Origin: Hydrurus foetidus
Taxonomy: Eukaryota
Assembly (NCBI GenBank): GCA_900617105.1
Contig: UYFQ01000289.1
Location: 1-54,111 of the forward strand
Reading direction: 5' to 3'
DNA: 54,111 bases
Part shown: positions 1-54,111 of the stretch, in pieces
Layout: each line of letters opens with the position of its first letter
How positions within the stretch are numbered: the stretch's first letter is position 1
Made by a program: the position numbers and the translations under genes
Notes under the pieces: generated by a model
What the model saw: the letters and a program-made list of their open reading frames with translations, nothing else
Databases searched by the model: none
Told to the model about the DNA's origin: nothing

Positions 1-3000
1 TCGCCACCATTCATGCTCAAGACTATTGTCATCGATCAAATGAATGATACTACACTGCTCTCAGTGTCTCAAGCGTGTGCAAAGGGATTTGTGGGCATCT
101 TCACCTCTAAGGACTGCAAGTTCTTCAATGCGATAGATGTCATCCCACACCTTCAGACAATTTCAAAGACAGCTCACCTAGTTATGAGTGGCAAGGTAGA
201 GGAAGGCCTCTACTTGCTGGACTCCAACTGAGTGCAACCGGCTCAACTCTTGGTCACGAGTGTAAAGGAGCTTTCGATTTATGACCACGTGCATCGCGTA
301 CTAGGACACCCTGGCGAAGAGGGTATGGCCTGGCACCGACAGCACACCATTGGAGCACACTACTCCAACTTGGATGCATCTACACCAAGACCAATATGCG
401 CAGCATGCGTACAGGGCACGATGCGACAGACCTCTACGGACCATCTTCGTATACACCGTTTGCCATCTCCTTGCTACGGCAGTCAATTCTCACTTGACGC
501 GTATACACATACACACCGGTCACAGGCCGGTTATAAGTACTGCGATATCATCACGGACTTATCTACAAGACGAAGTTATCCATGCTTCACGAAAGACCGG
601 GGAGCTGCAGAACTTGTCAAAAGCTTCTCCACCCTCTTCCAATCACATCCTGAGTGGAAGCCCTCGCTTCCAGGCGTAGACCGATTCATCAGAGCCGATG
701 CAGAGAAATCTTATCGGTCAGCTGAATTCCTTCAATGCCTTCACAACTTCGGATATCGACTTGAGCCAACACCACCTCGCGACAAACATGCAAATGGAAT
801 CGCAGAACGTGCAGTAGGCGTCTTATCGATGAAGTGCAACATCACCATGCAACCTTTAGGGATGTCAGTACCACAGAAGTTTTGGGATCTTGCCTTTGAG
901 TATACATGCATCACCCATGCATTCAATTACCATTCAGCAATCAAGACATCACCGTATCATCTCATCACTGGAAAGCATGTAATCCTCAAGAACCTCAAGG
1001 CCTTTTGGAGCTTATGTTGGGTTCACATCGCGCTTGAAGATAGGAAAGGAAAAATCGGTTTTCCTCGTGCATACAAAGCCAGATTCGTTGGTTACGATTT
1101 ATCGAGAACGCTCGAGCCTTGTTTTAAGGTCATCGAAATACTACCAACCGGAATCTTCGGCAAAATTAGGACAAGTAAGGACGTCATTTTCGACAAAGAC
1201 AATAATTATAATTACACGGACGAGTACCCATCCGATCTTGACTTTTCTAATTTACACCAGAATATCAATAACGATATCTCTGCAGTCCTACCAGCTAACA
1301 AGGTAGTTGAAAAAGATTCTGAACAACAACTAGCAACTCCAGCTATTCCAATACACCCTGTACCTGTAATACCTTGCACTATTCAGAATCGAACCCCTGA
1401 AAATCCTATTCCAGCGAAAATACATCCAAATGTGATTAACAATAACAAAATTGTTAATAAATCTGGATCGACTAATATCAAATCAACAAAACAGAATATA
1501 CCGTTTGATCCAACACCAATTAGAGATACAAATAACAAATCCGACATCGATGATAATGACATTGGTATTAATACACCGATTCAAAACATTGAAAATGACG
1601 ATGCTGTCTACTGGTACTCTACTCATGTTAGAAATCACGAACATTTTCTCTCATTGATTGAAGCAAGTCATCACGAAAAACTCTTCATCAATTTCGATCA
1701 ACTCAATGTGCCAAAATCATTCTGGAAAGCTATGGCTATACCTGAATGGAAAAACGCAATAGATACTGAATTAAAGAAATTCGAGAAGAACTCATGTTTA
1801 CATGTAGTACCATACATTGACCAACACCTGGTACCAATGATGTGGCTTTTTAGTATAAAAACCGACGGTACGAAAAAGGCCCGTTTAGTGGGACGGGGAG
1901 ATATGATGATACCACTCGTGGACTTCGACCCCGACGCCGTATACTGCGGAAATGTATCATCGTGTTCCATCAAGATGGCACTAAGCATTGCAGCAGCATA
2001 TGGACTAGTAATGAAAGGAGGTGACCTCATTGGTGCTTACCTCATTACAAGAGCAAATGTTAACTTCCCGGTGCACATAAAGACACCGCAGGGATACACT
2101 TGCCCACCCGGTTTCTGCTTTCAGGCTGTCGGCAATCTTTATGGATTCCCACCTGCAGGGCAAAACTTTTCCATAGAGTTCGATATTTGTATCTTCGAGT
2201 GTGGTTACAAGAACACACCCTGGGACCTCAAGTTCTTCTTTAAATGGACCACAGATGGTAGACCCATGCTTATCATCGCTCACAGTGATGACTTCAGATG
2301 GTTTGGTCCTTCGGACAAACTTGATGAATGGGATCTGATCATCGCCACCTTCAATGCACACAAGTATGAAGTCACTGATGCAACTGACAAGGAGTTCGTT
2401 GGTATTCGTATTCAGCGTGATGAAGATGGCACATATTATATGGATCAACATCGCATGATTGATTCAATAATAAAAGAGGCTAATATATCTGGTGCGAAGG
2501 ACATGCACTTACCATACCCGACTGGGGACCAAGAACCTGCATTGTCAAAACTAGACAACGCTTCTACCCCTGAGGAACGTATGCAGTGTATGAAATACCC
2601 GTACAGGAGGGTCGTGGGTCAACTAATGTACGGTATGGTACATACCATGGTCGGCATTCTGTATGCACTCAATGTACTATCCCGCTATGGTAACAACCCA
2701 GGTCCCAGACATATTAAATTCCTCAAACACTTACTGCAGTACTGCAAGTACGCACGAAGTGATCGACTAGTGTTCCATGGACACGATGGACCCAGAGACA
2801 TCGAGACTATGACAACGCTACTTCAACTCCGGTTTCAATGCGATGCAGATTTGGGTGGTAATCCCGACAATAGCCACTCCCAGACTGCATACCTTGGATA
2901 CCTCGGCCGTAACCTTATCTGCTGGTGTTCCACCGACCAAGGCAGCATATCAACATCAACGGCAGAGTCGGAAATCAAGGCTGTCAACCACACACTCAAA

Positions 3001-3306
3001 GCAGAGGTCATAGCCAACAGAGGCATCCTAAACATGATGGGATGGGTCCAAGGTCCAACCTCTATTGAAGAAGACAACCAAGCCTGTATATACCATTCTA
3101 AGGCAGCACACATGACACGCAACCTAAGGCACCTCGACCTCACCGAAAACTGGGTCAAAGAGAAGGTTGCTGATGGTACTTGCGTAGTTGTTAAAGTTAA
3201 ATCGTGCGATAATAATTCAGATATTGGTACAAAAAGAGTTTCTCTACCAATATTTAATAAACTTCTAAATCAAATTATAGATCAGTCTCAGAGACGAAAT
3301 CTTTAA
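1..3306 (+). CDS. pol: Copia Pol polyprotein (protease C-terminus, GAG-pre-integrase HHCC, integrase, RT, RNase H); one in-frame TGA at 229-231
   Basis: LLSVSQ..GLYLL; HRVLGH..CAAC; integrase D-D-E (SLDAY, RADAE, NGIAER); RT KARLVGRG, LYG, HSDD; RNase H CDADLG, STAESE, EEDNQA, NNSDIGTK. ORFs 13..231 and 232..3306 share a frame. Confidence 0.92.
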
Positions 3307-3430
3307 ATAGCACTATATTAATTATGTTTTAATATTGTATTTGTCTTGATCACACATATACTATGTTAATTCTAATATTATAAAGGTAGCTCATAAGTAA
3401 ACATGCATTATTTTACACTACATCTTCACT

Positions 3431-3438
3431 ACGGGGAG
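3431..3438 (+). promoter_or_regulatory. Polypurine tract of Copia element; 3' LTR begins TG at 3439
   Basis: ACGGGGAG|TGTCAGACC about 125 nt after pol stop. Confidence 0.7.
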
Positions 3439-3506
3439 TGTCAGACCACTTGATTCTATCAAGATATGTCTGTAGTAATATAGTTGCAAATATAGTTTCA
3501 AATATA

Positions 3507-4015
3507 TACATGTACGTTATGCGACACGTACGTACGTAAGTACACATGCAGATATGATAACATGCACACGTACACACGTACTTACACATGTTAGTGCATA
3601 CTCATTTATGCATACGTACACACATGTACTTACACATGTACGTACATAGTCAATATGTACGTACGTACGTACGCATGCACGTAGCATAGCGTACACCTGT
3701 ATGGTCACGCACACACGTACATACGTACGTGCACATGTTAGTACAAATTATTATATGCATATGTACACACACGTACTTACACATGTATGTACACATATAA
3801 TACGTACGTATGTACGGCCGCCAATAGCGTAGTACATAGATGTATAGGCGTACATACGTAAGTACCACTGTACTTACGCATGTACGTTCTTATACATACA
3901 CATGCATACGTACTCCTATAATATCGCCATATAGCAGTTAGTACTCACGCATGTACGTTCGTATACATATACACGCATACGTACCCCTGTACTATCGCCA
4001 TGTATCAGTTAGTAC
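3507..4015. repeat. Low-complexity alternating purine-pyrimidine satellite (TACG/TACA/CATG units) ending in two ~71-bp tandem copies (3871-3941, 3942-4015)
   Basis: Directly visible repeats. Confidence 0.85.
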
Positions 4016-4266
4016 GAACCCTCTGACCTCACGCAAATGAACGTTCGCCTTTCATGATTCTTCAGTATCGCCAAAACACTTCGTTACTATAAGCATTCAT
4101 GCAACGTTCCTCAAGCACATGCTATGAACAACACATCTCGCTGTGAACTTTGTCTCAAGGTAGTTTCACTGTCATGAACTGTTCTGATAGCTCTTTTGCG
4201 TGGCTATCTGTAAACTCTAATCAGAATTTAATACGTTGTACTTCACAGCTTCGTCTACTCGATAGC

Positions 4267-7200
4267 TCACTGAATTGAGACAGTAGCCTGCAGCTGCTTC
4301 TCCACCTTCGCTGCGAACGCTAGAAGGTGACATCTTGTATTTAGTCTTACAAATTGTTTTTCTATTGGTTGAATATCATTACTTTCATTAATTTCATTTG
4401 ATACGTTCATATTGTCATCATCTTCAGATTCATTTAACTTTAATCTTTTTGAATCATGTTCTTTTACTAAACTTTCAAATGTATTTTTATATCTAATTTG
4501 TCTTTCTTCCAAGTTTTCATTTGCATTATCATCATCATCATCACTAATATCTTTTTCAAATTCTGTTATTGCATCTTTATATACTACATGTTCTTCACCT
4601 TCATTTATATTACTATCTATTTCTGGTTCTGGTTCAGGTTGATTTACATCATAACCTTTTAAGTTTCTGTATTTTCCAAGCTTATCATAATCTACAATTC
4701 TTACACCTCCAACATACTCAATGTACTTCGGTGTTTCAATATTAAATGGAGGTGATTTGATAGATTCCATTGATATTGGACTATCAGGAATATCAACTTT
4801 ATCATATGACATATCACTTGATTCATTATCACTTTCACTTTGATCTGATGTATGTACATACATTGGAGACAATTCTTCAGTTGTTCGTGTGACTACATCG
4901 ACATCAAAAATCGGTGATTGAGCTCTGTCATATAAGACTGTTATCATCGGTTTCTTGACCAAGTCTTTTGATGATTGAAGTGAGTGTATAATCCATCTAA
5001 TTCATTCGTTATTTTTGATGACAATGTTCTTTTTACCAAGTCATTTATTGGTCTTACTAGTCTTGCTATTACTAGGAAGGCATCTCTAATTCCAAACATA
5101 ACAAATGATGGATCATTTTCCTTTAATATATCCATTTGTAATGTTTTTCTTAATAGGTCTTCTTTATCTAGCGTTGATTTCTCATGGTAGTACCCAACAT
5201 GTTGTCCAGCAAATGCGACAAAGTCGAATATGATTGCGTGCAAAACAGTATCAATGAATAATGTATTATTAATTACTTCATTGAATTGTGTGTATTGATC
5301 AAGACGTTTAATTACTTCGGCATATTCACTAACACAAGTCATTTGAGACCAATAGTGTCCTGGTCTCGTTGAGGGAATATATTTTTCCGTCACCCCGTCA
5401 ATACAGTATGGATTGAATTTCATAAAGTGTTGAGGTCCGGCCTTTTCATCAGCAGGAGGGAGAACTATACATGCTTGTAAGAGTGTAGCTCCTATCTGAT
5501 ACATCAGGTGCATCCATTTAACTGTCGGAGTGCGTATATCCTTTCTACGTGTAGTAGATGGATTTTTATGCCACCCAAAGAGATCAGTGTACTGATTTGC
5601 TCTTTCTTGATTGTCCTTTATTGTTCTTTTGTTTTTGAATAAAAAGATATAAGGAACTATTGTTGTTGCAGGATCATTTCTATTATATTCCATTACATAT
5701 AAATGAAATAAATAGTATTGTTCGGCTAATAGTATTGCGGCATTGATTGCCCTTTGGGGAATAGAGCATGCAGAATAATCATTTTGTACATTCTGGAGTA
5801 GAGCTCTTTGATGACTTTTCATTTCATTTTGATTCATTTTTCCATTGTAAATTTTATTCTTATATTCTTGATTTTGCCTATCATTTTTTATTATTCTCTG
5901 ATCATTTGGTGTTATTCGCACTCGCATTAAGGTATTGTGTTTTTCTTCATTTGACTGATAAGGTGGTGCAGAAGGGTTACCCCAACTTGAGAATGCACGC
6001 ACCTGATGTTCAGTTTCAGTATCTTGAGATCTCATCCAATTTAATCTTTTAATTTGCGCTTTCGAATATCCACCCCGTACATTCGGATCACCAACCTTTG
6101 GTCCTACTGAGTCAATTTGTGCTTGACTTAAATCAAATTGTACTGACTTTTTATAAGGAATTGTATTTGATTGGGGTTGTTGGATTTTATTTTCATTGTC
6201 TGGATTCATTTCATGCTTGTATTTGCATGTTGGTCTATTACAAGTTCCTTTTTGAAATCCAAAACAATAACCACCATTCTTAACCGGTCTTTTGCTTTCC
6301 CCAATATTGTCAGGTAAAGATCTAGCATCTTGAATTTTATTCTTGTTATTAATATCATAATTATAAGCTGGATTATATTGTGTTTGTTTTCCCGGATTTT
6401 GCGGCGGATTTGACAAAGATTGATATTGATTTAATTTCGCTTGAGACTGATTTTGAATTGTATTTTGATACAGAGAATATTCAGAGCTACTTGATGTTTC
6501 AGGAAAAGATGTTACACTCGCCATGCGAATGACCGCTGTTTCAGGCGGCATTGCATCTGCGACTCTCAACATAATTCCCATCGACTCATTATAACTTGTG
6601 TTATTCACGACACAAGCAGCAAATGATGAAGCGATCTTAGGTCTTGGGTCAGCATCTAACCGATCTGATACCCAAGCCATTTTCTCGACGTCAGTCATCA
6701 TTCTACTCTGTGCGTGTTCTAGATTAGAGAATAATTGTTCCCATTTAGAGTATTCTAATCTAAAATGAACACTTGGATTTATTTGGTACGTGTCCAACGC
6801 TTTTCTTGCGAATTTCACGTCCTGTTGCTTTTGACCGAAGATGTAGCTGATCATTTCTCGATAAGATGCAATTCCGTTTCGTAACTTTTGATGTATTATA
6901 GATATATTATGATGCAAAGTTTTTGAAAACATAATGTAAACTAGAGAAAATAGTCTATCATTATCATGAATATAGTGGAATGCATCATCTTCTTCGAGAA
7001 CTACTCTTTCGATAATTGGCTCCGATGATAGTGAGTCAATTGATGTCTCATCTTCATATTCAACTCTAGGAACTAATATAATTTTTCTAACTGAGAACCC
7101 ATGAATATTTTCGTCTGTCATTATCGGCTCGGTCCTATGACCTTCAATGAGGGTAAGTAACCCCGTTGTTGATAATACCGAATGTATCATACGCAGACGG

Positions 7201-7907
7201 TGAAATTTGTCTGGCGTATTTATGTCTATGATATATTTCGATATTTCTGATATTAGCACCGTTGAATTTCGTTGGTAATGTATTCGTTTGACCATCTTTT
7301 CACATGGTTTCTTCTTCGAATATTTATTTGTTTGTTCATCGTCACTACTGCTGCTATCCTTATCCCAAAATTCTGACTGCTTCGGCGTTGATCCGATTTT
7401 GGTATTGTTGTTCTTATTCGAGTCCTTTCGATCCTTCATTGTCGTTATTGAGGAATCGCTCGAAAAAATTTTGCGAGGGTTTCCCCCGTAATTCAATCTA
7501 CTAGAAATTTTGCTACTACTAACGGACGATTCATTATCGGACGGCATAGGACTAGATGGACTTGACGGACGGAGGTTTATAAGAATCGCTCTAGTCTCAG
7601 TGTTCCTAGACGAGGGTTGATCGCCTAACGGCAGATCCACCCTTGGCGCGATGTCGATTAACCCTAACGGGTTATCTATAATCGGGCGCTCATCTCTTAA
7701 CAACTGGATTTGGGCGATTCTTCTATCTAAAGCTGCCCGGAATTGAGGGCTTTCCTCATCGATTACAACACCGATGGGAGGCTCCTCAATTCCTAATGCA
7801 GGAGTCAGAGGGAGAGTAGGTATTAGTTGTTCAATAGTGGGCGGCGGTGGCTCCTCATCATCTTCTGATGTAAATGGCCCCGGGCCTTTCTTTCCTTTCG
7901 CCATCAA
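4267..7907 (-). CDS. Copia-type Gag-like protein with CCCH zinc finger and long unknown/acidic C-terminal extension (ORFs 4944..7907 and 4267..4962 probably one frameshifted ORF)
   Basis: LSTTGLLTLIEG..P and helical segment resembling Copia Gag; C-x7-C-x4-C-x3-H finger (CFGFQKGTCNRPTCKYKH); no protease DSG/DTG, RT or integrase follows; the two ORFs overlap by 19 nt. Confidence 0.6.
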
Positions 7908-8500
7908 AAACTTGGGCGGAGGCTCTTTGAATCTATCTTTGAAGTCTTTAAGTCTTCAATCGCTACCATGTGAGTTGCCATGGGATGGCACGAGGTCGGG
8001 AGGACATATTGCAAATGGCCAAACGAAGGTTGAGAGGTTTGGTTAGTAAATTCTTTTTTAGGAATTAGAAACTGGCACGGAGGCCACAAAGCATAAAATC
8101 ATTTCTACCTGTTGCACATCATTTCTACCTGCCGCACAATAATAAGATCTCAATCGTCATGCGCATGCAATTTGACTGGCTCTCGTAGATTTGCATCTAC
8201 GTTGTTGTATAGGCGAGATAGTAGCTACTCAACTGTAAATATGACGTTTGTACTAAAAGCTAGACTTTTGGTACCAAGTACCGGATAAACACTATACAGC
8301 TGTGGTTATTATGGTGTAACAATGGCAATATACGTGATACGAATTGGCATTGAGGAAGCGACTTGGTGCACATTGCACACCAATAACAATCTACAAAATG
8401 TGTTTACTTATGATATCCTATCATGCTAATTGTTGATTATACAAATGGTAATATACAGCTATAACTAGCACTTATCGCTGTTATATACCGACACAGATAT

Positions 8501-8800
8501 TACTTTTCAGTTTTCAGTTTTCAGTTTTCAGTTTTACTTTTACTTTTACTTTTACTTTTACTTTTACTTTTACTTTTACTTTTACTTTTACTTTTACTTT
8601 TACTTTTACTTTTACTTTTACTTTTACTTTTACTTTTACTTTTACTTTTACTTTTACTTTTACTTTTACTTTTACTTTTACTTTTACTTTTACTTTTACT
8701 TTTACTTTTACTTTTTGCCTTTTACTTTTACTTTTACTTTTACTTTTACTTTTACTTTTACTTCTTACTTCTTACTTTTTACTTCTTACTTTTTACTTTG
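8501..8800. repeat. Hexanucleotide microsatellite (TTTCAG)n then (TTTTAC)n
   Basis: Directly visible, roughly 45-50 units. Confidence 0.97.
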
Positions 8801-9576
8801 TACTTCCTACTTATTACTTATTACTTTTCATTTTTCATTTTCACTTCTGTGGGGAATTTTAGTCTAAAACCCCCCATTTTTCTATCTAGAATCCCAGGAT
8901 CCAAGGTCCCCCCCCTAAAAAATGGGAGGTTTCCGCGTAAAATTCCCTCAAAAAGTTACATCTGCGTGGGGGTGCGTACAAATTTCATAAAGCTGGGGGT
9001 GCGTGCTCCAGATTAAAAGTCAAAGCAAAAATGCGTATTATACAATATACAATATACTGCCCTGCTCATACCCCCATAAGTTACCGAACCAAACACAAAT
9101 TATCAGCAAGCTTTTCACGACAAAAACCACATAATTGCGTTAAAAATTAGATCGCATCAGATTGAAACTATCTCGTTGAAGTATCACTTTGAGGTGATAC
9201 GTAGCTTATTACATCATTATCTTGTACAGTTTCCATAATCTTCAACAATTCCTACGGTCCATAAATTGCAAAAATATGTAGAATCAACCAGTTGGCTTGA
9301 GAGATATCAACACCTTCAGCAGAAAACAAGTCCTTGACTATATGAGTGGGACATTCGTCAATTCAACTAGCTCAAGCTTTTTGCTATTTCCATTTTTCGA
9401 TTCTGCTATTGTTTTGCGAATCACTATTGCTTTAAGGTAATTCAGAGAATAGAAATATCTTTGCAGCATAGCGAAGATCGCAACGAAGCAACTCCCCACA
9501 TGACCGACGTAAGTATGGTAGGTGGAGAATATTCCGCACCGTCGTAGCTGCATCATGCGAATGTATCTGGCGATGG

Positions 9577-9785
9577 TGTAGTCCGGATAGGAAGTAGGTC
9601 GATGGAAGGAAGGTGTTAGTTAGTTACAAGGCTATGAGCTAGAAGCTAGGATAAACTTCCACGAGTAGGCTAGAGCTAGCTAGCAGCTGCGCTAGAGATG
9701 TATGTGTACAGTAGGCGGTAGGATCGGATGGATCGGGACAAGGTCCGGTACGGCCCGTAGGCCCGGTATAGCCGGTCCGACCACA
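9577..9785 (-). repeat. 3' LTR of G1 (209 bp)
   Basis: Direct repeat of 16134-16340 with 5 differences; preceded on minus strand by purine-rich GAAAAAAAGATAAGTGGGGGTGA. Confidence 0.97.
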
Positions 9786-10133
9786 TCACCCCCACTTATC
9801 TTTTTTTCTGAAGAAAATGAACCTATGACGCGACCACCACGTTTTGTACAAAAATCTAATAAGGCTAAAACTAACTAAAGGAATAATAAAGAAAAAAGAT
9901 TACAAATATGTAAATCTAATAATACATTGAAATGTATAAAAATAAAAATCTATACAAATAGACTTGGTGGTGGGTCGGTCGAGGCGATAAGGTGGGTGCC
10001 TAGTACCATGTACTTGCGCACGAGACCTCGATACGTAATTATGTCAGATTTTTACTGACTAAAACCATAAAAACCTCATAGAGGGAAAAATTAGGAAAAA
10101 TCTTCAAAAGATAATACGTTCGAGATCAGCAAC

Positions 10134-13100
10134 TTAGGCTGATGTCTCAATGTTTCTGGGAATGAAATGTTTCATTTTGTTATCCCGTAAATAATCATGG
10201 AGTGCTTCACAGAGCCGTAGTGATTTCCACGGCTCCCATGTATTATGAGAGTCATCGTAGTTGAGCCATTTAACATGGAACGACATTGTAGTCGGTTTCT
10301 TGGTGTCACCAGCGTGACCCAGAACTTTCTCAACCACGAACTCCATGTAATCGCGACGAGCAGTGTCAGCAGGTATATCTACCTCTGGGTCATAATTGAA
10401 TATTTTCAAATTTTTGACGTGAACACTTCGTGTCTTGTGGTTTACAAGATTAGCGAGAACGTACTCGGACCCCTTAAAGGAGACAATACAGTAAGGGCCA
10501 TGCCACTTAGTATGTAATCGAGTTGGAGGTCGATCAGTGTATCGGCATAAGACATATGACCCCACGGGGAACACAGTCGCTGATTCAGCTGACGCGGCGT
10601 TTTTAGCATCCGCTTTTAACAAAGTTTGAACCGCAGTTTCAAGTACTTTGTCTTGTACACTTATCAAATCTGATATGTACGTTGATCTTGAATGTGTTCC
10701 AACACTTAAGTGTGGAGTGAGAATACCACGATTCAAATCAAGTTTGTTCCCGAACAATAAATGAGCGGGGCAGACACCTGTGCGTCTATTAACTGAACTG
10801 TTAATGATACGTTGCACGAATGGGATTGACTTAGCATATCCCTCAAGGGTTTGTTTATCAAAAACTAAACCTCTTAAGTGTCTATTCACCTCTTTGTTGA
10901 CTCTTTCAACAATTGCATTCTCTTGTTTCGAGTAAGCAAGGGTGAGATTATGTGGTGTTCCACAAAGATCTAAGAATTCTTTGATCAATTCATTTGCGAA
11001 ATGTGATCCTCGATCAGATCTAATCATATTTGGTGATCCAAATCGACCAAAATGCGCAAGCAAACAGTCAGCTGCTGATTTAGCATCTGCGTCTGCACAC
11101 CAGAACAATTCTGTCCATCGTGTGAATGTATCGATGATGACTAGGATATAACCTTTGTCAGGAAATGGACCAATATAGTCAACATTTAGCGTATCGAAGA
11201 TAGCATAATTTGAAGTTGCAAAATGAGACGCATTGATCTTAGGATCTTTTGCACTCAACTTTTGACAACACGGACAGTTCTGTATGAACGTACGTACATG
11301 TTGTTTCATGTGTTTCCATACTTGTTGTAAACTAAACAACCGAGTAAGGGTACGGTCTACGCCGTTGTGACCGACAATTGCATTGTGGCACATTTGAATG
11401 TATTCTAACTGATCGTCTGAAGCTGGTTCTATGACCGTCAGAGCTGATACAGTGAAAGAAGATGATGAAGTAGGAAGTAATTCCAATTCTTCTGTTCGTA
11501 ATGGCAGAGCAATTTCTGTCAGATTAGGACAAAGCCTTGACAGTGCGTCTGCCAAAACATTCGAAGTACCGGGTACGAATACCACGGTAAAATCTAGTTC
11601 TTGCATAGCAATGAACCATCTCGCCACCATTGAGGTAGGATTTTGTTTCATATATGTTATGTTCAAATGATCCGTATGGATAGTGAACGTACGATCTCTG
11701 ATTAGATAATCGAGTTGTGTACAACAAAAGAAGATGGCATAAGCCTCTTTTTGTATCGTAGACCACCTTATTTGTGTGGGTGTCAACGATTTGCTAATGA
11801 AAGCAATTGGTTGCCAAATGGCACCAACAACTTGGAATAAGACTCCACCGATACCAAAGTCGGATGCGTCTGTATACAAGCGGATGTCTAACTTATTGTC
11901 ATCAATGAAGTACATTAATGGACAACGAGATATAGCAATCTTTGTGTCAACAAATGAGTTGGTGCTCTTTTGAGTCCAAACTACAGCAGAACGTCTCGGA
12001 GCAGAGTGATCAATCATATCCTGCATTGGCTTAACCAAAGTGGAATGCATTGGTACAAACTGTCGAAAATAGTTCGCTAAACCCAAAAATGACCTGAGTA
12101 AGGTTAAATTTTTAGGTATAGAAAAGTTTAAAACTGTTTCTATCTTCTCTTTTGACATGGATAAACCATCTTTGTCAACGACTCTGCCAACGTATTCAAT
12201 ACGTGGAAGGCCGAAACGGCATTTTTAGCTTTGAGTCTTAGACCCTTAAGTCTAAATCTTGCAAAAACTTTTTTCAAGTTAGTAAGAAACTCTGCTTCAC
12301 CCTTGCCATATACTATACAATCGTCGAGATACATCTCGCAACAATGATAGATAAGGCCATAGAGGACCGCCGTTACCATCTGCTCTTGAAAGTAAGAGGG
12401 GGCTCGACACGGACCAAAGGGCAGTCTCGTAAACTGAAATACCCCCGCAAAGCATATGAATGCCGTAAAAATGCGGTGTGCGGGGTGTAACGGTGCTTGA
12501 TGGTAACCAGCGGTTAAATCCATCACACCAAAAATATCCGGTTTTTTATTACCGATCCTCTCAAAGAGGTGTTTGATATTTGGTAACGGGAATGAGGCCG
12601 GCTTAAGACACCTATTAAGTGGCCGGTAATCGATGCAGGTTCGAAATTTACCGGGTGACTTAGTTACTATTACAGGATGACTGTAATAAGCGGCATCTGA
12701 TCGCTCTATAACCCCTGATGCAAGCATCTCGTCAAGGTTTTCTTTGAGAGCAACCTCTTTTGTTGATGACTGGGGACGTACCGGCGTACGGTTTTCGTCT
12801 TTTTCCCACAACTCAAGTGGGATGTTAATCTCAAAGGGTTTAAGTGACGCTGGTTTCTCAGCTAATTGATCACTGAAGATGTCTGAATATTCAGAACAGA
12901 GCTCTCGGAGCTTCCTTTGAAAGCTTTCATCTCCTTCAAAGGTAATCTCTTTGAGGAAATCCTCTGGCCCTTTGGGCAAGTCATCTTGACTAGGTTTCTC
13001 CGCCAAGAAGGGGCAAACGTATCTATCTTGCCATCGTCAATCTCGTCAACTGAGAGTGCGACACCACTGGGCCATAAAGGCTCAGTGACATAGTCTAAGG

Positions 13101-13920
13101 TATCAGAGTCCTCAGAAGTGTTTGTAGGGGTGGGAATCTGGTCGCCACCTAGGTGCGGTGTATCACCCGTACGTTTTGCGAGAATAGTAGTGACACTATT
13201 CAGTCGCTCACAACCTACAACACCACAGGGATCTTGGGTAGCTACTCCCTCGATCTCCATCTGAGTATCGTTACATGTCGACATTGTATGGACACAAGAG
13301 ACGTTGCTCTTCGAAGAAGATTGACCATGCAATATGCTCTTCTTGTTTGGATACTCGGAAGATCCGTGTGTTTCTCTCTTTTTAGAGGGTGGTTTACCGC
13401 CTGGATATTTCAGCTTGTCGTAGTGAGGTGTTAAAGACTCGACTACGGCTGTATCAGGTTCGGTACCCAACGCTATCATACGACGCGTATATTTGTGTTG
13501 AAACAACGGATCGAGTTTATCCAAAGCTTCTTTTCTTTCGAATTCGCGTCTGCGAGCATCGCTCTTTCTCTTATTCTCAGCACTTAGCTCAGGAGAAATG
13601 CCGAATGCAAACGGAGTTAACGTCCAAAAATCATACTTATTTACCGTTTCACGGCTAAATAAAATGTCGATGTCGGTTTTCCGATTGACCCTCATGGGTA
13701 GGCTGATGCTATGGCATTCACCATCGTAAGAATGAAAAAGGATTTTTAAATCGCAAATTTCGTTATTTAGATAGCATTGGCCATCGAGACCGCTGCAAAC
13801 AGTTATGGCTTTAAGAGCAGGATAACATAAGTGAGTAGCATTTAATTTTTCAATCATGTCATATGAAATAAAATTGTCCGAATAATTGGCCGTATCCATT
13901 ACGGCCTTCCCGCGGCGCGC
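10134..13920 (-). CDS. pol: G1 Pol: aspartic protease, RT, RNase H, integrase, chromodomain (split over ORFs by 1-nt frameshifts)
   Basis: KAVMDTAN; RLPFG..YLDD; LYTDASDFGIG; H-H-C-C zinc finger; D-D-E (NVDYIGP, RSDRG, AIVER); chromodomain FHVKWLNYDDSHNTWEP. Confidence 0.95.
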
Positions 13921-13947
13921 AGCTCGCTAGCTGGGCCTGTCCTGTCC

Positions 13948-15571
13948 TTATCCTGCACAATAACCGTAACGTTAAGGTGGTGAGAAGCGAGGATGGAAGG
14001 GGTATGTAAAAATTCTTCACGAATAGGTACAAGTGGCTGCACTTCGAGATGATCATCAGTCAGATTAAAGACATCATCATCGAATGTGGCAGCCACACAG
14101 TCATGGGCAAGGTTCTTACCCTGGTGTTGTCCCGGCTGAGTGTTGGGAGGAGGGTTGTGTCCCTGCGGGGGGTTGTATTTACCCTTACCGCCGGACCCAC
14201 GGCCCTGGTATTGGTTCGCATTGGGGTTTTGATGGCCCCTTTGCTTACCTCTACCACCCCCTGGTTACCCTGGTTACCATAACCAGATTGGTTCTGGGAG
14301 TTTCCTCCTTGACCCTGGTTGGAACGATCTGAACCATCCGAGGTGTTGGATTGGTTCCCAGAACCATGGCTGTTCTTGGCGCGCTTGTTGTCGTTACACA
14401 TCAAGTAAGGTTTAGAACCTCTGGGGTAGAACTGAACTCGTTCCTCGTATCCAGGAAGGACGAGGTTGAGTTGCCATTCAGAGTACCCCACCGCGGCCCA
14501 AGCCATCCCCACTGTAGAACTCTCCCACTCAACTTGGTGATTCGTGTTGGAGTCGGAGTAATACAGGATGGGGCAGTCTGCCAAATTGTGCGACGTAGCT
14601 CCGCACGACCGGCACGGACGAAACATCGGTACGAGCGGTACTTCCGTGGAAGCACGGACAGAGAGTCCGTGCTGCGTCGGAACGTACGAGCTAGGAGTAC
14701 GCACAGTAGCAGTGACTGATCTCGACGAAGCGGAGGGTGTAGGTGAGGGTGCTTTAGCACTCGCTCTACTCGTCTCCTTCTTACCAACGTCTGGTGGAAC
14801 TGCTGATGCAGGAAACGAGTACACCGTGTCCGGGTTGCCATAGCTTTTGATGAGGTTCATCATTGCCCTAGCCTCGGCAAGAACCTGACCAATGCGTAGC
14901 ATAGTCGAATACCACGTATGAGGTGGGGTATTGTCAGCAGCTTTCGCTTTCAGGTAATCCTGTTGGATTTGACTACCCTTGGCTAGGCGCTTCTCCAATA
15001 TCAATATGAGCTCAGCATGCTGAGTCTCTGATAATGGTCCCTTAGACCTCTCATAAGTGCTCACAAGTTCGTTGTAACGTACGAATGTGGCATTCTCATG
15101 ATCGTGGTTAGCGATCTGATAATGGAAGGGAACTTGGCTAAAGCTCTCTGCCAGAGTACATTCTCCCAAACCATTTGGAGAGAAGTACTTTATTATCAGT
15201 TTGGCTACCTGAAGTACCGACAATTTAGTCTGCCAATCATGGCGTTGTCGTCTATCGATGATGTTAAATTCAGGATCGATCATGATCCTGAAATTAAGTA
15301 ACTCGATTGCCTGCTTCTGCATGCAATCGGTTAGCTTCATCAACGGGTACCTCTGAGCCTGTTCGTAGAACTCAGTCGCATCAGCTTCATCAATGAAGTT
15401 ATGCCTGAGGACGAACACCTCACCCTGGAGTTGCATCGTCGAGGGGAAAGCTGGGAACAGCGAGTTCGACATTGAGATAGTCGACTCGTTGAGCGCGGCT
15501 AAAGCTGCCAGACGTGCAATCTCCTCTTCGTCCGGATTCGGATCAGGGTTTGGGTTAGGTGGTGATGACAT
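13948..15571 (-). CDS. gag: G1 Gag with CCHC zinc knuckle
   Basis: ORF 14060..15571, CRSCGATSHNLADC, G/N/Q-rich tail; 3' end depends on a G-run frameshift near 14258 and a predicted intron 13953-14119. Confidence 0.85.
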
Positions 15572-16133
15572 GTCTAATCACTTATCGATGTAAATCTCAC
15601 TGAAAGTCAATGGAGATCGATAACCCCTGCTCAGAAAAATTTTTCAAGAGCTTCGCCTCGTTCACAAACGGGTACTGTAACGTCAGTAACAACGAATGAA
15701 GCAATTCTACCCAACTCTTGAACTGAAAAGTTCTATGGCGTGAAAGCCAAATTTAGAGTGGTAGAAAATCTGGGTGCCTGTTAAGGTCAAAGACGTTGCT
15801 CAACGTCGACAAAAAGAAGTCTATAGACTAATCTTATGTCTCTGGTGATGAATCTGTGATTCGATCGACCAGCGGAGCAAGTCTAAAATGACTTTTGGGA
15901 AGGATAAATCAACTTCGACCAAAATGTCAAGTTTGGAAGAGCCCAATGCACGGGGATTCCAAGAAAGCAGTTAATCTGACTTTCTCTAACTTAGACTAGG
16001 TCTTCTGAGCCAATGGCTGCAGAAGAAAACGGCTCGAAAGTCGTTGAGCAGACGCTCAGAAGTCTTATCTACAGGTTGGGACGAGTAGACGGAATGAGAG
16101 GTAGCAGAGAAAAGAGTGGACTAATAGCGCTAT

Positions 16134-16340
16134 TGTAGTCCGGATAGGAAGTAGGTCGATGGAAGGAAGGTGTTAGTTAGTTACAGGCTCTAAGCTAGAA
16201 GCTAGGATAACTTCTACGAGTAGGCTAGAGCTAGCTAGCAGCTGCGCTAGAGATGTATGTGTACAGTAGGCGGTAGGATCGGATGGATCGGGACAAGGTC
16301 CGGTACGGCCCGTAGGCCCGGTATAGCCGGTCCGACCACA
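16134..16340 (-). repeat. 5' LTR of G1 (207 bp)
   Basis: Direct repeat of 9577-9785, TG..CA ends. Confidence 0.97.
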
Positions 16341-16573
16341 ATGGTTCAGAACTGTATTTTTGACATCTCTTCCGTACTTACGCTGCCTGTCACTGAACGT
16401 GCAGTACTGATACCCGCTCACAGTCGCCGATTTTTGGGGAAACAATTCGCGAATTGCGAGAAAGATAGAGAGAGATATTAAAAAAATTAAAAAAATCTCA
16501 ACTCTCAACTCGCAACCCCAACCGTAGCCTTCTTTGCCACCCCAATATTAGAAATCGACACAATGAAAAGCAG

Positions 16574-19500
16574 ATGACAATGCTTTCGTCGGAGGATGGT
16601 TGCTACCAACCTGATGATGCCAATAGTCCACCTGTCTCTCGGCTTGGTCTTCGAATTCTACGATCTGAGTTAGAAAATGCCAGTTCGAATGTGGTTGAAC
16701 TAACTCTTCAGTATCGTGATCTATCCCACATCGTATCTGAGTCGCAACATGAAATAAATCAGCTGAATGGAGGAAAACAATTATCTCGTGCTGAAGTTGT
16801 CAGTCTTAGCAGGACGCGCGCTTCCGCGTCAAGAACTAATGCTCCTATTTACAGAGAACTTCACGATAGCGCATCGTCAATTGTTACGGAATTACTTCGA
16901 ATGCCACGACTCTTAATTGATGCTATAGCATTTTCATCGAGCTTATCTAGGGTGGGCTTCATCGCTCTTAACAGGCTACTTCACCCTTACTTCTGTGATA
17001 GTTCAGCAACGACAGCATTACTCCTAGATGCTATAGTGTACCAATCTGAGAGGTTCCGACTGAGAAATGGTAGATCATCCGATCCAAAGGGACCGAAGTT
17101 GATATCTCTTTCCCTTTTCATCGACAGCGTAAATTCCGCAAGGGCTTGGAATCCTTTAATGCAGCCTCTTCCTGTGAGTCCTAATGTACAGAACGAAAGT
17201 TTATTGACTACTCTTCTAAAACTTTACGCTATCAGAGTGGATGCGACTTCATTCTTTAGAAAGTTATGGTCGCCAGTATTTCCCTCCATTGTTTCTTTGA
17301 TAAGTGGACCAGGCCATCGGGAGCCGACAAAGTTCAATAGTTTCGTCAAAGTAGCGTTGAGATTACTGACTCACACTTTCAGTGAAAAATCTGTCATTGC
17401 GTTTCCGGCCACTGTAGCAGCTGTCAGTAGAGCTATATATGCACTAAGTGGCACCGAGGGATTATGCGTGTATCTATTCGATCTCTTGGTATTACCGAAC
17501 GTGATCAAAATATTATCTCTCTCTGACTACGATATTGCTGGGGGCGATGTGATGAATCGGTTTCTGGCATGTTTCTCGCAATCAAAGTGGTGGCCAGAGA
17601 GCTCAGAATTCAATCATCTTCCGATGAACACTTTTATATGGATGGTATGGAGGTTGTTCACAGGTTCTATCGGAATAACTGGACTCGCCCTCTCGACACT
17701 GTCATCGAAGATCTTCTTTAGCGGTGCACCTCATCTGGATAGCTCAAGCATGCCTGACCAGCGACTGCAGACCATCCTGTCCGCACTGTGTCGCTCTATC
17801 AAGAAGTCCTGTCGGTTGATAGTGCATTTGTCCTTAGATGCGAGTGGGTGCGAGTACTTCTCATCCGATGCGTTGGTTGTCACAGCAGAGCTGAAGACAG
17901 CCCTGCCAGACCTATCCAAGTATATAGAGAGGAGACTCCATGCACTTCTTCCAAAACCTAGAGAAATGCTGTGTGCCTTGGTGATGTCTCGCTACGAGGT
18001 GGCGACTCTGTTCGATGCTGTGTCCTACGTGATAAACAATGACAATGAAGGGGACGGGGCAGAAGACAAGATTTACGCCGTAGGACTCTTAAAAGAAGAA
18101 ATTGAAAGCTACCGCTTGATAGAGAAAGCGATTCAAAAGAATATTCCTCAAGCATCTCAGCCTGCGTCAGAGCAGATGATGTTGCAGCTGCCGTACGGAC
18201 CAGTGCCTCTCGAGGCGTCCGAGAAGGACATCCGGATATCGCACCACCAGCTGTCGAGGGGTCTGCTAGAAGCCTCCTGCTGCGAAGGCGCTGCCAGACT
18301 AGCTCTCACCAGACTGCAGCAGGGAGTCAGCAGCAGTTTGTCAGATCTCACCGAGGGTTGTGACCCCTCTGAGACCCTCTCATTAGAGACCTTAAATGAC
18401 AGTGGAACGGAGAAATTTACGACTCTAAAGTCCCCGGGTCCTCCCGAAGAAAGGCCCGTTGGGGTGAGATTAATCGGAGTCTTTGACGCCCCTACTGAGT
18501 CTTCATCGATGAAGTCAAATGCGCCCCACAGAGGTGTCGGGCCTGTGGTGAAGGGAATGGACAAAGCAGAGCAGATGCAAGCAGAAGGTGCGGTGGATTG
18601 AATGTCGCGTAACATGACTGCCCTCCTCCTCATTTTCGAAAAAAATCATTCGCACGCCACGTTACGACACTATACATGGAGTATAGAATCTGACTGCGGC
18701 TATTGCTAAAGTTTTTTCACCTCAACTCAACTTACCTCACCTAATATCTTGCAGACGATGAAGTAGCTGCCAAGAGGGCTGGGCGGCTTCAAGAATATCT
18801 GAGAGAATCCCAGGCAACTAGTGCATTCACCGGCACTCGATACACCCTGGTAACACACACCGTATGGTGCAGTGTATCCCATTCCTCTATCTGTGCTGCG
18901 CTGATTTTATGTAGTTTGAGATGACACTATCAGTGATACTGATACTCCTCCCCCACAACCCATGTGTGCTGTCACATAGGTGGATAGCGACCTAGAGGGT
19001 AGCCACCTCCTGCGGGAAACAGAGTCTTCATCACAGCGCGGACTCCCTGACACTCGCCCCAAGACATCCAACACTCGTGATCAGGAGGTACTCTTCAAGT
19101 CTTCATTGTGGAACGGTTCAGAGCGGTCGGGCCATGTTACCCCTCCCCACAGAGTCAGCGGCACTGGTTATGATCTCACAGGGAACGGAAAGGCAGAGAG
19201 AAGAGGAAGCAGCACGACCCCCACCCGATCCTCTCAAGAGCGCACCAGTAGTCGCTTGTCCAACAAGTCTCTCAAGTCATCCCCTGATGGAAGACCAACC
19301 GGGAATGCTACCTCCAGTGTTAGATTGTACCCGAAGAGGCCGAGTCGCACCGGTAGTTCCTCCAAACCGTTCCCGGAACACCTTAGGAACAGCATCAGGC
19401 AAGACGACTGGGCAGATGACGATGAGGGGGAATCGAATTGGGAGTACAGCAACCCTTTCCGCTATAACGCCAGAGGTGAACCTGAAGGGCGGAGCGGGAA

Positions 19501-22500
19501 GGGGTATGATGATTCAGCGAGCAGACCAGCGAGCGGAGGTGCAGGATCAACCAGTTCTAAAGGGCACAGAAAGATTCTCCGTCCCGCACCCCAAGAGGAT
19601 CACAGTGACAAGTTCGCCTACTTCAACCACTACCAGGAACACAACATCAAACCGGAGACTAATCCGCTCTACCAACGGAACAGGCTTCAAGCAGTCAGCA
19701 GTCACGAGAAGGCTTCCGAGGGTAGGGATCAGAGCGACAGACACGATGCATGGGAAAGGGAATATGGCGGGAATCAAGAGCGAGAACGAGAACAGCACAG
19801 AATTCAAGAGATGGAACAAAGCATCGACCAGGAAAGAGAGGCATTCAAGGATCTGGACACTGACTGGTACGGAGATATAGATGTGGTTCGAGAGAAGGAA
19901 GGCCGCAGGAGTGGAGACAGGAATCGATACGGAGATACTGAGCGCCCATGGAGTGGTGGCAGTCGGGAGTGGGATGGAAGGAGGGACAGCGAGAAAGCTG
20001 CTTACGCCATGACAAGAAAACATCTAAAACAAAGAAATGATCACGGCAGAGGAGCAGAGGGTAGATACCGATCTCACCACGAAGAACAATTCCAAAGCGA
20101 TGAAGAAGCACCGGTAGTCCGATCTCGCAGAGATAGTCCCGCTCCGAGCAAGAGTAAGAGTAATCGGAAGAATCGATACGGCTCCTCTGACTCTCAGACT
20201 GGGAGGAGCCGGTCCACCTCCTTGAAAGATGGGTCTGTGCGGTCAAACGCCAATAGCCCTAGTCGGACCCCTCCGAGATCGAGAGCGCATTCGGGTCCCA
20301 GGGTAGAGAAACCCAGACGAGTCAGGAGCGCGACTACTCGCGCGGACCGCGCCAAGTCTCCGGGTAAGAGAAGGGGCAGGTCTCTGCAGTCCAGTCCCGA
20401 GAGGTACAGGGCTCCTCAACCTGTAGAGGCCCCAGGGTGGCGGGCCTCCTCCCCCTCAATGACGCAGCCTCCTTTCAAGCCCTCAGGATGGGGTCGGGGA
20501 CACGACCACCCCATCGTCCCTCTAGAGCCCTCCAGGGCAACCACTCCCCCTAACTACTCCTTCGCGTCCAGGGAACTCTCTGCAGGGGCGGAAGGTGTGC
20601 CATTCCTGAAGGTAGTGTTGAGGAAGAGTAGCGAAGAGGAAGCCCTGTCACAGCGCAGCGAGTCCAGGGACCGACTGCTGCAGCCATCTAGACCTATGGG
20701 TCTACGTCAGTCTTCCTCTCGTCCTTTACCGGGGAGTCAATCCTCTTCGTCCTCGATCAGTGACATCTCTAGCAAGCACCAGCGAGAGGTATTCGAGGGT
20801 ATCACACCTGGCCTGAGGGAGTACGAGGAGGTACCGGGAGTCCGACCCGTGTTCCGGCCACCAGGCAGCACACACGGGGTACCCATCCCCATGCAAGAAT
20901 ACGATCTGAAGATAGCAGACAGCTTGAGTCGCAGTGTGTCAGAGTCAGAGACGGAAGCAAGGAAGGGAGTGATGCCGGAACAGCAGCAGCATCAAAAGGT
21001 ACTAACGACCCCTACTCCCTCAGGGGGCGGTCCTAGTCCGGTTGCGCAGATCCTGGACCTGCCCAATGGAATCTTGTCTACTGTAAGCAGCCGTAAGAGC
21101 AGCATAGATGAGGGGTACTGCACTGCGGCAGATTATTCGGATGCCTTCGAGACCACTAGACGCCATGAGACCGTACCGCATAACGTACAGCAGTTCGTAC
21201 CCCATAACGTACAGCAGTTTGTACCCCATAACGTACAGCAGTTCGTACCCCATAACGTACAGCAGTCCGCACCCCATAACGTACAGCAGTTTGTACCCCA
21301 GAACGTACAGCAGTCTGTACCTGAGAACGTACAGCAGTTCGTACCCCAGAACGTACAGCAGTCCGTACCCCATAACGTACATCAGTCCGTACCACAGAAC
21401 GTACAGCAGTCCGTACCACAGAACGTACAGCAGTCCGTACCACAGAACATACAGCAGTCCGTACCACAGAACGTACAGCAGTCCGTACCACAGAACATAC
21501 AGCAGGTCATACAGCATGACATACAGCAGGCCCTACATCGCGCAACGTACCCGGCCACCTTGCTCGCGGACACCGACATGCACTCTCCACATTCGGTAGA
21601 GAGTCTCTCCGCATACGCCTCAGACAGAAGAGCGGAGCACAAGCAAGATCAGGAGCAGGATGCTGACTCTAGTGAGGCTGATGAGGACTTGAAATCGGAT
21701 GAACAGCTAGAGAGCAGCAACAAGATAGAGGACATGACACAAATGACCTCCTACCAGAGAATGCAGCAGTCATTCAAAGAATACAGCTACTCGACTCCTG
21801 CTCCCAAATCAGGGCTGGCTAATGCGTCATCGAGTTTAGAGGTTGGAGAGGAGGGTAGGAGCACGTCTGACCAGCAAGGTGACACCACCAATAGTCAATC
21901 CAGCTCCTCCACTGTCCCTAAAGGGCAAGGGCGTCAGTCGCGTCAGGATCCCCGCATATCCGAGCCCACCTCTACAACATCGCCAGTGAGAAGTAACAAG
22001 CGGTCAGCGTCACCTGCACCGCATGTCTATAAGGAGGATGTGCCGTTCACCTCGAACCCTTCACAAGCACACGCACTTGCGCATGCGCACCGCACACACG
22101 GCACCCCTTCTCGAGTGAGCTGCGAGTCGGACAAAAACATATCCATAACCACAAGTGGAGATTGGGAAGTGATTAATATTAACAAGGCAGTGACGAGGCC
22201 ACTGTCCACCAACTCGTACTCCGAGCGGTCTACCAACACAGCTGACTTCGTCTCCGTCTCCTCAGTGCCGGAGACCAAGGCACAGAGACGATCCAGACAG
22301 CAAACACCTAGTCCCACTGAAGACCCCACTAAGTACATCACACCCAAGAGGAGTCCTCCTCATTCTCGTGTCGACCGCAATGTGCCCTTCACCTACCGCA
22401 CAGAAGACCCCGTAGCCCGATCATCGCAGGATTCATCCCAAGACGACAGACCTATGGGGAGGAGCACCAACACACCCCAGAGAAATAGAGGGTCAGACGA

Positions 22501-23169
22501 AGTGAGGCGCATTGGTAGTACCTCCTGGTCGGTGATGGACATGGAGAACGAGTCAGTGTCGGACACCACTGCTCTGTCAGCAGTGTCAGCCGGACTGGCG
22601 ATGTTGATGGCTGGTATCCCGGTTATGAAGGTAAGAGCAATCCCAACCATCCCTCTGACAATACAGTGTTCCTTCTGCTGTCCCTAACTGTGGATGATGC
22701 ACTGAATACACAGCGCGGTAAGAGGGGCAGACCGAAAAAAAAAATTATCCGGTTTGTTGAGGCGTCTCAAGAGCTACAGTGGACCCCTGCTGAGGCTGAG
22801 GGGAAGGGAGAGGAAGAGCCGAAACAGCGGTTCCGATACAATTGCTTCCCCAAGATAATTTGCAGCAGTGCATACACTCACGGGTCCTCTATCTGCGTTG
22901 ACTCCATCACTGATGTGTACGACAGGGATGACAGGGAGAGTGACGGGGTAGTGGAGGATAGGGTGAAAAACATGCTCAAGAACCTCGGGCCCCATTGCTG
23001 CCTAGTAGTGACCAGAGAGAGGACTCTGGACCTCACATTCCGGAACGCCCAGGAGATGAAGTCGATAACAGCTGCGATAAAGGAGATGCTGAAGGAAACA
23101 TGGCAGATTCGGACAACTTCAGAGGACATTGGCGACTTGCCATACGATGAAACGTTTTCACCCACTTGA
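16574..23169 (+). CDS. Large (~2070 aa) protein: putative divergent RasGAP-like N-terminal domain, long disordered S/R-rich middle, C-terminal PH domain; exons 16574-18587, 18755-18849, 18980-22630, 22714-23169
   Basis: Three GT-AG introns join the ORFs in frame (phases checked); C-terminal LMAGIPVMK-RGKRGRPKKK..LQW..VVTRERTLDL is PLC-type PH-like; GAP assignment by weak resemblance only. Confidence 0.7.
21173..21508 (+). repeat. Coding 24-bp minisatellite, 14 copies, (VP[HQE]N[VI]QQ[FS])n
   Basis: Directly visible in DNA and translation. Confidence 0.95.
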
Positions 23170-23661
23170 CTAACTAATTTCTCAGGTCGTGTTATGTAGT
23201 ATGTTATGCCCCTGTGGCCTGCCGTGTACGTGTTAGTATAGATTACATTAGATTGTCCTACTACGGTGTGTTACTCCCCATTATTAATTATGATTCGGTT
23301 CAGTCCAACTCCTGCTGGGGTACAGAGCGCAGATGCTTGGTAATGATATTCTGTATGTTACTCAATTCATTTTAGACTTTCCTATTAAGATAATCGCTCT
23401 TTTGTTTTGGATTCACTTCATACTGATCGTACTAGAGTAGCTTCCAGGCTATCGGTGGTGAGTCTTTTTGTTGGAAAAGAGTTCGCCTGCAAGGACTGCG
23501 TCATCAGTCATCATAAAATTCAGACACTCATAATTGAATACGTACTTCACGGAGACAGCAGGCGGTGTTTTATCGAAGAGAGATCTGTTATAATTACAAT
23601 TGTGTGGCAGGGTCCGGTAGAGCAGTGACAAGTACGAGGAATACTGTGAAATCTACTCCGA

Positions 23662-24445
23662 TTAGACCTTGAAGCCATTTGATCTCCTTCTTCCTCTTGC
23701 CTTCTCGAACTTTCTTCCCTTCTGTCCTTTCTGCATGCGAGGCTTGACGGCATCGTGAGTGTGAGGGTTGGTGACAGAGGTCTTGTGTCCAAAGTGTCTG
23801 TTAGCCTCGCGAGAGCTCTTTGAGCCTCTGAGGAGGATGGTGTTACTGCCCTTGGGGGCGCGGAGGGCGAGCTGATCAAGAGTGATGCATTCACCACCAG
23901 CCTTCACGATTCTAGCTCTAGCAGACTCAGTGAAACGAAGAGCTGCGATAGTTAGCTGGGGAACTTCAAGAAGACGAGAGTCATCAGTCACGGCACCAAC
24001 AATAACGGCGGTCTTATCCTCTTTAGACTTCATGAAACGTGACAGACGAGACAGAGAAATAGGAGCGTTGTTGGTTCTGGACATTCTCAGTCTCTTGACT
24101 ACAGTGGCAGCAAATTTCGATTCAGCTCTTCTCGCAAGGAAGCTGTCATGTTTTTGGTTGATTATAATAGAAGACATTAGTAGAGTATTTAAGTATTTAC
24201 TGTTTCTTCTTCACTCAACGAAGGCCAAATGCAATATGCATCGACTTGATGACCATTTTCACATCAGAATTTTGATCCTATAACTGATCCACCGCTAGCA
24301 TTTCACGCAGATCCCAATGTCGACCAAAGCTATCATCTCACCTATAAAGCTTCTCCAGAAGCTTAACATAGACATTCTTTGTCACTGGTGCTTTGCGCAC
24401 GTTGTGACCCGTGCGGCGTCCGCCGGATTTAAGATCGATGCCCAT
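23662..24445 (-). CDS. RPL18: 60S ribosomal protein L18 (eL18); exons 24445-24342 and 24142-23662
   Basis: [81 protein letters not shown]; 199-nt GT-AG intron. Confidence 0.97.
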
Positions 24446-25877
24446 CGTGCAAGACTTCTCTGTCGATTATATCCAATCAGTAGAGACAAAAGCTACTCAT
24501 AAAGTTGACAGCGGCTAATGGTAGACTCGATAAGCTCTTGGGTGCGGGGTTTTTCTAAAACCACATGATTTTTTTGTACCGCAGCTTCAGCGGTCGTGCA
24601 CATTTGACATTTCACCGATTTTCGATTTTCGCATGTACGTGTTTAAGACCAGCGTACTTACTACATATTGGTGGACAGATTTCTTTAACACCCTTGATGT
24701 GTTGCTCTTGTCTATTTTATGCTGCTGATGAGAATTATCTGCTCTAACCTCTTAGCGCATTTCATCCCTAATCATCCGTCCTTTACTTCTTGTCTTCTAG
24801 CAATTTCAAAGTCATATCATGTAAAACAGTTTTTCATTAGTAGTTCTAGTTTTTTTAAAACTCTGTTTGGTCATCTTCTTTTGCGGGACAGGCTATCCTC
24901 TCTTATTGCATGGAATTCAGATTTAGAAATCTTTCTTGCTGCGACCTGCAAGCGGGTTTGCTGCCAAGGTTAATTCATTGGTGCATCTTGTTCACCTTAC
25001 TTATCATGTTTCAACTGTTATTTATGCTAATTAAGTTTTCGATAGCAAGCGCCACAAGTAACCGTTGCATCGTGCCACGTTGGGTTGGAGAGAAAAGTTT
25101 CGACACAGGAATGAATGAATTCACAGATTGAATGCGCTGAAGTCGATGTTGACGTGCTCATGAATCTTTAGCAGTCGTCTTGATTCCGGATTCTCACTTT
25201 TATCGGATACGTCGTTTACATGGTTTTTGAGAGGAGCTAAACAATCTGAGGAAAATCTGCTATAATTCAATCCGATGAAAGGAACAACGACCCTGTCACT
25301 GAGGATAATAATTCGAACAATTGTTGAGCTATCGTGATCCCGGAACGCATTACAGAAAGTTAAACGGCACGATGCACCGTCATTCACTCATTGACTGATG
25401 AGTACTTTCAGTTTCAGCTTCAGAGGTGATTGAGGATGTCTTTCTCAGAACTCCTGCCTTGACACCATCAACACACGACTGCCTGCTCTGTATGACATTC
25501 ATCAATCAAGCATCTTATCTCAAATTTTCTGCACACGTTGATCCCAGAGGGAGAAAGAAAAAGAAAGAGAGGTAAAGAATTCGAGGTAGTGTTGACGCGG
25601 CAGTGTTCTTAAACACTTTCAAAAGCAATAAATTTTACATAAATAAGAAATCAAGTATATGACAAAGATATGTAATCGTCTTTACATATCGAACGTGCAC
25701 TCTTAGTGCTCAGCGTAAATGTGAGTGTGACAGTGTGTGTTTGTGTGTGTGTCGGAAGAATGTTAGTTCCGTATAAATTCAGGTTTAACAGAAAGGAAAA
25801 GGAAAAGGCACAGGGACAGAAAGGACTCTTGCTGACATATATACAGATATTGATTTCTGTGCCGATGGAGAACATTC

Positions 25878-26946
25878 TCACCACTCCGGAGAATCTTCTT
25901 CGTCGAGACTGTCACAGCACTGCGTGCTGTATGGAGAGTCATCTTCACTATTCAGGTCCAGGTCCAGGTCCATGGCGTTGTCCTCCTCTCGCTCTTCATC
26001 GTCTTCTCCGTCCATCTCGGAAAAATCCAAGTTCGTGTCGATGTCTCTCCGAAATTTACTATCGATTAATAGCGATGTAAATTATAATGGAATCGCAATG
26101 TTTACTTTCATTCGAAATAAGATGCAGGAGCTCGGAACCCAAATCTCCAAATCAAAATCGTTCGGCTCACCTTTTCGCAACGCACGTGAAGTAAATAAGC
26201 TGCTTCAGATCATGATTGAAGAGGAAATAATTGAAGGACCAGAAGGTCCCATCGCTGAAGGGGTCTTCTGTTTTATCCGGGACCAGAGAAAAGGCCTCGC
26301 AGTTCCTAAGATTTATAACGTCATCAATACTGCCCCAAAGAGATTCCAAGAAATCAGGCCTCTCCTCCGTCAGCTCAGCTAAGTGCCCATTGATGCTCTG
26401 TATGACTTGCTTTACATCTTTGATTAGGAACTGCTCAGGCTTGGTGGTGTCAAAGTTGTAGTCCGGGAAAAAGTCATCGAGGGTTGATATCAAGTCGATT
26501 AACAACTTCCGGCTAGATGGTTCAGACAGATCCCCTAAAGATGTAGCTCGTCCACGCGCAGGCTTTTTATGAACAAAGTTACAGTCTGTACTACTATTAC
26601 TTCGACCTCGCTGTGGACAATGAGGTGGCATCCCTGATTCCAGAAAAGCATGGATTCTCTTCCCGGTTTTAGTCCCATCGATTTTTGAGATAGCGGGTAA
26701 TTTTCTCTTTGGAAACACTCTGCATTTCGCAGGCACACTGTTTTTTGACGCAGATTTTATCGGTTGAATAGCGCTACTGAGAAGATCTGGTTCAGACTTG
26801 ACCGTTACATCTTCAACTAAGTTGACGACGTGATTCTTCAGAAGACAAAAAGCCTCCAACTTCCCATTTAAGACACATAGCCCTAGTTGCTTGTCTGTCA
26901 AATAATTTGTTAACTCGAAAAGGTCGTAGTTCTCAATGTATCTCAT
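25878..26946 (-). CDS. MAF1: Maf1, repressor of RNA polymerase III; exons 26946-26171 and 26058-25878
   Basis: MRYIE..GKLEAF; LISTLDDFFPDYNF; LWGSIDDVINLRNCEAFS..DPF..FWSFNYFLFN; spliced second exon gives the typical acidic tail. Confidence 0.9.
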
Positions 26947-27550
26947 GTTTCTCTACCGACTCATACCAGAATTACCCATCGGAAGTAGTGTAGACGAAGG
27001 GCTATGACTCCCTTTCATATTGCTGCTGATCATTCCCAGAAAAGGCAAAAGTTACTAGGTCAACGCTGCCTTAGAAGTCTGTCGAATATCAACATTCACC
27101 CTCTACCTCTACTGCATCTCGTAGGCTTGAAACGTCCGTTTCCCAAGACGCCAAACTTCGAATCCAACAATCCAACTGTAATTGTGACGTTTTTTTGTTT
27201 AATTTAGTTTACGGTGTACACTGCATCCACGGTAAGATTCGATGACGACAGTCTACACTCTATACAGTCTACTGTCTACAATACTCGAAAACCTTTCAGT
27301 GGAGTGCTCATGATTCTGAGCGCATACTATCTACACGGGTTACAGAAATTGATTTTGATAGGACGCTTAGTTCAAAGTTGCACTTTTTAATAGTTCAGAT
27401 GCGGTTTGAGCGTCCCTCTCTCGTGGCTCTGTAGAGGTTAATTTAAACCCCTTCTCAATATCTTACATTCCCTCAGAATATAAATCTTCTGCTGATTGCG
27501 CCATGAGTAAGCCAATCAACTAGTCAGGAGCATTGTAATCATTTTGCCGC

Positions 27551-28849
27551 TCACTTTTTCTCGCCCCATCTGTAGCCCAGTACTTCCAAAGTTACGGCCA
27601 TCACGGTCCACATTCTGTTCTCAGCCTCGGGGAATACCAAAGATTTCTCCGAGTAGAAAACCTCATCAGACACTTCTTCTTGTTTTCTGGGTAGGCAGTG
27701 GAGAAACACGCAATCCTTTGAGGCCATCGACATCAAAGTGGAGTTCACCTGCAGTGCAGTCAATTATTGAAATAGTCAGATATTCTATGTCAAGGTCATT
27801 AGCGGCTGCTTACGAAAGTGATTACCTGGTAGCCAGCAAAGTCAATTTTTCTTTTCTTTGCCTCTTCCTCTTGTCCCATGGAGATCCAAGTATCGGTGAC
27901 TACAACATTGGCTCCAGCTACTGCCACCTTCGGGTCACTGGTAAACACCAGCTTGACACCTTCCTGTGCAGCGAGAGACTTAGCCATTGCGATTATTCTC
28001 GCATCAGCTGAATATCCTGCTGGCGTAGCTACGTGGACATTCATGCCCATTTTAATGGAACCAATCATCAAATCGTGGAGGACGTTATTGCCATCTCCAA
28101 CCCACGCAACTGTTTTGCCCTTCAGATCTCCGAAGTGCTCTTTAAGAGTCATCAAATCTGCTAGAGTCTGCAGTGGATGGTGCATATCGGATAATGCATT
28201 GATCACTGCGAAGATGCGGAAAATCATTACTGTGAGATCATTTCGAACAACATATAGCGCAGAAAATCGTTTGGCAAAATCAATCAATTCTACACGTGTT
28301 ATGATAGTACTAACCAGGGACTGTTCCATGTTCAGCCAATTCCACAACATCAGCGTGCCCGAATACCCTTGCTAAGATTACATTGTTGAAACGTGACAGC
28401 ACCTTCGCTGAAGACCCCAGAAGAGTTATGGAGAGTATATTACGGATTTGAAAGATGATGATGCCTTCGAGTCATATAGATTGGGGCTAAAGGTCACCTG
28501 TGTCTTTCATTGACTCATTTACACCGAGCTGCACATCCTGGGGACCCAACATTAATCCGTGTCCTCCCAGTAAAAACATCCCTGTTTCAGTCGAAACGCG
28601 TGTCCTCGTCGACCTCTTTTGGAATATCATACTCATTGACTGACCTCTGAGAGGCAGCATTGCTCTCGCGTTAGGCGCATCGTTGGCAAAAGAGTTTTTG
28701 ATGTCGATAGAGTGGTCGATGAGTCCACTGAGCTCGCTATTGGACAACTGATCTATACACATGAAGTTCTTTCCTGCAAGCGACGTTGACATCATCCGAC
28801 TTGCATTTCGGCCAGTTACAACGACAAATTTCTTCATATTCGTTGACAT
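27551..28849 (-). CDS. OTC: Ornithine carbamoyltransferase (probably mitochondrial), 3 introns
   Basis: [46 protein letters not shown] motifs; basic N-terminal extension. Confidence 0.96.
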
Positions 28850-29258
28850 TTCCTGCAGGAAGCGCGAAATTCACAGATTACTACCTCTTTGTGTAGAGTA
28901 AGTGCAAAGTAGATGATGACTTTATAGTTAGAGTATCGCAGATCGCAGTGTAAGATTCGAGATGATGACTGCATGCACTTCACGCATGTCATGGACTCTG
29001 GATCGCACATCGCACATACGTCGCGGTGGGCGGTCAGCGGCAAAAACAACGACAAAAATAATTCAAAAAAACATTTGAAAAGTTCTGAGTTGGAGTTCGA
29101 GCTTCATTGCAAGCGACGGTGTCGCTGATCTGATGATTACAGGCTCGAAAAATCCGTAGATGCTTCTTTCAAAGCTTGTGTTCCCAAGAACCTGAAAGAT
29201 ATCGGCCAACGCCCACTTTGCAGCAGGGGCATCATCTGCTGTAACTCTTAAATTGTAA

Positions 29259-33735
<4,477 letters not shown>

Positions 33736-34177
33736 GAGACCCAGAGACCCTACTGAAGATGATCCGCAAAATGAAGAGGAAGAGGACGAAGACGAAGATG
33801 GAGAGAAGAAGATGACGATGATGCTAATGGAGGGCCTGATGACGTCTCTCTGAACGATCTCCAAGATGTCAATGACGGAGGAGAGCTGTCCCAGAGCAAG
33901 GGGCAGGTGAAGAAGAAGATAGGTGTCGGGGCCAGGGATAAAGGCAGAGGAAGGGGTAAAGGAGCATCGAGCACTAGTGTAGGTGTGGGCAGTGGTAGAG
34001 TGAAGAGAGGCAGCAGCATGAATGACGATGAGGAGGACGACGAAGATGAGGAGGAGGAGGAAGGGAGTGTGGATGTGGATGCAGATGCAGATGCTGACAT
34101 ATTCGGAGATCCTCCTCTCCTGCCCACCAGACCTTCAAGGGCCATCAAATCCAAAGGGTACGTACATACGAACACGC

Positions 34178-34240
34178 TATCGTATCGTATCGCATCGTAT
34201 CGTATCGTATCGTATCGTATCGTATCGTATCGTATCGTAT
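34178..34240. repeat. (TATCG)n microsatellite, probably intronic
   Basis: Directly visible; lies between a GTACGT donor-like and a CTGCAG acceptor-like site. Confidence 0.9.
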
Positions 34241-34981
34241 TTAATCTGCTGCAGGAACCGGTACACTTTATCTCATTGCGACACTAACGTAGTATCTGAT
34301 GTACCCTTTCGCATATTTCGCAACTCTTGGGTCTTAGGTCTCGCAGACCTGTGGGGCGGAGGAGTGGCGACTAATAACTCCAAGTGCGTCAAGAGACCGA
34401 TTCTCCGCAGAGACCAGCAAAGTCAGGGACAAAGGAAGAACCCCCTCCCTCATCCTGTCGATGCAAGCACTGTTGTTACAAGCGCTGTTGCAGTCATTGT
34501 ACTGCACGGCTACTGACCCTCTTGTTGGAATATTTACCGGGGAAAAAATGATTTCATGGGAGATAATACGTAGTGTTTCACATGTGTGCATACTGTTCAA
34601 TTATTCATGTTACAGCTACTTGTCACTCCACCCTCTGTGTTCTATGTTGGATGATGATCTATTTGTCAGTGAAATTTTCTGTCATAGCAGTGACAACCCG
34701 TACTGTACTGTACTGTACTGTACTGTATACTGTACTGTAACGGCCCAATTAGTTCCAAACGATATAAATCGGCTAAATTTACTTGATATTGCTAATCAAA
34801 TCATAAAATCAGACTTGCAGCAGCCATCGATATTACTGTGCGGCAGACGCTTGTTGCCAGAGCAGCCTAAGGGGTGAAGTGACTCGAACGATGTTACGCC
34901 CAGCACCCACATAAATATATACTATACTATAACAGACAATATAATCGCTGCAATGGATCAGCGACTCGAAGTATTCCCAAC

Positions 34982-37132
34982 TCACGAGAGAGTTCTGGGC
35001 TTGCCAGGGGTAGTGCGGAAGCAGGAATGAGAGGAAGAGGAGACACCGCGTACGGAATAGAAGGGCTCTTGGTCCTGATCATCCTCCTCTTCGTCCTCAC
35101 TCTCACTATCACTCTCACTCCTTTGACAGTCGCTAATGTCCTCATCTTCTTCCATACTCTCCTCAAGGCACTTGCTCTCTCGATGCCCTATTGCATCACT
35201 CCACTCCCCTCCTCTTTCTTCTCCCTCTCCCTCATCCCACTCCTCTCTGTCCCCTTCCTCCTCCTCCACACTGGTGCCCCCTGACACTCTTTGAGGAGAC
35301 CCAGATATCTTGGAGGGATTGCTGAGGCGTGTTCCTCTGTGAGGAGTCAGACAGGGCAGGAACCGTCTCGTTGGCACTTCTTTCCCTTGACATCTCATTT
35401 CATGCCTCAGATTGCCTATCTCCTGGCGTAGGAAGAAAACGGTATCCCGATCTGCTTTTCTTCCAGACTCCGAGGCGACATTCCTCGCAGTAAGGATTTC
35501 AATCTCCTGTCTCAACTCAGCCACTTGAGGATTGACAGTTGCATAGTCCTGATTACCTTGTGCGTACCTTTCATCCCTATTCCCAATGGTAGGGAAGAAC
35601 TGCTCCAATTTAGTCGAGAGAGAGGTGGCGTGTTCTGACGACATCCGATGCTCCTCATTTTCATCAGCTAGGAGATCTGAGAAGACCGACAATCCGCTAT
35701 TGGATGCACTGTAGATATTGGCTGACGTTTCTTGCCTCAAAGTACTCTCGGTGTTTGTTGTATGAGCTGCATCATGTTGAGATTCATTACAAGCATCTGC
35801 ATGTGCGTTGGCTCTGCAGTTGAGATGGCTTGAGCACCTCCCATGTCTTTGTTCTTGTCCATATGTGGTCCTCACATCCGCACTGCCGCCATAACTGTGG
35901 CATAGTGCTCGTGATGGTGCACCACCAGTATTGCACTGTGCCCTTAACTGGGATGAATCATTCCCACATGACACGTCCCGGTTGATCAGTACCCCCTCAA
36001 GATCGAGACACTCGTGCGCCAGAGAGTCAATCTCAGCACGCAGAATGCTCCGCTCAGTGTACAGCTCAAATATGACGGACTTGTCGATGTCAGTCTGGAC
36101 CCTCTCCAAGTCAGCTGCACTGTTCAATAGGGTGTTGTGATCGTTCACTAGCTTCTCAGTTCTGATCGCTTCCTCTACGATCTGTCTCTCAAGAACTCCT
36201 CTGCATAAATCAGCAGAGACCAATAGGGCTGATAGATGAATGTTCTTCACTCTCTCCGCTTCATATTTAGTGAAGAGCTCTGTCAATGACTTAGTCTCAT
36301 ACGTGCATGTGGCACATTCATGCATAGGTGCTTCTAAACAAAGTGCATCACACGTCACACGGTTTCTCTCTGCAATGTCCCGAACAACTTCGCTTGGAGT
36401 CATCATCTCAAGCTCCTTACGCATCATGAAATCATCCTCTGATCGTCTAGAAGTTGTCTCCGCATCCCCTGCGTGCAGTTCATCTGGGGAAATACCCCAA
36501 ACATCGTCTGCAAGAGTCTGACCTTCTACAGTCAGAGATGGGACATCACATTCGGTATCGCTAGAACTCGACCGAAACTCGTCATACCCCACTGAGTTGA
36601 GCAATTCTGAGTCATCTATTGAGTCCCTGGTCTCAGCAAGATCTTCATCGACATGCTTTCCTTGAGATGTTGGTGTGTGGCGGCCAAGGTCGGAGATGCA
36701 CTCCTCGAAAGTTCGATTATCAAGTGCAAGACGATAATGGTCGTTCAATGATTCATCATGGCAGTTTTCGCTTCTCTGTAGCCCCTTCATGTGCATTGCA
36801 CATGCTGCTTTGCATATTTCTACGAGCTGTTGCCTGTCTGCACGGATTTGAGCTGCCAGGTCAGCTGTTTGGTAGTCTGAAGACTCGGCTGTCATGAACA
36901 GGTCATCTTTTTTCAACAGTCCCATCGCCAATTGGAAAATTCTCAAGGCAGTATCACGCAACTTAAGCTGACCTAAAATGTCATTTGATTTGAGTCTTGA
37001 AACCTCAATCCTCGTGTCGAAGATTTGTTTGCCGAATATGAAAAGGATGAAGCTAAGAACCAACAAACTGAAAGCCGTTGGATGCAAAAAAAACACCGCA
37101 ACATTGAGAAAATCCTCAGTGCGCTTTAACAT
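34982..37132 (-). CDS. Uncharacterised protein, N-terminal hydrophobic/TM segment, coiled-coil regions, acidic C-terminus
   Basis: 716-aa uninterrupted ORF; FSLLVLSFILFIF hydrophobic stretch; no recognised domain. Confidence 0.65.
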   Translation of the reverse strand: MLKRTEDFLNVAVFFLHPTAFSLLVLSFILFIFGKQIFDTRIEVSRLKSNDILGQLKLRDTALRIFQLAMGLLKKDDLFMTAESSDYQTADLAAQIRADRQQLVEICKAACAMHMKGLQRSENCHDESLNDHYRLALDNRTFEECISDLGRHTPTSQGKHVDEDLAETRDSIDDSELLNSVGYDEFRSSSSDTECDVPSLTVEGQTLADDVWGISPDELHAGDAETTSRRSEDDFMMRKELEMMTPSEVVRDIAERNRVTCDALCLEAPMHECATCTYETKSLTELFTKYEAERVKNIHLSALLVSADLCRGVLERQIVEEAIRTEKLVNDHNTLLNSAADLERVQTDIDKSVIFELYTERSILRAEIDSLAHECLDLEGVLINRDVSCGNDSSQLRAQCNTGGAPSRALCHSYGGSADVRTTYGQEQRHGRCSSHLNCRANAHADACNESQHDAAHTTNTESTLRQETSANIYSASNSGLSVFSDLLADENEEHRMSSEHATSLSTKLEQFFPTIGNRDERYAQGNQDYATVNPQVAELRQEIEILTARNVASESGRKADRDTVFFLRQEIGNLRHEMRCQGKEVPTRRFLPCLTPHRGTRLSNPSKISGSPQRVSGGTSVEEEEGDREEWDEGEGEERGGEWSDAIGHRESKCLEESMEEDEDISDCQRSESDSESEDEEEDDQDQEPFYSVRGVSSSSHSCFRTTPGKPRTLS

Positions 37133-37575
37133 TGCTTTGTTGACCGCTCTGTTACAAAAATTGGTTTAGTGTTGCATTCTTCGTAGGCCTTCTTTGTAGA
37201 GCACGCAATCGATCAGCAATAATGCTCCCTCAGGATTCAGCTGGACGTTGTTGAATAGGTTGAAAACCTGTCAGGATCAATTGAAGTGCCCGACTCCAAA
37301 TGGCCCATGTCGCAGCTACTGAGGAAATGTCGCATTCAATCTACGATGCGATACTGTAGACCGAGAGAGAAGATGGGATGATGCGATGAAGACTGAATCA
37401 TTCCTGACACATTCGTTTCAGGAGGATGCTGAACGCGGGTGCGTGCGTACTGAATTCAAAATATTCAAAATTCAAAAAGATTTTTGAAAATGTGCTTCCG
37501 GCTTTCATCTCTCGATGATCCCAGGGATCGATCGGATTGATCGATCGCCGCACTGGCCTCTGATGACAGAAGTAA

Positions 37576-39510
37576 TTGGAACCTGAAGCTCTTACTCTGC
37601 TACCGGTCAGGCCTCCGCGTCCCAGATCATCGAATAATGTGACTGGTATGGAAGACTATCGTTTCTGTTCCTTTGCTGAAGTTTTGGAGAGGCAAAGGGT
37701 ATGCGATATTCACATACTTGAGGCAACATTTGAGACAGCAGATTCGAAGATACCGCCATCGGCTCGAATTCTAGATAAAGCACGGGCTGTTAAGAAATTC
37801 ACTCGATCGGGCTCCAGTGATTTGCACAAATCATATGAACCTCGAAATCTAACCCAGCTGGTGGCGACAGCGCATTATTTGATCGTAGATGTATGGTGGA
37901 ATCTGGCAAGAAATTCAAATTGCGTTAGGCTTCAACATACTTCATGCAATCGGGGCGGCCACAACTTTGGGTCAGCGTACTCTTTCGTCATGGACCGGCT
38001 ACAGGCAATTCGACAAGATGTTGTCTCGCAGTCCACTTTTGAAAAGAACTCTGTTGCAACTATTGGATTGCTGAAATCGATGGTCCACTTTTATGTTGAA
38101 TCAATGCACTGCATTACGTCGACAGCAAATTTGCACCACGATCAGCAATTTAACACACGGGATGCTCGTCTTCGAACTGGACAGAACGTTTGCGCGACTC
38201 CTCTCATCAGCTCGTGGTTTGACCTCCATTCACACGAGAACGCACTCTCATCGTGCATTACAACAGCTCTCAATTTATGCAGTCAACTTCCCATTGAACT
38301 GCACGCTTCGCATTTAGAAACCTGCGATGAGCTATCAGCTAACTTAATGCTGCTTTCGACAGCATCGCAACTGAGAGACTTGTTCTATGAGATGTACGTT
38401 AATAATGTCGGCTCCTGCGCTGCCAATCAGAAAACAGCCACTGTGGCATCAGCAGTCAAGAGCACCTTGATGCATAAAACAATTTTCGGAGCAAACACAG
38501 TAAATGTTTTTCTCGAACTCCTCAGTCTGAACGCATTATCATCTCATGCAAAGGAGCAAAAAAGTATTGAGGATGAAACAAACCGATCGCAATTACCAGC
38601 ATCAATGGTTGCTCTCAACTGTTTGACTAGCATCCGGCAGGGTAACTCTGCGGGTGCTGTCAGATCTTTTTTCCCTGTAGCAATTTCATGTATTGGAAAG
38701 AGTAGCAGTGGATATGTGAGCAGTCGGAGACGGGACTTGTCTTTGAGCACGAAACTGATGCTAGCTGCTATGCTGCATCACATGCTACCCGAGCTGCGCT
38801 TACTTCGATGTCTACATTGTGATCTATCAGCTCCAAAGAACGACCTTCTTGATATGGTGAGACGTTTAGCAGAGCAGCACTTGCACTGCATCTAGCTCAG
38901 TCTCATGGCGTAGCAATATGTAATACAAAACTGCTCGTGTCTCCTTTTTTATCCCTCTTTTCCGCACTAACATTTACTCTTCACATCTCTTCTTCCACCA
39001 TGCTCATTTTAGAAATCTCTGTCGCGGAAGCTGTGGCTAAGAGAACATTCTTTGTCCCCTGTGGGTGCCAAGAGGCAGGCTGCTGTGACGATTGAGTCTA
39101 CACGGCTGTTGGGAATGCCCCTCACATCCACAGACACTTCACAAGGAGTCCACAACAGCGTGGATACGGATATCAATAGTGGCACTGTCACTCTGAAGGC
39201 TACTCCAGTGTTAAGAGTACTTAGTGATGGCCCTGAAGGTCTTATAAAGCAGCAGAGAGACCTGGACGCCCTCTTTGACTCTAGGAGAATTTTGATGGAC
39301 TGCTATGCGACATACAGTGCAGGCTCCGATGTGAGATGTGAGGAGGACGCACAAGATAGCTGGGATGACAATGACTTAGAGGACAGTGAGGTACTGAGTG
39401 GAGATTTACATGGAACAGATGCGCCTATGAGTGGTGGAGATGTTGTGGGTGCGTTGAATGAGATGCTGCTGATGGCGACATGCGACAATTGGTACCGCCC
39501 AGACACATGA
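37576..39510 (+). CDS. SAC3/GANP/THP3-family protein; intron 38857-39012; start codon uncertain
   Basis: FCSFAEVLERQ..IHILE, AVKKFTRS, YSFVMDRLQAIRQD match the SAC3/GANP pattern; phase-0 GT-AG intron joins the two ORFs. Confidence 0.75.
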
Positions 39511-41098
39511 CGCATAACATATGACCATTGCACACACAAAAATGCAATATCTGAAGTCAGCAATATCTTGTCCTGCCCTGTCCTGCACGACACAAAGTTT
39601 TAGTGTGGCATTCTATCAGGACGCGGACCTAATCTCCTTCATTTCCGCTCTCCTGGATGACGTGTAGTGTGTAGTGTATGGGCGCACATCGAGCTGGGAC
39701 TGTGCAACCACATTCCATCATGGTCCCTTGAGGGATGAGAGCCACTTCCGTGTAAGTAATTACCACTCATCACATTGGAGGGATACTCGACATTATGGGT
39801 TGTCCTGGATGGGCCTTACAGATTGGGAGGCTAAAAAAAATTTGCTGATGTACCGTACCAGACCTTTTTCAATTGCTGTGCTTTCTGAATATATGAGATG
39901 CGACATGAGTTATTCCTGCAAACCTGCTGCATTGACATTGGCAAAGTTGATGGAAACACACTGAATACTGTATTGCTTACAGATTACAATGTATCGTACC
40001 ATTTGACGGTCAATCAACCGATAGTGCATCCCCCTCCATCTGATATCAACTGCATGTTGCAGTGTGAGTTCGATTGCATCAAAGACGCCATCAGCGTGTG
40101 AATCCATTTCAATCAAGGACGTCCAGAATTTATTTCTCAGCGATGGTGCAGTCGATGACAGCAATTTGTTGGACACCACGCTATGGACACTGATCACAGA
40201 CACCATTGCTTTCCATGCCACGCAAGTAACATCGATCAGTGCGGTACATTATTCCCGGATTCAACATTATCCTGGCTGCAGTAAGAGAGACATTGCGGCC
40301 TGTCTAGACTTCAGACACCCCACACAATTAGACACCGGTTGATTTTACAGTTCTTTGGACTTATCTACCGAATTGAACAAATGCCAGTTAAACTGTTAGA
40401 AGTTCCCTCAGCAACGATGGAGTATCAAGTTGTAGTGTAGATATATCATATCATAATCGTACTGTCCAATCGCCCGCGCAAAAAAATACAGCGATTTCAG
40501 TAAAATACAGGAAAAGGTCAGCAAATCTGTATGCGTACTAATCCCTCCCCGCATCCATATGCGGTGTACACTAGTTCGCAATTGAAAACAGATGGATCCC
40601 AATCGAGAGAGAGAGTAGAATCCTGCCATTCTGCCTTTTTTTTATTTATAATACTACGGGCTGATGACGTCTAAACCGGCCAAGTAAATTCAGTCCCTCT
40701 GAACATATCTTCGACCCAGCGGTTTTTGACGTTCAATAGCTCAAAAAAACGGAAATAATATTCTGCGCTTACTGGCGTCGTTACATAAGGCTCAAAATTT
40801 GAAATTCAAAATTTTTACCCCAGAAACTGTTTGGAGGCAATTTAAGGATCGATATCTTGCTTGCAATTCGAATTTTGGACCTTATGTAACGACGCCACGC
40901 TGTAGGTATAATGAAAGCGATCATTTCGGTCTATTCACTTTCCATTGAATCGTTGCCAAAGATATGTCCTGTGGAGAGCAATTTTTCGAATTTTTCGTAC
41001 TCTGAATTTCCATATTGGTCAAAAATCGCGGAAAATATTTTTGAAACCGAAATCTGACTGTAAAAAAACCCGGATATGACGAAGGGTCGTGATTCGCG

Positions 41099-41526
41099 AT
41101 TCTCTTTCTCTACACGGTCTCAATCCTCTTGGTGGTAATGGCGTACGTACAGGTCGGAACGTATTCACTCCCGTCAGGTTTTTTCTCGATTTGTACATAC
41201 CGTACGTGCGCCATTTAAAATAATGTCCGTACTTACGTACGTGCTGCCTGGCATGCTCTCCGTAAGTACTTACGAACGTACTCAGATGCCTCGTCCGTAC
41301 ATCACTAAAGACGTCCGTGCACCCCTAGAAGCTGTCCGCGCAGGGTGGAACGTACGTAGTTACAGTTCAACATAGGACCATCTCGTTAATTAACTCTTAG
41401 TTACCCTAATTGGGGTGCACTCGTGTGCCCAGACGCCTCCTTCAAGACACAGACACCACCGGCTCGATCTTACTCAGCCAACCGGTGGGTCCGGATTCTT
41501 GTCAGGGTTAGCGATCACCTTCACCC
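41099..41526 (-). repeat. Repeat B2 of YR element
   Basis: Copy of 41997-42423; the only difference I found is the length of a T run. Confidence 0.95.
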
Positions 41527-41608
41527 ATCCGGGCACGCAAGTGGTCGGGTAAACAAAATTCAAGCAACAAAACAATTCAATATGATAGGCATGGCTGGCT
41601 ACGGGGTA

Positions 41609-41997
41609 AAAAACTGTTTAACTTGAAGATTCTGCGAAAGAAGCTGCTAAAACTGCGTAATATTCAATTTAAACCTACTATGCATGTGCACTGCAGTCTT
41701 GCAACCAGTGCTGCAAGAACTGAAAGATTTGCAAGAAATGAAGCATTGAAACGTGGACAAAACCGTATAGTGTTAGGTGTGTGTACACTGAAAACTGAAA
41801 ACGTGTTCTGTGTTGTATTCTACGTCTATTGCTGCGCTACACTTTGTCTTGTTACCGTTCTCCAAAAATTCCATAAGGAAGTCTAAGTCCAAGCAATTCG
41901 TACTTCGGACCTAAAGAGAACAACTTGCAACCGTTTTGAGCCGACTCCGATCCAGAGAACCCAATCCGCAAGTGCACAAGTTCCCGGCGTCATACAA
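41609..41997 (-). repeat. Repeat A2 of YR element
   Basis: Copy of 47671-48059 (offset 6062). Confidence 0.95.
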
Positions 41998-42423
41998 TTC
42001 TCTTTCTCTACACGGTCTCAATCCTCTTGGTGGTAATGGCGTACGTACAGGTCGGAACGTATTCACTCCCGTCAGGTTTTTCTCGATTTGTACATACCGT
42101 ACGTGCGCCATTTAAAATAATGTCCGTACTTACGTACGTGCTGCCTGGCATGCTCTCCGTAAGTACTTACGAACGTACTCAGATGCCTCGTCCGTACATC
42201 ACTAAAGACGTCCGTGCACCCCTAGAAGCTGTCCGCGCAGGGTGGAACGTACGTAGTTACAGTTCAACATAGGACCATCTCGTTAATTAACTCTTAGTTA
42301 CCCTAATTGGGGTGCACTCGTGTGCCCAGACGCCTCCTTCAAGACACAGACACCACCGGCTCGATCTTACTCAGCCAACCGGTGGGTCCGGATTCTTGTC
42401 AGGGTTAGCGATCACCTTCACCC
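41997..42423 (-). repeat. Repeat B1 of YR element
   Basis: Copy of 41099-41526; overlaps last codons of YR. Confidence 0.95.
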
Positions 42424-43602
42424 GTCAATCCAAGGTGAGCCCTTTCAGTGTTGCGTGACTGTGGTAGGAACCGCCTAATGTCGTGAACGTCAGGACGGGC
42501 ACCCCCGTTCAGTGCATTAGATGAAAGAGGGCCATGGCCAGCTGATGAGTAGTCATAGGTTTGTGCCATCACTCTTGATCCGGATGCGTATCCTCCTCTA
42601 TCTCTCATGTCTTCCTCTGACGCTCCAAGTGCCCTCATGTGCGTCGTGGCAGCCTTTCGTAATGAATGGCTCGAGAAATGCTCCGCTGGCAACCCTTCCA
42701 GTACGCACGTACGTTTTATCTCGTCCCTCACCATTCTTGCGTTGAGTAACTTTTTCGACCTGGTACCGCACTTCAACTCAGTATAGCGGGTAAAAAGTCT
42801 GTCTGACTCAGCCACCCCCGAATGAGTCACCCAGTTCACTAGGTCATCAAGAAATTGACTCTCTTCAGCGGTCCTCCTCCCTATCAGCTTCATCTTCATG
42901 ACTGAAGTCGTCTTCTGGGAGGCCGCCTTCACCCAGCATGCACACACCAACTCCGGTTTAGGTAGTATCTGCCCCCTTTCTTCCTTTCTCCAGAAACTAA
43001 CTCAAAGTCCAAGTCACTTGCTCTCACGCAGTGATCTTCGCCTCCTCTCTCCGGTGCAGTGTACTCGCTGACCCGAGCGTCCATATTGTAAGCCCACATT
43101 ACAGCCAGGTATACCATCCGTCGGTCTATACCAACCTGATCCCATACTGCAGTCACCCATAGGCGGTCTCTCATCCGGGCTAAAATACTTTCGCATAGGG
43201 GGAGTTTCACACTACCGCTGGGGCCCTCATTTCTTTTATCCCGTATCTCTGCAGTGCTAAGCCTGCATGCTGCCCGAGCAGCTGTGAGGACTGGGGAGTC
43301 CAGGAACCGACAGGGTAGCAGGGCCGTAGTGAAAGCGAGCTTCAAACCAGCCGTGACTGACGTGGCACCCTTACCACGTGCACCGCCGTTATACCGCGTG
43401 TGAAGATACAAAGCTACTATAGCAGCCTTATCCTCCTCACGCTGCCCTCTCAGATAGGGATCTTTGCCCGCTTCGATATTCTCTATGAACTCGCACCACC
43501 CTTGCCAGTGACCATCGTACGTCTTAGCAGTTCCCACTGTGACTGACTTCCTTAGGAAATCACCTAATTCGACCTTACCCTCTGTCGTGAGGCCTACGCA
43601 TC
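42405..43602 (-). CDS. Tyrosine recombinase of the YR retrotransposon (one 1-nt frameshift near 42958)
   Basis: TAKTYDGHWQGWCEF N-terminal domain; catalytic R (ARVSEY), HSLR, GGY, Y (AQTYDY). Confidence 0.9.
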
Positions 43603-43729
43603 CTATATTAGAACAGAGTACAACGGCGACAGACGGAATTAGTTATCGTCTAAGTCACCACAATGTGGTTACAAGGGCTCTGATGCGCCTGCATCGACTT
43701 AAGTGCCTCAGTACCCCTCGCCTCCCTTT

Positions 43730-43872
43730 TCACCCCATTCCATCGCGTTCCATCCCATCCCATCCCACCCCACCCCGTCCCACCCCATTCCATCCCCTGT
43801 ACTGTACTGTACTGTACTGTACTGCACTGTACTGTACTGCACTGCACTGCACTGCACTGCACTGCACTGCAC
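43730..43872. repeat. (CCATC)n, (TACTG)n, (CACTG)n microsatellites inside predicted intron 43603-43882
   Basis: Directly visible pentanucleotide repeats between RNase H and YR coding regions. Confidence 0.9.
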
Positions 43873-45988
43873 TACACCATACTCATCGCCCCCTCCAGAG
43901 CATCCCTAATATCTCCCCAGAATCGGATGAAATCTGATTCTGTATTGAACAGGATGGATGGATCACAGCTGGCAAGAAGACGCTTGACGTATTTGCAACC
44001 CTGAAGATCTACATCTCGGCTGCCTTCCAAACCGATACTCTTCATCACCTCGTTAACTGATTTACCAGACTCCCATAGACGAGAGAGTGCGTCGCATTTG
44101 CCATTATCACTCCCTGATATATGCGTCGACTCCTTGACGACCAGCTCCTGGGTGATACAGAGCATGGTGAATACCATGGAGGCGTTCGAGACGTTGGAGC
44201 CCCTGTACCTCTCAGTACTCACCCAGGTGAGGGCAGAGACGCTGTCTCCCCGCATCGCCACGTCTACCCCCCTAACTCCCAATTTTCCTAAACCGATCAT
44301 CCCCAGCGTGGCACCGATAAATTCGCAAAGGTTCTGATACGAGGAGTCATCCTCGAATCCTAAAGTACGGAGACTCACTGCACTGCCACCCAAACAGACC
44401 TCAGCGCCGTTGATTCTTCTGTACCACAAGATGCCGACCCCATTTAGGGAGGCATCAAATTCGACAATATACTCCGGCATCCCCGTTACAAAGGATTGCA
44501 TTGGCCTGCTGTACCGCTCCTCGTCAAAGCGAACGAGTACCAACATGGTCCGCCATAACCGGATAGCCAGCTTCGCCTGGTCATTCACCGGAAATGTTGA
44601 CATTCGAGCTGTTCTGCCGGCGGCCATCCTATGGAGGGCGCCGCTAAAGGGACGCATTGCCCGGCAAATTGAACCGTACCTACTACCCCACGATGCTAGT
44701 CGCTGAGCACCACGAAGGGAGATGGGTTCCTCTACATCGACTGACATGAAACCAAATAGGGTATTAAGAAAGTTTTTCCTTGAGATGGTGACTCTCATTA
44801 GATCCAGATCAACCGTGAAGCCGATGATGTCTAGTCGCCTACCCCACTCCGTTTTATCCTCGGCCACCGCCGACGACCCAAGTAGGTCCGTACACACCTT
44901 CTTGGCACGTACGATATCCTCTGCAATGTCCTCTTCGAAGCATATACCGATGATATCATCAACGTACATCTCGACCGAGCTTTTCAGTATGTGGGACAGC
45001 TCCCATTTAATAGCTCGGGTGACCGTTTGAAACGCAGCAGGTGTGCATGCCCAGCCAAAGATGCCAGCTATCTGTAAGTACACTAAGTCACCCGTCACCT
45101 CCATGCCGAAAAGGCCTGCATCCTCAGGACGGAACGAGAGAAGGGTGTATGCCCCTCGTAGGTCCATTTTCCATAAGCGTAAGTGGCTCCACTGCACTGC
45201 TGAGTTTGACTCGAGAGCCTTCTCCCAAAAGGACATCATCATACGGACTATCTCTGCGATAGTAGGATGCTTGATTGCACCGTATAGTTCAGCGGCTATT
45301 GCAGTAGTCGCTTCAGTGTTCAAAGGGGTTCCAGTTACGTAAGTGAGGTCGCCAATCGGTCGCCCGCTAGGCTTTCCCTTCTTGGGTGTCCAATGTGCAG
45401 CTCCAAGTGCAAATTCGGTATGCAGCGGATGGCGATATCCTTCGGAAGCAGAAACGCTAATTTCTGTTCCACTATCCCCCCTAACATCTTGTTCACCGCT
45501 GAGTCCACTTTCAGGTACGTGCTCCTGAGGGGTGCTAATGGTAGGGCACCATTTGGTTCAAAACCGACTGGAATAGGTACGCGCATACCAACCGCTAAGT
45601 CGTAGAGGAGACCCCTTTCGGGGTTGTCTGACCTCAGACGGTCTACTCTTGCACTGCTTAGTCGGTCAGAGGACAATATTTTTAGCCGGCGACGCACCAT
45701 CACGACGAAGTCGAGCTGAGCTGCTTGGAAGCACTTCATGTCACTCAACAACATGGCCTTGGGAAATGTGTACCCTCTGGCCCATGCGACAGCTGCATCG
45801 ACCCCGTACTGCTCATCCGATGCTGCAATTGCCTCCATAACGGTCGTTTGAAGAAACAGTCGAGGTAGTTGATTCGTGTCGGAGAAGTAGGAGTCCGCCA
45901 TCCTGCTCATTTCATCTATGAGGCCTGGCGGAACAACCGGCTGCACTCCTTTGACCTTAGGGGTTAGGCCACTACTCTCTTTGGGGAG
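43872..45988 (-). CDS. Reverse transcriptase-RNase H of the YR retrotransposon (1-nt frameshift near 45402)
   Basis: KMDLRGAY, IFGW, YVDD, IIGF; RNase H FDASLNG, NLCEF, RGDSVSA, HISGSDNGKCDALSR. Confidence 0.93.
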
Positions 45989-47664
45989 TCATACGCGGGT
46001 CTTGCCGCTTTTGATCTTGCCCAGAGCATCCAACGAGGGCTGGCGGAATCTATGAGCAAGACCGGCTGCGGTATTAGTCTTCTTAGCCTCGGTCCAATTG
46101 GTGATGTCATCGTGGTGAAACCTGCAGGTGTCACCGTACTGACAGGTGAACGTACGTGAGGTCCTTGGATCCTGTGCCTTGACTTGTCCAGCAAAGTGCT
46201 CTCCGCACACAGCCTTCTTTGCATCCGCACTGACTGCTGCTTTCACTTTCAGCTCTGACTTGCTGCCCGGCAGTAATGTCTTAGCCGGATTTCCTAGTCG
46301 ACTCCGGTAGTCGAGCAGCTGATACCTAGCCATAGCTTCATTCAGCTTCTCTTGAGTGTCGAGTGTGCTGACGAAGGTCTTGAGCACCAGACTCAGGTAG
46401 GTCGCGCATGCTGCTGGAGTGCTGATGTCTCTGAGGGTCATATTCACAGTGGTGGTGGCCATGCGCAGTGCTCTGAAGTACTTTGACAGTGCTAGCTCAA
46501 GCGAGTGTAGGAGGAACCCAGACGGTGCAAGTTCCATTGGTCGGTGGAGACCTTCCAACTTATCGACAAAAGCATCGGTGGCCTTGTGGAATGCCGATCC
46601 GAAGAAGATCACGAATACAAGCTCCATGTTCTTTACAGCCACCACCAATGCTCTATTCTGGTGAGGACATGGTGTTAGCTCAATTGGAATCTTGACTGCT
46701 CTACCAGCAAACTTCTGTAAGTCCAGTGCATCCCCAGGGGGACCGCCAAAATCTCCTGTTAACAGTTTCTTCAACAGCGGAATGTCGACGGAGAAGTTGA
46801 GGTTGAAGACCCGATCGAGCAGACCGCAGCATTTGAACCCCGGATCGCGCTCGGTAATTCGAAGTGTCGACTGCTCGTTGATCACCCTGGCGTACTCCTC
46901 CGCTTGAAGCTCACACTCTGTCCCCATTACGTAAGGCCACCTTTCACCGTCGCATACCCGAAATATCACACCCAACTCCTTTTCCCTCTCCGCTAAATCC
47001 TTCTTAACCCGTGTTGTATGCGCTCTTCCTTCCAAATCGATAAGCACACTGACATACTTCTTCTCACCTTGGCTGTGCACCCCCCAATCGTCCTGCATGC
47101 CGAGTCGGAGACGCTTGTCCAGGTGTGCCCCTTCTAAATTATCCTCCAAACGCCTCTTCTCAGATACCGTCCATGCTGCCACTTGATGCATCGCCACCCC
47201 TTCCAGTTCCTCCACTGCCTGAAGGAAATAAGTTGGTGTAGCTACGCTGACCCGAGTCCCCACAGGGAGTGTGTCGAGCGGCCGATGTCCTTTTCCCGTC
47301 AACCCCACGAGCATCGCAAACGTAGTCGTGCTCGACGGCTTGCCTCGTAACTGCCACATTTGTACCGTGGAGTCATCGAGGAAGCTCATGGACAGCTTCT
47401 CTCCCTCTGGTAATGGTATAGCGGGGAGAAGAAAGATTGACTTCTTCCCATGTCCTGCCATGAGCGCATCGTTGCGTTAAAGCTCAAACGCAGCGACCCC
47501 TCACCACGATACTCATCATGAATGAATCCGGCAATGGCGTTCATTGACACAATTGCTGCAGCAGGAAGAATACCGTATTCTGGTAGAGACAGGCCGACTG
47601 TGTTTGCAGTTGACGGGCTTAAAACGCTCTCGTCTTCAGGGATGTCAACAGAAGAACCGCTCAT
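45989..47664 (-). CDS. Gag-like ORF1 of the YR retrotransposon with C-terminal CCCH-like finger (ATG 47664, probable 1-nt frameshift near 47478)
   Basis: 490-aa ORF 45989..47461 plus upstream ORF starting just after repeat A1; VCGEHF..CQYGDTCRFHH. Confidence 0.75.
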
Positions 47665-47670
47665 TGCAAT

Positions 47671-48059
47671 AAAAACTGTTTAACTTGAAGATTCTGCGAA
47701 AGAAGCTGCTAAAACTGCGTAATATTCAATTTAAACCTACTATGCATGTGCACTGCAGTCTTGCAACCAGTGCTGCAAGAACTGAAAGATTTGCAAGAAA
47801 TGAAGCATTGAAACGTGGACAAAACCGTATAGTGTTAGGTGTGTGTACACTGAAAACTGAAAACGTGTTCTGTGTTGTATTCTACGTCTATTGCTGCGCT
47901 ACACTTTGTCTTGTTACCGTTCTCCAAAAATTCCATAAGGAAGTCTAAGTCCAAGCAATTCGTACTTCGGACCTAAAGAGAACAACTTGCAACCGTTTTG
48001 AGCCGACTCCGATCCAGAGAACCCAATCCGCAAGTGCACAAGTTCCCGGCGTCATACAA
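47671..48059 (-). repeat. Repeat A1 of YR element
   Basis: Copy of 41609-41997. Confidence 0.95.
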
Positions 48060-48210
48060 AAACCGGAGAGTTCTTGCGAAAGCGGTTTTGATGTTTTAAA
48101 CGAATTTCAATTTCCCCTCCGGTCTCGCTCAAAAATTTGGTGATAGTTCAGTTTTAGGTTTTTCGACCCGGAGAGATTTTGACGGTTCTTGACGTCATCA
48201 GCCTGTACTG

Positions 48211-48493
48211 TAGAGCTTGTGGCCGGTCACCCAGGCCGGCCGGCCTGGCCGACCGGTCATCTTTTTGATGACCGGCCAATCTGCACCTACCATATTAGGG
48301 GTAAATTTACCGAATTATAGGGTGACTTTCCAGAATTTTAGGGGTAGCTCACAAAATTTTCGTACTTTTGGGGGGTTATTTCACGGTTTTGGGTATTTGA
48401 CTCCCTTACACGGTTTAAATCATTGGCCAGCCGGCCAACCGGCCGATGGCAGAAATTTTAGGCCGGCCAGGCCGACGCCTGATTTGGTCGTCG
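48211..48493. mobile_element. Probable left part of a small DNA transposon (hAT-like TAG start, GGCCGG subterminal repeats) interrupted by G2
   Basis: TAGAGCTTGTGGCCGG start and many GGCC/CCGG motifs in both orientations; second TIR not in window. Confidence 0.35.
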
Positions 48494-48755
48494 TGTAGCC
48501 TTATTGCATTCCTAAGGGGATACAATGTGTCTAGGTTAACTAGGTACAATAGGTATACTACGCCCAGATTCCACTTTTAGGTCTTAGTTCTATGTATGAT
48601 GTGAGTGCACTAGCGTACACATCACTTGTATATATTCAACTGTAAGATATTAACATAAGTCTTCTCTACCGACTTCCGCTTCCTCTTGCTCCACCGCTTG
48701 CCCACCGTACCAGCCACCAACAGCTCCGACGTCCTAGGCCCCACCGTCGACCACA
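48494..48755 (+). repeat. 5' LTR of G2 (262 bp)
   Basis: TGTAGCC...CGACCACA; 5' part repeated at 53956-54111; 3' end inferred from the terminal inverted motif and analogy with G1. Confidence 0.9.
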
Positions 48756-48848
48756 ATATCGATATTTGGTCTCCTACCAAAGTTTTTTCTTGAGAATTTT
48801 CTTCTCAAACTTATTTTATTCGTCTTCATTCTCCGACATCCGACATAT

Positions 48849-50343
48849 TATGGCGCTCCGACGTCAGGGAAACAAGACCACCTCCATCAACACTTTGCGA
48901 CGACAACAGCAGCCACCTCGAGCTGTTGCCGTCGCGTTCCGACAACGCTACGACGAGCATCATAATCGTGGGGGAGATATTTTCGAGTCTCCTGGGCCAC
49001 CTGCGGCTCAGGACCCCGCCGGCGACCTGTCTGCACCGATTCCTCAGCGGAATTCGGAGCCTGCGGTCATGTCTGCCATTGATGTCCCTGTCATTTCTGC
49101 GTTGAATGCTTTATCATTGCAACCAGCTTCGGCTGAGACACCAGCTTCGGCTGAGATACCAGCTTCGGCTGAGATACCAGATTCGTCTGCGACACCAGCC
49201 TCGGCTGAGATTCCACGTTCGATGGCACCACCTCAGCACTATGTGCAGACGGGTGAGAGAGCTCCTAAGTTGAGCGCCATGCCCTCTCGACAGGAAGTCT
49301 TACGAGTTACGGAGGTTCTACTTTCAAATGGAACTCCGTTTCGACCAATTGATGTCGTTCATGCTTCAAACCATCAATCGTTCACAACGCTTCTCAAGCG
49401 TAAATTCGCGACGAATCCAACTCGTCGTGATGCGTGTAACGGTTGGAAGCATTGGACGAATCAAATGTTTTGTAGAGAATTAAATATCACAATTCCTACA
49501 TCAGCTGTCAATCGTACTGACAAGCTGAGTTTCATTGAAACAGTTTCTCAGGTCCCACTTCAATTCGACCTGAAGAACAAATCAGTTGAAGATAAGACAG
49601 ATCAACTTTTAGCTGATATTGTTGATGCCTTCCCTGATGTGACACCTGCTCTCCAACTTCAGGCAACAAAAATTCTCATTGAGAAGTTGCCAGTCGAACC
49701 TGTCAATTGGAGAGCAGTGTTACAACGTTGTCTTGACGACACTACGCCTAGACTCATCACGATCGAAGATTTTCGATTCGTATGGCTGGCGCAGTTAGCA
49801 AAACTTCGTGAATCAATTGATGCTTTGCGTTTCATTGATGTCACACCTTTGTATGGCAGTAACTCTCGCCAGATCAAAGCCCAACCTCGTTCTTCACTTG
49901 ATTCGCAAATCAAAAAGCGTCAACGTGAAGACGAGCAATCTGTGCAGGCTGAAAAGTCTGATAGGCCTCCACGACCTATGTGCACAGGTTGTGGGAGACT
50001 CGGCCATGTAGTCGCCACGTGTTTCTACACTTCGTCTCCGTACTATAACAGTACAGACGCTCCCTATCTCAACTCTGAGGGTCATAAGCAGTTGTTGAAA
50101 GTTGATCCGAAGGCTCAGTTCATTCCGACTTTGCCTAAGACAACCTCTCTTCTTCGTCTTCTTCCTCCTCCTCTTCTTCGTCAAGGTCTGCTACTTCAAC
50201 AGCAGATTCGACACATCCTTCGAAGAAACACAAAGGTGAGCAACTATGCAATCTCAACTCATCATCTACTCTCTCCGATGATCCAGAGCTGATCCCTTTC
50301 TACATCTCTCCTCTTTCACAGGAGCCGTTGTTGGGAAAAGTGA
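48849..50343 (+). CDS. gag: G2 Gag with CCHC zinc knuckle
   Basis: ORF from ATG 48849; CTGCGRLGHVVATC; 3' end depends on a frameshift near 50147 and predicted intron 50236-50321. Confidence 0.85.
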
Positions 50344-53300
50344 TAGAGTATTTACTCTTCTGGACACCGGCTCTTTTGCTGGCAATTTTGTCAATCGCCG
50401 CATTATAATTTCTCATAAACTAACACAATTTATAACTAAAACTAATAATAAATTGTGTAGAGTTTGTAGTGGATTAGATAATCATTGTTATGATATCTCT
50501 GATACTATAGACTTAACTTTATCTTCTTTTTGCCATGATTTAAATAATTACTATACTTTTCCAATCACGGCTTATATTTTAGAAGATTCTAAATTTGATC
50601 TAGTAGTGGGACGTAAAACAATTCGTCAATTGAATTTGTTTTCACGATTCCCGGATCAAATATCCGCCAATGCTTCATCAGGCACTGTTCCGTTGGAAGA
50701 AGTTTTAACTTCTGAAGATGTGGACGTAACGTGTGGCTGCTTGCCTAAGGAGAATTTGCAACCCTCCGAAGGCTCCCCAAAAGTGGATCCTTTAACCCAA
50801 AAGGTGAAACCGGCAGTCACCCAAACACACGTTATTCTAGCCTCGCTGATTCAAGAGTCAGAAAGACTCTTTGGAGCAGTACCACCTGATGAAGACGAAA
50901 TCGACGACTCGATCAAGGACTCGTTTTCACCTTGGATGGATGAATTTCCTGCTTCAGATCCACTCTCGCTAATACACATAGCAGGTGATGAAGAGCAGAA
51001 AAACAAATTACGTATACTAGTACACGAATTTGAGGATATATTTAGCAGTGAACTATCACAAACTCCTGCTGATATTCCACCTTTTGACTTTAATGTCAAT
51101 GATACTAAATGGAAAGTACCTAAGAATAGGCAACCTCCATGGACAAAATCAAATGTTGATCAAGCTGACATCTTAAGTCAAATAACAAAGCTTGAAAAAC
51201 ATAAAATTGTCGAAAAATCAAACGCGGCATATTATAGCCAAGTTTTGTTAGTTCCTAAATCAGATGGAACTAAGCGTATGTGTATAGATTTTCGGAACTT
51301 AAATAACTGTACCGAAGATACATCACATCCTATTCCACACATCGGTGAGATGTTGCGTCGAATAGGTGCACATGGAGCAAAAGTATTTGCTGTACTTGAC
51401 CTTACTCAAGGATATCATCAAGCACCACTTACGCTCGCTGCACGCGCTTATACTGCATTCATACTATTCTGCGGTGTATATCAATTTACTCGTTTACCTT
51501 TTGGGCCTAAACAAGCTCCCTCCTACTTCCAACAGATCATGACGACTGTTGTGTTAGCAGGGTTGATATACTCTATATGCGAAATGTATATTGATGATTG
51601 CAATGTATTCGGTAAAGACATTGATGAACTCATTTCGAGACTTCGTCTTGTTTTTGAACGCTTTAGAAAACACAAAATATTCCTTAAACCGAATAAGTGT
51701 TATCTTGGCTACGCCGAAATAGACTATGTTGGCAAAGTTCTTTCTGCTGAAGGACTAAGAATGTCACAAGAAAAATACGGAATGTCTTAGATTTTCCTAA
51801 ACCAGTACTATCTAAACAACTTAAAAGTTTTTAGGATTGGTTAATTATTTTCACGATTTTGTTAGAAACGCTTCAACTGTTGTATATCCAATGAACCAGT
51901 TGTTGCTTAACTACAATAAATATAAGAAAATAACATGGACAATAGAAGCTCTTCGAGCATTCAATTTGATCAAATCTGAGATTTCTAAATGCACGACTAT
52001 GCACTTTCTAAGTGACACCGATCCGATTTACTTGCACACTGATGCATCGGACTATGGTGTAGGTGCCTATCTTTTCCAGTTAGTTGACGGAAAGGAGACG
52101 CCCATAGCATTTGTTAGTAAGTCACTCAACAAAGCTCAGCTTCGTTGGGCTGTCATACAGAAAGAAGCATATGCTATCTTTTATGCGTGCACGTATTTAA
52201 AATCGCTATTACGTGATCGTACGTTTACATTACGTACAGACCATCGTAACTTGTTATACATAAAGGAAAATTCAAATCCAATGATAGTCAGATGGTTTAT
52301 GGCCTTATCTGAATATTCATTTAACATTGAATATATTCCTGGACCTAACAATAACATAGCTGATTCGATGTCTCGACTCTGTCGCAATAACATGGTTGAT
52401 TTTCCTCAGGAATATACTCCTGATGCAATCATGTCTGCTAATACTATTGAAAAATTTAAACTAACACGTGAGCAGTATGACAAAATCAGTGAACTGCATA
52501 ATTCACAAGTTGGTCATTTCGGCCTCGAGCGTACTATAAAACGTCTCAGAGATAGAAATGAAAATTGGCAATATATGCGACAGCATGTCAGGTACTTCAT
52601 AGATCACTGTTCGTGTTGTCAGAAGATGAGTATGTTAAAGATACCAATACATGCTCATGGCTTCTCGACTTCTACTTACACACCTATGGAATGCCTAAAC
52701 ATAGACTTCATAGGACCGTTTCCAGACGGCGGGTACGTACTCGTAATTATCGATACGTTCACAAGATGGGTTGAACTGTTTCATACAGAAGATGCTACTG
52801 CACTTTCAACAGCTAAATGCCTCTTGCAACATTTCGGTCGTTTCGGCGCACCTCTTCAACTCCGTTCTGATAATGGGCCACACTTCATTTCCGAAGTAAT
52901 CAAAGAGTTTCTAACTCTGATTGGCACTCAACATTGTCTTACTTTAGCATACTCTAAAGAAGAAAATGCTATTGTTGAGCGCATGAATAAAGAAGTTAAT
53001 AGACATCTTCGTGCATTAACTTATGATAATGTCACATTAGAAGACTATAAAACATCACTTCCATTTGTGCAAAGAATTATAAATTCTAATCACAGTGATC
53101 GTTTGAAGATATCAGCTTCACAACTTCTTTTCGGAAATGTACTTAAACTCGACAGAGGTATCTTTTACCTCCTGCTGAGCGAAACGTTACTGATGACAAA
53201 CCTTTGTCAAAACGATTAAGCAATCTAATCAAAACACAAGATAGTCTTCTGAAAGCTTCTGCTAAAGAACTTCTTCGTACAGATTTGCTGCATCAAAGTC

Positions 53301-53755
53301 AGTCTCAAGTTTCTCAACATGTAGAGTATCCGAAGGACTCATATGTTCTTGTGCACTATCGCGATGGCTCTCCTCCTTCACGCCTTCATACGCATTGGAG
53401 AGGTCCATTAAAAGTCGTTAGTGGCGAAAATTCGCGTTACACACTATATGATTTAGTCACTCAGAAAACTTCAGAGTTTCATGTATCTGCAATGAAACCG
53501 TTTCTATTTGACCCTTCAATCACAAATCCGTTGGATGTTGCACGACGTGATCACATGGAATACTTTGTTGAAGACATTCTTGATCATCGTGGCAAACACC
53601 AACGTACCCACATAGAGTTTTTAGTCAAATGGTTGAACTACCCTTCTGACAAAAACACTTGGGAACCTTACTCAAGTCTTCGTGATGTTGATAAACTTCA
53701 TGATTATTTACGTCATAATAACATGACTAAATTAATCAATAAACAACATCGATGA
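50322..53755 (+). CDS. pol: G2 Pol: protease, RT, RNase H, integrase, chromodomain (several 1-nt frameshifts)
   Basis: LLDTGS at 50357-50374; RLPFG..YIDD; LHTDASDYGVG; HHCC; NIDFIGP, RSDNG, AIVER; FLVKWLNYPSDKNTWEP. Confidence 0.95.
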
Positions 53756-53955
53756 CTTAATATATTTGAAACTTTATCCATGAGGATTCTCTCCTATTTT
53801 TTTTTACCTATGGGTCTTTTTTTGGAGAGTTTAGTCAGTAAAAGTCTGACATAATCGTTTCACTTATATCTCATTTATATATATGTTTTACATATCTTCT
53901 TTTTTTCTTTTTTTTATATATCATCAAAGATCTTCAAAAAAGGAAGAAGGGGTAG

Positions 53956-54111
53956 TGTAGCCTTATTGCATTCCTAAGGGGATACAATGTGTCTAGGTTA
54001 ACTAGGTACAATAGGTATACTACGCCCAGATTCCACTTTTAGGTCTTAGTTCTATGTATGATGTGAGTGCACTAGCGTACACATCACTTGTATATATTCA
54101 ACTGTAAGATA
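53956..54111 (+). repeat. 3' LTR of G2 (partial)
   Basis: Identical to 48494-48649; preceded by AAAAAAGGAAGAAGGGGTAG. Confidence 0.97.

Follow-up and report, generated by a model that had tools for sequence, protein, structure and literature searches.

How can an LTR retrotransposon start its minus-strand DNA when a perfect palindrome stands in the place of the tRNA primer-binding site (PBS)? The question is raised by G1, a Ty3/gypsy LTR element with a chromodomain on the minus strand (16340-9577) of the 54,111-nt stretch of DNA analyzed here (the window). The original prediction was that G1 primes independently of tRNA and in a way different from Tf1-type elements, through a fold-back or a duplex of two genomic RNAs that is nicked at a bulge beside the palindrome.

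Two gypsy elements with a palindrome after the LTR

G1 shows the features of a Ty3/gypsy LTR element, i.e.: TG...CA LTRs, a polypurine tract and a target duplication. Its 5' LTR (16134-16340, minus strand; 207 nt, TGTGGTC...GACTACA) was delimited by LTR comparison, and both of its ends are confirmed by public contigs whose loose ends fall at 16133/16134 and at 16340. LTR comparison also gave the 3' LTR (9577-9785, minus strand; 209 nt), which departs into the flank exactly after ...GGACTACA. The two copies are separated by 3 substitutions and 2 indels, and outside both lies a 4-bp target duplication, CCAT (9573-9576 and 16341-16344), whereas 93% of plant elements have a 5-bp one (PMC6317226). 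Between the LTRs, all on the minus strand, we found a gag-like ORF (14060-15577) with a CX2CX4HX4C knuckle and without a Pfam match, a pol region (10134-13926) spread in this copy over three reading frames (protease-like; RT; RNase H-integrase-chromodomain), and, at 9786-9806, the polypurine tract plus the short spacer that separates it from the TG of the 3' LTR. Pfam matches for RT, RNase H, integrase and chromodomain come in the order RT-RNase H-integrase, with the chromodomain C-terminal, and the best solved relative is Ty3 Gag-Pol.

The palindrome of G1 (AATAGCGCTATT; 16123-16134, minus strand) spans 12 bp: the last LTR base, a 10-nt self-complementary site in the place of the PBS, and a T. 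A U5 arm, GGACT (16137-16141, minus strand), is complementary to a leader arm, AGTCC (16118-16122, minus strand), whose first base, 16122, varies within the family according to public runs; 2 nt are left unpaired between the palindrome and the U5 arm, and there is no TGG at the site after the LTR. The 12-mer occurs only once in the window in exact form, and no stretch of the G1 LTR matches the site over more than 6 nt. The palindrome, the two arms, the 2 unpaired nt, the lack of TGG and the absence of a further copy of the palindrome from the LTR had been described in the original prediction, and they hold.

A second case, missing from the original prediction, is found in the same window, on the plus strand. 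The 3' LTR of this element, G2, starts at 53956 and runs off the window, so the right end of its 5' LTR (48494-48755; TGTAGCC...GACCACA) was deduced from the terminal inverted repeat. Its gag-like and pol ORFs (48646-53755) include Pfam matches for RT, RNase H, integrase and chromodomain; identity to G1 is 47% for RT and 50% for RNase H-integrase, and gag is not alignable. The 12-bp palindrome of G2 (AATATCGATATT; 48755-48766) has the same position as in G1 and is one compensated pair apart from it (+4/+7, counting from the first base after the LTR). A leader arm, TGGTC (48767-48771), is the complement of GACCA in U5 (48749-48753), with a 1-nt bulge. Since the window has only 29 perfect palindromes of at least 12 bp in its 54,111 nt (approximately 5 × 10−4 per position), their presence at the LTR ends of both of its gypsy elements is far beyond chance.

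Public runs provided a view of variation within the G1 family. No variant inside 16123-16134 was present among those listed for eight runs (the top 40 of 79 in four runs, and all of them in the other four), and the bases flanking the palindrome vary. A variant at 16122, which breaks the first pair of the G1 arm, is common in 4/4 runs of one set and unlisted in the four others. RNA-labelled runs span the G1 junction as contigs only, one of which bridges it unchanged; this shows neither transcript ends nor expression.

The remainder of the window contains a Ty1/copia-type pol ORF (RVT_2; 232-3306) with a purine tract and ACGT-rich repeats (3430-4011) after it; two AT-rich ORFs on the minus strand, of 1003 and 244 aa, without a Pfam match (4267-7955); a long (TTTTAC)n array with variant units (8490-8825); a 1235-aa ORF (18980-22687) with a 24-nt tandem repeat (21100-21579), for which Pfam gave a sub-threshold match only; and two host genes, SMC3 and a SAC3/GANP-family gene (30590-32524, 37576-38895). 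Among named organisms, the best matches of SMC3 are in stramenopiles, and the host, a probable alga, is therefore likely a stramenopile. Split direct repeats (41099-41479/41997-42376 and 41609-41908/47671-47970) surround minus-strand ORFs with one weak tyrosine-recombinase match and one CCCH finger, and this region (41099-47970) resembles a Ngaro/DIRS-type retroelement. To the left of G2, GGCC-rich palindromes (48231-48480), including a perfect one of 18 bp (48231-48248), are possibly the end of another mobile element.

The palindrome at the LTR end is clade-wide

We looked for relatives with an alignment of 26 pol proteins as query. A total of 109 loci were fetched by RT/protein motifs alone: 79 were the best among 413 confirmed metagenome stretches, 29 came from genome bins and 1 was a viral contig. 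Viral contigs gave no match with a single RT query or with a degenerate RT pattern, and one locus with the alignment query. Testable loci (n=42) were those in which the polypurine tract allowed the LTR start to be placed and at least 300 nt followed. A perfect palindrome of at least 10 bp directly after YA, 120-450 nt in, was present in 33/42 loci, compared to 2.75 expected from dinucleotide shuffles. The tally becomes 32/42 after dropping L064, whose match is off the LTR end; alignment to its sibling shows a 3' LTR running into the flank, and we rejected this locus as a junction while keeping it in the RT tree and among the 37 LTRs used below. Six of the nine misses (L010, L011, L036, L040, L042 and L102) read as probable 3' LTRs followed by other DNA, a reading that is least sure for L011 and L042. 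As for the other three, L046 has an 8-nt palindrome, L070 a 12-nt palindrome just ahead of the scanned range, and L066 a 9-nt site that lacks one central base.

From these data we curated 53 junctions, which fall into 39 families when RTs are grouped at 90% identity; the minimum RT identity is 38% and the median 49%. The palindrome is perfect over 10 nt in 49 junctions, over 12 nt in two and over 8 nt in one, and it is imperfect, with one central base missing, in the last. The resulting 52/53 is not an unbiased frequency, given that the junctions were partly located via palindromes and that related loci are not independent. Where the sequence was long enough (38 junctions), a sense ORF of at least 295 aa came next in 36. 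In L053, the position at which the LTR ends (CC) is ambiguous. The last A of the LTR pairs with a T in 47/52 palindromes; at four loci (L022, L023, L024 and L027) the last LTR base is unpaired, so that what stays constant is the stretch of 10 nt that follows the LTR. These results confirm that the palindrome at the LTR end is real and clade-wide. Loss of palindromy in relatives would have spoken against the original prediction; it is not lost, and its pairs covary, as described in the next section.

Some relatives depart from the common form. The LTRs of eight loci end in TA instead of CA and the palindrome is kept (L014:7420-7440, L022:6758-6778 and relatives), and the shorter, TGATCA-centred palindrome at L046:60-69 has a form close to the main sequence of the fungal GalEa elements.

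Covariation of the site and the known modes of priming

The curated set contains 20 distinct 10-mers. Among 35 family representatives, the +1/+10 pair is AT in 27, GC in 7 and TA in 1; +2/+9 is TA in 32 and AT in 3; +3/+8 is AT in 31, TA in 3 and GC in 1; +4/+7 is AT in 15, TA in 12, CG in 6 and GC in 2; and the central +5/+6 pair is TA in 17, CG in 8, AT in 7 and GC in 3. One step further out, at -2/+12, the bases are complementary in just 9/35 families. Parsimony gave minima of 5, 3, 4, 16 and 18 changes for the five pairs in this order, with at least 16 compensated changes at +4/+7 and at least 18 at +5/+6; these counts come from a quick RT tree with long branches, built without named reference elements, and are approximate. 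As an example, L002 and L003 share 99% identity over 4.5 kb, yet their central bases are CG and TA, respectively, a change that could be due to CpG deamination on both strands. One-sided TG or CA centres are absent from the curated junctions. When sites were picked by their outer arms alone, i.e. blind to the centre, the 4-nt core was self-complementary in 28/30, and both failures lie away from LTR ends.

Within a hairpin, adjacent bases cannot pair and loops need at least 3 nt. Because +5 and +6 are adjacent and could not pair within one strand, their covariation implies either that two molecules are involved or that the site is mirrored during copying. From the sequences, the pairing at the palindrome is most likely between two RNA copies, and the free variation of the site argues against a sequence-specific binding protein.

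The same observation bears on the possibility that a single RNA folds back into a U5 arm, a bulge, a short stem and a 4-nt loop, is nicked near the bulge and primes itself. The G2 monomer is predicted to fold in this way (-6.3 kcal/mol), and U5-leader pairing is overall better than in swapped controls (mean of -3.8 vs -2.8 ± 0.3 kcal/mol; 0/2000 permutations as low). Yet the loop bases of such a structure should be free, and they are self-complementary in 28/30 sites that were picked regardless of them. In addition, a nick after +10 would leave a primer stem of 3 bp. Covariation of the central pair already largely refutes the fold-back, which we consider very unlikely. Of the two structures in the original prediction, the two-RNA duplex was thus favored, with a likely role in dimerization, and the fold-back was not.

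Nicking at the 2-nt bulge, another element of that prediction, was not supported. The arm is modest across families, since only 6/35 beat 90% of swapped partners in U5-leader pairing; L067 is without a bulge; and the 16122 variant that breaks the G1 arm is common in all four runs of one set. The last two observations also count against the fold-back. We rejected the bulge as a conserved nick signal: the U5 arm is an accessory stabilizer. A nick inside the bulge would, moreover, start DNA within the palindrome and not at the LTR end.

We then have to consider that the palindrome is incidental and that priming relies on a tRNA of the host, whole or half, or, as in Tf1, on the 5' end of the transcript itself. 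The site begins with ATA, presumably like some known sites. Against this, no TGG was found within +1 to +6 at 54 junctions, and tRNA 3'-end priming fails, as judged from features of the site; the window contains no tRNA gene. The anticodon arm of tRNAs has a purine at position 37 and a U at position 33. This tRNA-half register fits 1/35 families at offsets 0 and 1 and none at offsets 2 or 3, and it fits neither G1 nor G2. In none of 37 LTRs did a Tf1-type complement of the site exceed 7 nt or the level seen in shuffles, and counted from +1 it was of 5 nt in G1 and 5 nt in G2; with a PBS complement in 0/37 LTRs, Tf1-type self-priming fails as well. The diversity of the site, with 20 different sequences of which two lie within this window, is a further argument against these primers, and we judge this explanation highly improbable. 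The independence from tRNA and the difference from Tf1 that had been proposed for G1 are thereby supported across its relatives. The TGG, half-tRNA and LTR-complement scans revealed no alternative primer site at these junctions.

Proposed partner-RNA priming and comparison with known systems

We propose, with a probability of roughly 60%, that minus-strand DNA is primed by a partner genomic RNA paired at the palindrome. The palindrome at the primer place would pair with the same palindrome of the second genomic RNA in the particle, and this RNA-RNA duplex between two genomes would make the site double as a dimer-initiation signal. The steps after pairing are ones that we infer. A cut on the 3' side of the site would leave one RNA with a new 3'-OH, which would be extended into minus-strand DNA on the U5 of the partner. 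Particles package an RNA dimer, and the RNase H of Tf1 cuts between bases 11 and 12, freeing the primer (PMC7175516); by analogy, the RNase H of RT would probably cut in or beside the palindrome duplex. The cut may fall after +10, giving a blunt U5 end, or after +8, giving a 2-nt overhang for integrase. The latter is suggested by the U3-side spacer before TG, which is AG in 22 cases, AA in 18, AC in 4 and other in 2 (n=46). Positions +1+2 are AT or GT in 49/53 junctions; they and the U3-side spacer resemble the dinucleotide trimmed by integrases.

Plus-strand synthesis would in turn copy the partner's site, so that one mutation would produce mirror mismatches and end as either the old or a compensated palindrome. 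Such mirror copying would be a route to rapid compensated change, and it would explain the near-absence of one-sided variants.

Three observations support priming by the partner RNA: the palindrome lies at the LTR end, its length is constant (10 nt in most cases, to which the last LTR base adds an A-T pair), and all five pairs covary. A point against it is that several of the 10-mers consist of A and U alone, and their self-duplexes are predicted to be weak (-4 to -6 kcal/mol). The predicted dimer of G1 reaches -32.1 kcal/mol, compared to 2 × -6.3 for the monomers. Among predicted dimers, the site is paired between molecules at 48/53 junctions and not at 5/53, a result of little weight since it is expected for any palindrome. 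The assembled contigs showed no cut site, primer or strong-stop DNA, and neither 2-LTR junctions nor fold-back products were found at the 53 junctions, which also counts against the model.

A further point against the partner-RNA model is that a pure dimerization signal would give identical covariation. In this main rival, the palindrome serves only for dimer initiation or packaging, as the retroviral DIS does, and the minus strand is primed by something else. Intermolecular pairing would then account for all the covariation; the predicted fold of the G1 monomer, with the palindrome as a 12-nt loop on a U5-leader stem, is like a kissing loop; and the comparison with DIS has been raised in PMC5445492. 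A dimer signal gives, however, no reason for a start at +1 with a sharp edge (-2/+12 being complementary in 9/35 families), no alternative primer site was found, and the DIS exists besides a PBS (PMC5445492). We regard this reading as rather unlikely. An explanation with the same pairing requirement and the same covariation as the partner-RNA model is that the primer is not the co-packaged genome but a short element-derived RNA carrying the palindrome, cut from another transcript or made apart from it; its length would be similar to the 11 nt of the Tf1 primer. This would need two cuts or a dedicated promoter, for which we have no evidence, and the modest U5-leader extension fits a longer primer that still carries U5. 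Such a short primer appears distinctly unlikely.

Priming by a partner genome would matter beyond this locus. Such elements, if the model is true, would do without a host primer, and their priming would be tied to the successful packaging of two genomes. Three primer types are described for LTR retrotransposons, i.e.: whole tRNA, half tRNA and self-primer (PMC6317226), and novel priming mechanisms have been proposed for Tcn2-5 (per PMC7175516). We give even odds to a fourth mode, in which two packaged genomes would prime each other, the primer site would be the dimer signal, its symmetry would be self-repairing, and the whole would have originated independently in Gypsy and Copia. In searches of open full texts, neither a palindromic primer site in Gypsy elements nor partner-genome priming turned up.

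A palindrome at this site has been since 2017 an unexplained oddity of one fungal Copia clade (PMC5445492). In GalEa elements (Ty1/copia), the palindrome CHSeq1 (Conserved Hairpin Site) includes the last A of the LTR and occupies the PBS place, and its mechanism was left open (PMC5445492); it is also cited in PMC6934838. This precedent is absent from the original prediction. The elements described here are like GalEa in the lack of a tRNA PBS, the palindrome with the final A of the 5' LTR, the lack of a Tf1-type complement and a possible bulge at the junction. GalEa are nevertheless fungal Copia elements with 10 bp including the A and two main sequences, whereas here we have Gypsy elements with a chromodomain, usually 12 bp, 20 sequences and every pair covarying; the domain order of G1 and its RVT_1 match are those of gypsy, so it does not belong to the Ty1/copia of the GalEa clade. 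In GalEa, a second copy (CHSeq2) 12-41 nt downstream allows an intramolecular hairpin, whereas for G1 and G2, the two elements in which we looked, no CHSeq2-like copy with up to 2 mismatches lies near the G1 site and none is visible after the G2 site. Priming by a partner RNA is not among the proposals for GalEa in the available part of PMC5445492. A Gypsy clade of at least 39 families, with five pairs covarying including the centre, narrows the options to two-molecule pairing.

Tf1, Tf2, Tj1, sushi and Tcn1 share with these elements the Ty3/gypsy affiliation, tRNA-free priming and a primer site of approximately 11 nt adjoining the LTR end (PMC7175516, PMC4600332, PMC6317226), and Tf1-type elements set the example both for a primer released by RNase H out of duplex RNA and for a U5 stem. 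Their primer is, however, the transcript's own 5' end and their LTR holds a complement of the PBS, which is absent in 37/37 LTRs here; the PBS of Tf1 is also not palindromic (PMC5445492), unlike our sites. Skipper chromoviruses of dictyostelids are, as here, chromodomain gypsy elements of protists with no TGG, no LTR complement and an unexplained mode of priming, yet their site is a degenerate polypyrimidine stretch and not a palindrome (PMC5006619). Finally, in the retroviral DIS (PMC5445492) and in the dimerization of Ty3 through tRNA 5' palindromes (PMC5371799) a short palindrome pairs two RNAs, as we propose here; in those systems it lies apart from the tRNA-bound PBS or within the tRNA, whereas in these elements it occupies the PBS itself.

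What the first reader, a model, noticed from the sequence alone, without database searches (positions are those of the whole stretch)
43603..43882. Microsatellite-filled intron in the YR retrotransposon would fuse RT-RNase H to the tyrosine recombinase
Seen (minus strand): the YR frame has no ATG before its conserved N-terminal motif. Upstream lie a branch-like TAACTAAT, a pyrimidine-rich stretch and acceptor AATATAG|GA (43603). A donor ATGA|GTATGG (43882) sits three codons before the RNase H stop. Removing the 280 nt gives ..ATG AGA TGC GTA GGC.., joining RT-RH and YR in frame. The segment holds pentanucleotide microsatellites like those in host non-coding DNA here. Known: DIRS/Ngaro elements usually encode YR in a separate, often overlapping ORF, and retroelements normally lose introns. 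Inference: unspliced RNA serves as the genome and yields RT-RH, while spliced RNA yields an RT-RH-YR fusion.
Basis: partly seen in the sequence, partly recalled or inferred. Interest (0 to 1): 0.8.

Follow-up and report, generated by a model that had tools for sequence, protein, structure and literature searches.

The report
Spliced Gag-recombinase fusion in Ngaro retrotransposon
A jumping gene in an unnamed freshwater microbial eukaryote likely makes its start-less DNA-inserting enzyme by splicing it onto the front third of its shell protein, skipping the reverse transcriptase; a related natural copy carries exactly that join, whereas the short intron first proposed is poorly supported.

Summary
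The sequence observation holds: GTATGG at 43882, TAG at 43603, 280 nt, in frame, and no ATG near the YR start. The element is a young Ngaro-type YR retrotransposon (41099-48059, split direct repeats A-ORFs-B-A-B). The acceptor looks real: the junction Gly and a branch-compatible motif recur in close relatives. Its likely partner is not the RNase H-end donor but CAAG|GTGAGA inside gag (47067). Two natural proteins from a related family (P0004, P0021; two ENA contigs) read Gag...GVHSQG|LSGLT...YR, joined at exactly these two codons. One contig is too short to hold the unspliced element, so it is probably a retrotransposed spliced copy. No spliced RT-RH-YR product was found among 17 long YR hits or 324 stored proteins. 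Best reading: a 3,465-nt intron gives a roughly 600-aa Gag(N)-YR fusion, while unspliced RNA is genome and Gag/Pol mRNA. No RNA run was listed, so splicing is not seen directly. This scan reported Gag-YR splicing earlier in other genomes; the processed copy is new evidence. My literature searches found no report of it.

The parts
47671..48059 (-). Terminal repeat A1 (389 bp), 5' end of the element
   Evidence: 100% identical to A2; empty-site joint 41098>48059 in DNA runs X5, X6, X1
45989..47664 (-). gag-like ORF1 with C-terminal CCCH finger; ATG at 47664; one-base frame break near 47446 in the window that short-read contigs do not have
   Evidence: Pfam zf-CCCH; homologs P0018-P0020 of 568-576 aa
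47062..47070 (-). Likely splice donor CAAG|GTGAGA in gag (first intron base 47067, phase 1, codons Q-G-E-K)
   Evidence: Rank 1 of 254 GTs under the host matrix; QGE(K) in 5 of 5 gag families; P0004 junction falls on this Gly
43603..47067 (-). Predicted 3,465-nt intron removing the Gag C-part, RT-RNase H and the spacer
   Evidence: inferred, not seen in RNA
43872..45988 (-). RT-RNase H ORF, in frame directly behind the gag TGA (context GTA TGA CTC); one-base break near 45404 absent from short-read contigs
   Evidence: Pfam RVT_1 E 0.004; intact 691-aa family member P0059
43877..43885 (-).
   Evidence: Rank 169 of 254; the aligned codon can be NGT in only 5 of 15 relatives
43734..43877 (-). Pentanucleotide microsatellites in the RH-YR spacer
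   Evidence: present in family copies, whose contigs break here
43603..43645 (-). Branch-like TAACTAAT, pyrimidine-rich stretch and acceptor ATAG| (last intron base 43603, phase 1)
   Evidence: Gly at the same column with an NYA-compatible residue before it in 6 of 6 close YR sequences; same layout in L005 DNA
42405..43602 (-). Tyrosine recombinase exon without its own ATG; one-base break near 42971 absent from short-read contigs
   Evidence: Pfam Phage_integrase E 5e-6; HSLR...Y motif; intact family member P0001
41997..42423 (-). Repeat B1
   Evidence: 99.8% identical to B2
41609..41997 (-). Repeat A2
41099..41526 (-). Terminal repeat B2, 3' end of the element

Best explanation
This is a young Ngaro-type retrotransposon whose start-less tyrosine recombinase is likely made from a spliced subgenomic RNA: a predicted 3,465-nt intron from the gag donor at 47067 to the acceptor at 43603 would remove the Gag C-part and all of RT-RNase H and give a roughly 600-aa Gag(N, ~199 aa)-YR fusion. 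Unspliced RNA would be the genome and the mRNA for Gag and, probably by readthrough of the in-frame TGA-C, Gag-RT-RH (inferred). The spliced RNA keeps all terminal repeats, so it could occasionally be reverse-transcribed in trans and integrated, leaving processed copies like P0004/P0021 (inferred). The 280-nt microsatellite segment is then the 3' end of the long intron and the 3' UTR of the pol message. Shown: the signals, the frames, their conservation and a natural Gag-YR junction in a relative. Inferred: splicing in this host, readthrough, and any role of the Gag N-part in packaging or targeting.
For: (1) P0004 and P0021 (two ENA contigs, 21,059 and 4,125 bp; one residue apart) match gag over residues 4-184 and YR over 189-395. 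On the window, the gag HSP ends at 47066 and the YR HSP starts at 43603, sharing Gly184, i.e. exactly donor 47067 and acceptor 43603. Their parent gag P0018 (93% identical) reads GVHSQG-EK. (2) The unspliced span would need at least 4,359 bp, more than P0021's 4,125-bp contig, so the join is on the contig itself and not a spliced gene model (this uses P0061 as the family's RT, inferred from shared contig lengths). (3) The donor ranks 1st of 254 GTs and 1st of 67 phase-1 GTs under a matrix from 11 host introns. (4) QGE(K) is kept in 5 of 5 gag families; a frame-broken copy, P0251, reads AKVRR as the window does in the shifted frame, which fits AAG|GTGAG at DNA level. (5) The acceptor Gly, with I/T/T/A/V/I before it, is in 6 of 6 close YR sequences whose call reaches that far; in the 5 long enough, a branch-compatible motif sits 12-13 codons upstream in two different frames. 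L005 DNA has CTAAC 40 nt before a phase-1 TAG|G that is also its RNase H stop; L001 has a phase-1 TTTAG|G before an ATG-less YR.
Against: No RNA was examined, so splicing is not observed. The DNA of P0004/P0021 could not be fetched, so the junction is resolved only to the codon. The two may be one locus seen twice, and they come from a related family (72% YR identity), not this one. An AG-G microhomology deletion could mimic a splice. No 43602-47068 joint appeared in 8 DNA runs (9 joints listed; 15 of 27 shown). Host introns are 69-199 nt, far shorter than 3,465 nt. The donor matrix rests on 11 sites. In the distant family L001-L003 the codon aligned to the donor Gly is GGA, so the donor position is not kept there, though other strong phase-1 donors exist in its gag. 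L005's YR has an ATG 5 nt after its acceptor. QGEK conservation could reflect protein constraint (54% of aligned gag columns are invariant).
Confidence: 0.78

Rival explanations
1. One reading: the 280-nt segment is a true intron and the main route to YR, giving an RT-RH-YR (or Gag-RT-RH-YR) fusion.
For: In frame. GTATG-type donors occur in the host (2 of 11, as GTATGA). L005 has a phase-1 A|GTGAGT 62 nt before its acceptor. P0224 and P0261 read RH-linker-YR in one frame, and P0283 holds both domain types. Fungal Ngaro YR can be in frame with RT-RH (PMC3783388, passage).
Against: Rank 169 of 254 and no G at -1. The aligned codon can be NGT in 5 of 15 relatives and 2 of the 4 closest. Donor-like dipeptides in RH tails (7 of 15) are not clearly enriched (p 0.23 by within-tail shuffle, 0.05 against RT bodies). 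L001 has no donor there. L005 has 4 such motifs in 529 codons, so one near the end may be chance. None of 17 YR hits of 367-2000 aa exceeded 435 aa. P0224 and P0261 keep an intron-like linker, so they are unspliced.
Confidence: 0.07
2. Alternative splicing: the gag donor is the main one, but RNase H-end donors also feed the same acceptor as a minor RT-RH-YR isoform.
For: The window and L005 both have phase-1 GT sites near the RH end; in-frame RH-YR readings exist in distant relatives.
Against: Position not conserved and enrichment not significant; absent in L001.
Confidence: 0.15
3. No functional splicing: YR is made by re-initiation, a non-AUG start or a frameshift, and P0004 is a chance DNA deletion.
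For: No RNA seen; L005 YR has its own ATG; gene callers start family YRs at GTG-type codons; no processed copy in 8 DNA runs.
Against: Rough arithmetic, not a call: about 1/560 x 1/35, before allowing for microhomology. Branch and acceptor signals are conserved across reading frames.
Confidence: 0.1

Closest known systems
Ngaro retrotransposons (order DIRS), e.g. Cafeteria burkhardae Ngaro1-4 (PMC8547959) and Ectocarpus Ngaro families (PMC12477816)
   Same: A1-[gag, RT-RH, YR]-B1-A2-B2 layout, YR in place of a DDE integrase, no methyltransferase domain, about 7 kb.
   Different: Those papers describe YR as a separate ORF3; the section, passages and Ngaro supplement rows I read mention no splicing. 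Here YR has no ATG and likely joins Gag by splicing.
Spliced subgenomic RNAs of LTR elements and retroviruses (EVADE/BARE short Gag and the Ogre intron, from PMC12786077 passages; gypsy and retroviral env, recalled)
   Same: Unspliced RNA is the genome; a spliced RNA supplies another protein. The env-type case skips pol.
   Different: Here the spliced product is the integrating enzyme fused to the N-terminal third of Gag.
DIRS-1 of Dictyostelium (PMC7192593)
   Same: YR retrotransposon; its RT acts in trans on truncated transcripts, which makes processed copies plausible.
   Different: Inverted repeats with an ICR and overlapping ORFs; the passages I read report no natural Gag-YR splice.

Membership tests
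Ngaro (DIRS order) | Split direct repeats A1-ORFs-B1-A2-B2, internal repeats downstream of YR | tested here: met
   A 389 bp at 100%, B 428 bp at 99.8%, in that order; definition from PMC8547959 and PMC4157794 passages
Ngaro (DIRS order) | gag, RT-RNase H and YR, co-oriented in that order | tested here: met
   The Pfam RT and YR hits are below gathering cut-offs, but the motifs (YVDD; HSLR...Y) are present; a JGI homolog is named ribonuclease HI
Ngaro (DIRS order) | No methyltransferase domain after RNase H (separates it from DIRS1/PAT) | tested here: met
   No MT hit in Pfam; the ORF ends about 90 aa after the last RNase H motif
Ngaro (DIRS order) | RT/YR phylogeny groups with reference Ngaro elements | not tested
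   No reference Ngaro sequences were in hand; no tree was built
   Rank 169 of 254, lacks -1 G; codon compatible in 5 of 15 relatives
Spliceosomal GT-AG intron (3,465-nt, gag to YR) | Host-like donor, branch and acceptor in matching phase, conserved in relatives | tested here: met
   donor position not kept in the distant L001 family
Spliceosomal GT-AG intron (3,465-nt, gag to YR) | Precise intron-less product exists | tested here: met
   P0004/P0021 junction at codon resolution in a related family; nucleotide junction not seen
Spliceosomal GT-AG intron (3,465-nt, gag to YR) | Junction seen in RNA | not testable with these tools
   No RNA holder listed

The most novel reading that the evidence does not exclude
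Ngaro retrotransposons across eukaryotes express their recombinase through a retrovirus-like spliced subgenomic RNA as a Gag(N)-YR fusion. The Gag N-domain tethers or targets the integrase, which would explain why ORF1 appears to set integration preference in Cafeteria Ngaros. Retrotransposed spliced copies form a distinct class of RT-less non-autonomous elements.
Probability: 0.45. Interest if true: 0.8.

Novelty: new variant of a known kind. Interest (0 to 1): 0.6.

Why it matters
The papers I read say only that the YR ORF of YR retrotransposons is separate, frameshifted or overlapping; they do not say how it is translated. A defined splice junction, backed by a natural processed copy, makes this testable with one RT-PCR. 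It predicts the real integrase to be a Gag-YR chimera, which bears on how the enzyme is packaged and targeted (Cafeteria Ngaros lacking ORF1 change target preference, PMC8547959). It also warns that annotated Ngaro 'ORF3' proteins may lack their true N-terminus, and it offers a signature for finding processed, RT-less Ngaro derivatives.

Tried and rejected
No whole genome was held, so a genome-wide search for intron-less copies was not possible. No RNA holder was listed among 22 runs; this is not evidence either way. Eight of those runs were laid. X5 and X6 cover host introns evenly and behave as DNA; X10 is low-depth and shows no host-intron joints. No 43602-43883 or 43602-47068 joint was among the joints shown (12 of 27 not shown; contigs drop rare forms, and the microsatellite was skipped). 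Viral contigs gave nothing for YR or RT. The metagenome scan gave 4 loci, three of one distant family and one decayed; the genome scan gave 1 (L005). Gag folds were low-confidence (pLDDT 39.5 and 43.4), so no fold search was run. The Atlas gave no usable hit for the Gag N-part; the PDB sequence search gave only a weak zinc-finger match. The acceptor matrix from 11 host sites is too noisy to use: it scores the next phase-1 AG at 43594 higher, but P0004's SQG-LSGLT spacing fits 43603. Rejected: microsatellites as proof of an intron; the window's frame breaks as real decay (all four are absent from short-read contigs). Host taxonomy was not tested. Literature searches found no report of a spliced Gag-YR or RT-RH-YR product. 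The founding Goodwin/Poulter papers and reviews did not appear in these searches and were not read; supplements other than those of PMC12477816 were not read and could bear on this.

Full report
Observation. On the minus strand, 43882-43603 is 280 nt, starts GTATGG and ends AATATAG. Removing it joins the RT-RNase H frame to the YR frame (both phase 1), and the YR frame has no Met until 43174. A branch-like CTAAT lies 39 nt before the AG. Period-5 microsatellites fill 43734-43877, and similar arrays occur at 34178 and 34700.

The element. Repeats A (389 bp, 100% identical) and B (428 bp, 99.8%) are arranged A1-ORFs-B1-A2-B2 from 48059 to 41099. Between them lie a gag-like ORF with a CCCH finger, RT-RNase H without a methyltransferase, and a YR. 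This fits the structural definition of Ngaro in PMC8547959 (section 11 and passages read) and PMC4157794 (passages); phylogeny was not tested. Short-read contigs lack the window's four one-base breaks at 42971, 45404, 47446 and 47670, and intact proteins of this family are on record (P0001, P0059), so the family is coding-competent. In runs X5 and X6 the element's near-identical contigs have depth of about 2,000-2,400 against about 170 for host DNA, and an empty-site joint 41098>48059 occurs in X5, X6 and X1. The family is therefore multicopy and recently mobile. Runs holding it are mostly freshwater or sediment metagenomes; host taxonomy was not tested.

The acceptor looks real. In 6 of 6 close YR sequences whose called N-terminus reaches the site (window, P0002, P0003, P0005, P0006, P0176), a Gly sits at the same column, preceded by I, T, T, A, V or I. 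All are compatible with a YAG|G acceptor, and the sequence upstream is unalignable. In the five long enough, a branch-compatible motif (LI, ITN, TTN, ITD) lies 12-13 codons upstream, in two different frames; this is inferred from residues. In L005 (55% RT identity) the DNA shows CTAAC 40 nt before a phase-1 TAG|G that doubles as the RNase H stop. L001-L003 (one family, 38%) have a phase-1 TTTAG|G before an ATG-less YR.

Which donor? Eleven host introns (SMC3 x7, RPL18, OTC x3; 69-199 nt) were defined by the open full-length proteins they restore. All 11 donors have G at -1. A matrix from them ranks AAG|GTGAGA at 47067, inside gag and phase 1, first of 254 GTs in the element (11.1). The gag site encodes Q-G-E-K, kept in 5 of 5 gag families (one member of the P0020 cluster has QGER), against 54% column invariance overall. 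A frame-broken copy, P0251, reads AKVRR where the window's shifted frame reads AKVRR, which fits the same nucleotides. The RH-end site is not conserved: the aligned codon can be NGT in 5 of 15 relatives, and donor-like dipeptides in RH tails (7 of 15) are not clearly enriched (p 0.23 and 0.05).

A natural product. A search with the YR N-part over proteins of 367-2000 aa returned 17 hits of 374-435 aa. One, P0004, is gag for 184 residues and YR thereafter: GVHSQG-LSGLTAEGKAVLGDFL. Laid on the window, its gag match ends at 47066 and its YR match starts at 43603, sharing one Gly, which is what a 47067-43603 splice gives. Its parent gag P0018 (93% identical) continues GVHSQG-EK. A second member, P0021, lies on a 4,125-bp contig, shorter than the 4,359 bp the unspliced form would need, so the join is on the contig. 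P0004's contig is 21 kb, and the protein shows about 7% drift from P0018 and a frameshift, as expected of a genomic processed copy; the frameshift may be a sequencing error, since the window has one at the same run. Trans-acting RT is documented for DIRS-1 (PMC7192593, passages). Limits: the DNA was not seen, the two proteins may be one locus, and they belong to a related family. Of 324 stored proteins, 5 held two domain types: these two, plus P0224, P0261 and P0283 with RH and YR in one frame. P0224 and P0261 keep a long linker ending in T-G, so they are unspliced; P0283 is unclear (one search listed 150 of 322 hits).

Against, and left open. No RNA holder was listed. No joint for either splice was among those shown for 8 DNA runs. 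A 3.5-kb intron is far longer than the host's sampled introns. The distant L001 family lacks a GT at the aligned gag codon, although it has other strong phase-1 gag donors. L005 has a phase-1 A|GTGAGT in its RH tail and an ATG just after its acceptor, which keeps a minor RT-RH-YR isoform, or independent initiation, alive in some families. Fungal Ngaro YR can be in frame with RT-RH (PMC3783388, passages).

Mechanism (best, 0.78). Full-length RNA from A1 is the genome and the mRNA for Gag. RT-RH follows the gag TGA in frame in a UGA-C context, so readthrough is likely (inferred; the leaky-context rule is recalled). Splicing 47067 to 43603 gives about 199 aa of Gag fused to about 398 aa of YR (my count from the coordinates). 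The Gag part may package or target the recombinase; PMC8547959 reports that Ngaros lacking ORF1 change target preference, but this link is my inference, and folds of the Gag N-part were uninformative.

Relation to what is known. Spliced subgenomic RNAs are known in LTR elements (EVADE, BARE, Ogre; PMC12786077 passages). Ten literature searches, passages of PMC3266345, PMC6681497 and PMC12477816, and the latter's Ngaro annotation rows gave no report of a spliced YR in Ngaro. The library lacks most subscription papers. After I had reached this reading, the scan's own notes showed Gag-YR splicing proposed for Ngaro-like elements in other genomes. These notes are unchecked and are not counted as support; a look-up for processed copies found none.

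Verdict. Observation confirmed; interpretation partly supported (right acceptor, probably wrong donor). New variant of a known kind; interest 0.6.

Noticed in passing
window 45991-45986 (minus): The gag stop TGA is in frame with RT-RH (GTA TGA CTC), and all 5 gag families end GKTR[VL]; a candidate readthrough site for Gag-Pol.
   Followed up: partly
window 41098-48059: Empty-site joint in DNA runs X5, X6 and X1: this insertion is polymorphic.
   Followed up: partly
window 42971, 45404, 47446, 47670: One-base deletions in the window's copy that short-read contigs lack; three lie in homopolymers, so they are probably assembly errors.
   Followed up: yes
L005 1527-1600: The RNase H stop codon is itself the YR acceptor AG; the branch and pyrimidine tract lie inside the RH coding tail, with a GTGAGT 62 nt upstream and an ATG 5 nt downstream.
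   Followed up: partly
P0224, P0261: Distant relatives read RH-linker-YR in one frame, with an intron-like linker ending in T-G.
   Followed up: partly
window ~34158-34254 (plus): Candidate host intron GTACGT...TGCAG containing a TATCG microsatellite, downstream of the SMC3 stop.
   Followed up: no
window 232-7955: Copia-like pol ORF on the plus strand (232-3306) and a long Gag-like ORF on the minus strand (4944-7955), facing each other.
   Followed up: no
window 10134-15577 (minus) and 48646-53755 (plus): Two gypsy/chromovirus-like LTR retrotransposons with frame breaks.
   Followed up: no
window 40655-40897 and 48179-48500: Flanks of the Ngaro insertion are themselves repetitive (37-nt inverted arms; a 29-nt inverted match across the element), perhaps a MITE-like or other repeat target.
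   Followed up: no
X11 contig laid on 43384-44292: A related family has an RH-YR region 88 nt shorter, so spacer length varies.
   Followed up: no

Follow-up and report, generated by a model that had tools for sequence, protein, structure and literature searches.

A strictly covarying palindrome at the primer-binding position of chromodomain Ty3/Gypsy elements, and its possible role in tRNA-independent priming

Organization of the locus

The window analysed here is the whole 54,111-nucleotide contig UYFQ01000289.1 of Hydrurus foetidus, which carries the LTR retrotransposons G1 on the minus strand and G2 on the plus strand. G2 is a chromodomain Ty3/Gypsy element with protease, reverse transcriptase (RT), RNase H and integrase in this order between its LTRs, and with a polypurine tract (PPT). 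The features are as follows.

48494..48755, plus strand: G2 5' LTR, 262 bp, TG...CA (repeat with 53956-54111; contig loose ends, branch and flanks)
48749..48753, plus strand: G2 U5 arm GACCA, optionally extending the duplex (arm comparison, folding)
48755..48766, plus strand: perfect 12-nt palindrome AATATCGATATT at the primer-binding position (sequence; compensatory changes in 35 families)
48767..48771, plus strand: G2 leader arm TGGTC, able to pair with the U5 arm and no PBS for a tRNA
48850..50292, plus strand: G2 gag-like ORF (52% identity to the P0001 N-terminus)
49981-50022, plus strand: G2 gag zinc knuckle CX2CX4HX4C
50282..51790, plus strand: G2 protease (LDTG) and reverse transcriptase (YIDD) frame (Pfam RVT_1; best PDB matches Ty3 RT)
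51825..53219, plus strand: G2 RNase H and integrase frame (Pfam RT_RNaseH, Integrase_H2C2 and rve)
53147..53755, plus strand: G2 integrase C-terminus with chromodomain (about 53567-53710; Pfam Chromo, E 8.7e-13)
53936..53955, plus strand: G2 PPT (sequence)
53956..54111, plus strand: G2 3' LTR, cut by the window end (156/156 identical to the 5' LTR)
16134..16340, minus strand: G1 5' LTR, 207 bp
16123..16134, minus strand: G1 palindrome AATAGCGCTATT at the primer-binding position
9577..9785, minus strand: G1 complete 3' LTR, then the CCAT target duplication, no palindrome

G1 has the same domains as G2, with 50% identity across RNase H-integrase and a chromodomain (PF00385) at the integrase C-terminus in both elements; among solved structures, the closest to the RT of G2 is that of Ty3. 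The G2 polyprotein is broken into four frames (48850-53755), though the two LTRs match at all 156 bp available and close relatives have a single ORF; the split reflects either recent damage or sequencing indels. G2 directly follows a block of GGCCGGCC-rich inverted repeats (48218-48493), which may mark the end of a non-coding DNA element that served as insertion target for G2. Public sequencing runs with G2 are mostly freshwater or sediment metagenomes, and no RNA dataset is among the runs listed.

Elsewhere in the window, a 428-bp direct repeat (41099-41526 and 41997-42423; 99.8% identical) flanks a 389-bp stretch (41609-41997) that recurs identically 6 kb downstream (47671-48059). The ends are not TG..CA, and a local duplication, a small element or an assembly artefact may account for this arrangement. 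Behind a Copia-type RT fragment (232-3306) come a PPT-like stretch, TG and a repeated region rich in ACGT (3500-4010) that is probably the 3' LTR of a Copia-type element, and an inverted repeat at 40773-40897 has 37-nt arms with 86% complementarity. An SMC3-like gene has its best named matches in ochrophytes (Chrysoparadoxa, Triparma and diatoms), which, with the habitats of the runs, suggests that the host is a freshwater stramenopile. Rfam gives nothing at gathering thresholds, and the ESM Atlas gives only generic RT/integrase and SMC clusters.

Position of the palindrome relative to the LTR end

The original prediction had the G2 LTR ending in GACCACA, which is read at 48749-48755, and a perfect palindrome at 48755-48766, in agreement with AATATCGATATT. 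This 12-mer is made up of the A that closes the LTR, 10 internal nucleotides and a T; no other base of it lies within the LTR. Several lines of evidence fix this boundary. In public runs, a contig ends precisely at 48755 (X3 record 20; X1 record 1), and in X3 the next contig starts at 48726; in two X2 contigs, unrelated flanks stand behind 48755. Contig loose ends bearing the PPT before 48493 mark the LTR start. The complete 3' LTR of G1 stops at the matching CA, without a palindrome and bounded by the 4-bp CCAT duplication, and the two LTR copies of a relative (L062) diverge one base past the corresponding point. Had the 3' LTR extended beyond 48755 to include the palindrome, with a TGG primer-binding site (PBS) further downstream, the prediction would have fallen; instead, the contigs branch at 48755. 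The contig branch and the stop of the G1 3' LTR at the same CA thus place the palindrome outside the LTR, at the primer-binding position.

The presence of a palindrome is not notable in itself, because the window holds 29 perfect palindromic 12-mers, four per strand after a C. At a single specified position, however, a 10-nt palindrome followed by T has a chance of about 3e-4.

On the minus strand, the G1 junction reads GGACTACA, ATAGCGCTAT and TAGTCC in succession. As predicted, the G1 and G2 12-mers co-vary at positions 5 and 8, which are the sole differences between them, and the LTRs are otherwise unalike, with no common match longer than 8 nt. Eight nucleotides of the G1 LTR start (16340-16333) are the exact reverse complement of the G2 LTR end (48748-48755), so integrase end sequences are common to both elements. 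The pairing of TGGTC (48767-48771) with GACCA (48749-48753), with C48754 bulged, is likewise confirmed; the bulge in this outer arm is one base in G2 and two bases (CA) in G1.

Junctions of related elements

From 809 matches, 48 long relatives were aligned; the fetched loci numbered 9, 37 and 68, and 8 further regions came from 15 genomes searched, giving 122 loci in total. Junctions were read from loci with upstream DNA or a head-to-tail assembly, most of the 122 being without a 5' junction. This yields 35 families including G1 and G2, with L047/L049, L054/L057 and L015/L118 counted once each.

All 35 readable families have a perfect internal palindrome at the LTR-leader junction, and in every one it adjoins the LTR end with single-nucleotide precision. 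The internal palindrome is 10 nt long in 27 families, 8 nt in three, 12 nt in two, 14 nt in two and 16 nt in one (10-18 nt with the flanking A/T pair), and occurs as 22 distinct sequences with 11 different self-complementary centres. LTRs end in CA in 33 families and in TA in two (L016:374, L047:159 and L049:3956 are the LTRs seemingly ending in TA). The base after the palindrome is T, pairing with the last A of the LTR, in 34 of the 35; the sole mismatch at this outermost pair is A/A in L047/L049. Behind the junction, a gag match is present for 18 of the 36 loci tested, and all except two short contig ends have a frame that opens with ATG.

In most relatives the LTR end was assigned by visual inspection to the CA that precedes the palindrome, with independent support in G1, G2 and L062; terminal inverted repeats put that CA first in 17 of 30 loci, and alone in 9. 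When LTR-plus-100-nt regions of 30 loci are shuffled, a CA-anchored palindrome of at least 10 nt appears in 4% on average. Five in-clade loci (L052, L055, L066, L068 and L104) were excluded from the 35: in these, an LTR start follows integrase, the likely LTR end carries no palindrome and no gag lies behind it, and, their 5' ends being missing, they are tentatively read as 3' LTRs with host flank.

In outgroup Gypsy loci, TGG is found within 2 nt of the LTR-like end in four of six inspected. In one outgroup locus (L003), a CA is followed by ATATCGATAT, but this lies 50 nt into the leader, behind a normal TGG site, and was rejected as chance. In two loci the LTR-palindrome-leader junction occurs twice per contig (L056 at 360 and 6679; L079 at 131 and 6372), which represents tandem copies or collapsed assemblies. 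Thirty-seven loci of this eukaryotic retrotransposon lineage (L010-L046) come from bacterial genome bins, with up to 50 matches per bin, likely as a result of bin contamination.

Covariation of the core palindrome

For covariation, the 27 junctions with a 10-nt internal palindrome were used (23 of them distinct), and the eight with other lengths were excluded. Of 138 cells, 137 are paired (99.3%), 34 of them via changes on both sides and none via a one-sided change; slid-register controls are 38-54% paired, and none of 500 shuffles reaches the observed covariation. The covariation that the original prediction called for across related Gypsy families is thus present in the core palindrome. No G-U pair occurs in the 138 cells.

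By parsimony on the RT tree (25 loci), at least 28 pair changes are required, with equal counts on both sides; this count is approximate, as the tree, built from the fetched loci and pruned to 25, has poorly supported deep branches. From the outside to the centre, the changes number 2, 1, 4, 10 and 11, so that 21 fall in the two central pairs. Close pairs of loci illustrate single steps: the palindromes of L048 and L050 (84% RT identity) differ only at positions 4 and 7, and those of L074 and L079 (75% RT identity) only at positions 5 and 6. The central bases, which are unpairable in a hairpin, therefore remain complementary and covary most. Pairing rather than sequence had been proposed as the target of selection; this describes the strictly covarying core, but the outer letters are also conserved in sequence (ATA in 25 of the 35 families).

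Host contigs show no listed substitution in 48755-48766 and no one-sided or flipped intermediates; a single base, at 48757, is missing from one contig. Overall, the core palindrome, and not the flanking arm, is the conserved and strongly covarying unit throughout the lineage.

Search for a conventional primer site

No TGG stands right after the LTR in the 35 junctions, which start with ATA, ATT, AAA, GTA, TAT, ATG, GTC or GTT, and ARAGORN finds no tRNA in the window. The TGG at 48767 was considered as a displaced PBS and rejected: 11 nt separate it from the fixed LTR end, and neither G1 nor most relatives have it. Sister subfamilies of G2 diverge five bases into this stretch. As the 22 different palindrome sequences cannot match one cellular RNA, half-tRNA priming is also argued against.

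A Tf1-type complement (at least 9 nt of the site inside the LTR) is found in one of 30 LTRs, as an AT-rich repeat in L060, and was rejected as the primer source because it is missing from the other 29. The longest complementary run between LTR and site averages 5.5 nt for own pairs and 5.3 nt for swapped pairs in these 30 LTRs.

A candidate priming mechanism and its alternatives

We give about even chances to the reading that, in G2 and its relatives, the palindrome directly after the 5' LTR would serve as both primer and PBS, replacing tRNA. If primer and binding site are one sequence, one expects a site that keeps to the PBS position and is always symmetric but can vary in its centre and length. 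Inside the particle, the palindrome would join the two genomic RNAs in a 10-12-bp duplex, which in some families would be lengthened by the U5 arm. A cut in one strand would follow at the palindrome's 3' edge, probably made by the RNase H of the element in a Tf1-like manner, and the new 3' end, lying at the U5 border of the partner RNA, would prime minus-strand strong-stop DNA. Plus-strand synthesis would copy the primer as the reverse complement of the site sequence, S, and this copy would have to pair with the template site as copied into the minus strand. Plus-strand transfer is clean only if S and its reverse complement are identical along the full length, which would explain why Watson-Crick symmetry is strict even at the centre. 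Each new DNA copy would bring together a one-sided mutant and its mirror image, providing a fast route to double changes. Pairing in trans, RNase H cleavage and flipping of the site are steps that we infer; fold-back priming in cis could take their place and would make the same demand on the sequence.

No cleavage signal was found, the base after the palindrome being T in nearly all families and the next base free. Many cores consist of A and U only, and about half are predicted at -4 to -7 kcal/mol as RNA duplexes; this weakness speaks against unaided pairing, and nucleocapsid or arm support would be needed.

The palindrome might instead be a dimerization or packaging signal only, like the retroviral DIS, with priming by something else. 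This is rather unlikely. In its favour, for the G2 junction folding predicts a homodimer gain of 16 kcal/mol, Gag carries a zinc knuckle, and symmetric centres are expected under intermolecular pairing. A DIS, however, sits in a loop and is additional to the PBS in the account given in PMC5445492, whereas the palindrome here occupies the PBS position to the nucleotide and the TGG and Tf1-type searches found no other primer site. In addition, a duplex formed by RNA only should tolerate the G-U pairs that are wholly missing from the core.

The original prediction implied a hairpin between U5 and leader within one RNA, like the avian U5-IR stem, which would be selected as such and position priming in cis. 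G1 and G2 do fold this way, but the stem is weak (-6.3 kcal/mol, z -1.5) and the two energies lie within the range of shuffles (z -1.5 and -1.9). The core as a monomer is predicted at 0.0 kcal/mol in 25 of 25. The claim that the flanking arm changes in step with U5 stands in part. With 10-nt arms, the permutation p is 0.003 for all families, 0.024 without G1 and G2, and 0.10 when four G2-like junctions are also left out; sister subfamilies of G2 continue with GATACC, by which the arm is lengthened to 7 bp. The arms of G1 and G2 are nevertheless among the three strongest of 35, those of most relatives are weak or absent, and in only 7 of 35 families is the arm in the top tenth of its own swap controls. 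Moreover, a hairpin would not require its loop bases to be complementary, yet these unpaired central bases covary most. The U5 arm is thus an optional extension of the palindrome duplex, and selection of the hairpin itself is improbable.

Alternatively, the symmetry could matter at the DNA level only, as a dyad for integrase or a host protein or as homology for plus-strand transfer, the primer coming from elsewhere. Strict Watson-Crick pairing without G-U and the conserved outer letters would fit. A protein site, however, would keep its letters and length, in contrast to the 11 forms of the centre and the internal lengths of 8-16 nt, and the primer would be left unexplained, making this reading distinctly improbable.

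Ordinary priming by a whole or half tRNA or by Tf1-type pairing with the 5' end, with the palindrome incidental, is very improbable in spite of the TGG at 48767 and of the self-priming from the 5' end described for the Tf1/Sushi/Tcn1 group of chromoviruses in passages of PMC6317226, since that TGG is remote from the LTR end, diverges after five bases in the sisters and is lacking in G1 and most relatives, the palindromes are too diverse to fit one cellular RNA, and nearly all LTRs lack the complement.

If the palindrome is primer and PBS at once, mirror-image mutants should complement each other.

Comparison with known systems

LTR elements have two established ways of priming: by a host tRNA or, as in Tf1, by pairing with the 5' end of their own RNA. 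The palindrome described here, present throughout the lineage and strictly covarying where the primer would bind, suggests a further one. On the sequence evidence, the G2 lineage likely employs a variant of known tRNA-independent priming mechanisms. More tentatively, and with somewhat under even odds in our estimate, this could be a third LTR priming route, in which the PBS is its own primer: one RNA of the dimer, cut after the palindrome, would prime on the other, coupling dimerization to initiation, freeing the element from tRNA and flipping the site in each cycle, so that it drifts by paired changes. Such a route would extend across a whole protist chromovirus lineage and may have re-arisen in Copia elements.

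Like Tf1/Tf2, Sushi and Tcn1, the G2 lineage consists of chromodomain Gypsy elements, apparently without a tRNA primer, as these are described in passages of PMC7175516 and PMC6317226. The Tf1 primer is made by RNase H cleavage of the element's own paired RNA (passages of PMC7175516), but it is the first 11 nt of the transcript and is complementary to a non-palindromic PBS (PMC7175516, PMC6317226, in part), a complement that is missing from 29 of 30 LTRs here. Hairpin priming is reported for some chromoviruses in part of PMC3601003. For the Skipper chromoviruses of dictyostelids, passages of PMC5006619 report neither TGG nor an LTR complement and suggest a novel form of self-priming; Skipper has a polypyrimidine stretch where the G2 lineage has a palindrome. 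The retroviral DIS (passages of PMC5445492) and the Ty1 PAL motifs resemble the G2 palindrome in being self-complementary, near the 5' end and able to pair genomic RNAs. Unlike it, they coexist with a tRNA PBS and are located in loops away from the LTR end.

The closest parallel is provided by the fungal GalEa elements, which are Copia elements with a palindrome that includes the last A of the LTR and with no tRNA PBS, according to passages of PMC5445492; the same inclusion of the last A is seen in 34 of 35 families here. The GalEa palindrome shows paired substitutions (CTGATCAGT / CTAATTAGT) and was proposed as the PBS, and a second inverse-complementary motif with a fixed mismatch lies 12-41 nt downstream; a hairpin is favoured by the authors (PMC5445492, in part). 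GalEa belongs to Ty1/copia, whereas the G2 lineage is Gypsy by domain order and Ty3-like RT, and GalEa has 10 nt in two dominant variants, as against 10-18 nt in 22 variants. A model in which primer equals PBS is not proposed in those passages of PMC5445492. Such a model, if true, would explain the GalEa site and also why PBS-based annotation misses such elements.

Term searches of PMC6934838, PMC2806351 and PMC10886601 give no palindromic Gypsy PBS; in the diatom paper PMC2806351, neither palindromes nor priming are mentioned under the terms searched. PBS or structural features are also listed in the supplements of PMC6317226, PMC5445492 and PMC2806351, which may be relevant to novelty. Within the literature covered, which is one of main texts and leaves Repbase Reports and most subscription journals outside its scope, there is no description of a palindromic PBS in Gypsy elements.

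Repbase Reports of about 2003 are said to include 'self-primed' Gypsy and Copia families of Thalassiosira pseudonana, with a palindrome of ~12 bp at the internal 5' end. These families reportedly have no tRNA-like PBS, and self-priming was reportedly suggested for them in database notes without covariation analysis or experiment. This host is a stramenopile too. The sequence feature itself thus has precedent; the advance here is the covariation evidence together with a testable mechanism, and not a first sighting.
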